64,000 nucleotides of DNA, taken from positions 84,078 to 148,077 of the forward strand of contig MFNL01000001.1 of the NCBI GenBank assembly GCA_001782035.1, in the 5' to 3' direction. The notes under the pieces were generated by a model. That model did no database searches. It had not been told where the DNA came from and saw nothing but the letters and a program-made list of their open reading frames with translations. The number at the start of each line of letters is the position of its first letter. Position 1 is the stretch's first letter. The translations under genes were made by a program, and so were the position numbers. Below are positions 1-64,000 of this stretch, piece by piece. Source of the DNA: Candidatus Levybacteria bacterium RIFCSPHIGHO2_01_FULL_37_17. Lineage in GTDB: Bacteria > Patescibacteriota > Microgenomatia > Levybacterales > UBA12049.

Positions 1-287
1 TTGAAAATTTAAAAAGTGTCTCTTCTCCCTATTTTATTTTAAAATATAAAAAAGGAGATGAAAAAACAGCGCATTTCGGATTCATAGTTTCTAAAAAAAT
101 TAATAAGCGAGCAGTTGTTAGAAATCAAGTAAAAAGGAAGCTGCGAGAAATCGTTGTAAAAAATTTAGAAAGCGTTATGTCTGGAACCTTTTTTTTGATT
201 GCACGAGAAAAAAGCACAGAAGCTAGTTTTGAAAATTTAGATTTCTCTTTCAAGCAAATTTTAAAAAAAGAAAAATTAGTAAAATGA
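1..287 (+). CDS. rnpA: RNase P protein component, 5' truncated by the window edge
   Basis: Frame-3 translation reads ...GFIVSKKINKRAVVRNQVKRKLREIVVKNLESV...KEKLVK*, a typical RnpA C-terminus. The stop overlaps the yidD start (ATGA). The ORF is absent from the track because it has no start in the window. Confidence 0.7.
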   Translation, partial: ENLKSVSSPYFILKYKKGDEKTAHFGFIVSKKINKRAVVRNQVKRKLREIVVKNLESVMSGTFFLIAREKSTEASFENLDFSFKQILKKEKLVK

Positions 288-502
288 AAATTATTTTTAT
301 AACCTTACTTAATGTTTACCAAAAATTTTTATCTCCCCTTTTAAAACAAGCACTGGGGTTCAATAACTCGTGCAGGTTTTATCCAACCTGCTCTGAGTAT
401 GCAAAAATTCAAATCTCAGAAAAAGGAATTTTAAAAGGCACAACCCTTGCAATAGAGAGAATATTAAAATGCCAACCATTTTATAATCCGGCCAAAATAT
501 GA
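284..502 (+). CDS. yidD: membrane protein insertion efficiency factor YidD
   Basis: A 72-aa protein with the hallmark CRFYPTCSEYA motif, sitting between rnpA and yidC. Confidence 0.85.
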   Translation: MKIIFITLLNVYQKFLSPLLKQALGFNNSCRFYPTCSEYAKIQISEKGILKGTTLAIERILKCQPFYNPAKI

Positions 503-1323
503 TTAGTTTTGACACTATTATTTTAAACCCAATTTTAAACGTTCTCCTTATAAACTATAAACTGTTTTCTACCATAGGTGTTCCTTTCGCATTGGGTTTT
601 GCAATAATAGGACTAACAATTGTAATTAGACTTATTCTTTATCCTCTAATGTCCGCACAGCTTAAAGCTGCAAAAAGAATGCAGGAAGTAAGCCCTCATC
701 TATCAAAGCTTAAAGAGAAGTATAAAAATGACGCAAAACTTCTGCAACAGGAAACAATGAAACTTTATAAAGAATTTGGCGTTAATCCTGCTGCTGGATG
801 TCTTCCAATACTAGTACAACTACCGGTTATTTGGGGACTTTACTCGGTATTAATTAAAGTTATTAATCTTGGGTCAAACACCGTTGCGGAAGTTAATAGG
901 CTTGCATATTCTGATTTTCTCAAAATAGACAAAACATGGGATGTATATTTCTTTGCTCTTCCTCTCGCACAAAATCCCGGACAGCTGCTAAGCACAATGG
1001 GACCCATAATACTTCTTGTCCCTTTACTCACAGGACTCTTTCAATTTATTCAGTCGAAGATGATGTTGCCTAAAAAAGTTCTTAAAGAAGAAAAAAAAAT
1101 CGCCGAAGCAACCCCTACAAAAAAAGACGATTTTGCAACCGCGTTCCAATCCCAGTCTCTTTACATTTTCCCAATTATGATTGGATTTTTGTCCTACACT
1201 TTTCCAATTGGACTCTCGCTATATTGGAACACGTTTACCATTTTTGGTATCATACAGCAGTACAAAATTTCAGGCCTTGGTGGACTTGAGGATTTGACAA
1301 GACAAATATGGAAGCGAAATTAA
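499..1323 (+). CDS. yidC: YidC/Oxa1 family membrane protein insertase (short form)
   Basis: A 274-aa polytopic protein with a conserved C-terminal YidC core, in the canonical operon position. Confidence 0.8.
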   Translation: MISFDTIILNPILNVLLINYKLFSTIGVPFALGFAIIGLTIVIRLILYPLMSAQLKAAKRMQEVSPHLSKLKEKYKNDAKLLQQETMKLYKEFGVNPAAGCLPILVQLPVIWGLYSVLIKVINLGSNTVAEVNRLAYSDFLKIDKTWDVYFFALPLAQNPGQLLSTMGPIILLVPLLTGLFQFIQSKMMLPKKVLKEEKKIAEATPTKKDDFATAFQSQSLYIFPIMIGFLSYTFPIGLSLYWNTFTIFGIIQQYKISGLGGLEDLTRQIWKRN

Positions 1324-1748
1324 AAAAATTCATAAAGGAATTTTTTAACATCTTGGAAATTGATGAATCCTTTAATCTAGAAGTAACAGAGGAGGAAATA
1401 AAAGTCTCAATTAGTTCTGAAAACCCCGGCATTCTAATTGGCTATCACGGAGAAACATTGGAGTCCTTGCAACTTATACTCTCTTTGTTTCTTTCCAAAA
1501 AACTTGGCGAGTTTAAGAGAGTGTCTCTTGAAGTAGGAGACTACAAAAAAAATAGAGAAGAATGGTTAAGAAAGCTGGCATTTGATGCAAAAGAAAAAGC
1601 ACTAAGCGAGGGAAGAGAGATTAGGCTTGATGATTTAAAGGCTTGGGAGAGAAGAATAGTTCATATGGAGCTTGCAGATGATAAAGAAGTTCTTTCTGAG
1701 TCTATGGGTGAAGGAAGGGAAAGAGCCCTTGTCATTAGGCCAAGATAA
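1308..1748 (+). CDS. jag: Jag/KhpB-like KH + R3H RNA-binding protein
   Basis: The 146-aa product of the canonical rnpA-yidD-yidC-jag block; its C-terminus looks like an R3H domain (HMELADDKEV...). Confidence 0.7.
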   Translation: MEAKLKKFIKEFFNILEIDESFNLEVTEEEIKVSISSENPGILIGYHGETLESLQLILSLFLSKKLGEFKRVSLEVGDYKKNREEWLRKLAFDAKEKALSEGREIRLDDLKAWERRIVHMELADDKEVLSESMGEGRERALVIRPR

Positions 1749-3003
1749 GACGCTTCCTCTCTTTTACCTTCTTTTGTTTTTTTTACCAACACAATTTGGA
1801 AAACATTTTTGGCCAGAGTCCGCTTTAGTACAAGGACAGAGAATTGACTACATATCACCAACTGTATATGTAACAGACATTTTAATTTTTTTAATCTTTG
1901 TACTTAGCGCGCGATATATAATTTCAACACTTTTGCAAAAGCACAAGAAACAGCTTTTAATCTTTGTACTTTTTACTCTAACACTTGTTGTTGGAGTATC
2001 GATCTCAAAAAATCCACAAGCAGGAGTCTGGGGAATTTTAAAGCTTCTTGAGTTTACCTTTCTTGGCGTATTTATTTATATAAATAAAAGGTCGTTGAAT
2101 TTGAATACCATTGCTATAATTTTTTCCATGAGTATTATATTTGAGTCTCTCCTTGCAATATTCCAGTACATTAATAAGGGTTCGTTTCAGGGTATATTTT
2201 ATTTCTTAGGAGAACGTGGCTTTAACAGTACAACACCGGGCGTTGCAAATGCTTCTATAGATGGCAATATTATTCTCAGGCCTTACGGAACATTCTCACA
2301 CCCAAATGTTCTAGCAGGATATCTTGTTTTGTCAATGGTAGTTTGTGCCTTGCTTGTTAAAAAGCTTAATAGATATTATCTAATAGCATTTCTGATTGGA
2401 ATATGTGGTGTGTTTATATCCTTCTCCCGCACTGCAATAGTTGCATTAGTTTTATTCATTTTTAGTTTCTTTATAATTTCCATTTACGAAAAATATAAGA
2501 AAGGCAAACTGAATCTTGCTGCTAATAAAAACAATTTACTACTTTTATTGCCACTGCTTTTTATAATAATGTTATTTTTAGGCGGCTTAATATACGGAAG
2601 GTTTCTTAACTTAAATTTTTATGATGAGTCTGTATCTAATCGAGTAGCTCTTGCAAAAGAATCCGTCAGAATGATTGCAGGAAATCCCGTATTTGGGATT
2701 GGGATAAATAACTTTTTTGACAGCCTAAACCCAGGCTTTAAAAATTTTTCAGAGATACAGCCGGTTCACAATATTTTCTTGCTTACCTTTTCGGAGACTG
2801 GGATAATTGGGCTTTCATTCTTAATACTTCTTTTAACTATGGCTGCCAAGAACAATAAGCTTAGCTTCATAGCTGTTTTTGCAGTGATCATTTTGGGAAG
2901 CCTAGATCATTATTTATTAACACTTCAACAGGGACAGCTTATTTTTACCATCTTAATTTCACTTTTTCTTGAGCGTGGTCTTTCTGCTAGAATAGAATTA
3001 TAA
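1672..3003 (+). CDS. O-antigen ligase (Wzy_C)-like polytopic membrane protein; true start probably downstream (~1774, TTG)
   Basis: A multi-TM protein with a PTQFGKHFWP N-terminus typical of O-antigen-ligase-family proteins. The track start overlaps jag and is probably over-extended. Confidence 0.6.
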   Translation: MQMIKKFFLSLWVKEGKEPLSLGQDKTLPLFYLLLFFLPTQFGKHFWPESALVQGQRIDYISPTVYVTDILIFLIFVLSARYIISTLLQKHKKQLLIFVLFTLTLVVGVSISKNPQAGVWGILKLLEFTFLGVFIYINKRSLNLNTIAIIFSMSIIFESLLAIFQYINKGSFQGIFYFLGERGFNSTTPGVANASIDGNIILRPYGTFSHPNVLAGYLVLSMVVCALLVKKLNRYYLIAFLIGICGVFISFSRTAIVALVLFIFSFFIISIYEKYKKGKLNLAANKNNLLLLLPLLFIIMLFLGGLIYGRFLNLNFYDESVSNRVALAKESVRMIAGNPVFGIGINNFFDSLNPGFKNFSEIQPVHNIFLLTFSETGIIGLSFLILLLTMAAKNNKLSFIAVFAVIILGSLDHYLLTLQQGQLIFTILISLFLERGLSARIEL

Positions 3004-3425
3004 TGGCAGACGTATTTGTTTATACAGATGGTGGAGCAAGAGGAAACCCGGGACCTGCTGCAATAGGAGTATACATTGAAAACGGAAGTGGTCAGCCTCT
3101 GTTTCTATCCGGGAAAAAAATTGGGGAAACCACAAATAACATTGCAGAATACACCGCTATTCTTGAGGCATATAACTGGCTCATTGTAAACAAAAACCTA
3201 CTCGATGCTGACGCAAAAATCCATTTTTATATGGATTCTCTTCTTGCATATTCACATATAAGTAGACTTTATAAAATAAAAAATGAAAACTTAAGACAAC
3301 TTGTGTTAGAAATTTGGGAGAAAGAAAAAAACTTGGGTATTCCGGTATTTTATAACCACGTGAGACGTGAAGGAAATAAAAAGGCGGATTTGTTGGTAAA
3401 TCAAGCATTAGATAATTTAATCTGA
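3003..3425 (+). CDS. rnhA: ribonuclease HI
   Basis: N-terminus VYTDGGARGNPGPAAIGV with conserved RNase H catalytic residues; 140 aa. Confidence 0.8.
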   Translation: MADVFVYTDGGARGNPGPAAIGVYIENGSGQPLFLSGKKIGETTNNIAEYTAILEAYNWLIVNKNLLDADAKIHFYMDSLLAYSHISRLYKIKNENLRQLVLEIWEKEKNLGIPVFYNHVRREGNKKADLLVNQALDNLI

Positions 3426-6110
3426 ATGAACTCACCTGCTCTTGTTACAAAAGAATTTAAAAGTGAATTTCCAGTGCTTGTCGTTGATAAAATAGGCATC
3501 CTCGGGGCTGCGCTAGCAGAAAAAATAAAGGATGAGACGCTAGTTATTTTGGTAAGCGCCAAAAAACAAGAAGACCCAAATATTATTCATATACCATATG
3601 AAAGAATTACTCCAAGCATTCCCGATAACACATATTCACACATTTTTCTAATTGACGAAGACGGAGTCTTATCAAAAAGTATGATTACGCCTTTCGTAAA
3701 AAAAGCAGAACACGACGGCTCTGAATTAGTTCTAGTTTTAAGACGAGATATGCTCCAAGATGACTTTGCCGATAGTTTCATTTCTTCCTACGATAAGGCA
3801 AAGATTGTTATAACAGGAGATATTTTTGCTAGCGATTATATTTTTGATTCATCAACAGACATAAATCGTTTTATAAAACATGCAAAAGAAAATAAAAAGA
3901 TAGAAATTGCAGGCGAAGGTTTAAGGCAAACATTCCCCGTTTTTGTCGAAGACGCTGTATGGGGAATACTCCAAGCCGGCTTTATTGAAAAAGACGATAG
4001 AGCTTTTAAAATTTATCCAAGCGGTTATACGCTTCTTTCCATCTCCCGAATTTTACAAAAAATTGATCCGGACCTAAAAATAAACTTTGTAGAAGACAAA
4101 TCGTCACTCCCGAAAGGACAAAATGAGCACCAAGGAAAAATGCTTTTAGATAAAAACTACGACTTGGAAGCAAGGATAAAAAAAATCAAATTTGAAAAGG
4201 CTAAATTTGAAGAAGTCGAGCGCAGAAAAGAGAGCAAACCCTCCATTGAGCTTATTAGATTTAGTGGTCTATCTCGGTTTATTGCAGTAAGTCTTCTAAC
4301 ACTTTTTCTTGTTTTAATCATGCCGATTTTTTTTACTCTTATTTCTTTTTTTGCGGGAGCTCTTCTTTTGCAAGGGGCTAAAATTCAAGTCGAAAAGGGG
4401 CAATTTGAATCATCAAAAAATTACACACAAAGCTCGTACTATGCATTCATATTTTCCCATAGCTCTTTTCCAATTTTCTTAAAAGAGGCAAGCTTTGTAG
4501 GATTGGAAGGAAAAGCGTTAGAGCTTTCAACCAAAATAGATCAAGGAAAAGAAGCATCGTTTGCAATACTAAGTTTTTTTAAAAGCGTAGATAAAATTAA
4601 AAGAATTTTTGATGGCAGCGCTTCTGTTTCGGAAAAAGAATTCAGTGAAGTAGCAGATGATATAAAGCTTTCTTTGGTTTTTTACCAAAAACAGAAAAAT
4701 AATGGAGTCATTCCTGAATCGATAAGTAAAAAATTCGAACCACTTCTGACATTTACCTCTGCAACAATTGAAAGCTGGCCTGAAATTCTGGGATTTAAAG
4801 GGGAAAGAAAGTATTTAATACTGTTGCAAAACAATATGGAGCTAAGAGCTACAGGCGGATTCATAGGCTCTTTTGCTATTACCAGAATTAAAAATGGCAA
4901 ACTTACAAATTTTAAAATTTATGATGTATATGATGCAGACGGACAGCTGAAAGGGCATATTGAGCCTCCATTTGCAATTCGAAGATACCTTAGCTCTCCG
5001 AACTGGTATTTAAGAGATAGTAACTTCGATATCGACTTTTCCCAAAGCGCACAGGCTTCTGCAGTTTTTCTACAAACAGAGCTTAAAGAAACAGTGGATG
5101 GAGTCCTTGCAGTTGACCTCTCATTCGTACGTAGCTTGCTTGAGACTATCGGAGACGTTAAGGTTTTGGATTATAACGAGACAGTCAATTCGGATAACCT
5201 CTTCCAACTAACTCAGGCAAAAGTGGAAGAGAATTTTTTTCCGGGTTCCAAACAAAAAAAAGATTTTCTAAGAAGTTTATATGTTTCAATTCAAACCAAG
5301 CTATCAAGTGATAAAACTACCCCCTATTTAAATGTTCTTCAAAGCGCTATAGCATCGGTTTCTGAAAAGCATATTTTATTTGCGTTTAATAAGGTAAACG
5401 TATCATCGCTTTTTTCAGTAAACGGTTGGGGAGGAACGCTTTTTGACGACAGGAAAAAATCGGATGCAACCATTAATGACTTTGTTGGAATTAATGAATC
5501 TAATTTTGGAGCAAATAAAGTAAATTATTATTTATCAAGAAGTCAGAACTTAAGTACAACAATTGCGGAAAATGGGGAAGTCACAAATGTATTAAAATTA
5601 AGTTATAAAAACAACGCGCCCAAGAGCTTAAACACTAAAGGCTTATATAAAAATTATTTAAGACTTATACTTCCTTTTGCAAGCCAGATTTCAAAAGTAG
5701 AAATAGATGGGATTGAGCAAAGCATTATTCCAGCGGTAACGCAGCCTAGTGTTTATGAGGCAACAAATTTTAAACCCCCTCAGGGACTTGAAATTGAAGT
5801 GACTGAAAATTCGGCAAAGTCTGTTTTCGGAATGTTATTAAACATAGAGCCAGAAGCATTAAAAACCATAACGATAACTTATAAGTTGGCAAGTAAACTT
5901 AACTTGAACCAGGCTAGTTTTAATTATAGTTTAAAAGCCTACAAACAGCCGGGAATTGATAATATTCCTTTTGGTTTCTCACTTAATTTACCAAGTTTTT
6001 TAACAGTTGTTGACTATCCGAAAGAAGCAGGTATTAAATCTAATGGAGCAAGCTTTTCGTCAAGCTTAAGGAAGGATTCAGACTTTATTTTTAATCTTTC
6101 CAAGAAATAG
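3426..6110 (+). CDS. large DUF4012-family protein with an N-terminal Rossmann-like region and one TM segment
   Basis: An 894-aa protein carrying the RATGGFIGSFA motif characteristic of DUF4012, plus a TM helix near residue 290. Confidence 0.5.
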   Translation: MNSPALVTKEFKSEFPVLVVDKIGILGAALAEKIKDETLVILVSAKKQEDPNIIHIPYERITPSIPDNTYSHIFLIDEDGVLSKSMITPFVKKAEHDGSELVLVLRRDMLQDDFADSFISSYDKAKIVITGDIFASDYIFDSSTDINRFIKHAKENKKIEIAGEGLRQTFPVFVEDAVWGILQAGFIEKDDRAFKIYPSGYTLLSISRILQKIDPDLKINFVEDKSSLPKGQNEHQGKMLLDKNYDLEARIKKIKFEKAKFEEVERRKESKPSIELIRFSGLSRFIAVSLLTLFLVLIMPIFFTLISFFAGALLLQGAKIQVEKGQFESSKNYTQSSYYAFIFSHSSFPIFLKEASFVGLEGKALELSTKIDQGKEASFAILSFFKSVDKIKRIFDGSASVSEKEFSEVADDIKLSLVFYQKQKNNGVIPESISKKFEPLLTFTSATIESWPEILGFKGERKYLILLQNNMELRATGGFIGSFAITRIKNGKLTNFKIYDVYDADGQLKGHIEPPFAIRRYLSSPNWYLRDSNFDIDFSQSAQASAVFLQTELKETVDGVLAVDLSFVRSLLETIGDVKVLDYNETVNSDNLFQLTQAKVEENFFPGSKQKKDFLRSLYVSIQTKLSSDKTTPYLNVLQSAIASVSEKHILFAFNKVNVSSLFSVNGWGGTLFDDRKKSDATINDFVGINESNFGANKVNYYLSRSQNLSTTIAENGEVTNVLKLSYKNNAPKSLNTKGLYKNYLRLILPFASQISKVEIDGIEQSIIPAVTQPSVYEATNFKPPQGLEIEVTENSAKSVFGMLLNIEPEALKTITITYKLASKLNLNQASFNYSLKAYKQPGIDNIPFGFSLNLPSFLTVVDYPKEAGIKSNGASFSSSLRKDSDFIFNLSKK

Positions 6111-6722
6111 TTCGATAAAGTCATTTTTAGTTCTTTGTATATTTCTCCCGTGCTCTATTAATAAATACGTTAGAGCAAGCCAGTCCTTTTTTTCAAAAAG
6201 CTTCATTAAATCTTGTTCTATCTTGTCAACATTTCTGTGTTTAGTAAAGCCGTATTTTAAAGACAATCTTTTAACATGAGTATCTACAGCGATCCCTTCA
6301 TAAATTCCAAAAGCGTTGCCTAAAACCACATTTGCAGTTTTTCTCCCAACTCCCGGAAGGCTTATCAACTGGCGCATATCTTTAGGAACTTGACTATTAA
6401 ACTCCTTAAGTATCTTGCCTGCGGTCTTTTTAATATTTCTTGCTTTTGTTTTATAAAGTCCAACCTGCTTTAAATCTTGCTCAAAATCTTTTAAATTAAC
6501 ATTCGAATAATTTTCTATCTCACCTCGCATGTTTCTACCTCTATATTTTGGAAATAGTTTTGATGTCACTTTGTTAACTTGGACGTCTCTGGTTTGAGTG
6601 GAAAGCATAACAGAGAGCAAAAGCTCGAATTCGTTTGAGTAATTAAGAATTATTTTTGCGCTTGGGTAGCTTTTTTTAAGAAGTTTAAGAATTTTGCTTG
6701 CCCTTTTCTTGTCCATCTGCAT
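6078..6722 (-). CDS. nth: endonuclease III-like HhH-GPD DNA glycosylase; lacks Fe-S cluster cysteines
   Basis: Contains the LPGVGRKTANVVL helix-hairpin-helix and the catalytic region. There is no Cys in the whole protein. Confidence 0.7.
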   Translation of the reverse strand: MQMDKKRASKILKLLKKSYPSAKIILNYSNEFELLLSVMLSTQTRDVQVNKVTSKLFPKYRGRNMRGEIENYSNVNLKDFEQDLKQVGLYKTKARNIKKTAGKILKEFNSQVPKDMRQLISLPGVGRKTANVVLGNAFGIYEGIAVDTHVKRLSLKYGFTKHRNVDKIEQDLMKLFEKKDWLALTYLLIEHGRNIQRTKNDFIELFLGKIKNKV

Positions 6723-6939
6723 TTTGAGGTTGTTTGAGACTATTTAAAGAATTGTGTCTTGGATTTGCAATAATGGTTACATTACCTAACTTGATCCTTA
6801 CCATTTTGGTATGTCTTACTGCCCAAGGGTCCTCGAAAGGACGCCTACCACTAGGTATTCTTTCGCCTGCCATACCATGTATTATAACGCAAGACTGCAA
6901 TTATTGCTAAAAAAAATAAATCCAAGTAGAATTAGTGTG

Positions 6940-8979
6940 ATGCAAAAGGATGGTGAAATCTATAAAAGTTGGGAAGAGAAGGGTTATTTTAAACCGGAGT
7001 TGCACACAAATGGAAACCCTTATTCCATAATTCTTCCGCCTCCAAACGCCAATGCTCCGCTTCATTTTGGCCACGCTATGTATACGGTTGAGGATATTTT
7101 AATCCGTTACCATAGACTATTAGGCGATAAAACTTTGTGGCTTCCGGGTGCAGATCATGCAGGCTTTGAAACCCAATTTGTTTTTGAAAAAAAGCTTTTG
7201 GAAAAGGGTAAATCCCGCTTTGACTACGATAGAGAAACTCTTTATAAAATGATTTGGGATTTTGCTGCCGAAAATAGACCAGTAATGGAAAACCAGCTTA
7301 AAAGACTTGGTTTTTCACTCGATTGGAGTAGAAGTAAATTTACACTAGAAGAAGATATTATAAAAATAGTTTATAAGACATTTAAGAAGCTTTATGAAGA
7401 CGGTTTGGTTTATAGAGCTGAAAAGCTAGTAAATTATTGTACTTATGATGGCACTTCATTTTCTGATCTCGAGGTTATATATGAAGAGAAAAATTCTCCT
7501 CTTTACTATATAAAGTATGGACCTCTCACTCTTGCAACAACAAGACCCGAGACAAAATTCGGAGATACTGCCGTTGCGGTTAATCCAAGGGACAAGCGTT
7601 ACAAGCAGTATATCGGCAAGGAAATAGAAATTGAGACTGTATTTGGCAAGGCAAAGCTAAAGGTAATTGCAGATGATATGGTTGACCCGGAATTTGGAAC
7701 GGGGGTTGTAAAGATAACCCCGGCACATGATTTCAACGATTTTGAAGCAGGACAGAGACATAATTTGCCAAGCGTTCAAGTAATTGGGTTAGACGGAAAA
7801 ATGAATGAAAAAGCAGGAAAACTCAAAGGGCTATATGTTAAGCAAGCTCGTAAAGCAATCGTAGAGGAAATGCAGAAGAAAGGACTGGTTGAAAAAATTG
7901 ACGAAAGTTACATAAATAGAATAGGAGTTTGCTACAAATGTAAAAACCCAATCGAACCTCTGCCCCTGGAGCAGTGGTTTATAAAAATGGAGCCTTTAGC
8001 AAAATATGCAATCAAGGCTGTAAAAGAGGGCAAATTAAAAATTTATCCCAAGAATTTTGAAAAGCTGTATTTCCAGTTTCTCGAAAACATAAGAGACTGG
8101 AATATAAGTAGGCAAATTGTCTGGGGAATAAGAATTCCAGCTTGGCAAAATAAAAAAACAAGAGAGTGGAAAGTAACAGAAGGCGAGAATCCTGGCGATG
8201 ACTATATTCAGGATAATGACACTTTCGATACGTGGTTTTCGTCCGGACAGTGGCCTTATGCGTCACTCGCGGCTACAAATTCTTTGGAATTTTATCCAAC
8301 AAGCGTTATGGAAACAGGTTATGACATACTCCGCTGGTGGGTGGCAAGAATGATGATGCTTGGTATTTATATGACCGGGAAGCCTCCTTTTAAAGATATT
8401 TTGCTACATGGATTAGTTAATGACCCGTTGGGCAAAAAAATGAGCAAAAGCAAGGGAAATGTAATAGATCCAATTGAAATAGTTGAGCAGTATGGTGCAG
8501 ATACAGTTAGATTTGCGCTTGTTTATGGAAACGCAACCGGAAATGATCAGGCGTTATCTTACACAAAGCTTGAGGCAGCGAAAAAATTTATTAACAAACT
8601 AAGAAACATAGCAAGGTTTGTTGTTGAAATGAAACCGAAGACAAGCTCTAAAGAGGCAGCACAGAGAATAGAGGATATAAAAGTTATGAAAAATTTGGAA
8701 AAAGTCACAAAAGATGTCACCGATGCTTTGGAAAGATATGATTTTAATTTTGCTTTAAATATGCTTTATGAATTTATTTGGCATTATTTTGCAGATGTTT
8801 ATATTGAACAATCTAAAAAAAGAAGGGAAGAAGCGCAACCTTATCTTGAACATATTTTAAAAACTATGCTTATTCTTCTACACCCTTTCATGCCTTTTAT
8901 TACAGAAGAGCTTTATTTGCAGCTTCCAAACCATTTGGAATCAATAATGCTTGAAAAATGGCCAAAAGTAAAAGCTTAA
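6940..8979 (+). CDS. valS: valyl-tRNA synthetase (compact, no long C-terminal coiled coil)
   Basis: HFGHA (HIGH-type) and KMSKSKGN motifs plus the CP1 editing signature TTRPETKFGDTAVAVNP. The track ORF begins at 6811, but the first plausible start is the ATG at 6940 (MQKDGEIYKSWEEKGYF). Confidence 0.8.
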   Translation: MQKDGEIYKSWEEKGYFKPELHTNGNPYSIILPPPNANAPLHFGHAMYTVEDILIRYHRLLGDKTLWLPGADHAGFETQFVFEKKLLEKGKSRFDYDRETLYKMIWDFAAENRPVMENQLKRLGFSLDWSRSKFTLEEDIIKIVYKTFKKLYEDGLVYRAEKLVNYCTYDGTSFSDLEVIYEEKNSPLYYIKYGPLTLATTRPETKFGDTAVAVNPRDKRYKQYIGKEIEIETVFGKAKLKVIADDMVDPEFGTGVVKITPAHDFNDFEAGQRHNLPSVQVIGLDGKMNEKAGKLKGLYVKQARKAIVEEMQKKGLVEKIDESYINRIGVCYKCKNPIEPLPLEQWFIKMEPLAKYAIKAVKEGKLKIYPKNFEKLYFQFLENIRDWNISRQIVWGIRIPAWQNKKTREWKVTEGENPGDDYIQDNDTFDTWFSSGQWPYASLAATNSLEFYPTSVMETGYDILRWWVARMMMLGIYMTGKPPFKDILLHGLVNDPLGKKMSKSKGNVIDPIEIVEQYGADTVRFALVYGNATGNDQALSYTKLEAAKKFINKLRNIARFVVEMKPKTSSKEAAQRIEDIKVMKNLEKVTKDVTDALERYDFNFALNMLYEFIWHYFADVYIEQSKKRREEAQPYLEHILKTMLILLHPFMPFITEELYLQLPNHLESIMLEKWPKVKA

Positions 8980-9344
8980 ACCCACAATTACCGAAGAATT
9001 ACCGAAGAATTACCGAAAAGGGTATTTTGTTGCTAGTTCTAATTTCAATTTTGAGCTTAATCATATTTATTTCCTTAGTTTCGGTTCAGGCATATGATGA
9101 TTTCCAAAAATACCTGGTAATTTCAAAAGAAAGACAAAACTTTTATGAGAAATTAAACTTTTGGAGTTCGATTTTGGATAAGTATCCGGGATATTCAGAC
9201 GCCTCATTTAATATTTCTCTTTTATATTTTCAACTTAATCAATTGGATAAAGCAAGAATTTATCTTGAAAAAACCTTAAGCTTTGACCCAAATTATCCCC
9301 AGGCCGAGAAACTAGAAAAGGAGCTTGAAAAAAGAGGCTATTAG
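8958..9344 (+). CDS. membrane-anchored TPR-like protein; start uncertain (possibly TTG ~9027)
   Basis: One N-terminal TM helix followed by a TPR-like helical region. The track start lies inside valS. Confidence 0.4.
   Translation: MAKSKSLNPQLPKNYRRITEKGILLLVLISILSLIIFISLVSVQAYDDFQKYLVISKERQNFYEKLNFWSSILDKYPGYSDASFNISLLYFQLNQLDKARIYLEKTLSFDPNYPQAEKLEKELEKRGY
8987..9019 (+). repeat. tandem 11-bp repeat (ATTACCGAAGA x2, plus ATTACCGAAAA)
   Basis: Three head-to-tail copies read directly, located between the valS stop and the TM region of the next gene. Confidence 0.8.
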
Positions 9345-10090
9345 GCTTCTTGAGGTTTTTCTTCTGGTTTTTTCTCTTCCTCAGCGCTCTTTTCTTCAGT
9401 CGAAGTTTGTTCTTCGGTTGCAGATTCGCCTTCAGTCCCTGCGCCTTCCGCAGCCTCTCCCGTGGCCTCACCGGCTTCAGCTTTAGCAGCCTCAGCAGCA
9501 GCAGCTTCCTCAGCTGCTTGTTCAAGTGCCTCTTTAGATACCAATTCTTCTATTTTTGCAACGACCTGGTTTAGATCTGATAAGATGGTAACTCCTTGAG
9601 GAACTTTTAGGTCAGATACTGCAATTTGGTCATCAATTTGTGCCAAATGCTCCACATTAACCTCAATTTTTTCAGGCAATTCGGTGGGCAAAGCTTCCAC
9701 CTCAACTTCGTTGGTAATTTCCATTAGAATACCCGTCTTTTCGGTTACAGCTTTTGGTTCCCCAACGAATTCAAGCGGAACATTTGCTTTAACTTTTTCT
9801 TTGAGGTTTACTTGGAAAAAATCTGCGTGCAAAACATTTCCCCTGAAGTCTTTATAAACATTTTGAATTAAAACGGGTATTGTTTTTGAGCCTAATTCTA
9901 AATCAACGAGCGTAGTTTCACCGCTTTCTTTGTACACGTCCATAAAATTTTTTGTCGGAAGCTGAACTGCGGTTGATTTAACTTCTTTTCCATAGACATT
10001 ACCCGGGGTTATTCCATCTCTTCTTAATTTCTTAACTTTTTTGCCTAAAACTTTTCGTTCTTCGACTTTTAATTTAGGGTGCGTAGCCAT
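9341..10090 (-). CDS. rplY: 50S ribosomal protein L25 / general stress protein Ctc, with an acidic Glu/Ala-rich C-terminal tail
   Basis: MATHPKLKVEERKVLGKKVKKLRRDGITPGNVYG is a classic L25 N-terminus. The C-terminus is a low-complexity E/A/K tail. The start is placed at the ATG 10090..10088 rather than the upstream track start. Confidence 0.75.
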   Translation of the reverse strand: MATHPKLKVEERKVLGKKVKKLRRDGITPGNVYGKEVKSTAVQLPTKNFMDVYKESGETTLVDLELGSKTIPVLIQNVYKDFRGNVLHADFFQVNLKEKVKANVPLEFVGEPKAVTEKTGILMEITNEVEVEALPTELPEKIEVNVEHLAQIDDQIAVSDLKVPQGVTILSDLNQVVAKIEELVSKEALEQAAEEAAAAEAAKAEAGEATGEAAEGAGTEGESATEEQTSTEEKSAEEEKKPEEKPQEA

Positions 10091-10151
10091 AATCGTTATT
10101 TTACCTGAAAGCGCTAGGTATGGCAAGTAGAGCGCGTGCTATAATTGAGGC

Positions 10152-10640
10152 GTGAGAATACTAGGGATTGATCCCGGATTTGGAAGATGCGGATGGGCAA
10201 TTCTCGAAATTGCTGGTTCTAAGGCGGAAGCTATAGATTATGGTTGTATCGAAACAGGTTTAAAACTTGCTCCTGAAAAAAGACTAGAGCGGGTTTACGC
10301 CGAAATTTCAAGAATTATTAAAAAATATAAGCCCGAAGTTTTGGCTATCGAAGAACTATTTTTTGGTACAAACACAAAAACCGCACTCGCTGTAGGACAA
10401 GCCCGAGGAGTTGTTCTGCTTGCAGCATCGCAGTACAGTTTAGAAACAAGCGTATATAATCCTTTGCAGGTTAAAATTGCCCTAACAGGGTATGGAAAAG
10501 CGGAAAAAGCACAAGTTGGCCAAATGGTAAAAATATTGCTCAAACTAAAAGAAATGCCAAAACTGGATGATACAACAGATGCATTGGCAGTAGCCCTAAC
10601 TCATGCTTCAAGCTCAAAAATCAATAAGTTGTCTAGGTAG
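10152..10640 (+). CDS. ruvC: Holliday junction resolvase RuvC (GTG start)
   Basis: MRILGIDPGFGRCGWAILE. A TATAAT box lies 6 nt upstream of the start. Confidence 0.85.
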   Translation: MRILGIDPGFGRCGWAILEIAGSKAEAIDYGCIETGLKLAPEKRLERVYAEISRIIKKYKPEVLAIEELFFGTNTKTALAVGQARGVVLLAASQYSLETSVYNPLQVKIALTGYGKAEKAQVGQMVKILLKLKEMPKLDDTTDALAVALTHASSSKINKLSR

Positions 10641-10663
10641 CTTATGCTATAATCAGCTAAATT

Positions 10664-11236
10664 ATGATCGGTTTTTTAAATGGTAAAATTGACCTGCTAC
10701 AAAGGCCAAACGTAATTATCGATGTTAACGGAGTAGGTTACAAAGTTTTAGTTTCGGAAAACGTTTATAAAAACTTAACAGTTGGGCAGAAAATCAAGAT
10801 TTTTACCTACACCTATGTTAGGGATGATGCATTAGAGCTTTTCGGCTTTTTAGAAATTGACGATTTAAAGCTTTTTGAGAGTCTCTTAACAGTTTCTGGG
10901 ATTGGGCCTCGCACTGCACTAAATATATTCTCTTTCGGAGAAAGGCAAAATATAATTGAGGCTATTGTTAAAGGAGACTCATTATTTTTTACTTCGGTTC
11001 CAAGGCTTGGTACGAAAAATGCACAGAGAATAATAATAGAGCTTAAAAACAAAATGGGCGGAGACGGCCTGGTTGATTTATCAGGCAAAGATTTAATTGA
11101 GAATACAGAAGCTATCGAGGCTCTAAAAAACTTTGGATTCTCAGTGGTGGAAGCTCAAAAAGCATTAAGAAACTTAGAATCAGGTCTTTCGACTGAGGAA
11201 AAAATAAAACAAGCGCTTAAATCTCTTGGTAGATAA
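10664..11236 (+). CDS. ruvA: Holliday junction branch migration protein RuvA
   Basis: 190 aa with an OB domain followed by an HhH domain; between ruvC and ruvB. Confidence 0.8.
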
Positions 11237-11238
11237 AA

Positions 11239-12267
11239 ATGACAAAAGATAAAAAATCAAATTTGGAAAAAGAAACGCCTGAGGAAGAGGTTCTTTTTAC
11301 ATCTCTTCGAGCTTCCGCATGGCCTGAATTTTACGGCCAGAAAAACGTAAAACAAGCCCTTAATATTGCAATTTCTGCAGCAAAAAAAAGAAAAGAGCCA
11401 ATTGAGCATATTCTTTTATACGGGCCGCCCGGCCTTGGAAAAACTACATTATCGCACTTAATTGCAAAAGAAATGAATGTTAACATAAGGGTTACATCAG
11501 GCCCAGCAATTGAGCGGGCAGGTGATTTAGCCTCGATTCTTACGAATTTAGAAAAAGGTGATATTTTGTTCATCGATGAGGTTCATCGCCTTAATAAAAT
11601 TGTGGAGGAAACTCTTTACCCGGCAATGGAAGACTATGCGCTGGATATAATAATAGGTAAAGGACCTTCTGCAAGAACCCTGCGGCTTGATCTACCGCAA
11701 TTTACGATTATTGGCGCTACAACTCGAATTGGGCTTATGTCAGCCCCGCTGCGTGACAGATTCGGCGTAATCCACAGGCTGGCATTTTATGAGCCGGATG
11801 AGCTTTCGGAAATAATAAGAAAAGGAGCGATAAAGCTTAAAACAAAAGTAGATAAAGACTCAATTGCAGAAATTGCAACCAGAGCAAGGGGTACCCCAAG
11901 AATTGCCCTTAAATTACTCAAAAGAGTACGGGATTACGCACAAGTACATGGAACAGGTGAAATAGTAAAAGGCTTGACTGATAAAGCTTTAGAGATGCTT
12001 AACGTTGACTCTGTGGGGCTAGATAACAATGACGTAAGATATCTGAAATCAATTATTGAAAAACACGGTGGAGGACCTGTTGGAGTTGAAACTATAGCCT
12101 CCACAATAAGCGAAGATATAGGAACGATCGAGGAAGTAATAGAGCCCTATTTACTCCAAGTTGGATTTCTTAAAAAAACAGCACGAGGTAGAACAGCAAC
12201 ACTTGCAGCCTACAAACATTTGGGAATTGAGCTTCCCAAGGGCTTAAAACAGGGAAAACTCCTCTGA
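11239..12267 (+). CDS. ruvB: Holliday junction branch migration ATPase RuvB
   Basis: Walker [11 protein letters not shown], sensor motifs, 342 aa. Confidence 0.9.
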
Positions 12268-12305
12268 CTTGACAAAGGGTAAGCCTGCTGGTAGTATTCA
12301 CCTCT

Positions 12306-12692
12306 GTGTCTAGATTAGAAACCACCCTCGGAATTTTTGAAGCTCACATGCGCCGCGATCATATTGATATCGAAAGAAACGGCCATATTATTGCAATTTA
12401 CCCAAGAGCCGGAATAATAGAAAACTTAAAAGAACGAAGACGAGTTGCAGAATTCATTTCAAATACTGCAAGTGCTCTAAAAACTCCCGCTTCCTTAGCA
12501 TTGGGAACATACGAGGTAAGCATGGGAATAATGAGAGGCGAAAAAATAAGAATTATCAAAGGAGTTGCTCTGGCTGCAATTTTAGGAGCTGCATTAGGAC
12601 AAGCTGAAGTAATTTTCGAAAAAGACGCAGACAAAGTTGGAATTCACCAAGAGGTAATCGAAGAAGCCGCTCAAATTACTTCCTCTTTCTAA
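12306..12692 (+). CDS. hypothetical protein (GTG start)
   Basis: 128 aa. A TTGACA-N17-TAGTAT promoter-like element ends 8 nt upstream of the start. No recognisable domain. Confidence 0.4.
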   Translation: MSRLETTLGIFEAHMRRDHIDIERNGHIIAIYPRAGIIENLKERRRVAEFISNTASALKTPASLALGTYEVSMGIMRGEKIRIIKGVALAAILGAALGQAEVIFEKDADKVGIHQEVIEEAAQITSSF

Positions 12693-12879
12693 ATTTTCTA
12701 CCCTTGAATATTGGCTTATCTTCTGGCAAATTGAACTCTCCATTTATTGCTCTTTGCCTTTCAAGAGGCGTTGCGTCTCTTCTTCCAAACGCGTCAGGTT
12801 CTGGGCGAGGATTGAATGAAGAGCCATAGTAGCTAGTGTTTCTTGAATGAATTCTTAGTAACGTCTCAAGCGATGCCAC
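12676..12879 (-). CDS. small hydrophilic protein with a basic C-terminus (GTG start)
   Basis: 67 aa. TTGACA-N18-TAAATT lies 6 nt upstream of the GTG. No homology recognised. Confidence 0.3.
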   Translation of the reverse strand: MASLETLLRIHSRNTSYYGSSFNPRPEPDAFGRRDATPLERQRAINGEFNLPEDKPIFKGRKFRKRK

Positions 12880-12915
12880 TAATTAAATTTAGACTAAAAA
12901 TAAAACGATTGTCAA

Positions 12916-15273
12916 CTACTCAAGGCCTAAATAAAAGAATTTTTGAAACGGGGATAAGGTTATTAACAGCTGAAGGCATATTGTTACAATTACCGAGGCG
13001 ATAAGTATTTTGTTCATTTTAAAGATTGAGCGTCCCCTGACAATAAATGCAAGAGCCATATGGGAAAAAACTAAAACATTAAAAACAATTGTTCTCGCAA
13101 AAATCTCACTATTGCCCTCAAGTAATTTGGAAAAAAGAAGCAAAAGGGCACCTGCTATCACAAACCCAAAGGTTAATATAAAACCTATCCTTTTTGGAGT
13201 AAGAATATTTTGTCTTATATCTCTTGGCTTTTCTTTTAAAATACTTGAGCTTCTGTTATCACTTGCCAAGGCAAGCGCAGGCAACCCGTCTGTTACCAGG
13301 TTAACCCAAAGGATTTGAGTCGGTAAAAGCGGATCGGGTAACTTGAGAAGTGCTGCAAAAAATATTAAAGATATCTCAGATAAATTTCCGGACAGAAGAT
13401 ATGTAATAGATTTAACTATGTTTGCATAAATTGTTCTTCCCTCAAGCACTGCTTTAATAAGAGTTGAATAATTATCGTCTGACAAAACAATGTCCGATGC
13501 TTCTTTTGCTACATCAGTACCTGTTTTACCCATTGCAATTCCAACGTCTGCTTTTTTTAAGGCGAGGGAATCATTGACCCCGTCTCCTGTAACTCCAACA
13601 ACAAAACCTAACTTCTTGTAAATAGTTGCAAGGCGTAGTTTGTCTTCCGGTTTTGTTCTGGCAAATACGCTGGTATTTAAAATTATCTTTTCAAGATCTT
13701 CATCGCTTAACTTATCAAGCTCCTCACCTGTAATTACGTTTTCATCTTTTTCTATCAAGCCTATCTCTTTTGCAATGGTTAACGCAGTTAATTCGTTGTC
13801 GCCTGTTACCATCACGGTTTTTATTCCGGCTTCTTTAGCACTTTTTATAGCCTCAATTGCCTCAACTCTAGGCGGATCATAAATTCCTGTAAATCCTAAA
13901 AATTCAATATTTTCTTCCAGCGCTTTCCTGTCTTTGATATTTTCATTTACGATTCTTTTATAACCTAGTCCTATTACCCTAAAGCCTTTTTTTGCAAATG
14001 CCTCGAACCTTTTTGTTATTTTATCCTTCTCTGCCTTGCTTAAACTGCTTAGCTCTAGCAAATTTTCCGGAGCCCCTCTTACAAATACATATTTTTCATG
14101 CCCTTCTTCCCAAATAGTTGTTATAAGTTTAGTTTCGGGGTCAAATAAAAACTCATCTATAACTTTTCCGTCCTGGGTGAGCGATTTGTCTTTTGCAAAT
14201 TCCTTTGCCCATAGAAGTAAAGAGCCGTCTGTTTTGTCCCCAATTGCTTCAAAATTATTAGAATCTGCCTTTTGCACCAAGGAAGCCGTATTGCCTATAA
14301 CGCAGGCTTTAAATAGCAATTCACTATTTTCCTTACTCGCAATCCAAAAGTCCTTAACAACCATTTTGTTTTGAGTAAGCGTCCCTGTTTTATCAGATAA
14401 AATAATTTGTACCGCTCCTAGTGTTTCAACCGAGGACATTTTTCGAACAACTGCGTTTCGCCTTGCCATCCGTGTTGTTCCTATTGCAAGCGCAATTGTA
14501 ATTACGGCAGGAAGACCTTCGGGAATTACTGCAACAGCAGCGCTTATGGAAAGAAGGATTAAGTCAAATAAGTTTCTTCCCTGCGATATTCCTATAGGAA
14601 CTAATGAAAAGGAAACTACAATTGCAAGTAACGATATTATTTTTCCAAGCTTGGACAGGTCTTTTTGCAGAGGGGTAGGCGATGTCTCAATATTTACCAA
14701 ACTTTTAGCAATTTGCCCAAATTTTGTGCTGTCCCCGGTTTTTTCTACCAAAAAATGACCTCTTCCTTTAGACACAATTGTTCCTGCAAAAACCTCCTCG
14801 CCCTCATTTTTAATTACAGGCAAAGACTCGCCGCTTAACGCAGATTCATCAATTTCAAGGTGTATATTAAAAAGAAGCTTTCCGTCAGCTGGAATATTTT
14901 CGCCCTCATTTAAAATAACAACATCTCCGGGTACAATTTGCGCAGTTTCTATTTCCTTTTCTTTCCCGTCTCTTATTACTATTGCTTTATCTTTAATGTA
15001 AGCCTTTAGTTTTTCCAACGACTTTTCAGCATTAAATTCCTGCCAAAAGCCAAAAAGTCCGCTAAGCAGCAAGATTGCCAAAATAAAACTTGCATCAATA
15101 AAATTCCCAATTAAAAAGGAAAAAAGAGCTCCGGCAAAGAGTATTCCGTTTAAAAGGGTAGTAAACTGGGAAATAAAAACAGAAGCTATGCTATAGCGCC
15201 TTTTTACATTAATCTCATTTCTTCCGTGTTTTTCAAGAAGCGCTTGAGCTTGGCTTGTGGACAGTCCTTGCAT
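12916..15273 (-). CDS. cation-transporting P-type ATPase (type IIA/IIB-like, Ca2+/Mg2+ type)
   Basis: DKTGTLT phosphorylation motif, TGDGVNDSLALKKADVGIAMG hinge, 785 aa with N- and C-terminal TM bundles. Confidence 0.85.
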   Translation of the reverse strand: MQGLSTSQAQALLEKHGRNEINVKRRYSIASVFISQFTTLLNGILFAGALFSFLIGNFIDASFILAILLLSGLFGFWQEFNAEKSLEKLKAYIKDKAIVIRDGKEKEIETAQIVPGDVVILNEGENIPADGKLLFNIHLEIDESALSGESLPVIKNEGEEVFAGTIVSKGRGHFLVEKTGDSTKFGQIAKSLVNIETSPTPLQKDLSKLGKIISLLAIVVSFSLVPIGISQGRNLFDLILLSISAAVAVIPEGLPAVITIALAIGTTRMARRNAVVRKMSSVETLGAVQIILSDKTGTLTQNKMVVKDFWIASKENSELLFKACVIGNTASLVQKADSNNFEAIGDKTDGSLLLWAKEFAKDKSLTQDGKVIDEFLFDPETKLITTIWEEGHEKYVFVRGAPENLLELSSLSKAEKDKITKRFEAFAKKGFRVIGLGYKRIVNENIKDRKALEENIEFLGFTGIYDPPRVEAIEAIKSAKEAGIKTVMVTGDNELTALTIAKEIGLIEKDENVITGEELDKLSDEDLEKIILNTSVFARTKPEDKLRLATIYKKLGFVVGVTGDGVNDSLALKKADVGIAMGKTGTDVAKEASDIVLSDDNYSTLIKAVLEGRTIYANIVKSITYLLSGNLSEISLIFFAALLKLPDPLLPTQILWVNLVTDGLPALALASDNRSSSILKEKPRDIRQNILTPKRIGFILTFGFVIAGALLLLFSKLLEGNSEIFARTIVFNVLVFSHMALAFIVRGRSIFKMNKILIASVIVTICLQLLITLSPFQKFFYLGLE

Positions 15274-15292
15274 TATTTTATTCTACAGGAAT

Positions 15293-16825
15293 TCAGTATG
15301 CGGAATCTACCTGCGGACGGAATTGTAGGGCCTCGGCGATGTGTTGTATTTTAATATCAATTGAGCCTTCCAAGTCTGCAATAGTTCGGGCAAGTTTAAT
15401 TATCCTTTGGTAAGATCTTGCCGAAAGCTGCATTTTGGATACAGCCATTTTTAAAAGCTCAATACAGTCATCGGACAGCACGCAGTATTTTTTGATATCC
15501 TTGTTTAACATCTCAGCATTTGAGGAAATTTTTGTTGTCTTAAATCGTTTTGTCTGCAAATCCCTTGCTTTTTGAACCCTGTTTCTAATAGCTGTGGACG
15601 TCTCGTTATTTATTTTTTGAGAGGATGTTAACTTTTCAACTTTTACAGCGGGAACATCCAAATGAATATCTATCCTATCAAGCATCGGACCCGAAACTTT
15701 TTTTTGATACCGAATAATTTGTGCTGGCGCACAGCTGCAGTTGTGAGTTTTGTCGCCAAAATATCCGCAAGGGCAGGGATTTTGAGCCGCAAATAGCAAG
15801 AATTTGGAAGGAAACGTAAGTCTTTTACTTGCCCTTGAGATTGTCACAAAGCCGTCTTCCAAGGGCTGTCTTAGGGCTTCTAAAACGTGTCTTGGAAATT
15901 CTGGGAATTCATCCAAAAACAAAACTCCCCTATGCGCAAGTGAAACTTCGCCGGGTTTAGGGTTAGCGCTTCCTCCTATAAGTCCTATATGTGAAGTTGT
16001 GTGATGCGGGCTTCTAAATGGCCGCTTGGTTATTATAGGAGTTCCATCTAAAAGTCCGGAAATGCTATAAATTTTAGTAACCTCTAAAGCCTCATCTAGT
16101 GTCAATTTTGGCAAAATTGAGGGAAGAGTTCTCGCAAGAAGCGTTTTTCCAGCTCCCGGAGGCCCTTTTAAAATAATATTGTGTCCACCCGCAGCAGCAA
16201 TTTCCAATGCCCTTTTTGCCTGTTCTTGTCCGGCAACCTCACTCATATCAAAATCGAAACTTAACTTATTTTCAAATTTGTCTAAGCGTATGTATTTAGC
16301 GGGAACAATTTTTTCCTCATTTGTAATGTGTTTAACCAAAGAGAGCAAAGATTCAACGGGATAAACCTCGATACCATTAACAATTGCAGCTTCTTGGGAG
16401 TTAATTTTAGGCAAGAATATCTTATTTATTTTTCTCTCCTTCGCCATCAATACTTGGGGTAAAACTCCATTTGTGTATCTTAATTTTCCATCTAATGATA
16501 GCTCGCCAGTGAAGAATAAGTTCTCAATATTTGCTTCAATTTGCCCATCTGCAATAAGAAGACCCATTGCAATAGGCAAATCATATGAGGAACCTTCTTT
16601 GGGTAAATCAGCGGGAGCCAAATTAACAGTTATTCTTTTAGCGGGAAAATCAAACCCGGAGTTTTTAACAGCAGATCTTACCCTTTCTTTTGCTTCCTCA
16701 ACTGCCTTATCCGGAAGTCCAACTATAGTAAAAGAGGGAAGTCCCTGCGCTTGAATATCGACCTCTATTTCTATTGGAATGGCATCCAAGCCTAAAACCG
16801 CTGCAGATGTAACCTTTGCGATCAT
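15293..16825 (-). CDS. comM: YifB/ComM family Mg-chelatase-like AAA+ ATPase
   Basis: MIAKVTSAAVLGLDAIPIEIEVD N-terminus, GPPGAGKT Walker A, C-terminal Mg-chelatase ChlI-like region. Confidence 0.8.
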   Translation of the reverse strand: MIAKVTSAAVLGLDAIPIEIEVDIQAQGLPSFTIVGLPDKAVEEAKERVRSAVKNSGFDFPAKRITVNLAPADLPKEGSSYDLPIAMGLLIADGQIEANIENLFFTGELSLDGKLRYTNGVLPQVLMAKERKINKIFLPKINSQEAAIVNGIEVYPVESLLSLVKHITNEEKIVPAKYIRLDKFENKLSFDFDMSEVAGQEQAKRALEIAAAGGHNIILKGPPGAGKTLLARTLPSILPKLTLDEALEVTKIYSISGLLDGTPIITKRPFRSPHHTTSHIGLIGGSANPKPGEVSLAHRGVLFLDEFPEFPRHVLEALRQPLEDGFVTISRASKRLTFPSKFLLFAAQNPCPCGYFGDKTHNCSCAPAQIIRYQKKVSGPMLDRIDIHLDVPAVKVEKLTSSQKINNETSTAIRNRVQKARDLQTKRFKTTKISSNAEMLNKDIKKYCVLSDDCIELLKMAVSKMQLSARSYQRIIKLARTIADLEGSIDIKIQHIAEALQFRPQVDSAY

Positions 16826-16856
16826 AAGCTTAGACTAACAAAAAAGAATAAAGTGT

Positions 16857-18128
16857 TCAAATTTCAACAATGTTTTCTGTTTCGGCGCCGGTTGAAATAT
16901 AGGAAATTTTAACGCCAACAAGTTTTTCAATTTCTCTTAAATAACTCTTTGCATTTTTCGGAAGGTCCTTATATTTTTTAATCCCATTTGTTTTTGCTCG
17001 CCATCCGGGAAGAGTTTTATAGACGGGCTTAAGCTTTGAAAGCGTTTCTGTGCTTAAATCAAAGTATCTAATTTTAGACCCATTTAATAGGTAATGAGTA
17101 CAAACTTTGATCTCTTTAAAACTATCCAAAATATCCATCTTTGTAATTGCTAAATCAGTAAAACCATTTATTTTTGCAGCAAATTTTGCCATTTCTGCAT
17201 CAAACCATCCGCAACGCCTTGGCCTTCCTGTGGTTGACCCAAACTCATTTCCTAAGTTTCTTAAATCAGCGCCATCCTTACCCGTGAGCTCTGTGGGGAA
17301 CGGGCCAAACCCAACTCTTGTTATATAAGCTTTTGCAACACCAATAATCTTATTGATTTTTTGAGGTGCAATTCCTAATCCTGCTACAGCATTTCCAGAC
17401 AAAATTGACGAAGCTGTAACAAACGGATAAGTTCCCCAATCGTTATCCAAGAATACTCCATGCGCGCCTTCTAGTAAAATTTCTTCTTTTGAATCTAAAG
17501 CTTTATTTACGATCGCAAAAGGTTCTTTTACATACTTTTCAATTTTTTTGAATAATTTGAGCTGAATTTTTAAAATTTCATTAAGATCCAATTCTTTTTC
17601 TCCGAAAGCCTTAATTATTTTATTCTTTATAAAAAGCTGAGTTTGAAATTTGTCTTCCAAGATTTTTTTGTCCAAAAAATCAAAGACCCTTATTCCGTTA
17701 TAAGTGACTTTATCTGCATAAGTTGGGCTAATGCCTCGTCCTGTTGTCCAAGTTTTATTTTTTCCTTTGGCTTCTTCATAAATCTTCTCAAGAATTTTAT
17801 GATACGGAAGAATAATATTGCACCGTGGAGAAATAAAAAGTCGGTTGTCTAATTTTAATCCCGCTTTTTCAAGCATCTGAATTTCTGATACTAAAACTTC
17901 TAAGTCTAAAACTACGCCAGGACCAATTAAAGAGATTGATTTCTTGTTGAAAATTCCTGAAGGAATAAGGTGCATTGCGAATTTTCCGTATTTATTTACG
18001 ACTGTATGCCCTGCATTATTTCCTCCATGGAACCTTGCCACAAGATGGACTTTTGAGGATAAGTGGTCAATAATTTTACCTTTTCCTTCGTCTCCCCATT
18101 GGGCACCGATAATAACTGTTGCTCCCAC
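16857..18128 (-). CDS. purA: adenylosuccinate synthetase
   Basis: GAQWGDEGKGKIIDHL P-loop and GGNNAGHTVV motifs; 423 aa. Confidence 0.9.
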   Translation of the reverse strand: MGATVIIGAQWGDEGKGKIIDHLSSKVHLVARFHGGNNAGHTVVNKYGKFAMHLIPSGIFNKKSISLIGPGVVLDLEVLVSEIQMLEKAGLKLDNRLFISPRCNIILPYHKILEKIYEEAKGKNKTWTTGRGISPTYADKVTYNGIRVFDFLDKKILEDKFQTQLFIKNKIIKAFGEKELDLNEILKIQLKLFKKIEKYVKEPFAIVNKALDSKEEILLEGAHGVFLDNDWGTYPFVTASSILSGNAVAGLGIAPQKINKIIGVAKAYITRVGFGPFPTELTGKDGADLRNLGNEFGSTTGRPRRCGWFDAEMAKFAAKINGFTDLAITKMDILDSFKEIKVCTHYLLNGSKIRYFDLSTETLSKLKPVYKTLPGWRAKTNGIKKYKDLPKNAKSYLREIEKLVGVKISYISTGAETENIVEI

Positions 18129-18171
18129 GGCAGTATTTTAGCACTTTGAATTGTGCTAGAATAGAGCCCAA

Positions 18172-19932
18172 ATGGACGACGTTGCAAAAGTAAGAGAAAA
18201 GATAGATTTAGTATCTTTTATTTCGGAATTTATTACTTTAAAAAAAGCAGGGAGAAATTTTAAGGCGCTGTGTCCTTTCCACAACGAAAAAAGTCCCTCG
18301 TTTATGATATCTCCCGAGCGGCAAATTTGGCATTGTTTCGGCTGCGGAAAGGGAGGAGACGCATTCACATTTTTAATGGAGTACGAAAACATGGAATTTC
18401 CCGAAAGCTTGCGGACTTTGGCAAAAAAGGCAGGAGTTGAACTAACAGAATCAAGCTACAGAAAAGGAGTGACTAGCGAAAAAGAAAAAATCTATGAGAT
18501 AAATAAGCTCGCTCTAAAATTTTATAAATATTTGCTTTTAGAGCACAAAGCAGGAAAAGATGCTCTTGATTATCTATTAAATAAAAGAGGTTTAAAAAAA
18601 GGCACTATAGAAATTTTTGAACTTGGTTTTGCACCGACTTTGCCATCAAGCCTTTCTGACTATTTAATAAATAGAAAAAAATATAAAGCAAAAGATTTAA
18701 TCTTGGCTGGAATTTCTTTTGAAAGAGGGGGAAAAATCTTCGATTTTTTCAGAGGAAGGATTATATTTCCTCTTTACGACCACAGGGGAAATATTTTAGG
18801 CTTTTCGGCAAGAGCTTTAAATGAAGCTGATATGCCCAAATATCTTAACACCAAAGAGACTCTTATATACCACAAAGGGAGTGTCTTTTTCGGCTTAAAC
18901 TTGTCCAAGGAAGAGATAAAGCAAAAACAAAACGCAATTTTAGTCGAAGGAGAGTTTGACCTTATTTCGCTTTTCACCCACGGCATAAAAAACGTTGTTG
19001 CCATTAAAGGGACGGCTTTAACAGAAGATCAAGTGTCTCTGATTTCAAGATTTACACCCAAAGTGACATTTTGCTTTGATCAGGATGTTGCAGGATTTGA
19101 AGCGACAAAAAGAAGCCTACCAATTATTGAGCAAAAAGGTCTTACTGCAGAAATTGTTGATTTAAAGGGCTCAAAAGATCCTGACGAGGCAATCAAAAAA
19201 GATCCGATTTTATTTAAAAAGAAATTATCAGCCACCCCAAATGTATATGATTATCTTCTTAAGTTTTATACTTCTGATAATCCAACAGACACAGTCGAGG
19301 GGAAAAGGAAGATTACGGATGAAATACTTCCTATCATTTCTAAAATTTCAAACGAAATTGTAAAAGAGCACTATACTAAAAAATTAGCCGGCCAACTTGA
19401 TACATCAGTTGAGTCTATAAATAGGGAGCTTGCGAAACAAGACAGTAGTAAGACGAAGGATAGAATAATTATTCCCAAAAACGAAAGTAAAGAAAGAAGA
19501 GAGCTTCTCGAAGAATATTCACTTGCTCTAATTTTGCAAAATGAAAATACGAATCTTGCAAAAGCCGTTGAAGATGAGATAAAGAAATACAAATTTAAAA
19601 TCCCGGCTTACCAAAAAATATCAGACGCATTATTTGAATACGTATTGGATACTAAAGAGGAAAATTTCCAAAAATTTTCAACCACTTTACCAACCGAGCT
19701 TTTAAAAGCATATGACTTTTTATATTTATATCCTTTACCGAAGTTTCAAAACGAAGAAAAGCAGGCGGAGGAAATTAAAAAAGTTATTAAAGAATTACTT
19801 ACCTTGTATCTAAAAGAAAAACTTAAGGATGTTACTCTTAAGATTAGAACTACAAGCGCGCAAAAAGAGAAAGAAAATTTGCAAAAAGAATATACTCAGA
19901 TTTTGTCCCTCATAAGGGATGCGCAAGTTTAA
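18172..19932 (+). CDS. dnaG: DNA primase
   Basis: Zinc-ribbon CPFHNEKSPSFMISPERQIWHCFGCGKGGDAFTFLM followed by a TOPRIM domain; 586 aa. Confidence 0.9.
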   Translation: MDDVAKVREKIDLVSFISEFITLKKAGRNFKALCPFHNEKSPSFMISPERQIWHCFGCGKGGDAFTFLMEYENMEFPESLRTLAKKAGVELTESSYRKGVTSEKEKIYEINKLALKFYKYLLLEHKAGKDALDYLLNKRGLKKGTIEIFELGFAPTLPSSLSDYLINRKKYKAKDLILAGISFERGGKIFDFFRGRIIFPLYDHRGNILGFSARALNEADMPKYLNTKETLIYHKGSVFFGLNLSKEEIKQKQNAILVEGEFDLISLFTHGIKNVVAIKGTALTEDQVSLISRFTPKVTFCFDQDVAGFEATKRSLPIIEQKGLTAEIVDLKGSKDPDEAIKKDPILFKKKLSATPNVYDYLLKFYTSDNPTDTVEGKRKITDEILPIISKISNEIVKEHYTKKLAGQLDTSVESINRELAKQDSSKTKDRIIIPKNESKERRELLEEYSLALILQNENTNLAKAVEDEIKKYKFKIPAYQKISDALFEYVLDTKEENFQKFSTTLPTELLKAYDFLYLYPLPKFQNEEKQAEEIKKVIKELLTLYLKEKLKDVTLKIRTTSAQKEKENLQKEYTQILSLIRDAQV

Positions 19933-19968
19933 TTTGTAACGCAAAGGTGCTAAAATAGATATACTTTT

Positions 19969-21045
19969 ATGAAGCAGCCCGACTTAATTTCAGATATAGT
20001 TTCTAGTGCAAAAAAGAGGGGATATATTACTCAGGAAGAAATTCTAGCACTTTTCCCCAAGCCCGAGCAGCATCTGGAAGACCTCGACAAGCTTTATAAC
20101 AAGCTAATGAGGTCTGATATCGATGTTTTCGAATCTGTTGCGGCAGAAGCAGATGAGGAAAAACCGATTGAAGACTTAGAAAAAGAGCTCGAAGCCTTAA
20201 CTGTTTTAACAGAAGGGACTGTTTCGGATCCCGTAAGGATGTATTTAAAAGAAATCGGAAGAATACCTCTTTTAACTTTTGACCAGGAAATTTCTTTAGC
20301 TAAAAAGGTGGAGAAAGCCGACAAAAAAGCAAAGCAAATGCTGATTAATTCTAACTTAAGATTGGTTGTATCTATTGCCAAAAAGTATGTTGGAAGAGGG
20401 CTGACGCTTCTTGATTTAATTCAGGAGGGAAATCAAGGTTTAATAAGAGCGGTTGAAAAATACGATTGGAGAAGAGGTTTCAAGTTTTCAACTTATGCCA
20501 CGTGGTGGATAAGGCAGTCTATTACCCGCGCTATAGCTGATCAGGCAAGAACTATAAGAATTCCAGTACACATGGTTGAAAATATAAATAGGTTTTTACG
20601 AGCATCAAGAAAACTAATGCAAGAGTTGGGTCGCGAGCCAACGCCTGAAGAAGTTGCAAAAACGCTAGGCATCGAGCCTGATAAAGCATTAGAAATAATA
20701 AAAATTTCTCAGGAGCCGGCAAGCCTAGAGTCACCTGTAGGAGATGAAGAAGACAGCAAGCTAGGAGACTTTATACACGATAGTTCAGCACCGACGCTTT
20801 TTGATACTGCCTCACGAGAGTTACTCAAAGAACAAATAGAACAAGTCTTGTCTACTCTTTCAGACAGAGAAAAAAGAGTTTTGGAAGAGCGTTTCGGTTT
20901 AAAAGACGGCCGTCCTAAAACACTTGAGGAAGTTGGAAAAATGTTTGCAGTAACCAGAGAGCGAATAAGGCAAATTGAAGCAAAGGCACTACGAAAGCTC
21001 CGACACCCCTCCCGGGGAAATAAACTAAAAGATTATTTAGCTTAA
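19969..21045 (+). CDS. rpoD: RNA polymerase sigma-70 family primary sigma factor
   Basis: Region 2 ([27 protein letters not shown]) and region 4 ([28 protein letters not shown]) are present. Confidence 0.9.
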
Positions 21046-21070
21046 GCTTTCTTTGTCAAGAGAGGCTGAG

Positions 21071-22627
21071 TTAATGAGTTCCTTGTATAAATTCAGTCGT
21101 AGGACTTTTTTCCAAAAGTGGTGAAGGATCAAGATTTTGCATCGCCGAAATAGTATAAGGTCCTTCGTCAACACCGAGCATGGTCGCACCCAATGCAATT
21201 CTTTCCCAATGGTTTAAGGTTTTTTGTGTCATAGATTCCTCATAAGTAAGTAATTCTTTAAATGTTTGTTCTCCTTCGGAAAAATATGGTAAGCCTGTGA
21301 GATATAGTCTTTTACTAATGAATTTAGTTCTAGGAGATGCTTCGCCGCCATAGGGCTTTAAGAATTTTTCTCCGTCTCTTGTAAAGAAAAACATTCCTCC
21401 TGGAGCTTCAAAAACCCCTCCTCCTATAGAACCCGAGCCATTAACTCCTGACATCCCTACAAGTATTGAAATTACAATATCATCTACCGCTCCTCCCTCT
21501 CCTATAATTGGGATTCCAAGTCTCCCCCTTAATTTCCAAGCCAATTCCGCATTGGCAGGAATCATTTGTGATCTTTCTGGAGTTGTGCATCTTGCTCCTC
21601 CTCCTACACCCTCAACTATGGCGTCAGCCCCTACTTGCTCGCATTCTAAAGCAATGTCCTCATTGGTAATCTGACTTGGAAAAAATTCGTCTTCGTCATC
21701 AAGCTCCTTTCTAAGTAGTTTTGTAGTTCCAATAATGTCTCTTCCAACTGAATGTCCGTATGGTCTAAAACTAGTAAGGCCAGCATCCTTAAGAAGAAAA
21801 GCCCTTTCTAAAGCTTTTCTTGGATGAACCTCCAAAACCCCTACGACGCAAGCCCTCCAATGATCAACAATAAATTTTTTCTCTTCATCAGACCGTCCTT
21901 CCAAAAGTGGGTCATCTATGGTCAGTCTTTCCATGACAGCTTTTGCTAATCTCGCTTGTACTTTAGGGTCAGAAAAAACTCCAACCTCAGGCACACCAAC
22001 TCTCATAAACATTTTTGCAGCGGTTTCAATCATTAAAACAGAGCCGTTAGTGTCTGGCATTGCCCCCATGTTTACAAAACTTCCAACCCTTTTCTTAGAT
22101 GTGAAAGAAAATGGCCCTTGCTCGAGCAAATCGGTTCTGTGAACTTGCTTGCTCTCTATTTTTCCGTTTACGCTATCACGGTTATGCCCAAGATCAGAAA
22201 GCTGGGGCGTAATTCCTCTTTCTATATATTCATCAATAACGCCCTTTCTTTTCTCGGGTTTTTTAAATCCTGCTTTTTCAAGTTCCATCATTGCGTGGAT
22301 TCTTGCAGGGTGATTTGCTAAACGTAAATTAGCTTCTCTTAAAGTTTTCCATCCCTCCAAATATTCTTCAGGCGGTATTGCAACTTCTAAACCTTCATAG
22401 TCATCATAAGGGGTAAGTAGTAATGGCTGATCTGCTTCGTGTGGAAGCAGCTCGGGAAATTTATCTGCCAGACCACCCTCGATTGCTTCTGCGAGCTTAT
22501 CTTCAAGTTGAGCTGGTATCGTAAAATCAATTTCTCTCTGCCTTCTTGAAAGGCGCGGATGATAAAACCTTTCTCCGTTATTTCGGATATCTTGGGCAAA
22601 TGTGGAATGTCTAGTTTCAACGCTCAT
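21071..22627 (-). CDS. IMP dehydrogenase/GMP reductase family protein, no CBS pair, with a ~200-aa N-terminal extension
   Basis: Catalytic-loop-like GVGGGARCTTPERS (compare GIGPGSICTTR) and IPIIGEGG...VGMSGVNGSGSIGGGVFEAPGG (compare IADGGI...MVGSLLAGTEESPG). The N-terminal 200 aa have no counterpart in canonical IMPDH. Confidence 0.55.
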   Translation of the reverse strand: MSVETRHSTFAQDIRNNGERFYHPRLSRRQREIDFTIPAQLEDKLAEAIEGGLADKFPELLPHEADQPLLLTPYDDYEGLEVAIPPEEYLEGWKTLREANLRLANHPARIHAMMELEKAGFKKPEKRKGVIDEYIERGITPQLSDLGHNRDSVNGKIESKQVHRTDLLEQGPFSFTSKKRVGSFVNMGAMPDTNGSVLMIETAAKMFMRVGVPEVGVFSDPKVQARLAKAVMERLTIDDPLLEGRSDEEKKFIVDHWRACVVGVLEVHPRKALERAFLLKDAGLTSFRPYGHSVGRDIIGTTKLLRKELDDEDEFFPSQITNEDIALECEQVGADAIVEGVGGGARCTTPERSQMIPANAELAWKLRGRLGIPIIGEGGAVDDIVISILVGMSGVNGSGSIGGGVFEAPGGMFFFTRDGEKFLKPYGGEASPRTKFISKRLYLTGLPYFSEGEQTFKELLTYEESMTQKTLNHWERIALGATMLGVDEGPYTISAMQNLDPSPLLEKSPTTEFIQGTH

Positions 22628-22669
22628 TACCGAGCTATTCTACAATATTTATGCAAGAAGATAAAGAAG

Positions 22670-23122
22670 TCACCTTCTTGATAGCAGCTTTTTAATCCAC
22701 TTGTGGTCGTGGATCTCACTTATTACAAAAGCAAGGCTAAAAATTGCAAAAGTATAAATTATTGCATCTATGCTTATTCTTCCTAAATCATGCCAATAGA
22801 CATCGTCTAAATAAAGCCATAGTGCAAACTCGTCTATTGTTAAAGCAGCTCCAATGCCAAATAAAATAGCCATAACGTGTCTAACTCTATCTGATGCCCA
22901 AAACGAAATCCCGATATAGCCGCAAAAAAGTAGAAGTAAAATTCCAAAGACCAAATGGTGTATATGGATATCACCTGACTGATTTGGAATGAAGCCGAAT
23001 TTCTGAGCAACGGTTATAGTTCTTGCAATTGCAAATGTAACTATGAAAGCTGCAAGAATCAGTATTTGAGAGAGCCTATGACTTCTTAAAATCTTTTTAA
23101 GCATACTATAATTGAAGCACAA
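22670..23122 (-). CDS. small polytopic membrane protein, unknown function (start may be the internal MLKKIL)
   Basis: Four predicted TM helices. Confidence 0.4.
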   Translation of the reverse strand: MCFNYSMLKKILRSHRLSQILILAAFIVTFAIARTITVAQKFGFIPNQSGDIHIHHLVFGILLLLFCGYIGISFWASDRVRHVMAILFGIGAALTIDEFALWLYLDDVYWHDLGRISIDAIIYTFAIFSLAFVISEIHDHKWIKKLLSRR

Positions 23123-23172
23123 ATAAAAAAATATTTCATTTTTACTTTGACAAGGGGAGTATAATAATAAAA

Positions 23173-23631
23173 ATGAAAGTAAAAAATGCTTTCAATAAAA
23201 AGGTAGGGTATATAACTTCAAACGCCACGCTCCTAGATGCCGCAAAATTCATCTTCGGACATAATCATAAAGGAATACCTGTTGTAAATACGTCTAAAAA
23301 AATTATCGGTTTTATAACTGAACAGGATATAATGTCGCAAATGTTTCCCAAGGCTGCGGATTTAATGGAAGACTATATTCATGAAAGAGATTTTGAAGCA
23401 ATGGAAAGCAATCTAAAAAATATCCTTATCCAAAAAGTAAAAAATGTTATGACAAAAAAACCAATAACAATTCATATAGACGATCCGCTTCTTAAGGCAG
23501 AATCAATTATGAAACTACATGATATTAGTAGACTTCCAGTAATTGATGATAAAGGGGTTTTAATAGGTATTATTTCAAAAGGCGATATCTTCAGAAGACT
23601 GATTAGCAGGAAAGTAAGAGGCTTTAAATAA
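23173..23631 (+). CDS. CBS-domain pair protein
   Basis: Two CBS-like segments (GIPVVN...; ISRLPVIDDKGVLIGIISKGDI). Confidence 0.7.
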   Translation: MKVKNAFNKKVGYITSNATLLDAAKFIFGHNHKGIPVVNTSKKIIGFITEQDIMSQMFPKAADLMEDYIHERDFEAMESNLKNILIQKVKNVMTKKPITIHIDDPLLKAESIMKLHDISRLPVIDDKGVLIGIISKGDIFRRLISRKVRGFK

Positions 23632-23640
23632 CGAATTAGC

Positions 23641-24903
23641 TTAATAGTCTTTTATATGGGCAGGAGCTTTCACAGGCTTGTAAAATAGGTTAAAAATTAC
23701 CCCGGCAAAAACTACAATAATAGCTGCAATAATAATGGGCGTGCTAGCTGAAAAAGCTGCAGCTATAAAACCAGAGATAACGGGAGGAAGAAGTTGTGCT
23801 AATGCTTGGACGCTTGCGTTAATTCCTAAAATTTCCCCCTGAATATGGGCATCTACAGATCTTGAAATTAATGCCCCCATATTTGAAAAAATTAATCCCA
23901 TAAAAAGAGCTTGAAACGGAATTATAAAATAAAGCCATAATGATACAGGAGTAAAATACACAAGCCCAATTGTTATACCTGTTGCAATTAGGCAAACCTT
24001 GAGTACCTGATTTTCCCTAAATCTTTTAGCAACCACCCCAGTAATTATAGATTGTGTAACTAAAAACCAAATTCCAAAAAAAGAAAAGAAATATCCGATA
24101 CCAGTTTGATCCCAAGAAAACTTATTAATTAAAAATATGCTCATAAAAGTAACGAAAAAAGTAAAACCTGAGAAAAACAAAAAATTTACCAAAAATAAAA
24201 ATCTAACGTTTTTAAGCTGGAAAGCTTTGGCAATATCGAGTAATGATTTATGCCACTCTATTATTCTCTCTTTGTTAATATATTTGTTTGTTTCTTTTAA
24301 AAATTTTCTAACTGAAAATGCGTTAATCAAGCTCATAAGCGCTGCGAAAAGAAAGGGAACAGTGGGATTAAAAAAAGGCAAAATTTTGGAGTCGGACAAA
24401 AATCCTCCTAAGAAAGGACCAAATATGAAACCAATAGAAAAAGCTGCTCCGATAAACCCGAAGTTTCTTGCTCTGTTTTGCGGTTTTGTAATATCTGCAA
24501 CTGCAGCCTGCGCAACAGAAATATTACCGCTTGCAACTCCAGCTACAGCACGTGATATAAAAAGAAGCGGAATGTTTTTTGTTGCAATTCCAAATGCGAA
24601 TAACAAATACGATGCGGAAGTAATAAAAAGAGTATTTTGAAGTATAGGCTTTCTCCCAATCTTGTCTGAAAACTGCCCAAGGATAGATGTTGCAAAAAGC
24701 TGGGTTAAGGGAAAAACTGCAGTAATTAATCCTAAGAGTATATACCCTGTTTTTACATCAACATTTCCAGGGAGTATATAAAAGTTAGATACGGGGTCTG
24801 CCAAAAGAAGGGGAATAATGGGAATTAAAATTGCAAATCCTAACGAATCAAGGAAAATCGTAAAAATAATAGTAAATAAGGGGTTTTTAATTATTTTCAT
24901 CAC
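23641..24903 (-). CDS. MFS transporter
   Basis: 12-TM topology, 420 aa, with the MFS signature region GQFSDKIGRKP. Confidence 0.75.
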   Translation of the reverse strand: MMKIIKNPLFTIIFTIFLDSLGFAILIPIIPLLLADPVSNFYILPGNVDVKTGYILLGLITAVFPLTQLFATSILGQFSDKIGRKPILQNTLFITSASYLLFAFGIATKNIPLLFISRAVAGVASGNISVAQAAVADITKPQNRARNFGFIGAAFSIGFIFGPFLGGFLSDSKILPFFNPTVPFLFAALMSLINAFSVRKFLKETNKYINKERIIEWHKSLLDIAKAFQLKNVRFLFLVNFLFFSGFTFFVTFMSIFLINKFSWDQTGIGYFFSFFGIWFLVTQSIITGVVAKRFRENQVLKVCLIATGITIGLVYFTPVSLWLYFIIPFQALFMGLIFSNMGALISRSVDAHIQGEILGINASVQALAQLLPPVISGFIAAAFSASTPIIIAAIIVVFAGVIFNLFYKPVKAPAHIKDY

Positions 24904-24921
24904 GAAGGGCTTATTATACTA

Positions 24922-25851
24922 TTATTTTGCGGCTTCTTCTAGAGTGGAGATATCAATCTTTTTCATCTTTAGCATCGCATTCATTACCCTATTTGATTTT
25001 TCTTTGTCTGGAGAATCAATTAGCTCTCCCATTCTTTTGGGAATTATTTGCCATGAGACTCCATATTTGTCTTTAAGCCATCCGCATACTTCTGAGGCAG
25101 GATCCGAAGATAGTTTCTCCCAATAGTAGTCCACTTCTTCCTGATCCTCGCAATTTACCATAAAAGATATCGCTTCCCCTGCAAAAGAGAACTTGTGTCC
25201 TGGATTAGCAGAATCCATTGCTGCAAACCACTGACCCTCAATCATAAAATCCGAAAACATAAGCGTCCCTTCTTTCTCCGGCTCCATTCCCGCAGGATAG
25301 CGCGCAATTTGTCCTTGTTTTGAATTTTTAAAGACTCCCTGGTAAAACTTTTCTGCTTCCTCCGCTTTTCCTGCGCTATCGCCAACAAACAAAAGTGATG
25401 GAACAATAAATGGTCGTTCATCCCCTTGCGGGTTTGTTAGCATTAACTGCCAGGAGACTCCAAATTTATCCTCGCACCATCCGTATTTTTCCGCAAAATC
25501 ATATTTTTGAAATTCCATAAGGACTTTCCCGCCTTCTGAAAGCTTGTCCCACATTTCTTCAATATTCTCCGTTGCGTTCTTGTCTTTTGAGGGGTCAAAA
25601 TTTAAAATAAAAGAGACTGAGGGATTAAATTTAAAAATTGGACCTCCGTCGAGGGCCATAAACCGGTATCCGTCTAGCTCAAAAATTCCGGTTAAGACTT
25701 TTCCTACCATTTGCGAAATCCCCGGAGTATTCATTCCCTTTTCGTACCGTTTTATCGATACAATCTTGGAATTGGGGAACACCGAAGTATAGAAGTTCAT
25801 CGCCTCTTCGCAATTATTATCAAACCAAAGGGAAGGAATTATTTTTTGCAT
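24922..25851 (-). CDS. tandem VOC/PhnB-like (3-demethylubiquinone-9 3-methyltransferase-like fold, PF06983-type) protein
   Basis: Two repeated modules, each starting like LWFDNNCEEAMNFYTSVFPNS / LLFVGDSAGKAEEAEKFYQGVFKNS. Local GC is higher than in the surroundings. Confidence 0.6.
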   Translation of the reverse strand: MQKIIPSLWFDNNCEEAMNFYTSVFPNSKIVSIKRYEKGMNTPGISQMVGKVLTGIFELDGYRFMALDGGPIFKFNPSVSFILNFDPSKDKNATENIEEMWDKLSEGGKVLMEFQKYDFAEKYGWCEDKFGVSWQLMLTNPQGDERPFIVPSLLFVGDSAGKAEEAEKFYQGVFKNSKQGQIARYPAGMEPEKEGTLMFSDFMIEGQWFAAMDSANPGHKFSFAGEAISFMVNCEDQEEVDYYWEKLSSDPASEVCGWLKDKYGVSWQIIPKRMGELIDSPDKEKSNRVMNAMLKMKKIDISTLEEAAK

Positions 25852-25854
25852 GAT

Positions 25855-26235
25855 TTATCCCTCGACCTCAGCTTCAAAACCACCATATGCCATTTTCTTC
25901 ATATCAAAAGGCATAGACATGTCTTTTGCGTCTTTATATTTTTCATTCATCTCATCCATTACCTTTTTGTTAACCTCATCGCGGTGCGCCTTGTCTCGAA
26001 ATACGATAAAAGAAAACCAAACATCCTCGTCTTCTGTTGCTCCGGCCATTTCCGGAAACGCTCGTGCTTTTTCATCTCCCATTTCCTGCGGTTTAAGGTC
26101 TTCTCCGCGGCATTCGAAGTATTCCAAAGCGCCGTGTCTCATCCATACTTCGTGGCCTTCTTCCGCCATTTTCTTGTATTCTTCAGTTTTATCTTTTGGA
26201 ACGACCAATACAAAACCGTCTACGTATTTTGCCAT
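25855..26235 (-). CDS. DUF1428 family protein
   Basis: MAKYVDGFVLVVPKDKTEEYKKMAEEG... matches the DUF1428 (YbaA-like) pattern; 126 aa. Confidence 0.6.
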   Translation of the reverse strand: MAKYVDGFVLVVPKDKTEEYKKMAEEGHEVWMRHGALEYFECRGEDLKPQEMGDEKARAFPEMAGATEDEDVWFSFIVFRDKAHRDEVNKKVMDEMNEKYKDAKDMSMPFDMKKMAYGGFEAEVEG

Positions 26236-26236
26236 A

Positions 26237-26365
26237 TTATTTTTTGTGTTTAAAATATTCTATTTGCCTAAGCCTTTTTTGAGCTTCTGCTTCTGTTTTA
26301 TATGTTCCCATATTTCTTCCGCTCTCAGCAACTACGCGGTATCCTTCCTTAACTTTTCTAATCAT
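26237..26365 (-). CDS. unannotated 42-aa ORF (MIRKVKEGYRVVAESGRNMGTYKTEAEAQKRLRQIEYFKHKK)
   Basis: Found by reading the reverse strand. Its stop lies 1 nt upstream of the DUF1428 ATG. The sequence is protein-like and not low-complexity. Confidence 0.35.
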   Translation of the reverse strand: MIRKVKEGYRVVAESGRNMGTYKTEAEAQKRLRQIEYFKHKK

Positions 26366-26436
26366 ACATATAAAACGTATAGAAGATCAATTAGTAATAA
26401 ATTTCATGGAGAGTTCTTTCGCTTTCTATTTGCTAG

Positions 26437-27336
26437 TTAATTTTTATCGATGACGTTTTTTGGTTTACCTGAGAAAAAAGCTTCTATATTTTGAAGAGCG
26501 ATTTCCCTGCTATTAGCCGAAGCTTGCTTGGTAGAAAATGCTATATGCGGAGTTACAAGTATTTTAGGATTGCTGAGTACTTTCTTATAGAACTCATTTT
26601 GAGTGTCTCCTGGAATTTCCGGATCTGTGTCAATTGCCGCTCCTTTTACTACCCCTTTATCAATAGCTTTAATCAAGCCGTCTAAATCATAAGTGTGCCT
26701 TCTAACAAAAGAGACAAAATAAACGCCCTTTTTAAGTGAATTAAAAAAATTTCCATCAAGCAGATTTTTACTTGATGAGCTGGTATTTAGACAATTTATA
26801 ATTAACTCGGCATCTAATGACTTTTCTTTTAAGTTTTCTCCTCTTCTAAAAAAATCTACTTTCATTCCAAATACCTTGAGCACATCTCCTAGCTTGGTTC
26901 CGATACTTCCAGCTCCCACTATTAAAGCTTTCTTGCCATTTAGGCTTTCCTTTAGCTCGAAATCAAATTCATCTTTGGTTCTTAATACTTGAGGAAACTT
27001 TCTGAAAAGTGCGATAGTCATAAAAACAACCCATTCAATAATTGAATCTCTATTGCTGCCTTGTGTGTTGGCGACTAAAACTCCATTTTTCCGGAGTTTT
27101 TCAGAATCAAATAGACCAAGCTCGATGTATGGATATGTGACAAAAACGTTTTTAAGCTTTGACAAGTTTTCTAGAAGAAAAGAACCATCACTTGCAACGA
27201 CATCTGCACCTTTTGCGAATTTGATAAATTTTTCGGAGGAAGAAGGGCTATCATAAGATTTAACATCACCGAGCTTTTTCAAGCGGGCTTTTTGTTCATT
27301 CGAAAAATTTACACCCAGCACAACTATCTTTTTCAT
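26437..27336 (-). CDS. D-isomer-specific 2-hydroxyacid dehydrogenase family protein
   Basis: NAD-binding GAGSIGTKLG with a catalytic His/Glu/Arg region; 299 aa. Confidence 0.75.
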   Translation of the reverse strand: MKKIVVLGVNFSNEQKARLKKLGDVKSYDSPSSSEKFIKFAKGADVVASDGSFLLENLSKLKNVFVTYPYIELGLFDSEKLRKNGVLVANTQGSNRDSIIEWVVFMTIALFRKFPQVLRTKDEFDFELKESLNGKKALIVGAGSIGTKLGDVLKVFGMKVDFFRRGENLKEKSLDAELIINCLNTSSSSKNLLDGNFFNSLKKGVYFVSFVRRHTYDLDGLIKAIDKGVVKGAAIDTDPEIPGDTQNEFYKKVLSNPKILVTPHIAFSTKQASANSREIALQNIEAFFSGKPKNVIDKN

Positions 27337-27347
27337 TTGGGTAGATT

Positions 27348-27533
27348 CTAACTCTTTTGCTTTCTATTTGCCATCTCTTCCTGTAGTTTGTTTGAGAACT
27401 GATCTTTTCCTCTTTCAAAAGCTTGTTTTCTTGATTCTAAAACTGGATTCTCTCTTACTATTTCATACTCAGGCATTCCCTCATCTGTTGCTCGTTCTTG
27501 ATCTAATAAATCTCGTTCCCTTTCGTTTTCCAC
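27348..27533 (-). CDS. small highly charged helical protein (GTG start)
   Basis: 61 aa. A TATAAT box lies 6 nt upstream of the GTG. The 3' end overlaps the conserved upstream element of the next gene. Confidence 0.3.
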   Translation of the reverse strand: MENERERDLLDQERATDEGMPEYEIVRENPVLESRKQAFERGKDQFSNKLQEEMANRKQKS

Positions 27534-27552
27534 GCAGCAATTATAGCAGAAG

Positions 27553-27930
27553 TTATTTTACTTTTAAGATGGAAAGGATATTTCCTGCTGGGTCTTTAAA
27601 CCAGGCGATTTCCTGTCCCCATTCTCTGGATATTCCTTTTTCGTCTGTTTTAAAATCGGGGTATTGCTCAAAGACTACTCCTTTTTCGGTTAGCTCATCA
27701 ACCGCTTTCTCAACGTCTGAAACTGCAAAGTTAAGAACAGTGTAAGCTGCAGGCTCATGATTTTCTTTTGTATAAATCATAACTTTTCCTCCACCTGCAA
27801 ATTTAAGCATCAGCATTCCCATTTCTGTATCCTCCTCCACGTTTAATCCAAGAGTTTCTCCATAGAATTCTTTAGCTTTTACTAAATCGCTTACCGAAAA
27901 ACTTGAAAACGCGTGCGAAGATTTAAACAT
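27553..27930 (-). CDS. VOC/glyoxalase family protein
   Basis: 125-aa glyoxalase-like fold ([24 protein letters not shown]...). Confidence 0.6.
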
Positions 27931-27979
27931 ACACCTATTATAGCAGATGAGAAATTTTGCCTTCTATTTGCCAGAGGGT

Positions 27980-28588
27980 TTAAGCTTCGATGACCTGGTT
28001 TTTAGTATCTTGTACCAAGACCGCCTGTTGATCAGTTATGGGAATAATATTGTATTTTTTCCCATACTCTTTAATTACCTTATCATGCAGGGTGGAGTAT
28101 TTAGCATTTTTGAAATGTGGCAAGGTGACAAAATTTACTAATCCAAAACCAGTGGTAGACTCCAAATTTGCTTCATCTGGATCATCAAAGTCTTTAACAG
28201 CTTCTATATCCGGTCCAGCAATTACGGATCCGGCACTCGAGCCTATATAAACTACTCCCCGATCAAGTAATTGTCTGATGAGTTTATCAAAGCCACTTTT
28301 TCGGCATTTCTCAAGCAAATAAAAAGTATTCCCACCGGCAACGAAGATTAAATTGACATTTGATAAAATTTTTTTGAGATCTTCTTCGTTTTTATTCTTC
28401 AAATCCAGATCAAAAACATTAAATCCAAGCTCGACTAGCTTATTTCTATCATCATCCATCCAAGGCCTTTCTTTATATAAATCTGCAGCAGTAGGAATAA
28501 AAGCTACTGATAAGTTCTCTGGTTTATCTTTTAGAAGCGGTATTAATCTATGTAGAACGTTATATGCTTGTGAAGTTAAAAACAGCAT
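27980..28588 (-). CDS. peptidase S51 (dipeptidase E-like), class I glutamine amidotransferase-like fold
   Basis: 202 aa. VAFIPTAADLY and GGNTFYLL plus Ser nucleophile region IGSSAGSVIAG. Confidence 0.65.
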   Translation of the reverse strand: MLFLTSQAYNVLHRLIPLLKDKPENLSVAFIPTAADLYKERPWMDDDRNKLVELGFNVFDLDLKNKNEEDLKKILSNVNLIFVAGGNTFYLLEKCRKSGFDKLIRQLLDRGVVYIGSSAGSVIAGPDIEAVKDFDDPDEANLESTTGFGLVNFVTLPHFKNAKYSTLHDKVIKEYGKKYNIIPITDQQAVLVQDTKNQVIEA

Positions 28589-28613
28589 GGGAAAATTTTA
28601 CTCCTTTTGCCTT

Positions 28614-28979
28614 CTATTTGCTAGAAGCTTCTGATTCGTTGATAAATCTTATATGTTCTTCGTTTTTTGGGTTAAATGCTGGAGTTGTTGTCAAAACCAT
28701 TTTCATTTTTCCAAAATAATGAATTCTAGTTTTTGGAGGAATTGCCAATATATCGGTTGGCTGTACTTCCACTTTTTCACCGTTTAGAAAAAATGTTCCT
28801 TTCCCTTCGATTATGTAATAAATGTACCAGCTTTTTTTATCTAAAAATTCCTGAAAATGACCTTTTTCTAAAGAAACATAAACTACGTTTGCAGATTTTA
28901 TATTTGTCGGATAAACAGTTAAATCTATTCCGTGTTTGTTAATTTTTTTTGCTTCTTTTGCTGAATATTTATATTTCAT
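28614..28979 (-). CDS. cupin domain protein
   Basis: YIIEGKGTFFLNGEKVEVQPTDILAIPPKTRIHY double-stranded beta-helix motif. Confidence 0.6.
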   Translation of the reverse strand: MKYKYSAKEAKKINKHGIDLTVYPTNIKSANVVYVSLEKGHFQEFLDKKSWYIYYIIEGKGTFFLNGEKVEVQPTDILAIPPKTRIHYFGKMKMVLTTTPAFNPKNEEHIRFINESEASSK

Positions 28980-29006
28980 TAAAGAGATTATAGTTGATCT
29001 TGCCTT

Positions 29007-29396
29007 TTATTTGCCAGACTTTTCAGCAATAAGCTCTATTTCAATTAGCATTTTAGGATCAATTAATTGGTTAATTCCAACTAAAGTGCAGGCCGGTTTT
29101 GTTTGCTTAAAAGCTTCGCCAAATGCTTTATCGAATCCTTCAATTTGTGTAATATCAACCAAGTATGCTCTTACCAAAACTGTGTCTCCGATTTTAAATC
29201 CTTCTGAATTTACAACACTCGTAATTTTGCTAAAGATATTTTTTGATTGTGAATAAACATCGTCTCCAATTATTTCTCCTTTTTCGTCTTGACTTGTTGT
29301 TCCCGAAAAATAAATCCTCGTCTCATCAATTACGACAGCTCTTGAATAACCGACTCTTTCTTCAGATGGAGTATGTGTAGAAACTACTTTCCTCAT
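29007..29396 (-). CDS. RidA/YjgF family reactive intermediate deaminase
   Basis: 129 aa. RAVVIDETRIYFSGTTSQDEKGEIIG...ACTLVGI...IEIELIA pattern. Confidence 0.75.
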   Translation of the reverse strand: MRKVVSTHTPSEERVGYSRAVVIDETRIYFSGTTSQDEKGEIIGDDVYSQSKNIFSKITSVVNSEGFKIGDTVLVRAYLVDITQIEGFDKAFGEAFKQTKPACTLVGINQLIDPKMLIEIELIAEKSGK

Positions 29397-29415
29397 TTTG
29401 GGGCAATTATAGCAG

Positions 29416-30162
29416 TTATTCTACAAGGATTGAGCCAATCATAGTATCGGCGTGGGCTGAGCAATGATAAGGATAAATTCCTGCAGTATCAAAAGTCAAC
29501 GAGTATGAGTCTCCTTTTCCAAGCGCTTTTGAATTCTGCTCTAAATAATAAGTGTGCGCAGGATGTGAATCAGTATTTACATAGTGTTCAATACTTTCGT
29601 CATTCACCCATGTAACTTTTGTACCCTTGCTTATTTTAATATCTTTAGGATCAAACATAATATTGCTTAATTTTATAGTCACTTCTTTCTGTCCTGTCAT
29701 GTCTTCAAAGTTTGATTGCAGACTTCTGTCAATTGCAAATTGGAAATATCCGTCGTGGCAGGACCCATCCGGCCAGCACGCATTGTAATTTACTGTATAT
29801 ATTCCATCAGGTGCGGAAGAATCCATGCTTCTTCTCATAGAAAGCTTATTAGTGTCAATTTCTGTTTCACCAACTCCATAGTCTTTTCCGTTACTCTCTA
29901 TCTTAATTTCAGATGGAGCAGCCAGATCAAAATTAAAATCTATAACTACGTTAACCGGAACACCGGACAACGTTGAGCCGTGTGCTGGAGTATTGCTTTC
30001 ATAGTGGGCGCTTTTTTTTGGGTCAGTAAATGAGGAAGAAATTTGTGAACTTTGATTATCCAAGTTTGTTAAAGAGGGGGAAGTGGATTTGTTCAAGAGA
30101 AAAAATCCTGCAACTAAAACAACTATTACAGTTATTGTTCCTATAACAATATATTTACTCAT
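29416..30162 (-). CDS. secreted or membrane-anchored cupredoxin-domain protein
   Basis: N-terminal TM/signal, then C-terminal YHCSAHADTMIGSILVE with type-1 copper ligands (H, C, H, M). Confidence 0.6.
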   Translation of the reverse strand: MSKYIVIGTITVIVVLVAGFFLLNKSTSPSLTNLDNQSSQISSSFTDPKKSAHYESNTPAHGSTLSGVPVNVVIDFNFDLAAPSEIKIESNGKDYGVGETEIDTNKLSMRRSMDSSAPDGIYTVNYNACWPDGSCHDGYFQFAIDRSLQSNFEDMTGQKEVTIKLSNIMFDPKDIKISKGTKVTWVNDESIEHYVNTDSHPAHTYYLEQNSKALGKGDSYSLTFDTAGIYPYHCSAHADTMIGSILVE

Positions 30163-30213
30163 TTAAGATAAGTACTGTATACACTTTTGCATAATTCTTG
30201 TCAATTGGGGCAA

Positions 30214-31281
30214 TTATAGCACCTCGGAAAGCCTCTCCTTATAAAAATTAACAGCGTTTGTTACTGCAGCTGACCAGCCTGATGGCAAAAGATTGTGGCC
30301 TGCATTTGGATAAGTAAAGTAAGTAACATCAATTTTATTTTTTTCTAAAGCTTCAACTAATTCATCCGACCACCAGTAGGGAACTTCCTGGTCATCCAAC
30401 CCTTGGCTTATTAAAATTGGCGCTTTAATCCATTTATAGTATTTCTCGGGAGAAAAAAGCTCGACGTCGTAAAGATTTTCAAAACTTGCAAGAGCTTCTC
30501 TTAACTGTTTTCCCTGGTCATCATATTCGTCGGTGTAATAAAGAATTGAATAAGGAAAAGATTTTGAAACCGGCGCCCATAAGACAGTAGGATAATTTTT
30601 CCCGGAGACTGCAAGTGTAGAAAGCGCAATATGGCCACCATTACTGTGTCCCCAGATTCCTATCCTTTGTAAATCTGCCGAAATAGTCCCTTTATAGTTT
30701 GATTCTAGGCCTTGGTTCAAAGTTGTTAAAGAGGATAAGAGAGTAAGAGCAGTTGTGTATGTTTGAAATCTTCCCTCAAACGAATCGCCCGATTTATCAG
30801 ACTCTCCAAAGTCCAAAAAATCAGGAGCAAGCGTTATAAAACCGGCTCGGGAAAGAACCGTGGCAGATGGTTGAGTGCCCGCCCCAGGTTTATAAACATC
30901 ATTTGGAATAAATCCTCTAAACATTACAATAACCGGATATTCACCTTCTTCTTTTGGAATATTGGCAAGCCCTGATACTTTTAGCATCTCTTTACTATTA
31001 GGCGCTTTGGGAACGTAAAAATAAAATACTTGTTGAAATGAATTTTCATTCTCGCTTATGACACCCCCAAGTCTTATTTGGTTTTGAGGGAATTGAGTCT
31101 TTCTTAAATTTTCAAATGCGTAGGCAAGGAGAGGCCGGGGTATAGGCAACTCTTCGACTATGTTTTGCTTGAACCATTGATTTTGAAAAATGTATAATGA
31201 TTCCAGAGCGACGATGATTAACAAAACCACACAAAATAATCCGAGTACTCTTTTCACGAGCCAATTGTAGCAAATTTGCAA
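30214..31281 (-). CDS. secreted alpha/beta hydrolase (esterase/peptidase fold); likely start is GTG ~31254
   Basis: GHSNGG nucleophile elbow and a signal-peptide-like N-terminus. The track start is a TTG. Confidence 0.65.
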   Translation of the reverse strand: MQICYNWLVKRVLGLFCVVLLIIVALESLYIFQNQWFKQNIVEELPIPRPLLAYAFENLRKTQFPQNQIRLGGVISENENSFQQVFYFYVPKAPNSKEMLKVSGLANIPKEEGEYPVIVMFRGFIPNDVYKPGAGTQPSATVLSRAGFITLAPDFLDFGESDKSGDSFEGRFQTYTTALTLLSSLTTLNQGLESNYKGTISADLQRIGIWGHSNGGHIALSTLAVSGKNYPTVLWAPVSKSFPYSILYYTDEYDDQGKQLREALASFENLYDVELFSPEKYYKWIKAPILISQGLDDQEVPYWWSDELVEALEKNKIDVTYFTYPNAGHNLLPSGWSAAVTNAVNFYKERLSEVL

Positions 31282-31294
31282 TTAACATGTTTCG

Positions 31295-31783
31295 GTGTAT
31301 AATTCCTTTATGCAAATTGCTGAGAGAAGGACAGGGCTTCGCAGGTTTCTCCCATTTCTTTCCGAAAGAAAACCGAAAGGCCACGATCTAACAGCTGAAC
31401 AAGTAAAGGCAAGAAGACTCGCAAGATATCAAGATAGAGACCCTGTATATGAAGTTGAACAGGAATTGGTTGTTCCGGCTAGTTTATTCAAAGATAAAAT
31501 GGCAGAAGTCTTAGTTATGACACAACTTAGAGATGGAGTCTGGACTTCAATCGCTGCCGCTTACAATGCCGATTCAACATACAACCCAGATATAAGCAAT
31601 GAAAACAGAGTTATCGGCAAAGTAAGTTTTAAGGCAGATTCACTAATTGGCGCCTTGGAGAAAGAAGTCGCTTGGATAGAAGATAGCATTTCTATATATG
31701 GTTGGAATCCTCATAATGAAGGCCTAAGCGAAAGCATAAAAGACACATATAATCAAAGAATATACAAAGTGGTTAGAGATTAA
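31295..31783 (+). CDS. hypothetical protein (start may be the internal MAEVLV)
   Basis: 162-aa ORF of higher GC with no recognisable domain. Confidence 0.35.
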   Translation: MYNSFMQIAERRTGLRRFLPFLSERKPKGHDLTAEQVKARRLARYQDRDPVYEVEQELVVPASLFKDKMAEVLVMTQLRDGVWTSIAAAYNADSTYNPDISNENRVIGKVSFKADSLIGALEKEVAWIEDSISIYGWNPHNEGLSESIKDTYNQRIYKVVRD

Positions 31784-32301
31784 TCAACGGTTGGGACTTG
31801 TTCTAATTCAGATTTAATTTCATCTTCTGTTTTACTACCATAACTTACAAGTAGCTTGTCGCCATTTTTTATTTCTTTTTCCAGAGCATCTCTATCTTCT
31901 ATGCCGTTAATAAAAAATCTTAATTTTCCAGAGCCATCACCACAAAATATTTGACCGGTTCCTGTAGTCAGACAGTCCTTTGTAAGTTTCATTGGCAAGG
32001 TTTTAAAAAAATTATCCCAGACAGTACCCGTCTTTTTAACAATAACTATATTTGCTTCCTCCATATAAGCGTCTTTTGATTGATTGTGATATTTTGGGTC
32101 TGTAAAAACCCGCTTAGTGTTGTTTGTAAAAATTGCAAATGAGGCTTTTATATTTTGCTTTTCAACCTTTTCTCCAGGCCTAGGAAAGAACGATTCGCTA
32201 ACCTCGCGCTTATTCCCTGAAGAGTATAAGCTAAAAACAATGAGGACAGAAAAAATTAATGTTACAACAAGAAATAAAATTTTTTTCATGCAAGGAGACA
32301 C
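31780..32301 (-). CDS. secreted hypothetical protein
   Basis: Signal/TM at the N-terminus (MKKILFLVVTLIFSVLIVF), 173 aa. Confidence 0.45.
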   Translation of the reverse strand: MSPCMKKILFLVVTLIFSVLIVFSLYSSGNKREVSESFFPRPGEKVEKQNIKASFAIFTNNTKRVFTDPKYHNQSKDAYMEEANIVIVKKTGTVWDNFFKTLPMKLTKDCLTTGTGQIFCGDGSGKLRFFINGIEDRDALEKEIKNGDKLLVSYGSKTEDEIKSELEQVPTVD

Positions 32302-32316
32302 CCTGGTTTTATAAAT

Positions 32317-32796
32317 TTAGGTATCATTTTTCTTATTCTTGTTTTTCCTGTAGATTGTTAATGCCGTAATCAGGGAAACTAGAAATATCATTGAACCTAT
32401 AAAACAAGCTGTTGTAAAGATATTATCTGTTGCAACGCCTGAGCAGGATAATTTTGAGCCCACTTTTTGAGCATAGAAATTATAAATTTCTATGGATAGA
32501 TTAAACCATGCAAAAATAGTTCCTCCAATCAGAAAAATTGAAAGAAATTTTTGATGTTTAATTTTCTTTTCGTTAGATGTTCTAAGAATATATAACGACC
32601 AAATAAAAGCTCCCAGGAATGCAAAAGCTCCGTAAAAACAAGGTGTTGTTATTGGGTTTGGAACAATACAATTTTGTATTCTAGTTAAGGAATGATAAAT
32701 GTTATAAAAACGGTTAAAGTCCGTATAAACAGTAAACCATGCAAATAAAGTACCTAGAAGCAATAAAAACGATTGCAAAAAGTATGCCTTTTTCAT
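32317..32796 (-). CDS. 4-TM membrane protein with conserved cysteines
   Basis: 159 aa, four hydrophobic helices, Cys pairs in loop/TM ends. Confidence 0.45.
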   Translation of the reverse strand: MKKAYFLQSFLLLLGTLFAWFTVYTDFNRFYNIYHSLTRIQNCIVPNPITTPCFYGAFAFLGAFIWSLYILRTSNEKKIKHQKFLSIFLIGGTIFAWFNLSIEIYNFYAQKVGSKLSCSGVATDNIFTTACFIGSMIFLVSLITALTIYRKNKNKKNDT

Positions 32797-33107
32797 AGGA
32801 ACATTTTATAAATTCCAGAGAATAAAATCACAAAAACAATTAATGTAAAGGCTGCAAAATACAAAAGCGTTTTACTAAATAAATTAATTGATTCTTTTTT
32901 CTTTCCATCAAGGTATAGTTGCAAAGGGTAGAATAGAAAAACGTATCCCATTACGGCAGCTGATAGAGTAAAAAGTGAGAGAACAGCAATTGGCGCAAAA
33001 ACAGTGTCCTCTTTTGGTAAGTTTCGTGTTCCATAAAACATAAATAGGGAAACCATAACTATATACAAAAGTGCGGTCAGAGCATTAATGATGGGGTTCT
33101 TGCTCAT
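32793..33107 (-). CDS. small 3-TM membrane protein
   Basis: 104 aa. Its stop overlaps the downstream gene start (operon). Confidence 0.45.
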   Translation of the reverse strand: MSKNPIINALTALLYIVMVSLFMFYGTRNLPKEDTVFAPIAVLSLFTLSAAVMGYVFLFYPLQLYLDGKKKESINLFSKTLLYFAAFTLIVFVILFSGIYKMFL

Positions 33108-33149
33108 ATCAAGGAAAGTATATGCATGTTGTTGATAATTTGCAACGTT

Positions 33150-33269
33150 CTACCTGCGCTTTTTCTTCTTTCTTTCAGCAAGCATTGTCCACTTTATTTC
33201 AAGCCTTTTTTTAGTTTTGTGTGAGCGAGATTTTTTCTTCTTTCCAACTCCTGTATCTCTTTTCGCCAT
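33150..33269 (-). CDS. unannotated 39-aa very basic ORF (MAKRDTGVGKKKKSRSHKTKKRLEIKWTMLAERKKKKRR)
   Basis: Read from the reverse strand. TATACT lies 8 nt upstream of the ATG. It is below the ORF-track length cutoff. Confidence 0.3.
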   Translation of the reverse strand: MAKRDTGVGKKKKSRSHKTKKRLEIKWTMLAERKKKKRR

Positions 33270-33300
33270 AAGAACAGTATACACTAATTGTCGAAGCGGT

Positions 33301-33681
33301 TTAGATTTGCAGTTTTCTGACGAGAGCTTTTGCTCTTCTAAGGCTATTTTTGGAATTGTAGTGTTTGTATAAATTATCTAAAAACTGGTAGCTAGCAATA
33401 AATGGAACTCCAAATATTTCTGAATTCTCATCTATTATCGTATCTTGAGTTGTATAGTCAGGTGTTTGTTCTTTTATTTGTAGCCTGCGTTTTCCATTTT
33501 GGTTCTTTAGCTCAATTACATAATGAGACCCGTCTTTTCTAAACCTGATCAGACCTATTTCAAGATCGTCAACGGGAAAAAATCTTTTTTGAACAGATTC
33601 TATTAACAAAGGAATTGCGGTTTGAACCTCTTCCGAAGTCCTTGGTTCAGGTTTAGCTTGTTGTTCAGGTCTCTCTACCAT
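33301..33681 (-). CDS. hypothetical protein
   Basis: 126 aa. TTGACA-N16-TATAAT lies 10 nt upstream of the ATG. Confidence 0.45.
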   Translation of the reverse strand: MVERPEQQAKPEPRTSEEVQTAIPLLIESVQKRFFPVDDLEIGLIRFRKDGSHYVIELKNQNGKRRLQIKEQTPDYTTQDTIIDENSEIFGVPFIASYQFLDNLYKHYNSKNSLRRAKALVRKLQI

Positions 33682-33764
33682 AGTGGAGCAAATTATACCC
33701 TAAGTTTTCTGATTGTCAATGGAACTAGACCTCAAGCTCTATCTTTGATAAAATTAACCCACAT

Positions 33765-33836
33765 TCCGTGGTAGCTCAACGGTAGAGCAGGAAACTGTTA
33801 ATTTCAAGGTTCTAGGTTCGAATCCTAGCCACGGAG
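33765..33836 (+). tRNA. tRNA-Asn (anticodon GTT)
   Basis: Acceptor stem TCCGTGG/CCACGGA, D-arm GCTCAACGGTAGAGC, anticodon loop CTGTTAA, T-arm GGTTCGAATCC. CCA is not encoded. Confidence 0.85.
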
Positions 33837-33902
33837 CATCCTGGATAATATAACTATGACCCATTTCTTGACAAATGGAGATAATCTGCTATTATTCACG
33901 CT

Positions 33903-34187
33903 ATGACAGAAAAGAATAACCAAAGTGCTTCCGAATATGCCAGACAACATCCAGAAGAAGTGGATAGAGTTTGGAAAGGGACGCAAGAAGCATTACGCAC
34001 AGGAGACCTGCAAGGTCTTTCAGAGTTACTCTCTGAATCCGCACAACCTTCTGCTTTAGACAGACTGACAAAACAAGTGGAAAGAGAAGCAGATCAAGAT
34101 CCCACTGGTAATGCAAGAAGACACATGGAAGAGAGAAGAACAAGATTATCTGAACAAGCAGAAAGATTTAATAAACCCCAAGAATAA
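33903..34187 (+). CDS. acidic hydrophilic hypothetical protein (higher GC)
   Basis: 94 aa. TTGACA-N16-TATTAT lies 7 nt upstream of the ATG. Confidence 0.4.
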   Translation: MTEKNNQSASEYARQHPEEVDRVWKGTQEALRTGDLQGLSELLSESAQPSALDRLTKQVEREADQDPTGNARRHMEERRTRLSEQAERFNKPQE

Positions 34188-34261
34188 CTACAACCCTAAA
34201 CGGGTCTAGTCCGACTCAGGGAGCTGCATATTTCCCGCTTATTTTGCTATAATCCACCTCT

Positions 34262-34933
34262 ATGAGTCCAGAGATGCAGGGCGGTGACTTACAAAATCAA
34301 CAAAGCTTTACTAATGAAGGACTTTCTCCTCAGCAAAAAGCAGCTATTGGTAAGGAAAAGGAGCTTGCTCAACGAGTAATGGATGAAGGCAAGGCTGAGG
34401 AGGTAGTTAATATGTTTAAGCACTCAGTCGACCTAGACAAGCCAGTTTTAACCTACGCGGACATTGGGAGAGTGATGCTTCCCGATATAGCTGGTGAGTT
34501 TCCACTGATTGCCGCAGGAGCAGTCAGAAGAATTGTTAATTCTCTTGTAAAACTGGACGAAAGAAAACTTATCAACGAAAGAAAAAAGAAATTACTTTTT
34601 GAAGCGACACTTGAAAAAGCAGATCCAAAAAAACTAGAAGATGCAAGATCAAAAGCACGTAAAACCAGAAAAGAAAATATAAGGAATGGTAAGACTAAAA
34701 TAAAAACTGAGCATCTGCTGGAAATTAATGGAGCAACGCAATGGACGGAAGATGAAGATACCCTCTTAAAGCTTGTTCTTGAATCTGAAGATTTCAGGCA
34801 TAAAACACATCATCATGGCAGGCCTAACTGGCAGAAAGTTGTGGATTTTATAAATAAAATCTATTATCAAAGGGCTCCTACTAGAACGAGAGACAGCGTT
34901 ATTGGTAATGCAAAAGCAAAAGGTTATCTTTGA
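34262..34933 (+). CDS. hypothetical protein with a possible SANT/Myb-like Trp-repeat region (higher GC)
   Basis: 223 aa. TATAAT lies 8 nt upstream of the ATG. W...EDEDTLLKLV...W spacing is loosely Myb-like. Confidence 0.4.
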   Translation: MSPEMQGGDLQNQQSFTNEGLSPQQKAAIGKEKELAQRVMDEGKAEEVVNMFKHSVDLDKPVLTYADIGRVMLPDIAGEFPLIAAGAVRRIVNSLVKLDERKLINERKKKLLFEATLEKADPKKLEDARSKARKTRKENIRNGKTKIKTEHLLEINGATQWTEDEDTLLKLVLESEDFRHKTHHHGRPNWQKVVDFINKIYYQRAPTRTRDSVIGNAKAKGYL

Positions 34934-35033
34934 AGCACGGATAGTTCCTAAATTCGTCCATTAGGCGGAGCAAATTAGCCTCAAAATATCACCTATCTAT
35001 CTTAAAATAAGACTTTATTGTATTATTGTAAAT

Positions 35034-35252
35034 ATGGCCAGTAAAAAACGTGGGGGATACTCATTGTACAAATTTATCACCATTTTAATGGGGAGTCTTC
35101 TTATTCCCATAGGTACAATAATTGGATATCAACTGGGAAAAGGAAACTACACTTATGCTATTTTGGGCATAATATTTCAGACATTTTATGTCTTTTTTCA
35201 AGGATGGTTATGGTGGAAAACAATGGAAAAAAGCGAAGACATGCATTCTTAG
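35034..35252 (+). CDS. small 2-TM membrane protein
   Basis: 72 aa, two hydrophobic helices. Confidence 0.4.
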   Translation: MASKKRGGYSLYKFITILMGSLLIPIGTIIGYQLGKGNYTYAILGIIFQTFYVFFQGWLWWKTMEKSEDMHS

Positions 35253-35341
35253 TCTAAAAGAAAATGGTTCTTGACCCGTCCATTAGGCGGAGCCATGTCC
35301 TATAGTTGAATATTCATTACCTCCGTGATATAATCTCCGCC

Positions 35342-35695
35342 ATGGCTGAAAAACAACCAATAAGAATTACTCCTGAACAAGGAGAAAACTTCAGAAGAGA
35401 AGGTTTTACTGGAAACGTCTTGGTAAATGCTGGTCAAGAGGTAGGATTTAGTGCTTTAACAGTAGATGTTTTCGGATCACATCCACTTAAACAAATGGTT
35501 GGAGCAACTAGAAGCTACTTCGTCTTGAATGGTTCAGGCAAATTCATTCTTAATGGCGAGGAGATTAAGGTAGCTGAAGGAGACCTGGTGGTCATTCCTG
35601 ACGGCGGAATCTATAAATATTCAGGAGTTATGAAGCTTTTTGAATTCAATGTTCCAGCTACGACCTCAGCAAATTCAATAACCTTGGATGAATAA
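35342..35695 (+). CDS. cupin domain protein (start at the internal ATG, with TTGAAT-N17-TATAAT 7 nt upstream)
   Basis: FVLNGSGKFILNGEEIKVAEGDLVVIPDGGIYKY cupin motif. The track start at 35306 lies inside the promoter. Confidence 0.55.
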   Translation: MAEKQPIRITPEQGENFRREGFTGNVLVNAGQEVGFSALTVDVFGSHPLKQMVGATRSYFVLNGSGKFILNGEEIKVAEGDLVVIPDGGIYKYSGVMKLFEFNVPATTSANSITLDE

Positions 35696-35739
35696 ATAGG
35701 CTCTAGCATTAACATTTTTTTAGTATACTTATCAGTGCT

Positions 35740-36204
35740 GTGACACGAAGCTCAACATTATTTTTAAAGGCAGCAGTTTTACTTATCGCAGCAGCGGTGT
35801 TTTTTGGCATGATTCGGTTTCCTCAGACTGAGGGAAGAGCGACCAACCTAGATCTAGTCAGTATTTATAAAGACCCGTTTATTATCTACATTTATATAGC
35901 TTCAATCTCATTTTTTGTGGCATTATATCAAGCTTTTAAGCTTTTAGGCTATGTTGATAAAAACAAGATTTTCTCTCAAGCTTCTGTGAAAGCTGTGAGG
36001 AATATAAAATACTGCGCAATAGCCCTTGTCGCTTTTTTTGTAGGGGCAGAAACCTACCTATTTATAGTGGAACGCGGCAAGTCTGATGATATTGCGGGCG
36101 GCGTTATGATGGGTCTTTTTATTATTTTTGCCTCACTTATAGTTGTAGCCGCGGCAGATGTTTTTGAAAGACTTCTTCAAAAAACAATTACGAAGCACAG
36201 CTAA
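35740..36204 (+). CDS. DUF2975-like 4-TM membrane protein
   Basis: 154 aa, four TM helices; matches DUF2975 in general appearance. Confidence 0.4.
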   Translation: MTRSSTLFLKAAVLLIAAAVFFGMIRFPQTEGRATNLDLVSIYKDPFIIYIYIASISFFVALYQAFKLLGYVDKNKIFSQASVKAVRNIKYCAIALVAFFVGAETYLFIVERGKSDDIAGGVMMGLFIIFASLIVVAAADVFERLLQKTITKHS

Positions 36205-36329
36205 AAACACAGTTCGTAAATTCGTCACCATTCGACAGGATTAGAATCTACAACATTAAGTGGAGCACATCTTCTCCTTAAGACCAAAAAATTGTATAAT
36301 AGAGAAACGAAAGGAGGCAAAATAAAATT

Positions 36330-36527
36330 ATGAACGGAACAATTAAGAAAAAGACGGATAGAGGATTTGGGTTTATTTCCCGAGAAGGAGAAGCCAGAGA
36401 TCTATTTTTTCATTCTAAAGACTTAGTAGGCGTTACTTTTGATGAACTTCAAGAGGGAGCATCTGTTACTTTTGATGTTGAAAATACTGAAAAAGGACCA
36501 GCAGCAAAAAACGTAAAACTTGCTTAA
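36330..36527 (+). CDS. cold-shock protein (CspA family)
   Basis: GTIKKKTDRGFGFI RNP1-like motif and SKDL...FDV. A strong SD (AAGGAGG) is upstream. Confidence 0.9.
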   Translation: MNGTIKKKTDRGFGFISREGEARDLFFHSKDLVGVTFDELQEGASVTFDVENTEKGPAAKNVKLA

Positions 36528-36612
36528 GTAAAACAATTCAATTTTATCGCTCAGTGAAAGCCCATTTGACTTTTAGGAAAGAAAGAGAGATTATTTCCTT
36601 AACTTTAAGGGG

Positions 36613-36876
36613 GTGATGAATTTGGCAGATAAAGGCAAAAAGTTAGGTATTGTGACTCATTTCTACGACAAGATTGGTGTTGGAATAGTTAAACTTGATT
36701 CCAATTTAAAAGTGGGCGACAAGCTTAAGTTTTCCGGCAACAACACTGATTTTGAACAAGTTATTTCCCAAATGCAGTTTGACCACAAAGATATTGAAAC
36801 CGCCAAAAAAGGACAAGAAGTTGGAATAAAACTAGACGGCGTTGTTAAAAAAGGAGACTCAGCTTACATATTATAA
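36613..36876 (+). CDS. small beta-barrel-like hypothetical protein
   Basis: 87 aa, preceded by a TAAGGGGGTGAT RBS context. Confidence 0.45.
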   Translation: MMNLADKGKKLGIVTHFYDKIGVGIVKLDSNLKVGDKLKFSGNNTDFEQVISQMQFDHKDIETAKKGQEVGIKLDGVVKKGDSAYIL

Positions 36877-36890
36877 GGGGGTGATTATAA

Positions 36891-37091
36891 ATGGCTGAAA
36901 AAGAAATGAATTATGGGCATCATTGTGGGGGAGGACACTTTCTATTCACAATAGGACTTATTGCAATTGTCTACGGATTGGTGCAATGGGCAATGGTTAT
37001 GTATAACCTACCAACTTATGGAGCCTGGATTTTGGGGGGAGCTTTATTAATTGTTGTTTGGCGGGTAAAGAAAATGATGTGGATGAAATAA
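36891..37091 (+). CDS. small 2-TM membrane protein with an HHCGGGH motif
   Basis: 66 aa. The same TAAGGGGGTGAT RBS context as the previous gene. Confidence 0.45.
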   Translation: MAEKEMNYGHHCGGGHFLFTIGLIAIVYGLVQWAMVMYNLPTYGAWILGGALLIVVWRVKKMMWMK

Positions 37092-37180
37092 CCATAAGCT
37101 AATAATGGAAGACCGTACTTATTATAAATTGGCAATTTTTGCAAGAACTAATTATTTAATCTGGTTGTGTACCTTGTAGG

Positions 37181-37393
37181 CTATTTAGTTAAAACAGCCG
37201 AGTAGCCAATCCTTTTTATTATCTGTATTATTTCATCTTCCGAAATTTTCTCTGGATCAAATTTAATATCTGTAGTTGATTTTGCATAGCTGGTTCTTGA
37301 TTCTTGTACCCCATTATCTTCTAGCTCTCCATCTATATCCATTGCGCAACTGGAGCAGTGCATTCCTTGTAGCTTTAGTTTCAGATTTTTCAT
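37181..37393 (-). CDS. copZ: heavy-metal-associated (HMA) copper chaperone
   Basis: GMHCSSCAMDIDGELE, a ferredoxin-like betaalphabetabetaalphabeta metal-binding motif (MxCxxC). Confidence 0.8.
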   Translation of the reverse strand: MKNLKLKLQGMHCSSCAMDIDGELEDNGVQESRTSYAKSTTDIKFDPEKISEDEIIQIIKRIGYSAVLTK

Positions 37394-38418
37394 ATAACCC
37401 TAAATACTCCCTGATACATCCCCATAGAACAGGTGAATAAATAATTACCTTTTTTAAGTTTCGGTAGATTTACTTTCTCTTCTCCGGTGGGCTGCAGGTT
37501 AACGCCTATATTAAGAGCTGGGATTCGAAATGCAATTGAACAGGAGTATGTATTATTTGTTATTAATGAAAGTTCTGTTGGTACACCTTCGCGTAGAGTT
37601 ATAGAATCAGGTTTATATCCAAAAGACTCAACGTTTATAGAAATTTTTTGTACCCCATTTTTAATAGGAGGATAAGAATTTAACATATTTTCAGGGAAAG
37701 AAAAAGGATTAAGAATTGTTAACGCCGATTTTACAGAAATCACCGGTGCGCCCACTCCCACAAGACCCCCGTATATTGAGGAGACCCCTAAAAATATTAA
37801 AATAATTGCTGCTATTTTTAAGAAGTTAAATCTCATTGTTTCTCCTAGTTTGGCGGTTATTACACCTACTCCAAAAAACATGGGAAAAGTTCCCAAAACA
37901 AATGTAGCCATTATTGCCGCTCCTCTTAATCCATTGGAGCTACTTATCGCTAAGGTTTCCATGGCAAGAGTTGTACCACATGGAATTAAAATGGTTAAAA
38001 TTCCCAGTAGGCCCGGAGCAAACAAATCAGCACTCTTAGATTTACTCCTAACGAATTTAGTTATGAACCGTGGTGGTTGAATAACTGCATATCTAAAAAT
38101 TGGATGAATATCTAAAAGATTAAGTGCAATTACAATCATATACATTCCTGCAATAAGCTGCATTGACGATTGTAGGTTTTGAGTAAGGCTTATTACAGAT
38201 CCTAAGCTTCCAAGAATAAATCCTAAAACTGTATAGGCAATAAGCTTTGTCGTTAAAAAAGTCAATGTAGGAAATATTGGATTTGGCGCCTTTTTACCAC
38301 TATCAATATCTTCTTTTTCCCTGGCTGTAATAACAGATGCTAAAAGACCTCCTTGCACAGCTAGACAAGTTAGCCCTCCAACTGTTAAACCGGTTACAAA
38401 AATTACTAAAAGATCCAT
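37390..38418 (-). CDS. polytopic permease (TauE/DsbD_2-like) fused to a C-terminal cupredoxin-like domain
   Basis: N-terminus GLTVGGLTCLAVQGG with ~8 TM helices. The C-terminal ~100 aa are a beta-sandwich carrying Cys/His/Met (YSCSIAF...FTCSMGMYQG). Confidence 0.55.
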   Translation of the reverse strand: MDLLVIFVTGLTVGGLTCLAVQGGLLASVITAREKEDIDSGKKAPNPIFPTLTFLTTKLIAYTVLGFILGSLGSVISLTQNLQSSMQLIAGMYMIVIALNLLDIHPIFRYAVIQPPRFITKFVRSKSKSADLFAPGLLGILTILIPCGTTLAMETLAISSSNGLRGAAIMATFVLGTFPMFFGVGVITAKLGETMRFNFLKIAAIILIFLGVSSIYGGLVGVGAPVISVKSALTILNPFSFPENMLNSYPPIKNGVQKISINVESFGYKPDSITLREGVPTELSLITNNTYSCSIAFRIPALNIGVNLQPTGEEKVNLPKLKKGNYLFTCSMGMYQGVFRVI

Positions 38419-38469
38419 AATACTATTATATAGCTTGCAGACAATGTCTGCCTAATTCTATTGATTTAC

Positions 38470-40530
38470 TCACAATTTCTCTCTTTTCAAAAGAAGCGCA
38501 TTAGCCACAACTATTAATGAAGAAGCGGTCATAAGAAGAGCTGCCCACTCCGGCCTTAGTAGAATTCCTAGCTTATAAAATGCACCTGCTGCAGCAGGTA
38601 TTGTAATAATATTATACCCAGCTGCCCAGAAAAGATTTTGAACCATTTTTGAATTTGTTTTTTGAGAAAGTCTGATTGCTTTCACAACATCTCTAGGGTC
38701 ATTTCTCATGAGAATTATTTCTGCGGACTCTATAGCTACGCCCGTACCTGCACCGATAGCTAGTCCAATGTGAGCTTGCGTTAAAGAAGCTGCATCATTT
38801 ACCCCGTCACCAACCATTGCTACGATATTCCCTTTTTTTTGTAGCTGCTTGATCTTATTGACTTTATCTTTTGGCAAGACATCTGCAAAATAGATATCTA
38901 TGCCTAGTTTCTTCGCGACCAGTTTTGCAACATCTTCATGATCACCTGTTAGCATCGCTGTTTTTATGCCCATCTTTTTAAATGATTCTATTGCTTCTGC
39001 AGATTCTGGCCTTATAATATCTGCAAGTCCAATAGCGCCAATTAACTTTTTATCGATTGCTACAAAAATATAAGTAGATCCCTCAGTTTTCTTGAAAATT
39101 ATTTTTTTATTTCCAATTTTATATTCATCTATGAGAATTTGATTTCCTATCAAAATTTCTTTTCCTGAGAATTTTGCCAGTGCACCTTTGCCGGGAATTG
39201 ATCTAAATTCCTTCACCGCTTCAAGCTTAATTTTTTTGTGTTTTGCGTAATCGATAATTCCCAAAGCAATAGGATGCTGGGAGAAACGTTCGACAGAAGC
39301 AGCCAATTTTAGAATTTCTTCTTTTGAGACTTTGGCAAATGGGATTATGTCTGTGATACCAAATTTACCTTCGGTTAGTGTACCCGTCTTGTCTAAAACT
39401 ATATAGTTAAGCTTTCTTGAAATTTCTAAGGCTTTCATGTCTTTAATTAAAATTCCGTGCTTTGCAGCAAGCGCGGTTGTAATAGTTGTAACAGTAGGAA
39501 TAGCAAGTCCCAAGGCGTGAGGACAGGCTATTACGATAACCGATATGGCTAAAGTTCCTGCAAAAATAAGCCCCTGCGAAGTTGCTAGAGACCAAAATAA
39601 AAAAGTCGATATACCAACAGAAAGAGCTGCGAAAGTCAAAAAGCCTGCTGCCTTATCTGCAATTTTTTGAACCTCTGGTTTTGAATCCTGGGCCTGTCTA
39701 ATGAGCTCCATCATCTGTGAGATTGCAGTCTCATCACCAGTTTTTGTTACCTTAATGGTAAGCGTCCCATCGCTATTTATTGTTCCTCCTATAACACTTG
39801 ATGCCTCACTTTTGTTAACTGGCACAGACTCTCCCGTAATCATCGATTCATTGACTGCGGATACACCTTCTATAACTTCTCCATCAATTGGTATTTTTTC
39901 TCCCGGACGGATTAGGATAAGATCTCCTTTTTTAAGCTCATCAGTTTGAATATCTCTAAGACTCTCCCCATCAATTAGATGCGCTTGTGGCGGAATAAGC
40001 CTAGTAAGCTCTTTTAGAGCACCCGTAGCTCCTCTTACCGCTCTCATTTCTATCCAATGTCCGAATAGAAAAGCCAAAGCCAAGGTCGAAATTTCCCAAT
40101 ATAAACTTTCGCCTGGAAATAGGAACGTGGCGGCAACCGAAAATAAATAACCAGACAATAAAGCTAAAGATACAAGCGTCATCATTCCGTATTTTTTTGC
40201 TCTTATTTCGGATAGACCCATTTGGAACAAGGGGAGTCCTCCCCAAAAAACGATCACAGACGAAAGAACAAAAATTACTATTTCTTGGTAGGGGACACTC
40301 AACGAAAACCTTAACCACTCCTGAATCTTTTCCGAAAGAATTAAAACAAAAAGAGTAAGCGGAAGACTTAGGAAAAAGCGTTTTTTAAAGCTTTTTTCCA
40401 TATCTTTGTGATTAATATCTTCTCGCCCACGTTCTATCGGGACGAGATCCATCCCACACTTAGGACATTTTGAGGACCTTTTGCTTATTATTTCGGGATC
40501 CATCGGACACGTATAAAGACTTTTATGCAT
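38470..40530 (-). CDS. copA: copper-translocating P1B-type ATPase (CPH motif) with an N-terminal CPxxP...CPxCGM metal-binding ribbon
   Basis: DKTGTLT, the CPH transmembrane metal site, the GDGVNDA hinge, and an N-terminal CPMDPE...CPKCGM. Confidence 0.9.
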   Translation of the reverse strand: MHKSLYTCPMDPEIISKRSSKCPKCGMDLVPIERGREDINHKDMEKSFKKRFFLSLPLTLFVLILSEKIQEWLRFSLSVPYQEIVIFVLSSVIVFWGGLPLFQMGLSEIRAKKYGMMTLVSLALLSGYLFSVAATFLFPGESLYWEISTLALAFLFGHWIEMRAVRGATGALKELTRLIPPQAHLIDGESLRDIQTDELKKGDLILIRPGEKIPIDGEVIEGVSAVNESMITGESVPVNKSEASSVIGGTINSDGTLTIKVTKTGDETAISQMMELIRQAQDSKPEVQKIADKAAGFLTFAALSVGISTFLFWSLATSQGLIFAGTLAISVIVIACPHALGLAIPTVTTITTALAAKHGILIKDMKALEISRKLNYIVLDKTGTLTEGKFGITDIIPFAKVSKEEILKLAASVERFSQHPIALGIIDYAKHKKIKLEAVKEFRSIPGKGALAKFSGKEILIGNQILIDEYKIGNKKIIFKKTEGSTYIFVAIDKKLIGAIGLADIIRPESAEAIESFKKMGIKTAMLTGDHEDVAKLVAKKLGIDIYFADVLPKDKVNKIKQLQKKGNIVAMVGDGVNDAASLTQAHIGLAIGAGTGVAIESAEIILMRNDPRDVVKAIRLSQKTNSKMVQNLFWAAGYNIITIPAAAGAFYKLGILLRPEWAALLMTASSLIVVANALLLKREKL

Positions 40531-40675
40531 GATTATTTATATACTTATCAGGATTTTCGTCAAAGCTTTTTTTACAATAAGAGGAGCAAAATACATAAAT
40601 TTTTTCATTATAGACGCTTTGAAATTTGAGATTATTAGAATCAACATCCATTCCACAAACAGGATCTTTTACCAT
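40523..40675 (-). CDS. unannotated YHS-domain small protein (50 aa)
   Basis: Reverse-strand ORF MVKDPVCGMDVD...YVFCSSYCKKSFDENPDKY... carries DPVCGM and a second Cys pair. A strong SD (AGGAGGTGAT) is upstream. Its last codons overlap the copA ATG. Confidence 0.7.
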   Translation of the reverse strand: MVKDPVCGMDVDSNNLKFQSVYNEKIYVFCSSYCKKSFDENPDKYINNHA

Positions 40676-40691
40676 ATAAAATCACCTCCTA

Positions 40692-40964
40692 TTAATTATT
40701 TTTCTTAAATACTTGCATTATTTCCCTGATTGCCTCGTCTTTCTTACCTTTTGAGATCTGGTTTGCAACGCACTTTTTTAAATGGTTTTCTAGAAGAAGA
40801 TTTCCAGTTTCCTTAAGTCCTGATTCTATTGCCTGTATTTGATGCATTATATCTATGCAATAAGCATCTTCATCCATCATTTTGATAACCTTATCAAGAT
40901 GTCCGCGCCCAATCTTTAAGCGATGTGTTACTCTTTCGTGTGTATCACGTGGTCTATATGCCAT
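40692..40964 (-). CDS. csoR: CsoR/RcnR family metal-sensing transcriptional repressor
   Basis: 90 aa. Helical DUF156 pattern with the conserved Cys (YCIDIMHQ) and a His/Cys C-terminal region. Confidence 0.8.
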   Translation of the reverse strand: MAYRPRDTHERVTHRLKIGRGHLDKVIKMMDEDAYCIDIMHQIQAIESGLKETGNLLLENHLKKCVANQISKGKKDEAIREIMQVFKKNN

Positions 40965-40985
40965 ATATCCCCCCTATGGGGATAT
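40965..40985. promoter_or_regulatory. perfect inverted repeat ATATCCCC-CCTAT-GGGGATAT abutting the csoR start; candidate CsoR operator
   Basis: 8-bp arms read directly, with a GC-rich core like known CsoR boxes. TTGACA and a TACCAT -10-like box lie just upstream on the coding strand. Confidence 0.65.
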
Positions 40986-41041
40986 GGTAGCATCTTGAAT
41001 AAACTCCTGTCAAGAGAAGGTGCCTCGGCACTAAAAAGCGG

Positions 41042-41057
41042 TTGGCAAAATTGCCAA
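41042..41057. promoter_or_regulatory. palindrome TTGGCAA-AA-TTGCCAA
   Basis: Perfect 7-bp inverted arms read directly, in the intergenic region upstream of the cop operon promoter. Confidence 0.4.
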
Positions 41058-41069
41058 AACGCATTTTAG

Positions 41070-41267
41070 CTACTGCGATTTTAAATTCACATTAATATCA
41101 CTTGGAATATTAATAGTTGATCCCCTAAAATTCTGTACAATGATGGGCAGTATATATATAAACAATACTGCCATAAATACTATTAACAAAATCACACCAA
41201 GCAAAAAGCCCATTCCGCCTCTAGGGTTTGATGTGTCATTAGGCGGGTTGTTTACTATTGTAGCCAT
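41070..41267 (-). CDS. small single-TM membrane protein
   Basis: 65 aa. A strong SD (AGGAGGTGAAA) lies directly upstream of the ATG. Confidence 0.5.
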   Translation of the reverse strand: MATIVNNPPNDTSNPRGGMGFLLGVILLIVFMAVLFIYILPIIVQNFRGSTINIPSDINVNLKSQ

Positions 41268-41347
41268 TTTTCACCTCCTTTATAATTAAAACGAACAGCA
41301 AGTTATTTCATTTCAATCTGTAAAAATGGTAGAATACAAAACTGAAT

Positions 41348-42343
41348 ATGGTAAGAATGCCTAACATTGTAACCATAGGAGGCGGAACAGGAAGTTATAC
41401 TGCCCTTTACGGCCTTAAAAAATACCCCCTTAAACTAACTGCGATTGTAAACATGGTAGACGATGGAGGTTCAAGTGGCAGGCTTCGTGATGAACTTGGG
41501 GTATTGCCACCGGGGGATATTAGACAGTGTCTGGTGGCATTGGCTGAATCATCTAAACTTCTTCGTGATATGTTCAATTACAGGTTTGAGGATGGAGGAT
41601 TGAGGGGTCATAACTTCGGCAATATATTTCTTTCAACTTTGGAAAAGAAGACTGGAAGCATGAAGAAAGCGATAGCCGAGGTTGGGAAAATATTAAACAT
41701 AAAAGGAAAGGTAGTGCCTATTACATTTACAAAAAAAACTAGTCTTTGCGTAGATCTTGAGGATGGAAAAAATATAGTAGGCGAGACACATATAGATGAA
41801 GTTGAAGCAAAAGAGCACCGTGCCGCTATAAAAAAAATTTACCTAAAGCCGAAAGCGCAGATAAATCCGGATGCAAAACAAGCTTTGGAGAAAGCAGATT
41901 TTATTATAATAGGCCCTGGGGATTTATATACGAGTATAATGCCCAACATCCTTGTAAATAGTGTTCCAGGAATAATAAGAAACTCAAAAGCTAAAAAAAT
42001 TTTTGTCGTTAATCTAATGACAAAATATGGTCACACCACTGGATACGGCGCAAAAAAGCACGTTGAGGAGCTCGAAAAATACCTGGGGAAAAATATTCTC
42101 GATTATGTCCTAGTAAATTCAAAAAAACCCAAAAAGATTACACATTCCTGGTACGAAGAGTTTGAGGAATACCCAGTAGAAGATGACTTAAATGATGAAT
42201 ATAAATATCAAGTTATAAGAGAGAATTTAATAAGGGATGTAATTATAATTCAAAACCCGGTTGATAATAGAAGACGAAGTATTATAAGGCATAACCCGCG
42301 GAAATTAGCAGAAGAAATTCTTACGATAATTTATCCTTCCTAA
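41348..42343 (+). CDS. yvcK: YvcK/CofD-like (UPF0052) gluconeogenesis factor family protein
   Basis: N-terminus IVTIGGGTGSYTALYGLKKY...VNMVDDGGSSGRLR, typical of the YvcK/CofD family. Confidence 0.75.
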   Translation: MVRMPNIVTIGGGTGSYTALYGLKKYPLKLTAIVNMVDDGGSSGRLRDELGVLPPGDIRQCLVALAESSKLLRDMFNYRFEDGGLRGHNFGNIFLSTLEKKTGSMKKAIAEVGKILNIKGKVVPITFTKKTSLCVDLEDGKNIVGETHIDEVEAKEHRAAIKKIYLKPKAQINPDAKQALEKADFIIIGPGDLYTSIMPNILVNSVPGIIRNSKAKKIFVVNLMTKYGHTTGYGAKKHVEELEKYLGKNILDYVLVNSKKPKKITHSWYEEFEEYPVEDDLNDEYKYQVIRENLIRDVIIIQNPVDNRRRSIIRHNPRKLAEEILTIIYPS

Positions 42344-42353
42344 AGTTGTCTCG

Positions 42354-43877
42354 TTGAGTTATTATTTAAGAGTGATAGATAAAATGTTCAAACCCCTGGA
42401 CCGCCTGTTGAATTTTGTAACAATGTACAGATCAATGCTGTACTATCTGACTGTTTTGTGGTGCCTAGCACTACTCTTAAGTTTTTTAACCTTACTCCCA
42501 TTTTCTCCACAGGCTTTACTTTTTAGCACTCTGATAATATTCTTATCCTGCTACTTATCGAATAAATTATTTGAAAAGATTTTAGGAGCAATTACAAATT
42601 TTGAATCCACCTATATTTCTGCATTGATTTTATCTTTAATCATAACCCCTTCTTTAAGCGTTCAAAACATACAATTTGCAATAGTTACTTCGGTAATTGC
42701 CATGGCCTCCAAATATATATTTGCATTTAATAAAAAACATATTTTTAACCCCGTAGCAATAGGAGTATTTATTCCATCGTTATTTTCAATAGGGGCAGCC
42801 AGTTGGTGGGTGGGAACTCCCATTATGAACATCGGGGTTCTAATAGGGGGAATTTTGCTGACTCGTAAAATTCAGAGATTCGATCTAGTTTTAAGTTTTT
42901 TAGGCATTCATGGTGCAACTATCATATTATTTTCGTTGCTAAATAAGATAGACGCGTTTAGTGCTTTAACGACTTCGTTTCTTTATTCTTCAATACTATT
43001 CCTTGCTTTTGTTATGCTGACCGAACCATCAACTAATCCACCTAAACGCACTTTTAGAATTCCATACGCTGCAATAGTTGGAGTTTTATCTTTTTTCCAA
43101 ACATTAGAAATAGCACTATTAATAGGTAACATATTTTCTTACATTTTGTCTTCTAAGAAAAAATTATCCATAAAATTAAAAGAAAAAAGAGAAATTGGAC
43201 TCGGAATTTATGAGTTTATTTTTGAAAAGGATGTAAATTACTCTTATCAATCCGGGCAATATCTTGAATGGACAATCAAAACAAAAAATATAGACTCAAG
43301 GGGCAATAGAAGATATTTTACCCTGTCTTCTTCTCCTACCGAGGAGGACCTTAAAATTGGGATTAAAATTTATGAAAAACCAAGCAATTTTAAAAAAGCA
43401 TTGCTCGAATTGAACACAGAAACAAGAGTTCTTGCAGGAAATTTAGCAGGGGATTTTGTTTTACCCAAGAATCCAAAAAATTTGGTTTTTATTGCCGGTG
43501 GTATAGGGATAACTCCTTTTAGAAGCATGATTAAATACTTATTGGATAAAAATATCACACTTCCAATCACCGTTTTTTATTCAAACAAACTGGCAAGTGA
43601 AATTGTGTATAAAGATATATTTGATAAAGCAGAAGAAAAACTAAACATCAAAACCGTTTACAACTTAACAGATGAAAGTACCATTCCGGATCAATGGAGT
43701 GGCTACAAGGGAAGAATAAATGATGAAATAATCAAAAAAGAAGTTCCTCAGTATAAATCTGCTGTATTCTATCTCTCTGGCCCCCATTCGATGGTAGTTG
43801 GATTTGAAGAGACATTGATAAGATTGGGCATAAGTACGTCACAAATTAAAAAAGACTTTTTTCCTGGCTACGTTTAG
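42354..43877 (+). CDS. fusion: N-terminal polytopic membrane domain (RnfD/NqrB-like, FNPVA motif) + C-terminal FNR-like FAD/NAD(P)-binding oxidoreductase domain
   Basis: The C-terminal part has RRYFTLSSSP (RxYS FAD-binding) and GGIGITPFRSM (NAD-binding). The N-terminal ~240 aa form a multi-TM region containing HIFNPVAIG. Confidence 0.55.
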   Translation: MSYYLRVIDKMFKPLDRLLNFVTMYRSMLYYLTVLWCLALLLSFLTLLPFSPQALLFSTLIIFLSCYLSNKLFEKILGAITNFESTYISALILSLIITPSLSVQNIQFAIVTSVIAMASKYIFAFNKKHIFNPVAIGVFIPSLFSIGAASWWVGTPIMNIGVLIGGILLTRKIQRFDLVLSFLGIHGATIILFSLLNKIDAFSALTTSFLYSSILFLAFVMLTEPSTNPPKRTFRIPYAAIVGVLSFFQTLEIALLIGNIFSYILSSKKKLSIKLKEKREIGLGIYEFIFEKDVNYSYQSGQYLEWTIKTKNIDSRGNRRYFTLSSSPTEEDLKIGIKIYEKPSNFKKALLELNTETRVLAGNLAGDFVLPKNPKNLVFIAGGIGITPFRSMIKYLLDKNITLPITVFYSNKLASEIVYKDIFDKAEEKLNIKTVYNLTDESTIPDQWSGYKGRINDEIIKKEVPQYKSAVFYLSGPHSMVVGFEETLIRLGISTSQIKKDFFPGYV

Positions 43878-44000
43878 TTGACAACTACGCTTCAGTTTGA
43901 AATCAATTTAGTATGAGACTAGAACTTCCTAGGACCTCAATCCCCAAGATAGATATCGCCATAAGAACCTCGGCCATATTTAGGAATTTACTTATAACCA

Positions 44001-44537
44001 TTAGTTTTTATATTCCTCTTTAATATCTGTTCCAAATTTCTCTAGCAACTTTTTAATTTTCGGAGCTATTATAAAAGAACAATAAGGATAGTTTTGGTTA
44101 TTATCATAGTAATTTTGATGATATTCCTCGGCCTTGTAGAATTTTTCGAATGGTTTTATTTCTGTAACAATGTTGTCCTTAAGCTTTTCTTGGTGTGTTT
44201 TCCTCGATTCTTCAGCAAGCCTTTGTTGTTGAGTGTTGTGATAAAAAATTGCAGAACGGTATTGAGTTCCAATATCATTTCCCTGCATATTTAGCGTTGT
44301 AGGATCGTGTGTTGCCCAGAAAACTTCTAGAAGCTTATCAAAAGAAATAATCTTAGGCTCGAAAGTAACCTGAACGGCTTCAGCATGCCCTGTATTTCCT
44401 TCAGACACCGCAGAATAATTTGGATTATCCATTTCCCCTCCGCTGTAGCCAGACTCCACAGTCTTTACCCCCCTTAGCCTTTTAAAGATTGCCTCTGTGC
44501 ACCAGAAGCATCCGCCTGCAAATGTTGCCTTTTCCAT
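44001..44537 (-). CDS. msrA: peptide methionine sulfoxide reductase MsrA
   Basis: Active-site GGCFWC, 178 aa. Confidence 0.9.
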   Translation of the reverse strand: MEKATFAGGCFWCTEAIFKRLRGVKTVESGYSGGEMDNPNYSAVSEGNTGHAEAVQVTFEPKIISFDKLLEVFWATHDPTTLNMQGNDIGTQYRSAIFYHNTQQQRLAEESRKTHQEKLKDNIVTEIKPFEKFYKAEEYHQNYYDNNQNYPYCSFIIAPKIKKLLEKFGTDIKEEYKN

Positions 44538-44634
44538 AATTTTATTCTACCAAAACTACATAAAACTAGATAGGATATATGCAAAAAGTTACAGGATATT
44601 GCATTTACCAAGCAGGATATTATTTAATGTGTGT

Positions 44635-44976
44635 ATGTTTGCAATCCTGATTAACTGGATCGTAAGCGCAATGGTTATTTTTAGTATAGCCTATGTACTC
44701 CCCGGCGTAAGTGTAATCGGTTTCACGTCTGCAATAGTTTTGGCACTAGTTCTTGGAATTATTAATGCGATACTCAAACCAGTACTGCTAATACTTACTC
44801 TTCCAATAAATCTGCTCACTCTTGGCCTTTTTACTTTGATTTTGAATGCATTACTTATACTTATTGCTGCCAGTTTCGTACCTGGCGTTAGAGTTGATGG
44901 GTTTTTATGGGCTTTGATTTTTGGAATTATCCTTTCTATAGCAAATATGGCAATTCAGAACTTTTTGCCAAAGTAG
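44635..44976 (+). CDS. phage-holin-family-4 / DUF360-like 4-TM membrane protein
   Basis: 113 aa from the internal ATG, four TM helices. The track start at 44497 overlaps msrA. Confidence 0.5.
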   Translation: MFAILINWIVSAMVIFSIAYVLPGVSVIGFTSAIVLALVLGIINAILKPVLLILTLPINLLTLGLFTLILNALLILIAASFVPGVRVDGFLWALIFGIILSIANMAIQNFLPK

Positions 44977-44997
44977 TTTGAAAGGAGGTGAAAAAGA

Positions 44998-45207
44998 ATG
45001 GATTATATGAAAACATTAAACCAGGTTAGTTGGTGGTTATTGGTAATAGGGGGCTTAAACTGGGGATTGGTTGGATTAAATGCAAGCTGGAATGTAGTAC
45101 ATATGCTGCTTGGATCATGGTCAACCGTCGAAATGCTAGTTTACGTACTCGTTGGATTGTCTGCCTTATATCAAGCAGCAATGCAATTGGGATTAATGAA
45201 AAAATAA
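44998..45207 (+). CDS. DUF378 family small membrane protein
   Basis: VIGGLNWGLVGL motif; a strong SD (GAAAGGAGGTG) is upstream. Confidence 0.6.
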   Translation: MDYMKTLNQVSWWLLVIGGLNWGLVGLNASWNVVHMLLGSWSTVEMLVYVLVGLSALYQAAMQLGLMKK

Positions 45208-45252
45208 TCTCTCCCAATTTACGGGCCTAATTAAGATAATTATCTTTATTTT

Positions 45253-46245
45253 CTAAAGAGGTAAGACTATGTATTTTCCTAGAGTATTTAGTTTTTCTAA
45301 AAGCTCTTCTTTTTTAAGAAGTCCATTTTGTGCTCCTGTTTTTTGAATTACAGAGCTAGCGTTTATCGAACCCCAAATTAGAGCATCTTGAATGCCCTTG
45401 CCTTCCAGTATCGCAGCAATAAAACCTGCATTGAATGCATCTCCTGCTCCTGTTTTTTCGACAACGTCGACTTTTATAATGTCCAAGTGTAAATATTCAT
45501 TTTTTTCACTATGTGCATAAATTCCATTTTCCGCATCAGTAATAATTACATTTTTTGCACCCAAACTTTTTAGTCCAAATAGTGTTTTTTTAATCTGTTT
45601 TTGCTCTTCTAATAAGTTAGAACCATTTCCGTGAAGAAGACCTTCCGCCTCTTCTTTATTTACAAATAAATAATCCGATTCTGAAATTAAATCCATGACT
45701 AATTCGTCTTTCTTCTCAATCTGTAAAGATCCCGGATTAAAAGCAAGAATTTTCTCTCTGTTTTTTACTAAATCCAAAGCTTTTTCATAAACTGTTTTCC
45801 AATCGTCTCCAAGACTTGTAAGATAGATTATTTTTGCGCTAGTATTTTCAAAATTAAACTCGTATTTTCTTTTAATACTTTCAATTAAAATAGTGCGTTC
45901 GTCTTTATAACTTAAGATTACGGAAAATGGAGTAGACGAAACGAACTTTTTAATTAAATTTGTATTAATGTTTTCTGCTTCAAGAGCGTTAGTAATAAAA
46001 GATGCAAATTCATCGTTTCCAATTTGAACGCAAATTCCGACGTTTTTGCCAAGCCTTGCAAGTCCTATCGCCGCATTTGAAGCATTTCCCCCAATATTTT
46101 TAGAATAGTTTTCGATTGTGATTTTTCCGCCATATTCCAAAAGCATGTTTTCTCTCTTTTCGTCAAGGCTAAAATGGGGATTATCGCTTGGCACATGAAG
46201 AAAGATATCAATTCTTGCATCACCAATGCATAAAATATCGAGCAT
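45253..46245 (-). CDS. PfkB-family carbohydrate/nucleoside kinase (ribokinase-like)
   Basis: TGAGDAFNAGFIAA anion-hole motif; GG dipeptide near the N-terminus. Confidence 0.75.
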   Translation of the reverse strand: MLDILCIGDARIDIFLHVPSDNPHFSLDEKRENMLLEYGGKITIENYSKNIGGNASNAAIGLARLGKNVGICVQIGNDEFASFITNALEAENINTNLIKKFVSSTPFSVILSYKDERTILIESIKRKYEFNFENTSAKIIYLTSLGDDWKTVYEKALDLVKNREKILAFNPGSLQIEKKDELVMDLISESDYLFVNKEEAEGLLHGNGSNLLEEQKQIKKTLFGLKSLGAKNVIITDAENGIYAHSEKNEYLHLDIIKVDVVEKTGAGDAFNAGFIAAILEGKGIQDALIWGSINASSVIQKTGAQNGLLKKEELLEKLNTLGKYIVLPL

Positions 46246-46308
46246 AGTTTAATGTTACTCTAAATAAAATCTAGCTTCAACAAGTTTGACTTTTGATATA
46301 ATTATGAC

Positions 46309-46665
46309 ATGGGTGAGGAAAACAAAGAAGCAGACCTAGAGCAGCGTGCCATTTATACTACTTCAAAAGGAGACAGGGTTTCTCTTAATCCAGATGTACC
46401 AATGAATCATAAATGGTTTAAGGGAGAATTTCACTTTGGACCGTGGGGCGGAGATTCAAGTCAATTCAAAGGAGATTCAAAAGATAGGGTAAGGGTTTCC
46501 ATGATAGGAGAAAGACTAAGCCCAACAGTAAGAAATGGCATTGCATCTGCCACCGGAGTGATAACAGCTGTTATAGATCCTGAGGATAGAGATTTAATTG
46601 GACAAACAGGTTGGTGGAAGCTGCAAGACTTAAGTAAAAAGACCAAAATAAGAAGGGCTGCTTGA
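46309..46665 (+). CDS. hypothetical protein
   Basis: 118 aa, no recognisable domain. Confidence 0.35.
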   Translation: MGEENKEADLEQRAIYTTSKGDRVSLNPDVPMNHKWFKGEFHFGPWGGDSSQFKGDSKDRVRVSMIGERLSPTVRNGIASATGVITAVIDPEDRDLIGQTGWWKLQDLSKKTKIRRAA

Positions 46666-46668
46666 GCG

Positions 46669-47277
46669 ATGAATTGGAATGAATTGGTTTCAAAAGAAAT
46701 AGTAGAACAAATAATAAAAAAACTTGAAGAACGGGGGATTACAGCTTTTTATGTTCAAGCCGGTCAAGATGCAAAGCAAAAAGCACTAGATTTAATTCCG
46801 AAAGGCTCTCAAGTTTTAGTTTCAACCTCCGTAACAGCCGAGCAAATTGGATTAAAAGAGGAAATAGATAATTCAGATAAGTTCCATTCAGTTAGAAAAG
46901 AATATATGGCTCTTGATCACGATAAAGAAAGAGATGAAATAAGAAAGTTAAGATCTACACCCGATGTTATCATAGGAAGCGTTCATGCAGTTACAAAGGA
47001 AGGTGAAGTTATTATAGCCTCAAACACAGGCTCCCAACTAGCTGGTTACGTTTCAGGAGCCGGTAAAGTTATTTGGATAGTTGGTGCGCAAAAAGTAGTT
47101 GAAAATCTAGACGAAGCATATAAAAGATTGCACGAATATGTTGTACCGAAAGAAGAAAAACATATGCAGGACTTATACGGGGTAGGAACAAACGTAAGCA
47201 AGCTTCTTCTTTTTAATAAAGAAAAAATACAAAATAGAGTGTTTCTTATTTTTGTAAACGAAGTATTAGGATTTTAA
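46669..47277 (+). CDS. LUD-domain (LutC/YkgG-like, DUF162) protein
   Basis: 202 aa. The VLVSTSVTAEQIGL...IGSVHAVTKEGEVIIASNTGSQLA pattern is typical of the LUD family. Confidence 0.5.
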   Translation: MNWNELVSKEIVEQIIKKLEERGITAFYVQAGQDAKQKALDLIPKGSQVLVSTSVTAEQIGLKEEIDNSDKFHSVRKEYMALDHDKERDEIRKLRSTPDVIIGSVHAVTKEGEVIIASNTGSQLAGYVSGAGKVIWIVGAQKVVENLDEAYKRLHEYVVPKEEKHMQDLYGVGTNVSKLLLFNKEKIQNRVFLIFVNEVLGF

Positions 47278-47317
47278 CTATTTTGACATTATCCCGTTTT
47301 AATATTATCATTTTGAT

Positions 47318-47800
47318 ATGAATATCCTTATTTATCAAATTTCAAAACTTTTACCCGAAAACAAGGCTCATGCTCACTGCGATATCCCTTGTGGGATTTA
47401 TGATCCTCACATGGCACAAATGGCAGCTCATACAGTTTTGCGAATGACTCAGCTTCTTACCCAAATTAAAGGAGAATCACTTGAGTCGCAGCACACTATT
47501 GCAAGAGTCACAGATGTAAAAGAAGAGCATGGAGAGTTAGTAGAAGATGAACTTGGGACATTAGAAAATGATTATTTTAAAGAAGAACATTTCGAAAATT
47601 TTCCTAAATTAAAAGAATTAATAAGCAAAGCCGTAAAATTATCAATAACAACAAGACAAAATATAGACGAAAATTCAGCTAAAGATCTGGTAGAGTCGGT
47701 TTTGCAAATCTCTGAAATATTTTTCAAAACAAAAGGTGCGACCCCAGTAAGAGTAAAGTCTGTTTATCCCACCGAGGGCGAAATTGTAACCCACAAATAA
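47318..47800 (+). CDS. sodN: nickel-containing superoxide dismutase precursor
   Basis: Pro-peptide ends ...KAHA, followed by the Ni-hook HCDIPCGIYDP. A ~140-aa four-helix body follows. Confidence 0.8.
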   Translation: MNILIYQISKLLPENKAHAHCDIPCGIYDPHMAQMAAHTVLRMTQLLTQIKGESLESQHTIARVTDVKEEHGELVEDELGTLENDYFKEEHFENFPKLKELISKAVKLSITTRQNIDENSAKDLVESVLQISEIFFKTKGATPVRVKSVYPTEGEIVTHK

Positions 47801-48087
47801 TGTTTTTGCTTTCTAAATTTAAAATAAGAGGCCATTCAATGGAGCCCCTATTTAAAGATGGGGAAAAAGCATTAGCAAGTTTTATCCCGTACTTGATTTC
47901 TAAACCAAAAGTTAAGGATGTCGTAATTTTTAAAGTGAAAGGAAAGTATTTTGTAAAAAGAGTTAGAGATATAAAGAACGGAAAATATTTCGTTGAGGGA
48001 GATAATAAAAAAGATAGTTTAGACAGTAAAAATCTCGGAAAAATATCTAATCAGGAAATCGTCGCAAAGGTAATTTACAAGCTTTAA
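47800..48087 (+). CDS. sodX: NiSOD maturation endopeptidase (S26 signal-peptidase-like)
   Basis: 95 aa with the GHSMEP Ser motif and a catalytic Lys region. Immediately downstream of sodN and start-stop coupled to it. Confidence 0.65.
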   Translation: MFLLSKFKIRGHSMEPLFKDGEKALASFIPYLISKPKVKDVVIFKVKGKYFVKRVRDIKNGKYFVEGDNKKDSLDSKNLGKISNQEIVAKVIYKL

Positions 48088-48593
48088 TGGAATTTATTTT
48101 GATTATTGGGGTCATTTTTATTTTACTGGTACTTCTTTCTTTTGTATGGCCACCTGATAGTCCTTGGGCACCATGGTGGAGAACCTCCAAAGAGGTTGCA
48201 AGAAAAATTTGTAAATTATCCAAAGTTGGCAGTAGTGATATAATTTATGACTTAGGATCTGGGGATGGTACTGCTTTAATAGTTGCAGCAAAAGAATTTG
48301 GTGCAACAGGAGTAGGTATTGAAATTGATCCGGGACGAGCTTTTATATCAAAGATGCTAGTTGCTAAAAATAAGGTTTCTAGAAAAGTTAGAATAGAAAG
48401 GAAAAACTTTTTCGATGTTAATCTTTCAGATGCAAGCGTAATTTTTTTATATTTGGTTCCAAAAACATTAGAAAAGCTAATACCAAAGTTTCGGAAAGAA
48501 TTAAAAAAAGGAACGAAAATAGTAAGCTATAGATATAAGATGGATTTAGAGTTAATTGGTAACTCTGAAGATTTATACCTTTATACTATTTAA
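48087..48593 (+). CDS. class I SAM-dependent methyltransferase
   Basis: DLGSGDGTALIVAAKEFGATGVGIEID motif I / post-I. Confidence 0.7.
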   Translation: MEFILIIGVIFILLVLLSFVWPPDSPWAPWWRTSKEVARKICKLSKVGSSDIIYDLGSGDGTALIVAAKEFGATGVGIEIDPGRAFISKMLVAKNKVSRKVRIERKNFFDVNLSDASVIFLYLVPKTLEKLIPKFRKELKKGTKIVSYRYKMDLELIGNSEDLYLYTI

Positions 48594-49539
48594 ATCTAAG
48601 AACAAACCAGCGTATTTTATCCGCGATTTTATACACAGTATACATAAAGGGATTTATAACTAAATCATAACTGCCGACAAATTCTATCAACCGCGCTCCA
48701 TAACCCTGTTTAAATTTGTGAAAACCAAACCAAGGGTCGTTAGGATTTGGATTTTCTCCTAAAGACCCCCACATGTCAAACTTTTTCAAACCCATAATTT
48801 GCCCAAATTTAATTGCCTCCCACATCATTAAATTTGAAGCCATGGTCTCTTTATATTTTGTGCTGGATGCACCATAGGGATAGTAAATGGTATCGCCTAA
48901 AACAAATAATATCCATGCAACAAGTGTCTCTCCTTTATAAGTCGCTTTTAACAAATGCGCTGTGAGCTCTTCTGAGTTTGAATTTTGTAACCTGCTGTTT
49001 TTACGTAATGTTTCCCACATTAGTCTGTGGTATTTTTCGGAATGAGCATAAAATTTTTGTCTCTGGGTCGTCTCTTTTAAAAGCCTTAAATATTGCTCGA
49101 ATGCCTTATCTGAATTATCTTCTTTAACTATTACTCCTTTTCTTTGTGAAAGTCTGATATTGTATCTAGTTTTTTGGTCCATATTTTTAAGCAGTTCTTC
49201 CTCGTCCTTATCTATATCTAGAATGAAAGTATATTTTGTAAACAATGGATGTGCAGAAGGTATTAATCCAAGCGTTTTGAATTCCATTTCAAGGCCATTT
49301 TTTTTCTCAATCCTTGGCTCAAGTTGTATAAAAATACATTTTTGTTCTAATGCGATTTTTTTTAACTCTTCTAGCACTTCTTTAGATGGCATGTTTCCTT
49401 TTGGAAGATATCCTATTTTGTATTTTGTGTAGGGAAGTGGATGAAGCGATAAAACGAAATCGCCTTTTTTAATAACTTTAACTCCCGTTTTTTCTCTAAA
49501 TTCCGCCCACCTTCCTGATTGTAAAGGGTGCCTTTTCAT
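48586..49539 (-). CDS. FemAB-family peptidoglycan aminoacyltransferase
   Basis: 317 aa with the FemX-like overall pattern. Its start overlaps the pcrA stop. Confidence 0.5.
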   Translation of the reverse strand: MKRHPLQSGRWAEFREKTGVKVIKKGDFVLSLHPLPYTKYKIGYLPKGNMPSKEVLEELKKIALEQKCIFIQLEPRIEKKNGLEMEFKTLGLIPSAHPLFTKYTFILDIDKDEEELLKNMDQKTRYNIRLSQRKGVIVKEDNSDKAFEQYLRLLKETTQRQKFYAHSEKYHRLMWETLRKNSRLQNSNSEELTAHLLKATYKGETLVAWILFVLGDTIYYPYGASSTKYKETMASNLMMWEAIKFGQIMGLKKFDMWGSLGENPNPNDPWFGFHKFKQGYGARLIEFVGSYDLVINPFMYTVYKIADKIRWFVLRFK

Positions 49540-51407
49540 AAAAACTCCGGAATATCCTCAATTCTTGAAAGATTTTTCTCCAATATCCCTTCAGGCAATT
49601 CTAATACAAATCTTGAGACAATATTTGAATTTTTCTGTCCAAAAAAGAGTCTTCTTCTTGCAAATGTTAGAAAAAGTATTTGTCTTGCCCTTGTCATCCC
49701 AACATAGCAGAGCCTACGTTCTTCTTCAAGTTCATTTTTCTCCATAAGGCTTCTTGAATGCGGAAAAAGACCTTCTTCCATTCCTACCATAAAAACAACA
49801 CTAAATTCCAATCCCTTTGCAGCATGGAATGTCATTAAGTTAACTGCGTCTTTTTTCCCCACCTCATCCTTTACATGGTCCGGCATATATTCCTGTTCGA
49901 CAAGCGACACATTTTCTAAAAAATTGTCTAATTGAGGAAAGGTTAAGGCAACAGAGCGCAATTCTTTTAAATTTTCCAACCTTACTCTATCCTCCTCGTC
50001 TCTTTCATCATAAAGCATTAGATATTCGGTAGCCTTTAAAACGTCATCCATTAATTTTAAGGTTTCAGTTCGAGACAAGTGTTTATCTATTACACGTTCT
50101 TGAAATTCAAGAAATTTCTCAAATCTTTTTTTTCCAAGTTTCTCTAGTCTTTTAAGTGATACTTTGTCTTTTGGGTTAGAAATTATTCGAAGATATGCAA
50201 GCACATCTTTTATTTCCTTTCTTTCGTAGAATCTCGTACCGCCTATAAGTATGTAAGGGATGCTTTTATGAATAAATACCTCTTCGATGCTTCTAGATTG
50301 GGCATTGGTTCTATAAAGAACCGCAAAATCGTAAAATTTCAAATCTTTATTTTGGTATTTGATTTCCTCAATTTGGTTTACCATAAATTCTGCTTCTTCT
50401 TGCTCATTTATTGCTTCATGTATAAAAAGATCTTGGCCTTTTTCATTTTCCGTCCAAAGGGACAGAATTGGATGCGTGCTATTTTTAGAAATTACACTGG
50501 ATGCTGCGTCCAAGATATTTTGTGTAGAACGATAGTTTTGTGAAAGAGAAAAAGTTTTAACATTTTCAAAATCCTCTTTAAATTTTGATAAATTTTGGAA
50601 ATCTGCACCCCTAAAGCTATAAATACTTTGAGAAAAATCTCCAACAACACAAATATTATTCCACTTTTGGGAAAGTAATTTAGCAAGAAGATATTGTGAA
50701 TGATTGGTATCCTGATACTCGTCAACCATTATATACTTAAATTTGTTTTGATATTTTTCCAGAGTTTTAGGACTTGCTTTGAAGAGCTCAACGGTTTTTA
50801 AAATTAGGTCATCAAAATCTAGCGCACCATTTTCCTTCAACAGTTTTTGATAAACAATATAAGCTCTTGCAGCAACCTCCTGATAATGGCCTTTTGCATA
50901 TTGGGGGTAATTTTTCTCATCTATTAATTGATTTTTAGCCTGAGAAATTATTGTAAGAATGCTAGAGGGCTTATATTCCTTAGGAGATAAGCCCAATAAG
51001 CTAAATGCTTCTTTTATTGCCTCTTTTTGATCTTCGGTGTCATAAATTAGAAAATTTTTATTAATTCCAATTGTTTCTCCATCTATTCTTAATATTTTTG
51101 CACAAAGAGCATGAAAGGTTGCAATTGTAGGCATGTCGGAAAAACTTAGGCCCCCCCTTTTTAGAATTTTTTGTACCCTCTCTTTCATTTCGTTAGCAGC
51201 CTTGTTCGTAAAAGTCACCATCAAAATATTAAAAGGAGATATGCCATTTGCAATTAGATTAACAACCCGATAAGTTAAGACTCTTGTCTTGCCAGATCCT
51301 GCTCCCGCCAAAATAATAATAGGGCCATTCAGCTGCTTAACGGCCGCAAATTGTTCCTTGTTAAGTTCCTTGAGAAAGTCTGACCTCATACCGTATAATA
51401 ATACCAT
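49536..51407 (-). CDS. pcrA: ATP-dependent DNA helicase PcrA/UvrD
   Basis: GAGSGKTRVLTYRV Walker A, DEYQDTN, and helicase motifs IV-VI. Confidence 0.85.
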   Translation of the reverse strand: MVLLYGMRSDFLKELNKEQFAAVKQLNGPIIILAGAGSGKTRVLTYRVVNLIANGISPFNILMVTFTNKAANEMKERVQKILKRGGLSFSDMPTIATFHALCAKILRIDGETIGINKNFLIYDTEDQKEAIKEAFSLLGLSPKEYKPSSILTIISQAKNQLIDEKNYPQYAKGHYQEVAARAYIVYQKLLKENGALDFDDLILKTVELFKASPKTLEKYQNKFKYIMVDEYQDTNHSQYLLAKLLSQKWNNICVVGDFSQSIYSFRGADFQNLSKFKEDFENVKTFSLSQNYRSTQNILDAASSVISKNSTHPILSLWTENEKGQDLFIHEAINEQEEAEFMVNQIEEIKYQNKDLKFYDFAVLYRTNAQSRSIEEVFIHKSIPYILIGGTRFYERKEIKDVLAYLRIISNPKDKVSLKRLEKLGKKRFEKFLEFQERVIDKHLSRTETLKLMDDVLKATEYLMLYDERDEEDRVRLENLKELRSVALTFPQLDNFLENVSLVEQEYMPDHVKDEVGKKDAVNLMTFHAAKGLEFSVVFMVGMEEGLFPHSRSLMEKNELEEERRLCYVGMTRARQILFLTFARRRLFFGQKNSNIVSRFVLELPEGILEKNLSRIEDIPEFL

Positions 51408-51408
51408 C

Positions 51409-52089
51409 GTGCAAGACGTGACTCAAGGAAAAATACTCTACATCGTAGCCAATTTCAAGTCCAATAAAACCGAAGATGAGGCAAAAAATTGGCTTGATAA
51501 CTTTAAAAACTACAAAGGAGAAAATGCAAAACAAATAATTCTTTGCCCGCCATTTACCTTACTTCCAACATTCAAAAACTTCATAAAAATTAATTCTTTG
51601 CAAATTTCGCTGGGCGCCCAAAATGTTTCCCAATTCGATGAAGGCCCATACACAGGAGAGGAAAATGCAAAACAAATAAAAGAGTTTGCAGACTATGTGT
51701 TAATAGGGCATAGCGAAAGGAGGAATTTGTTAAACGAAACTGATGAAATGATTTCTGAAAAAGTTAGAAATTCTATCTCTAATGAATTAATACCAATATT
51801 TTTTGTCCAAACTCCTGATAGAGCAATTCCTTCAGGAGTTGAGCTCGTAGTTTACGAACCACCGAGTTCTATCAGTGGTGCAAGTGGAGGCATTGCCGAC
51901 GATATTGATGACGTTTTGAAAGCTGCGGAAAAAATAAAAGTAGCAGGACAGTATCAGGTGCTTTATGGTGGAAGTGTTAATCCAGCAAATGTTAATGATT
52001 TTACTTCAAGAACCCAAATAAGTGGTGTGGTTGTAGGAAAGGAAAGTCTTGAGGCAGACGAATTCATCAGGGTTATAGAAAATGCTTAA
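51409..52089 (+). CDS. tpiA: triosephosphate isomerase (probable GTG start; TATAAT 9 nt upstream)
   Basis: ANFKSN, GAQNVS...GPYTGE and LIGHSERR motifs. The track ORF starts at 51289, inside pcrA. Confidence 0.8.
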   Translation: MQDVTQGKILYIVANFKSNKTEDEAKNWLDNFKNYKGENAKQIILCPPFTLLPTFKNFIKINSLQISLGAQNVSQFDEGPYTGEENAKQIKEFADYVLIGHSERRNLLNETDEMISEKVRNSISNELIPIFFVQTPDRAIPSGVELVVYEPPSSISGASGGIADDIDDVLKAAEKIKVAGQYQVLYGGSVNPANVNDFTSRTQISGVVVGKESLEADEFIRVIENA

Positions 52090-53200
52090 GAGAAAAACCG
52101 GCTTTATTATTGCGGGAATTTTGGCTATTGTCGTTTTACTTTTTATAGTAAAAACCGCTAACTTTTACCCTTTTCTTTTCAACCTCTTTTTCAATAGAGA
52201 AATAAACCTTACACAAGTCAGTCCCAACAAAGTCAATATTTTAATCTTAGGAATTGGCGGCGGTAAACATGAGGGACCTCTTTTAACGGATACAATAATG
52301 CTGGCAAGTATAGATGAGGGGAAAAATAAAGCTACACTTACTTCATTGCCGCGCGACTTATGGATACCCGAACTTTCAGGTAGTAATAAAAAAATAAATA
52401 CCGCATATGCATACGGGGAATCTAAAAGGCAAGGAGGGGGATTAAAGCTTATGGAAGCAGTTGTAAGAAAAGTTACCGGTCAGCCTATCGACTATGGAAT
52501 AAGAATCGATTTCTCAGGTTTTGTTAAAGCAGTTGATATTGTAGGGGGCTTAGATATAGAAGTTGATAATAATCTTGATGATTATCTTTATCCAATTGGT
52601 GGCAAAGAAGACAATCCCTGCGGTCTTTCCGATGAACAAATAAAAGAGTTCATAGCGACAGGGCCCGCAGAGCTTGAAATAGCAGAAAAGTTTTCTTGCA
52701 GGTATGTTCATTTGCATTTTGACAAAGGTTTAACACATATGGATGGCGAAACAGCCTTAAAATTTGTGCGCTCAAGACACGCCTTGGGAGGTGAGGGGAG
52801 CGATTTTGCACGAAGTAAAAGACAGCAAAAAGTAATTTCGGCTTTTAGAGATAAAATATTATCTCCACAAACTCTTGCCAATCCGGTTACTCTAATAAAC
52901 TTATACAATACTGTTAAATCTAGTATAGATACCGATATTAAATACGACGAATTAGATGATTTTCTGAAGCTGGCGTCAAAAATGAATAAGGCGAAAATAG
53001 AGAGCGTTGTAATTGATTATGGAGATGAACAAAATGCAAGAAATGGGCTCTTGATTGAACCCCCGCTTTCCGAAGAATACAATTATTTATCGGTTTTAAT
53101 ACCTAGAATTGGAAACGGGGATTTTTCAGAAATTTCAAATTATGTCAACTGTGAATTGGAACAAGGAAATTGCAAAGTTACCCCAACCCCTAAAAACTAA
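52082..53200 (+). CDS. LytR-CpsA-Psr (LCP) family cell-envelope phosphotransferase
   Basis: N-terminal TM, then NILILGIGGG...PLLTDTIMLASID, an LCP signature. Confidence 0.75.
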   Translation: MLKRKTGFIIAGILAIVVLLFIVKTANFYPFLFNLFFNREINLTQVSPNKVNILILGIGGGKHEGPLLTDTIMLASIDEGKNKATLTSLPRDLWIPELSGSNKKINTAYAYGESKRQGGGLKLMEAVVRKVTGQPIDYGIRIDFSGFVKAVDIVGGLDIEVDNNLDDYLYPIGGKEDNPCGLSDEQIKEFIATGPAELEIAEKFSCRYVHLHFDKGLTHMDGETALKFVRSRHALGGEGSDFARSKRQQKVISAFRDKILSPQTLANPVTLINLYNTVKSSIDTDIKYDELDDFLKLASKMNKAKIESVVIDYGDEQNARNGLLIEPPLSEEYNYLSVLIPRIGNGDFSEISNYVNCELEQGNCKVTPTPKN

Positions 53201-55325
53201 CTTTATATAATTTTGACCCCCCAAAATTAAAAACTATCTCTCCTAGTTTTTTAAATTTTTCCTCTTTTAGGCTTGGATATTTTTCTTTTTCAAGTTGGGA
53301 GACAACGACATATGATATGTTGTATTTTTTAATTAAGTTTTTTGTAACGTTTAAATCCTCTGTTATATAAATAGTTTCAACATCTTTTATTCTTGGAGCC
53401 ACTACGTCATATGTTCCCCTCCATAACCATTCATGAACCGGCCAGCCAACAACTGTTGGAAGACCGGTGTTTGCCGAAATTCGGGCGTAATCGGTATACG
53501 AATCCCCATTTGCCTCTAAAATTATCGGCTGTCCTTTTACATTTTTTCCCAGCCATTTTATTATTTGGTAGTCCTGAGGATGTGTTTTTTCCAAATAGGC
53601 TAACCCATCAAGCCCTTGATATTTTCTAAAATCAGCGTAAAAAGAATTTATAGCAAATATACTGTAGGATAGAACCATATAAATAAGAATAAATGAAGGA
53701 ATAAAAAATAATATAATTTCCCTTTTCGTTTTTAAATTAGTTAAAATCCGAAAAACAATATAACCACAAGATACTGATAACATGATAAAAGCTTCGTAAG
53801 AGAGCTTAAACATTGTATTAGCTCTGTAATGAGCTGGATAAATGTCCTTTAAGTAAATAAATTCAGGAATTATCAAAAGAATGGTCGAGAGAATAATAAG
53901 CAGCGATACAAATTTATCAGCTAAGTATATTTTGCCCTTATTTACTCTTAAAAAAATAATGAAAAAAATTACAAAGAAATAAAAAAATCCATATAAAACC
54001 ATAAGTTGCCAAACTGGAGATCTTTGACAATGCTGCGCTTCAAATAAAAATGGTCCAATTTTTCCAAGAGAAGTTAGCAGTTCTGGCGCACATAAAACCC
54101 CAATACCCGAAGCAAAAGGCTTAAAGTGAATACTGAAAGGCAAGGAAAATATAACAAAGCTAAAAAAAACAACACCTATTTTGTAAATGATATTCAGCAA
54201 TCCTTTTTTTCGAAAGAGAAATATCAAAATAAAAACCGTAAGTAAAAAATATATCAAACCGTCCCAGGCATTTGTCATGTACATAACTGCAATAAGAAAA
54301 CCGATAAAGATAAAAAATAAAAATTCAAAATTTATAATGATTTTCCCTAATTTAAATATAATTTGTGAAAAAGTTTGATGACCGCCAAATCTATAAAAGA
54401 AAGAAAAAAGAATAGCAATGGTTAAAACAACGAATGGAATATCAAGTACATGTCCATGTAAATCTGATACAACAAAAGAATACATTGGGAATTCGTGAAT
54501 TGTGTACTCAATAAATCTGGTAGCATTCGGATACCAGTAATCATTAGGAAAATTAAAAAGTTGAAATGGCAAAGTCCAAAACGGAACAGGTTTATCCAGA
54601 GGCATATATGCTTTGAAGAAAGTATATATAGTAGTTAGGTTTCCTCCAAATGTTACTAATGTTGCAGAAAGAAGTCCGGCAAAAGTCGCTTTAATACCTA
54701 TTTTGATATGTGCAAATAAGTTCATGACTAAAGAAAATACTGTTGCAAAAGTTAACGAAAAAAGCGTTGCAAGCATAAGATTATATCCAATAAAAGCGGG
54801 TATATTGGACGCTTTTATAATTACAGCTGTGACCAAATGCCCGAAATAATAGTAATTTATTGGAAGAGGTGGATACCACATATCCAAGGGGGGGAAGTAG
54901 GTGCTCCGTAAAATTGAATTTATAAATCCGAAGTCCATAAATTTTTCAAGCCCATTTATGTCAGGCAAATTCCCCCTGACGAATGCCCAACAAGCAAGTC
55001 CTGCAAAAAATAAAAGTTCTTCAAATACTATTAATTTTAAATTTTGTTTAACAAGTTTAATAAGATTTATTTTTTTAGCAATATAAATGTTCAAAATTAG
55101 AAATATAAAGGTGATCGTCAAAATTTCAAAAAAAGAAAAAGGAAAGAGTTTTAACGAAGAAGTTATAAATACCGCATAAGAAATACAAGCGAGTGCCATT
55201 ACTTTTGAAAAGATGTATCCTTTATCTTTAAAATTTCTAAACAGGATAAAGGTAAGTGGTAAAAATATTGTACCCCCCAAAAAAATAGTTAACCACCATT
55301 GAGAAATGTATAAACTATCAATCAT
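53190..55325 (-). CDS. large polytopic membrane protein, GT-C-type glycosyltransferase-like (DUF2298/PMT-like)
   Basis: 711 aa, more than 12 TM helices, with a C-terminal soluble domain. Confidence 0.45.
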   Translation of the reverse strand: MIDSLYISQWWLTIFLGGTIFLPLTFILFRNFKDKGYIFSKVMALACISYAVFITSSLKLFPFSFFEILTITFIFLILNIYIAKKINLIKLVKQNLKLIVFEELLFFAGLACWAFVRGNLPDINGLEKFMDFGFINSILRSTYFPPLDMWYPPLPINYYYFGHLVTAVIIKASNIPAFIGYNLMLATLFSLTFATVFSLVMNLFAHIKIGIKATFAGLLSATLVTFGGNLTTIYTFFKAYMPLDKPVPFWTLPFQLFNFPNDYWYPNATRFIEYTIHEFPMYSFVVSDLHGHVLDIPFVVLTIAILFSFFYRFGGHQTFSQIIFKLGKIIINFEFLFFIFIGFLIAVMYMTNAWDGLIYFLLTVFILIFLFRKKGLLNIIYKIGVVFFSFVIFSLPFSIHFKPFASGIGVLCAPELLTSLGKIGPFLFEAQHCQRSPVWQLMVLYGFFYFFVIFFIIFLRVNKGKIYLADKFVSLLIILSTILLIIPEFIYLKDIYPAHYRANTMFKLSYEAFIMLSVSCGYIVFRILTNLKTKREIILFFIPSFILIYMVLSYSIFAINSFYADFRKYQGLDGLAYLEKTHPQDYQIIKWLGKNVKGQPIILEANGDSYTDYARISANTGLPTVVGWPVHEWLWRGTYDVVAPRIKDVETIYITEDLNVTKNLIKKYNISYVVVSQLEKEKYPSLKEEKFKKLGEIVFNFGGSKLYKVSF

Positions 55326-56959
55326 AAACTAGATTCACACGATTTTAAATTAAATATATAATATCCGACACTTTCGTTGGTATATAATCTTTCAAAATTG
55401 TTTTCAAAAAAACTTTTATTAATTAAAACTTCTCGAGAATTATTTATTTCTACAAAATTCAAGGCATTATCTCTTACGCTTTCACAAAAAAAGGATAGAC
55501 TAGTTGTATTTAAAAGTTCTTTTCTAAGATTATCTCTTGCTAATGTATCATACCCCTGACTCCATGCGAAATATGGCCAACCAAGGAATATTTTACGACC
55601 GGCAACAGAGGCCTTATCCATAAAAAATTGAGTGTTGAGAAATATGGAATTTGGTGGGGTATTTTTAGTAATCCATTGGACATCCGGGTCGCTTTTGTCA
55701 GCAAGCGCAATTTTACCGTCGTTAAAGATTGGAAAAAAATCTATAACTCCGGAGAAAATTAAAAGGAAGAATAAAATAACTACAACCGGTTTTAACACAT
55801 CTTTTCTCTTCCAAAGTTCAACCAGAGCATAAGCACTAAACATGCTACCCACAATTAAAAAATAATTAAAAAATTTATGGTTGGCCGCAATCTCCGGAGA
55901 AAACTGTATTAAGTTTCCTATTACAAATAAAAGAAAAAAGGAAATAAAAATTTTCTTGTTAAACTTAGCTGCAAGAAAAAATCCGATGGGAATTAATATA
56001 AGATGAAATCCTAAATTCATCCACCAATAATTCAAAAAGTTCACGAAATTTAACTGTTCAACAAGATAACCGGGATGAAAGTTAAATTGATAATTAGAAG
56101 GAATACTATTCATATATTTATATAAAGGAAAAGAAACAATTGCGGAAAAAACAAGTGTTATAAAAATAAATAAACGCTCCTTCTTTAAAAATACAAAAAA
56201 AGAAAAAAGGACCACAAATGTCATAAGAAAAACCGCCATATTTAAAATGAAGGAAATACCAAGAGATATTCCTATCAGGATTGAAGTTAGAATCGCTTTC
56301 TTTTTATCCGAGAAGGTTTCCAAATTTAAAAACAAATAAAGTATAAAAAGAGATAACGCAAAAGAAAGAGCAAGGTGTCTTTGGTTTGTATAAATATTCA
56401 AATTCCAAAAAGCAGAAACAATGCTTGTATGATCATAAGGACCGAAAGAAGGAAAGGAGTTATTAGAAAGTATTCCTAATAAAGTACTTTGTGAGATGGG
56501 ATGTTCGGAAAAATATTTTATAAAACTTAAAGATCCATTAAAAAGGAAAAAAATTACACTTAAAATTGCAACAGCCGTTGATTTAAAAATCTTTTTTGCA
56601 AAAATATAAATCATTATAAATAGCAAGGAGAATCCAAATATCGAAGGGATGTTTAAGGCATAGTCAATGGGAAGACCAATTCTTTCCAGTATTCCTGCAA
56701 ATGTATAAAAAAGGAAGTGATATTTAATGGGTTGACCGGAAAACAAAGGATATTCTGGAGGAAAATTATTTCCCAATGAAAAACTTCTAATTAATGGTAT
56801 ATGACTTCCGAAATCACTCCAGGCTTTAGAGGCTATTAACATGTTTCCATTTGCGTAAGAAAAAGTTGAAAACATGAGCCAAGAGGAAAAAATAATTGAA
56901 AATAAAATTAAGATGATCTCGAATTTATATTTCTTAGATAAGTTGATCAAGTTATGCAT
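55322..56959 (-). CDS. large polytopic membrane protein, GT-C-type glycosyltransferase-like
   Basis: 545 aa, more than 10 TM helices. Overlaps the upstream gene by 4 nt. Confidence 0.45.
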   Translation of the reverse strand: MHNLINLSKKYKFEIILILFSIIFSSWLMFSTFSYANGNMLIASKAWSDFGSHIPLIRSFSLGNNFPPEYPLFSGQPIKYHFLFYTFAGILERIGLPIDYALNIPSIFGFSLLFIMIYIFAKKIFKSTAVAILSVIFFLFNGSLSFIKYFSEHPISQSTLLGILSNNSFPSFGPYDHTSIVSAFWNLNIYTNQRHLALSFALSLFILYLFLNLETFSDKKKAILTSILIGISLGISFILNMAVFLMTFVVLFSFFVFLKKERLFIFITLVFSAIVSFPLYKYMNSIPSNYQFNFHPGYLVEQLNFVNFLNYWWMNLGFHLILIPIGFFLAAKFNKKIFISFFLLFVIGNLIQFSPEIAANHKFFNYFLIVGSMFSAYALVELWKRKDVLKPVVVILFFLLIFSGVIDFFPIFNDGKIALADKSDPDVQWITKNTPPNSIFLNTQFFMDKASVAGRKIFLGWPYFAWSQGYDTLARDNLRKELLNTTSLSFFCESVRDNALNFVEINNSREVLINKSFFENNFERLYTNESVGYYIFNLKSCESSL

Positions 56960-58241
56960 TTTTTGATATCAATCTAGCTACTTTTTCTCCCAGCTCAACT
57001 GCATAATTTGTTCCCCTATCCCATGGATATACCTGTTCGATATTAGCAAGGTAAACATGTTTTAAAGGAGTTTTGAATGGAGGAATCATTTTCGAATAAT
57101 TAGTTGGAATAATAGGTTGTGCAAATGGAGCTTTGAATAGTTCGTATCCGATAAGATTGTCTTTATAATTTAAATTTATCTTTTTTAGAAATGGGTCAAA
57201 TCTTTCAAGCATCTGCTCTTTAGTCATTGAAAAATACTCATCCGTATGTTCTCTATAATTCCCTAAATATAACAGTCGTTCGTTGTCGTAATTTTCTTTG
57301 TCCATAAAATTTGTGTGCTCCACTATTGCCATAACCGGAGCAGTTTTATCACAAACACTCAACCAGTAAGTTCCATCATTGAAAAACGGCTCTCTGAGTC
57401 TGAGGATCAAATTTGTCGCTCCTAAACCCTTAAGTTTTCCAAGTGTATTTTTATAAGTTTCAGGAAGATTGGAAGCGATTTTTAAAAAAAGAAAAGATGG
57501 TGTTGTTACAATAACCACATCGAAGTTTTCAATTTCCAATTTTGAATTTTTAATGTTTCTGAATTTAATTTGTGGTTTGTTTTCTGAACTAAGTTCTAAA
57601 ATTTCTGTTTCAAATAAAACTTTTCCACCTCGTTCTCTAATTTTTCCGACAATACAGTTTGCGAAATTCAGAAATCCTCCTTTGGGATATGCAAGAGAGG
57701 GGGTTCTTTTTTTAATCCTTGCCCAAAACCAGGAAAGAGAAACGTCATTTATATATTTCCCGAACTTATTTACAAATAGAGGTTTCCAAATAAGGCTATA
57801 AGCTTTTAAACCCATAAGTTTGGGTAAAACAATAGAAGCTTTGTATTTCTCGAGAGTTTTCCAAAACGGATAAAACTTAAAAAACGCGATAACTATGCTC
57901 ATTCTTAACCTACTTATTAATGTGAGCAAGGGAAATTTTAAAACAGAAATTGGAGAATCAAGTTGAAATATTTTGTAATTAACAAGTATAGATGTCTTTG
58001 GCCCTTTTATGATGACTTTGTAATTAATTTCCTTAGCCAAATTTAAAACGCTATAGTCGTTAGTAAACCAGTGGTGGTAGTGTTTTTCCAGCGACCACTT
58101 CCAATTATTTTCTTTATATCCAATTGCAAGACCGCCGGGATTTTGATCTTTCTCAAAAACAGTAACATCGTTACCTTTTTTTACTAATTCATAAGCTGCG
58201 GAAAGGCCGGTAAATCCGGCGCCAATTATTGCTACCTTCAT
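56952..58241 (-). CDS. NAD(P)/FAD-dependent oxidoreductase (amine-oxidase/CrtI-like fold)
   Basis: MKVAIIGAGFTGLSAAYEL dinucleotide-binding N-terminus; 429 aa. Confidence 0.65.
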   Translation of the reverse strand: MKVAIIGAGFTGLSAAYELVKKGNDVTVFEKDQNPGGLAIGYKENNWKWSLEKHYHHWFTNDYSVLNLAKEINYKVIIKGPKTSILVNYKIFQLDSPISVLKFPLLTLISRLRMSIVIAFFKFYPFWKTLEKYKASIVLPKLMGLKAYSLIWKPLFVNKFGKYINDVSLSWFWARIKKRTPSLAYPKGGFLNFANCIVGKIRERGGKVLFETEILELSSENKPQIKFRNIKNSKLEIENFDVVIVTTPSFLFLKIASNLPETYKNTLGKLKGLGATNLILRLREPFFNDGTYWLSVCDKTAPVMAIVEHTNFMDKENYDNERLLYLGNYREHTDEYFSMTKEQMLERFDPFLKKINLNYKDNLIGYELFKAPFAQPIIPTNYSKMIPPFKTPLKHVYLANIEQVYPWDRGTNYAVELGEKVARLISKNA

Positions 58242-58243
58242 AA

Positions 58244-59617
58244 TTAAATAGCTCCCCGGGTCAGAAGGAAGATGAGGCCTCCGAATAGGGTTACTAAGAG
58301 GCCTACAATTGAGAATGTAATTATACTGGAATTGCCCGTTGGAGCAAGGGTAGGCGTTGCAGTTATAACCAGGTTTTGCGCAGGAGCTTGGGTGGGCGTA
58401 GCTGTTAATAAAACTTGCGTTGGCTCTGCGCTAATGCTTAGAGCCGGGGTCGGTGTCGGAGTGGCTGTAATACTTGGCTGAGGTGTAGGAGTAGGAGAAC
58501 CTTTATCTCCTGAAATTTGCGTGCCGGATGCATAAACAGTAAAAGACTGTTTTATAATTTTTATAATACCGGAGGAATCTTTTGTGGTAATTGTTATTGT
58601 ATGCTCTCCGGGAGAAAGATCATTTTGTGGCCTGTAAACCCAATTCCCATTCCCGTCTGCTTTTACTGTTGTTTGAATTTGCTCCTCGGAATTAATAACA
58701 ATTTGTACCTCCTCATTCGGTATAGCAGTCCCTTTAAATTGAGGCTTTTGGTCCGTAAATTCCTGATCTTTTTGAGGGGTCAAAATCTTGGGACCTTCTT
58801 TTGTTGCTTGTCTTATTTCAAAAGGCGGAAAGCCTGATAGTTGTGATGAGGCAGATGCTTGCGGTGCGCTTGCAATAGTAAAGTCATAATCATTTGAAAG
58901 AGTAAAAGTGGGAACCGGATGGGCTTGCAAGCTTGAGAGTTTAACATTTGAAAACATCCCATCCCCGATAGAGAGTAATTTAAAAGAAGTATCAAGTTCC
59001 AGAGCAAAATATGAACTTAAATCTGAGGTTTTTAATGAATTTAGGGGGAGAACGAATGTTCCATCCGGTTTTGTAAGAGTTGAAATAACCTGTGAGCCTT
59101 CCGCCACAACATAAATTAGAGCTTCCTCAGGTGGTATGCCATCTGGTTTAATTACTATTCCACTCATTGGATCTTGCGAAGGAGGTTCGCCTGAGATAAC
59201 CGGACCGGTAGTTACCTCGAAAGGAGAAGAATTATTCGTGTAATTTCCTTTGCCGCTTATAATTACAAAATAATATTTTGTCACAGCAGAAAGATTTCTA
59301 ATTGTAAAATTATGAATCTTACGGGATTCAATTTTACCGAATTCTTGATCTCTATCATCAAGCGCAGACTGTCCTAAATTTGCACTTGTCCCGTAATTTA
59401 TTGCCCCAGTTGTTCTATCATTGGTAAAATATGAAACAGTAAACGATGCGTCTGTAATATTAGATATTCTTACATCCTTGGGCTCTTCGGAGGGCGTTGC
59501 GGATATCGGTAAATAACCTCCTTTTTGCACTAAAAAAGTCGTAGCTCCAATTCCAAGAACAAGAACTAAAATTGCAAAGAGAGTTGGAATTCTTCTATTC
59601 CAGAAACTTTTTTTCAT
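58244..59617 (-). CDS. cell-surface protein: N-terminal TM, Ig/FN3-like repeats, Pro/Thr-rich stalk, C-terminal LAPTG + hydrophobic + basic sorting-signal-like tail
   Basis: The C-terminus ...ATPTLAPTGNSSIITFSIVGLLVTLFGGLIFLLTRGAI matches the LPXTG/LAXTG cell-wall-sorting-signal architecture. Confidence 0.55.
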   Translation of the reverse strand: MKKSFWNRRIPTLFAILVLVLGIGATTFLVQKGGYLPISATPSEEPKDVRISNITDASFTVSYFTNDRTTGAINYGTSANLGQSALDDRDQEFGKIESRKIHNFTIRNLSAVTKYYFVIISGKGNYTNNSSPFEVTTGPVISGEPPSQDPMSGIVIKPDGIPPEEALIYVVAEGSQVISTLTKPDGTFVLPLNSLKTSDLSSYFALELDTSFKLLSIGDGMFSNVKLSSLQAHPVPTFTLSNDYDFTIASAPQASASSQLSGFPPFEIRQATKEGPKILTPQKDQEFTDQKPQFKGTAIPNEEVQIVINSEEQIQTTVKADGNGNWVYRPQNDLSPGEHTITITTKDSSGIIKIIKQSFTVYASGTQISGDKGSPTPTPQPSITATPTPTPALSISAEPTQVLLTATPTQAPAQNLVITATPTLAPTGNSSIITFSIVGLLVTLFGGLIFLLTRGAI

Positions 59618-59919
59618 TACAACAAGCTTCCTCCGGGACTTGCTTGAGCACTCTGGGTGCTTGCAATGGGTGGAGTTGGTTGTAGCTCTAATTCGGCAAT
59701 ACTGTCTTCATTTAATTGATAAGAAGGAGAAACGGAACTTCTTGATTTAAGGTCTGATATAGTTTTTTCATCAAAGTCGGGACTTATCGGTTTAATGCTC
59801 ACGTTTAGCGTGCTTGGGATGGTACTTGTAATAAAACTATGGTAGATATTAAAAATTACCCACAAAACGACTATTAGAAGAGTCGGTATAAGAAATACTA
59901 ATATATCATTTTTTTTCAT
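59617..59919 (-). CDS. small membrane-anchored protein (pilus operon member)
   Basis: 100 aa, one TM, start/stop-coupled to its neighbours. Confidence 0.4.
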   Translation of the reverse strand: MKKNDILVFLIPTLLIVVLWVIFNIYHSFITSTIPSTLNVSIKPISPDFDEKTISDLKSRSSVSPSYQLNEDSIAELELQPTPPIASTQSAQASPGGSLL

Positions 59920-59920
59920 G

Positions 59921-60529
59921 TCATTTTTTAAATATTGCTATCCCCCTAGCAGTCAGTGTTAACGTATTGTTCTCATTTTCCGCCGAAGTTATACTGATAT
60001 CGCTTAAGTCTACAATCCTATCCATTCTTACAGCGCCATTTAAAAATTCTATTAAATTTTCATAACTTCCTTGCATAGAAATATTGAAAGTAAAATAGGA
60101 GAAATCTGCAGAGTCAGAGAAATCGATAGCTTGGATTGATGCAATTGCAAGATTGTTTTCCGTTGCAAGAGCTTGGAGTTGTCCGGTAAGACGCGCAGCC
60201 TCTTCTGTTTTTGGAATCGACGCATAAATGATCGGGAGGTCATTTTTTAGAGTTTCATATTTTGTCTGCAACACCGATAAATTATTTATTTTTTGGTCTA
60301 ACCTTTCTACAACGAAGTTTGCGTCCTCCAATTGCTTTTGAAGGTTTGCAATGGTTGACAATGTGGGGTTTATTGCAAAAATAGCAAGAATCATTATTGC
60401 AATAATTGTGAGCACGATAGTTGTAAACTTTTGTGCTTTTTCCTTCTTAAAATTAGGAAGCAGCTCTAAGTATCTACCATATTGCTCTTTGTTGAATCTT
60501 TTAATTAAACTATTGAATCTGGGTTGCAT
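59921..60529 (-). CDS. PilO-like type IV pilus assembly protein
   Basis: N-terminal TM, then coiled-coil and a C-terminal domain, typical of PilO; 202 aa. Confidence 0.5.
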   Translation of the reverse strand: MQPRFNSLIKRFNKEQYGRYLELLPNFKKEKAQKFTTIVLTIIAIMILAIFAINPTLSTIANLQKQLEDANFVVERLDQKINNLSVLQTKYETLKNDLPIIYASIPKTEEAARLTGQLQALATENNLAIASIQAIDFSDSADFSYFTFNISMQGSYENLIEFLNGAVRMDRIVDLSDISITSAENENNTLTLTARGIAIFKK

Positions 60530-61076
60530 ATTTATTTTGAATTGCCTTTATTTCTGCAGATATACCAACCAAGATAACTGCCTTGTTTGTTTTAGTCTCA
60601 ATTTTGTCGATGCTTATGCTTTCAATATTAGGATTAGATTTTAAAGCAGCAACGAAACTACTTAGTGCAGATACTGAATTTACATTCATTTCCATAGATA
60701 GCGTGTTAGAGGATTTAGAAAGCTGAGTAAATGCAATTCCTTCCGGAGCAAGTTGTAGGATTTCGCTGTAAACGTTTAATTTTTTTTGAGAGCTATCTGC
60801 AAAACTCGCTGCAATGGAAAGTCTATCTTGTAAATTTCTGTACTCCTCCTCGTTTTTCTTAAAAGCCTCAACTATTGCCTGTTTTTGCTTAATCTTTGAA
60901 TGTAAGTCAATTAATTGCTGATCAAGTCCAAAACGCCACAGAAAAGCCCCTAAAGCAACGAGTTCGGTGACAATAACCAAAATTCTACCAATACTAAGAA
61001 GCCAATTTATGACTCTTTCGACTGTCTCTCCCTTGTCGCTTTTTACCAAATTAATAGAGCCAAATTTGTTTGGCAT
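60510..61076 (-). CDS. PilN-like type IV pilus assembly protein
   Basis: Short cytoplasmic N-terminus, TM, then periplasmic coiled coil; 188 aa. Confidence 0.5.
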   Translation of the reverse strand: MPNKFGSINLVKSDKGETVERVINWLLSIGRILVIVTELVALGAFLWRFGLDQQLIDLHSKIKQKQAIVEAFKKNEEEYRNLQDRLSIAASFADSSQKKLNVYSEILQLAPEGIAFTQLSKSSNTLSMEMNVNSVSALSSFVAALKSNPNIESISIDKIETKTNKAVILVGISAEIKAIQNKYATQIQ

Positions 61077-61126
61077 AATAAATTTAGTCTAGGGTAATTT
61101 GTGGCTTTTGTCAAAGCAAAAAAGCT

Positions 61127-61399
61127 TTATTTTTTAGCTTTCGAGGGCTTAGAAGTAGTATTTTTATTTTTTACCAATTTTGAAAGTCTCGATTTGATTC
61201 TTGACGCTTTATTTTTATGAATTATATTTTTTTTCGCTGCTTTATCTGCAATTTTAATAGCTTTTTTAATTGATTCTGCCGTAGGCTTATTTTTTATTTG
61301 TTTTAGGACCTGCTTTAGGGAGTTTCTAATTAAATCGTTTCTTTTTTCACGTAAAATATCTTTTCTTAACTTTTTTTTGGCCGATTTGATAACTGGCAT
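61127..61399 (-). CDS. rpsT: 30S ribosomal protein S20
   Basis: MPVIKSAKKKLRKDILREKRN..., a classic bS20 N-terminus; 90 aa, basic. Confidence 0.85.
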   Translation of the reverse strand: MPVIKSAKKKLRKDILREKRNDLIRNSLKQVLKQIKNKPTAESIKKAIKIADKAAKKNIIHKNKASRIKSRLSKLVKNKNTTSKPSKAKK

Positions 61400-61438
61400 G
61401 CGGGTATTTTAGCATGTTATACTGTATAAAACAATATT

Positions 61439-63106
61439 ATGCCTACTGAATTTTTTAAAAAAAGCTTGGGACTTCTTCTGAAAAGACAAAATAATATACT
61501 CTCGGCTGCAGTAGTAATAATGGGTACCATAATATTTTCACAAATTCTGGGTTTAGTTAGGCAGAGGTTGTTAGTCTCTATTTTCGGCGCCTCTGATACG
61601 CTCGGTATTTATTTAGTCTCAACAAGAATTCCAGAATTCTTATTCCAGCTCATTATTGCAGGAGCCCTAACGTCAGCATTCATACCGGTATTTTCCGACT
61701 ACTTAGCTAAAGACAAAGAGGAAGAAGCGAAAAAAATAGCTTCAACACTTTTATTTTTAAGCCTTATTATTTTTTCTGCAATTTCCGTAATATTAATAAT
61801 ATTTGCAAAAGAAATCTCCTCAATTGTAGCCCCTGGTTTTTCGGTAGCTCAAATAGAGTTAATGGCCAATCTTACCCGTATTATAATTTTGGGCGAAATT
61901 ATTTTTATTGCAGGAAGTTTTTTCTCTGCAATTCTGCAATCCTATAATCATTTTTTTATACCAGGCATAGCTTCTGCTCTGTATAACTTTGGAATAATCT
62001 TAGGAATAATTTTGTTGTATCGTTTTTTTGGGATATATTCAGCAGCATATGGTGTAATACTTGGAGCTTTAATTTTTGTCCTTGCGCAAGTTCCAACTAT
62101 TAGATCTTTAGGATTTGGATTTAGACCCAATTTATCGCTGGAATCGGTAAGAAATTCTGCCGTATGGGATGTCTTTAAGCTTATTTGGCCGCGTACTCTA
62201 TCAATTGCTGTTTTTCAGCTTGGAAGCTTAGTTACCGTTACTTTGGTATCTTTTTTACAAAATCCAGGAAGAAACTATGTTATTTATGATTATGCTCAAA
62301 CGCTGGCATTTGCCCCGGTTGCGCTTTTCGGGCAAGCAATTGCACAAGCAAGTTTCCCAGTTTTATCAAAAGAGAAAGACAATCCACAACATTTTAAACT
62401 TACTTTCATGACTAGCTTCAACCAGCTTTTATATTTAATCCTCCCAATCTCTGTTTTACTTTTGGTTTTGCGAATCCCTATAGTCAGACTAATTTACGGC
62501 GCATCTCAATTTGACTGGGAAGCGACTGTTTTAACCGGCAGAACGCTTTCTTTTTTTGCAATTTCCCTTTTTGCTCAAGCTCTTGTTTATTTGGTTTCAA
62601 GAGGATTTTACGCGCTCCACGATACAAAAACACCACTTATTATTGGTACAATTTCTACATTTTTTATGATAATACTTGCCAGCGTTTTAATTTTTTATTA
62701 TAACCTTGGAGTCGAGTCTATCGCGCTCGCTTACTCAGTGGGTTCTATTTTAAATTTCGTAATAATGTTTGTATTCTTGGATATTAAAATCGGAGGATTT
62801 CCTAAAAAGGAGTTTATAATTAGTACTACAAAAATATTGCTTGCAACTTTTTTCACCGCGTTTGCTTTATATATTCCCATAAAACTCTTAGATCAGCTGG
62901 TTTTCGACACCACAAGAACTGTTAATTTAATTCTTTTAACAGGAATTTCTAGCTTTGCTGGGTTATCTTTATACCTTTTTTTAACTTGGCTCTTCAACGT
63001 AAAAGAAGCGACCATGTTTGTTTTACTTTTCAGAAAAATTGGAGATTGGCGCCAAATCCTATCAAAATCCTCAGAGCCAATTGACGCAAACAGATTAAAC
63101 CCATAG
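61439..63106 (+). CDS. murJ: lipid II flippase MurJ/MviN
   Basis: 555 aa, 14 TM, N-terminus AAVVIMGTIIFSQILGLVRQRLL typical of MurJ. Confidence 0.8.
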   Translation: MPTEFFKKSLGLLLKRQNNILSAAVVIMGTIIFSQILGLVRQRLLVSIFGASDTLGIYLVSTRIPEFLFQLIIAGALTSAFIPVFSDYLAKDKEEEAKKIASTLLFLSLIIFSAISVILIIFAKEISSIVAPGFSVAQIELMANLTRIIILGEIIFIAGSFFSAILQSYNHFFIPGIASALYNFGIILGIILLYRFFGIYSAAYGVILGALIFVLAQVPTIRSLGFGFRPNLSLESVRNSAVWDVFKLIWPRTLSIAVFQLGSLVTVTLVSFLQNPGRNYVIYDYAQTLAFAPVALFGQAIAQASFPVLSKEKDNPQHFKLTFMTSFNQLLYLILPISVLLLVLRIPIVRLIYGASQFDWEATVLTGRTLSFFAISLFAQALVYLVSRGFYALHDTKTPLIIGTISTFFMIILASVLIFYYNLGVESIALAYSVGSILNFVIMFVFLDIKIGGFPKKEFIISTTKILLATFFTAFALYIPIKLLDQLVFDTTRTVNLILLTGISSFAGLSLYLFLTWLFNVKEATMFVLLFRKIGDWRQILSKSSEPIDANRLNP

Positions 63107-63117
63107 AATACTCTTTA

Positions 63118-64000
63118 ATGCAAAAAGATAATATCCGCAATTTTGCAATCATTGCACATGTTGACCATGGAAAGTCTACCTTGGCCGACAGATTTTTAGA
63201 AATTACTAAAACAATCTCAAAAGATAAATTAAGAGAACAATTTTTGGATCAAAATCCAATTTCACGGGAAAGGGGAATCACAATAAAACTTGCTCCTGTA
63301 AGAATGGAATTCAATTATATAGAAAAGGTATACACCTTAAACTTAATAGATACTCCAGGACATATGGATTTTACTTATGAAGTTTCCCGAACGCTTGCTG
63401 CATGCGAAGGTGCAATTCTTTTGGTCGATGCGACTAAAGGGGTTCAGGCTCAAACTCTTGCTCATTTTAACTCGGCAAAAACTGAAAATCTTACTATTAT
63501 TCCTGCAATAAACAAAATTGATTCAAATTTTGCAAATGTAAATCAGACGGAAAAGCAACTTGGGGAAATGTTTGGTTTTAGAAAGGAAGAAATTATACAT
63601 GTTTCTGCAAAAACAGGGGAAGGCGTGGAGCAGCTATTGCAGTCTGTTATTAAAAAAGTTCCGCCTCCCAATATATATGAAGGGAGTTTATCGGCTCTTA
63701 TTTTTGACGCAGTATATGATGAGCATAGGGGAGTAATAATTTTCGTAAAACTTGCCGGAGGCAGCGTTAAAAAAGGAGACAAAATAGAATTTTTGCAGGA
63801 GAAAACAGTTTCCGATGTTTTAGAAGTAGGCTTTTTTGCTCCGGGTTTAATAAAAAAAGAAGAACTTACAGCTGGTGAAATTGGATATATTGTCACTGGT
63901 TTAAAAGACATAAAAAGGACAAGAATAGGAGATACAGTTATTCTTTCAAACCTTAACAATTTAAATCTAAAGCCATTTGCAGGCTACAATGTTCCCAAGC
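63118..64000 (+). CDS. lepA: elongation factor 4 (LepA), 3' truncated by the window edge
   Basis: IRNFAIIAHVDHGKSTLADRFLE G1 motif, DTPGHMDF G3. The track has no stop for this ORF; the minus-strand ORF 63543..63959 is a shadow. Confidence 0.85.
   Translation, partial: MQKDNIRNFAIIAHVDHGKSTLADRFLEITKTISKDKLREQFLDQNPISRERGITIKLAPVRMEFNYIEKVYTLNLIDTPGHMDFTYEVSRTLAACEGAILLVDATKGVQAQTLAHFNSAKTENLTIIPAINKIDSNFANVNQTEKQLGEMFGFRKEEIIHVSAKTGEGVEQLLQSVIKKVPPPNIYEGSLSALIFDAVYDEHRGVIIFVKLAGGSVKKGDKIEFLQEKTVSDVLEVGFFAPGLIKKEELTAGEIGYIVTGLKDIKRTRIGDTVILSNLNNLNLKPFAGYNVPK

Follow-up and report, generated by a model that had tools for sequence, protein, structure and literature searches.

Among the closest described systems to the locus reported here are the pilMNOPQ operons of Gram-negative type IVa pili, as in Pseudomonas aeruginosa and Myxococcus xanthus. 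Connectors of the GspC/PilP type are membrane-anchored, with a beta-sandwich that reaches outward from the PilN/PilO (GspL/GspM) platform, and they have a secretin as partner. Bacteria of the candidate phyla radiation (CPR) depend on type IV pili for host attachment and probably for DNA uptake. To our knowledge, no explanation has yet been given for how these pili are fixed in, and cross, the wall of bacteria without an outer membrane. In Gram-positive bacteria and Saccharibacteria, the type IV pilus loci have PilM, PilN and PilO together with PilB, PilC, PilT, PilD and pilins, and no LPXTG-type Ig-domain protein is described there as a fixed partner (PMC11623550, PMC11580942). Genes for PilB, PilC, PilD and pilins are reported to be widespread in CPR, and a sortase family to be near ubiquitous in Microgenomates (PMC6744442). 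In a complete Microgenomates genome, which has a sortase, the pilus locus has PilA, PilD, PilB, PilT, PilC and PilM, but not PilN or PilO (PMC7143001).

The present locus lies in a groundwater genome of an uncultivated Candidatus Levybacteria (Microgenomates, CPR). The window, by which we mean the whole stretch of 64,000 nucleotides that was analysed, has MurJ, FemAB and LCP genes, which show that the cell makes a peptidoglycan wall. The elements concerned are the following:
61127..61399, minus strand: rpsT, ribosomal protein S20 (Pfam Ribosomal_S20p), the constant upstream neighbour of pilN
61086..61114, minus strand: promoter-like element TTGACA-17 nt-TAGACT, matching 10/12 consensus positions, 9 nt upstream of the pilN ATG
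60510..61076, minus strand: pilN-like gene, 188 aa (Pfam PilN, PF05137, 27.2 bits, cut-off 22.8)
59921..60529, minus strand: pilO-like gene, 202 aa (Pfam PilO, PF04350, 62.1 bits, cut-off 22)
59617..59919, minus strand: p100, a 100-aa single-pass membrane protein of no known family, with one hydrophobic segment (Kyte-Doolittle)
58244..59617, minus strand: p457, a 457-aa envelope protein (ORF, Pfam domains and AF2 model)
53190..58241, minus strand: three more genes in the same direction, also tightly coupled, whose presence varies between loci (Pfam, junctions, presence/absence across loci), namely
56952..58241, minus strand: FAD amine-oxidase-like (FAD oxidoreductase) gene, starting 2 nt past the p457 stop
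55322..56959, minus strand: gene for a 545-aa polytopic membrane protein, with an 8-nt overlap with the FAD gene
53190..55325, minus strand: gene for a DUF2298 membrane protein, with a 4-nt overlap with the gene of the 545-aa protein

The first-pass annotation had described four start-stop coupled ORFs, encoding a PilN-like, a PilO-like, a 100-aa and a 457-aa protein. All four are found on the minus strand, both Pil proteins score above their Pfam cut-offs, and the junctions are tight. pilN and pilO overlap by 20 nt, 1 nt lies between pilO and p100, and the p100 stop and the p457 start have a common A in TAATG. The C-terminal GG of p100 is encoded, in frame, by GGAGGA, which is also the Shine-Dalgarno sequence for p457. 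By these junctions, pilN, pilO, p100 and p457 are translationally coupled. The p457 gene had also been taken as the last of the operon, and this has to be corrected, since three tightly coupled genes come after it. The Shine-Dalgarno-like GGGGAG of the first of them, the FAD gene, overlaps the p457 codons for RG in its TRGAI tail.

The gene order was compared among 36 related loci. The order rpsT, pilN, pilO, p100, p457 is constant in these wherever the flank is present, those of Woesebacteria, Beckwithbacteria and Microgenomatus included, where identity is down to 30-36%. The gene content after p457 differs between loci, and across relatives only the first four genes are conserved. murJ is located beyond rpsT in divergent orientation. 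No Shine-Dalgarno sequence is found between the promoter-like element and the pilN ATG 9 nt away, so the pilN mRNA leader would be very short at most. Across 25 Levybacteria loci, with L030 as the exception, both promoter hexamers keep their position and the spacer varies, and Woesebacteria-type loci have an extended -10 element, TGATATA(T/G)T, in place of them. By this phylogenetic footprint, the four-gene module has a conserved predicted promoter of its own.

By Pfam, the PilN and PilO proteins are homologous to those of the Gram-negative systems. PilN is predicted to have a cytoplasmic N-terminus with SINLVK, a single hydrophobic membrane segment (residues 26-50, Kyte-Doolittle) and a PilN domain on the periplasmic side, where the Pfam match is short and modest (residues 103-164). 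Its N-terminus GSINLVKS (residues 6-13) carries the motif SINL[VLI], which is kept in orthologs as SINLL(K/R) and in distant orthologs as QINLLP. This corresponds to the INLLP-type N-terminus of Gram-negative PilN, which we take to be the PilM-binding peptide of the Thermus and Pseudomonas PilM-PilN structures. PilO has a single N-terminal hydrophobic segment (residues 35-53, Kyte-Doolittle) and matches Myxococcus xanthus PilO (3jc8) over residues 32-193 with an E value of 2e-4. It also matches the T2SSM_b and GspM profiles.

The string of pilN, pilO, a small envelope protein and a large beta-rich envelope protein mirrors the order pilN-O-P-Q. Unlike in the Gram-negative operons, no pilM is adjacent, and rpsT lies directly upstream of pilN; an outer membrane is lacking in this cell, p100 is no homolog of PilP, and p457 has FN3 and Ig domains in a row, followed by a sorting-type tail, and no secretin domain. 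The likeness to the GspC/PilP connectors, as far as shown, is one of layout and operon position, and their secretin partner is absent here. With the Gram-positive and Saccharibacteria loci, the present one has in common a single membrane, PilN/PilO alignment proteins and the absence of a secretin, but their PilN/PilO sit with PilM and the motor genes, whereas the present module stands apart from such genes, behind rpsT (PMC11623550, PMC11580942).

p100 is found between pilO and p457 in 32 of the 36 loci. A conserved membrane-adjoining segment (P-I-x-P-x-F-D...L-K-x-R) is followed by a variable Ser/Thr/Pro tail, and Trp20 and Arg60 are invariant. It matches no Pfam or NCBIfam family, and a 19-sequence profile searched against the PDB retrieves no meaningful relative, the best hit being a camel antibody fragment with an E value of 0.025. 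An assignment of p100 as PilP was rejected, since it has no lipobox and no family match. Profile searches also find no secretin or PilP domain in p100 or p457, and a class III signal peptide of type IV pilins or pseudopilins (G|F-x-x-x-E) is absent from the first 60 residues of all four proteins.

Neither a TLxTC motif nor a Pfam match to Sortase, PilM, PilB, PilT or PilC is found from about -10 to +70 kb (about 10 kb to the left and 6 kb to the right of the window), which extends the first-pass statement that the window has no sortase or pilM. PilB, PilC, PilD and pilins are not present within the 64-kb window or its flanks of about 10 kb, and no sortase is found in any of the 36 related loci.

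Sequence and the AF2 model (of moderate quality overall, pLDDT 68, pTM 0.48) divide p457 into the following parts:
59528..59590, minus strand: N-terminal hydrophobic helix, residues about 10-30 (Kyte-Doolittle 2.47 over residues 12-30; AF2 helix 3-32)
59210..59479, minus strand: domain 1, FN3-like beta-sandwich, residues 47-136 (Pfam Pur_ac_phosph_N 30.8 bits/fn3, residues 48-137; AF2 pLDDT 80-93)
58901..59167, minus strand: domain 2, beta-sandwich, transthyretin/CarboxypepD_reg-like, residues 151-239 (AF2 pLDDT 84-90)
58535..58789, minus strand: domain 3, bacterial Ig-like Big_13, residues 277-361 (Pfam Big_13 45.2 bits, residues 282-360)
58349..58531, minus strand: stalk, disordered and rich in Pro and Thr, residues 363-423 (P 18%, T 23%, A 13%, S 10%; AF2 pLDDT below 50)
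58334..58348, minus strand: LAPTG pentapeptide, residues 424-428 (CTT GCT CCA ACG GGC), at the LPXTG position of the family
58247..58324, minus strand: C-terminal hydrophobic segment, residues 432-452, and TRGAI tail (Kyte-Doolittle 2.45 over residues 432-450; AF2 helix 431-453)

The Ig/FN3-like domains and the Pro/Thr stalk of the first-pass annotation are thus recovered by Pfam and AF2 as three beta-sandwich domains and a disordered stalk. The N-terminus consists of a basic region and a hydrophobic helix of 21 residues; about ten residues beyond the helix lies Ala40, which is invariant and preceded by S/I-x. The helix would serve as a signal peptide or else as a signal anchor, and its length is sufficient for an uncleaved anchor. 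Ile10, Pro11, Thr26 and Ala40 are invariant in 26 orthologs, and the pattern IPT...G...G persists at 30% identity. Domain 1 carries an invariant acidic loop, (A)LDDRDQ, and a Foldseek search with the p457 model retrieves tandem FN3 structures. The CarboxypepD_reg match in domain 2 (residues 152-192) reaches 28.3 bits and is below the cut-off of 32.3. No consensus is seen in the stalk across orthologs.

A similar layout has been described for PamR of the CPR Pam pili, another CPR-specific envelope system, where tandem FN3 domains and a C-terminal membrane helix belong to a proposed filament anchor (bioRxiv 10.64898/2026.03.03.709456). This likeness is one of described layout only, and the pam operon differs in having donor-strand pilins and chaperones, no PilN/PilO, and an ATP synthase context.

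A word-indexed search gives 595 p457 homologs at E<=1e-3. With an exhaustive search, 906 50%-clusters are obtained at E<=1e-30; orthologs of 430-520 aa and giant Big_13 repeat proteins are both among them. The giant repeat adhesins (12-53 copies) match p457 through the Big_13 domain alone, and the orthologs are single-copy with a constant length of 430-520 aa. The median identity is 50% for p457, 46% for PilN, 44% for PilO, 54% for rpsT and 52% for TIM. The slow evolution of p457, on a par with that of PilN and PilO, is more in keeping with a part of the machine than with a variable adhesin.

The C-terminus of p457 reads ...TPTLAPTG-NSSIITFSIVGLLVTLFGGLIFLL-TRGAI. Within an otherwise unalignable linker, Leu424 and Gly428 are invariant and Pro425 is at least 90% conserved in the 26 orthologs; Gly446 and Leu448 are conserved within the following helix. 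LPxTG is present in 105 of 147 unique orthologs, with LPPTG as the consensus (91/147). Among close orthologs (at least 47% identity), LPxTG stands beside the membrane segment in 96 of 119 (81%), as compared with 0 of 238 equal-sized control windows taken in the Pro/Thr linker. The broader pattern [LIV][PA]x[TSA]G is found in 97% of the close orthologs and in 0% of the control windows. By sequence statistics, the motif is more than chance, and the view of the first-pass annotation that p457 has a sorting-type tail is supported in the form of a conserved LPXTG-type module in this clade, after the Pro/Thr stalk. Its proposal of a class E sortase, which would prefer LAXTG, fails because the consensus is LPPTG; Ala at position 2 is found in only 3 of the 147 orthologs, all LAxTG. 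A PKD-domain protein of the same genome, encoded just past the window and unrelated to p457, ends in LPPTG, not LAPTG, and a membrane segment. In Woesebacteria-type loci, proteins with LPxAG tails adjoin p457, and LPX(A/S)G is a documented variant of the sortase motif (PMC2657157, PMC3436756).

p457 resembles the LPXTG proteins of Firmicutes and Actinobacteria (TIGR01167) in its putative export signal, beta-sandwiches, Pro/Thr stalk, candidate sorting pentapeptide, hydrophobic segment and short tail, as well as in the LPPTG consensus of its clade and the documented LPX(A/S)G variants. It differs in being fixed in a pilus-platform operon, neither standalone nor sortase-adjacent, with no sortase located, and in a tail that is below the cut-off, weakly basic or not basic, and degraded in wider relatives. 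A further point against sorting is that p457 itself has Ala in place of Pro at position 2 of the pentapeptide. The LPXTG_anchor model (NCBIfam TIGR01167) is the only sorting-domain model matched by the p457 tail, with 13.7 bits against a cut-off of 15.9; relatives score 10.7-15.1. The tails of two distant relatives weakly match other models, PEPxxWA-CTERM (11.7 bits) and VPDSG-CTERM (12.2 bits).

We tentatively favour, with slightly less than even confidence, a four-gene module conserved across Microgenomates in which p457 is anchored to the wall by a sortase and ties the PilN/PilO platform to it. PilN and PilO would be the membrane alignment pair of a type IV pilus machine and work with PilM and a PilB/PilC/PilT motor whose genes would lie at other sites of the genome. 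Their lineage-specific envelope partners would be p100 and p457, at the pilP and pilQ positions of the Gram-negative operons. After export of p457, its three beta-sandwich domains and stalk would lie outside the membrane, and a housekeeping sortase would cut its tail between Thr and Gly and join the protein to a peptidoglycan precursor. In a cell without outer membrane or PilQ, p457 would then tie the platform to the wall, or line the path of the pilus through it. The likeness of its tail to a Gram-positive cell-wall sorting signal makes p457 a possible tether between the pilus machine and the wall. We infer its sortase cleavage, wall linkage, association with PilN/PilO and role in piliation; its link to PilN/PilO and pili is one of synteny only. 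A more far-reaching form appears rather unlikely to us: p457 would be a structural part of the machine that builds type IV pili in single-membrane CPR bacteria, covalently attached to peptidoglycan by a sortase, and together with p100 would replace the tier of PilP, PilQ and peptidoglycan binding. Both proteins would couple the PilM/N/O platform to the wall and bear the forces of extension and retraction. If true, sortase anchoring would here be seen for the first time in the construction of a type IV pilus basal body.

It is possible, though we hold it doubtful, that p457 belongs to the PilN/PilO membrane complex and is not a sortase substrate. Both helices would stay in the membrane, anchoring the protein at both ends, and [LIV]-P-x-x-G-[NS] would be a membrane-adjacent structural turn; the LPXTG likeness in one clade would be fortuitous or the decayed remnant of a former sorting signal. 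The distant orthologs argue for it. Their membrane segment is always retained while the motif drifts to xPxSG, xxPG(N) or IAPPG, or in a few vanishes, and the sole invariant tail residue is Gly, followed by Asn or Ser. LPxTG is found in 20% of the 50%-cluster representatives and in 0% of the Woesebacteria-type clade, which has xP[DE]SG instead. The expectation of a plain membrane anchor in homologs without the motif is thereby borne out in part, as the motif is degenerate there. Pro takes the place of the scissile Thr in 14% of the representatives, for which we know of no precedent in sorting motifs. Conserved residues inside both helices (Ile10, Pro11, Thr26, Gly446, Leu448), the sub-threshold TIGR01167 score and the lack of a sortase in the window, flanks and related loci point the same way, as does the basic tail, which has a single Arg in p457 (TRGAI) and is missing in 42 of 140 orthologs (about 30%), whose last 12 residues include neither Lys nor Arg. 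On the other hand, L-P-x-T-G in 81% of the close orthologs is far beyond the needs of a turn, and LPPTG or LPxAG tails are also present on unrelated proteins of the same genomes. The stalk directly upstream is the classical wall-spanning arrangement, and the reported near ubiquity of a sortase family in Microgenomates (PMC6744442) also speaks against this alternative.

That p457 is an ordinary wall-anchored adhesin or matrix-binding protein, merely co-transcribed with pilN/pilO and without a role in the pilus machine, is improbable. The combination of FN3 and Big_13 domains, Pro/Thr stalk and LPXTG-type tail is the standard build of Gram-positive surface adhesins, the Big_13 domain matches the giant repeat adhesins, and one ortholog is named 'Hemagglutinin/hemolysin-related protein' in NCBI records. 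But the order of the four genes, invariant across deep divergence, their translational coupling, the single copy, the narrow length range and the conservation on a par with PilN, PilO and housekeeping genes weigh against it; the invariant LDDRDQ loop and the conserved N-terminal helix would be unusual for a host-facing adhesin. The adhesin proposed in the first-pass annotation is weakened on these grounds, and p457 also has no pilin motif (YPK), E-box pattern or adjacent sortase, as would mark a sortase-polymerised pilin. A pseudopilus-type secretion or DNA-uptake system served by PilN/PilO, with p100 and p457 as cargo or wall-crossing accessory, is very improbable. In its favour, PilO matches the GspM and T2SSM_b profiles, matrix-protein secretion in Clostridium perfringens needs pilus genes including pilN and pilO (PMC11580942) and a role in DNA uptake has been proposed for CPR pili (PMC6744442). 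Against it, the data do not separate a pseudopilus from a pilus, no secretion ATPase or pseudopilin gene is nearby, and p457, with its own putative Sec-type N-terminus, would need no pseudopilus for export.

If the tail is only a membrane anchor, what is left of the finding is the annotation of two conserved pilus-associated genes, which is still useful. As the tail motif drifts between clades from LPPTG via xPDSG to xxPGN, it offers a natural series for probing recognition by CPR sortases. Throughout a large CPR lineage, p457 is always encoded together with PilN and PilO; it is equally conserved and built like a wall-anchored stalk. Such a protein is a concrete candidate for the outer tier still missing from the machine, and it can be sought in cryo-tomograms, metaproteomes and predicted structures of complexes.

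The pilus-related module comprises four genes, and an ORF call returned them exactly as originally described:

60510-61076, minus strand, pilN
59921-60529, minus strand, pilO
59617-59919, minus strand, p100 (100-aa membrane protein)
58244-59617, minus strand, p457 (457-aa envelope protein with a LAPTG tail)

The junctions are tight, with a 20-nt overlap between pilN and pilO, a 1-nt gap between pilO and p100, and a single base common to p100 and p457. The PilN-like and PilO-like assignments hold, and both proteins are members of known families with scores above the Pfam cut-offs (27.2 bits versus 22.8 for PilN, 62.1 bits for PilO). PilO has further matches to T2SSM_b and GspM of type II secretion, and to Myxococcus xanthus PilO (3jc8) across almost the entire length. 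A search of p100 against Pfam and NCBIfam profiles found no family. One membrane segment each is predicted by the hydropathy scan in PilN, PilO and p100, and two in p457 (residues 12-30 and 432-450). The p457 protein has a 100% identical counterpart, annotated as hypothetical, in Candidatus Levybacteria RIFCSPHIGHO2_01_FULL_3x (GCA_001782495.1, contig MFOU01000001.1), a Microgenomates genome of the candidate phyla radiation (CPR) from Rifle groundwater. Its AlphaFold2 model, built with 26 orthologs as input (mean pLDDT 68), is divided as follows:

residues 3-32, helix
residues 47-136, FN3-like sandwich
residues 151-239, second sandwich
residues 244-274, disordered linker
residues 277-361, Ig-like domain
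residues 365-430, disordered Pro/Thr stalk
residues 431-453, C-terminal helix

The Ig/FN3-like domains and the Pro/Thr stalk of the first-pass annotation are found in the model, and the domains also in the Pfam matches (Pur_ac_phosph_N/fn3, Big_13 and a sub-threshold CarboxypepD_reg). A Foldseek search with the model yields tandem FN3/Ig proteins only, and a sequence pattern scan finds no Cys, pilin motif, E-box or prepilin signal in p457. Roles as a secretin, PilP, pilin or Pam component were considered and rejected. We tentatively favour, at close to an even chance, a conserved pilus-platform module whose last protein is an envelope-spanning accessory, in this clade probably linked to the wall by a sortase.

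The LAPTG motif (residues 424-428, codons at 58334-58348, minus strand) had been taken as a class-E (LAXTG) sortase signal. A comparison of 147 unique orthologs (identity about 45% or higher) does not bear out this class: LAxTG occurs in three of them, the query included, while 105 carry LPxTG, which is LPPTG in 91. The ortholog at locus L011 (936-kb contig CAZFRF010000001.1) has LPPTG. Another 14 have LP[PA]AG and five have LAPGG; LPX(A/S)G has been documented as a variant of the sortase motif (PMC2657157, PMC3436756). In a few orthologs the motif is lost and the membrane segment is retained. In the segment adjoining the membrane helix, LPxTG is found in 81% and [LIV][PA]x[TSA]G in 97% of the close orthologs, versus 0% in equal-sized control segments of the Pro/Thr linker, and Leu424 and Gly428 are invariant amid an otherwise unalignable linker. 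A chance origin of the tail motif is excluded. At E<=1e-30, an exhaustive search brought up 906 clusters, in which orthologs of 430-520 aa occur alongside giant Big_13 repeat proteins. When 124 full-length representatives of clusters are compared (identity 36-48%), LPxTG falls to 20% and [LIV][PA]x[TSA]G to 42%. In 14% Pro replaces Thr, and we know of no documented sortase variant with Pro at that position. The remaining representatives keep little beyond (P/T)-G-(N/S), and the 120 sequences of the Woesebacteria-type clade have xP(D/E/V)SG(S/N)LTP, a membrane segment and WKKSEI. The case for LPXTG weakens with growing distance. Against NCBIfam, the sole match of the query tail is LPXTG_anchor with 13.7 bits (cut-off 15.9). 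This is also the commonest match across the 15 tails tested, with relatives at 10.7-15.1 bits and always below the cut-off; one VPDSG variant tail reaches 12.2 bits against VPDSG-CTERM (cut-off 22). The p457 protein resembles LPXTG surface proteins, yet it scores below the curated cut-off and is therefore not filed as a family member.

The main rival, which we consider less likely, keeps the machine role and regards the p457 tail as a membrane anchor, either plain or decayed. The motif drift among orthologs and the weakly basic tail speak for it, against which stands the strong LPxTG conservation at clade level. The failure to find a sortase is also in its favour. No TLxTC-type motif is present in any frame of the 64-kb window, no sortase motif or SrtA similarity in any ORF of the loci read around the module and its relatives (L001-L042, including 36 related genomes), and no Pfam Sortase, PilM, PilB/T or PilC among the called genes from about -10 kb to +70 kb. 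The reported lack of sortase and pilM in the window is thus correct and extends to these flanks. The sharing of the tail with unrelated proteins argues against a plain anchor. Sorting-type tails do recur in the genome:

L001 (a locus around the module) 3628-4767, about 0.9-2 kb past the window end, between lepA and groES, 379-aa PKD-domain protein

This protein ends in ...SPLPPTGPTGSIIAVGALGALLFLIGAVVLLAL, with LPPTG, a membrane segment and a final ...LLLAL lacking any basic residue. Its orthologs in all other Levybacteria loci have LPPTGP and a membrane segment, likewise without a basic residue. The protein is another candidate substrate for this sorting system, albeit with a tail that is atypical in being uncharged. 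Furthermore, Woesebacteria-type loci encode, just downstream of p457, small Pro/Thr-rich proteins whose ends consist of LPDAG, LPVAG, LPASG or LPEAG and a membrane segment. A clade-typical tail common to unrelated proteins is what a dedicated sorting system predicts.

Synteny was analysed with one genome per species, giving 36 loci with relatives at 30-77% identity, in which ORFs were called and searched with the window proteins. The order murJ (divergent), rpsT, pilN, pilO and p457 is found in every locus with sufficient flank, and is also kept in Woesebacteria, Beckwithbacteria and Microgenomatus. Between these last two genes, p100 was detected in 32 of the 36 loci; the exceptions are L036 and L038, where the search did not pick it up, L018, which has no upstream flank, and L031, a short contig. 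Contrary to what had been proposed, the operon does not end at p457; further genes are tightly joined downstream. A FAD oxidoreductase gene begins 2 nt past its stop codon, followed by a 545-aa polytopic membrane protein (8-nt overlap) and a DUF2298 membrane protein (4-nt overlap). This translationally coupled trio (53190-58241, minus strand; amine-oxidase-like, without Pfam match, and 711 aa, respectively) might modify envelope glycans or Ser/Thr-rich stalks. Its genes are variably present among the 36 loci whereas the upstream genes are fixed, so the conserved unit is pilN, pilO, p100 and p457. In Woesebacteria-type genomes the module has lineage-specific extensions: in L033, L036, L038, L039 and L040 (at about 11.3-14 kb), behind p457 come a Cys-rich protein of 380-505 aa anchored in the membrane and a 150-215-aa protein (417 aa in L033; the shorter ones Pro/Thr-rich) with an LPxAG tail (LPASG in L040) and a membrane segment.

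Median identities to the window proteins are 50% for p457, 46% for PilN, 44% for PilO, 47% for p100, 54% for rpsT and 52% for TIM, and in the loci at the greatest distance p457 (33-38%) holds up better than PilN and PilO (24-31%). This slow evolution, together with the invariant synteny, makes it improbable that p457 is a stand-alone adhesin. A pseudopilus or secretion role of the module, which looks the same as the pilus reading in the present data, has a very slim chance. Ile10, Pro11 and Thr26 of the N-terminal helix are invariant, and an IPT...G...G pattern persists at 30% identity. Since the PKD-domain protein has an N-terminus of similar style, this helix may be a signal characteristic of the lineage and not an anchor specific to the complex. 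At gene ends, translational coupling imposes part of the apparent protein conservation, as ribosome-binding sites lie inside the end codons: the conserved C-terminal Gly-Gly of p100 is, in frame, the GGAGGA site of p457 (59620-59640, minus strand), and the GGGGAG ahead of the next gene overlaps the Arg-Gly codons in the p457 tail (58244-58262, minus strand).

A promoter-like element lies between rpsT and pilN:

61086-61114, minus strand, TTGACA-17-TAGACT, 9 nt before the pilN ATG

In 25 Levybacteria loci, L030 being the only exception, neither hexamer varies whereas the spacer does, and the element keeps its position 9-12 nt ahead of the ATG (loci L007-L042). Woesebacteria-type loci have a TGATATA(T/G)T extended -10 at the corresponding place. 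The module thus has its own promoter. No Shine-Dalgarno sequence is found between element and ATG, and with this spacing the pilN mRNA is probably leaderless or near-leaderless.

Several other features were noted in the window and its flank. The window begins close to the replication origin, judged by yidC (499-1323) at its start and, in the left flank (locus L045, 1-9300), rnpA and yidD just outside the window and dnaA and dnaN further left. Still further left lies a type IV secretion-like cluster with two T4SS_pilin genes, a PrgI plus CarboxypepD_reg protein, a TraC-like protein and a VirB4/TraG-type ATPase. A copper-handling cluster (about 29400-30200 and 37390-41000) encodes a CsoR-type repressor, a YHS protein, a DsbD_2 plus cupredoxin protein, an HMA protein, a Cu P-type ATPase (38470-40530, minus strand) and a CopC/cupredoxin protein (29416-30162). 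A nickel superoxide dismutase (Sod_Ni, 47318-47800), noteworthy in an organism assumed to be anaerobic, adjoins an 82-aa Peptidase_S26-like ORF, possibly its maturation protease.

In our full-text literature search, no paper described a protein with a sorting signal as a fixed partner of pilN/pilO, either in CPR or in Gram-positive bacteria. PilN orthologs carry SINL(L/V/I) near the N-terminus (QINLLP in distant ones), which we take to be the PilM-binding peptide, and we therefore expect PilM to be encoded elsewhere. In a published complete Microgenomates genome, the pilus locus comprises PilA, D, B, T, C and M with PilN/PilO not listed, which fits a detached pilN/pilO module, and a sortase is present (PMC7143001). 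Méheust et al. (PMC6744442) report that CPR have no PilQ, and that over half of CPR genomes encode a sortase family, which is near ubiquitous in Microgenomates. Wall-related genes lie around the module:

48586-49539, minus strand, FemAB
52082-53200, plus strand, LytR-CpsA-Psr
61439-63106, plus strand, MurJ

These genes indicate that a peptidoglycan wall is made and point to peptidoglycan with interpeptide bridges and attached polymers, the acceptor chemistry that a sortase would need.
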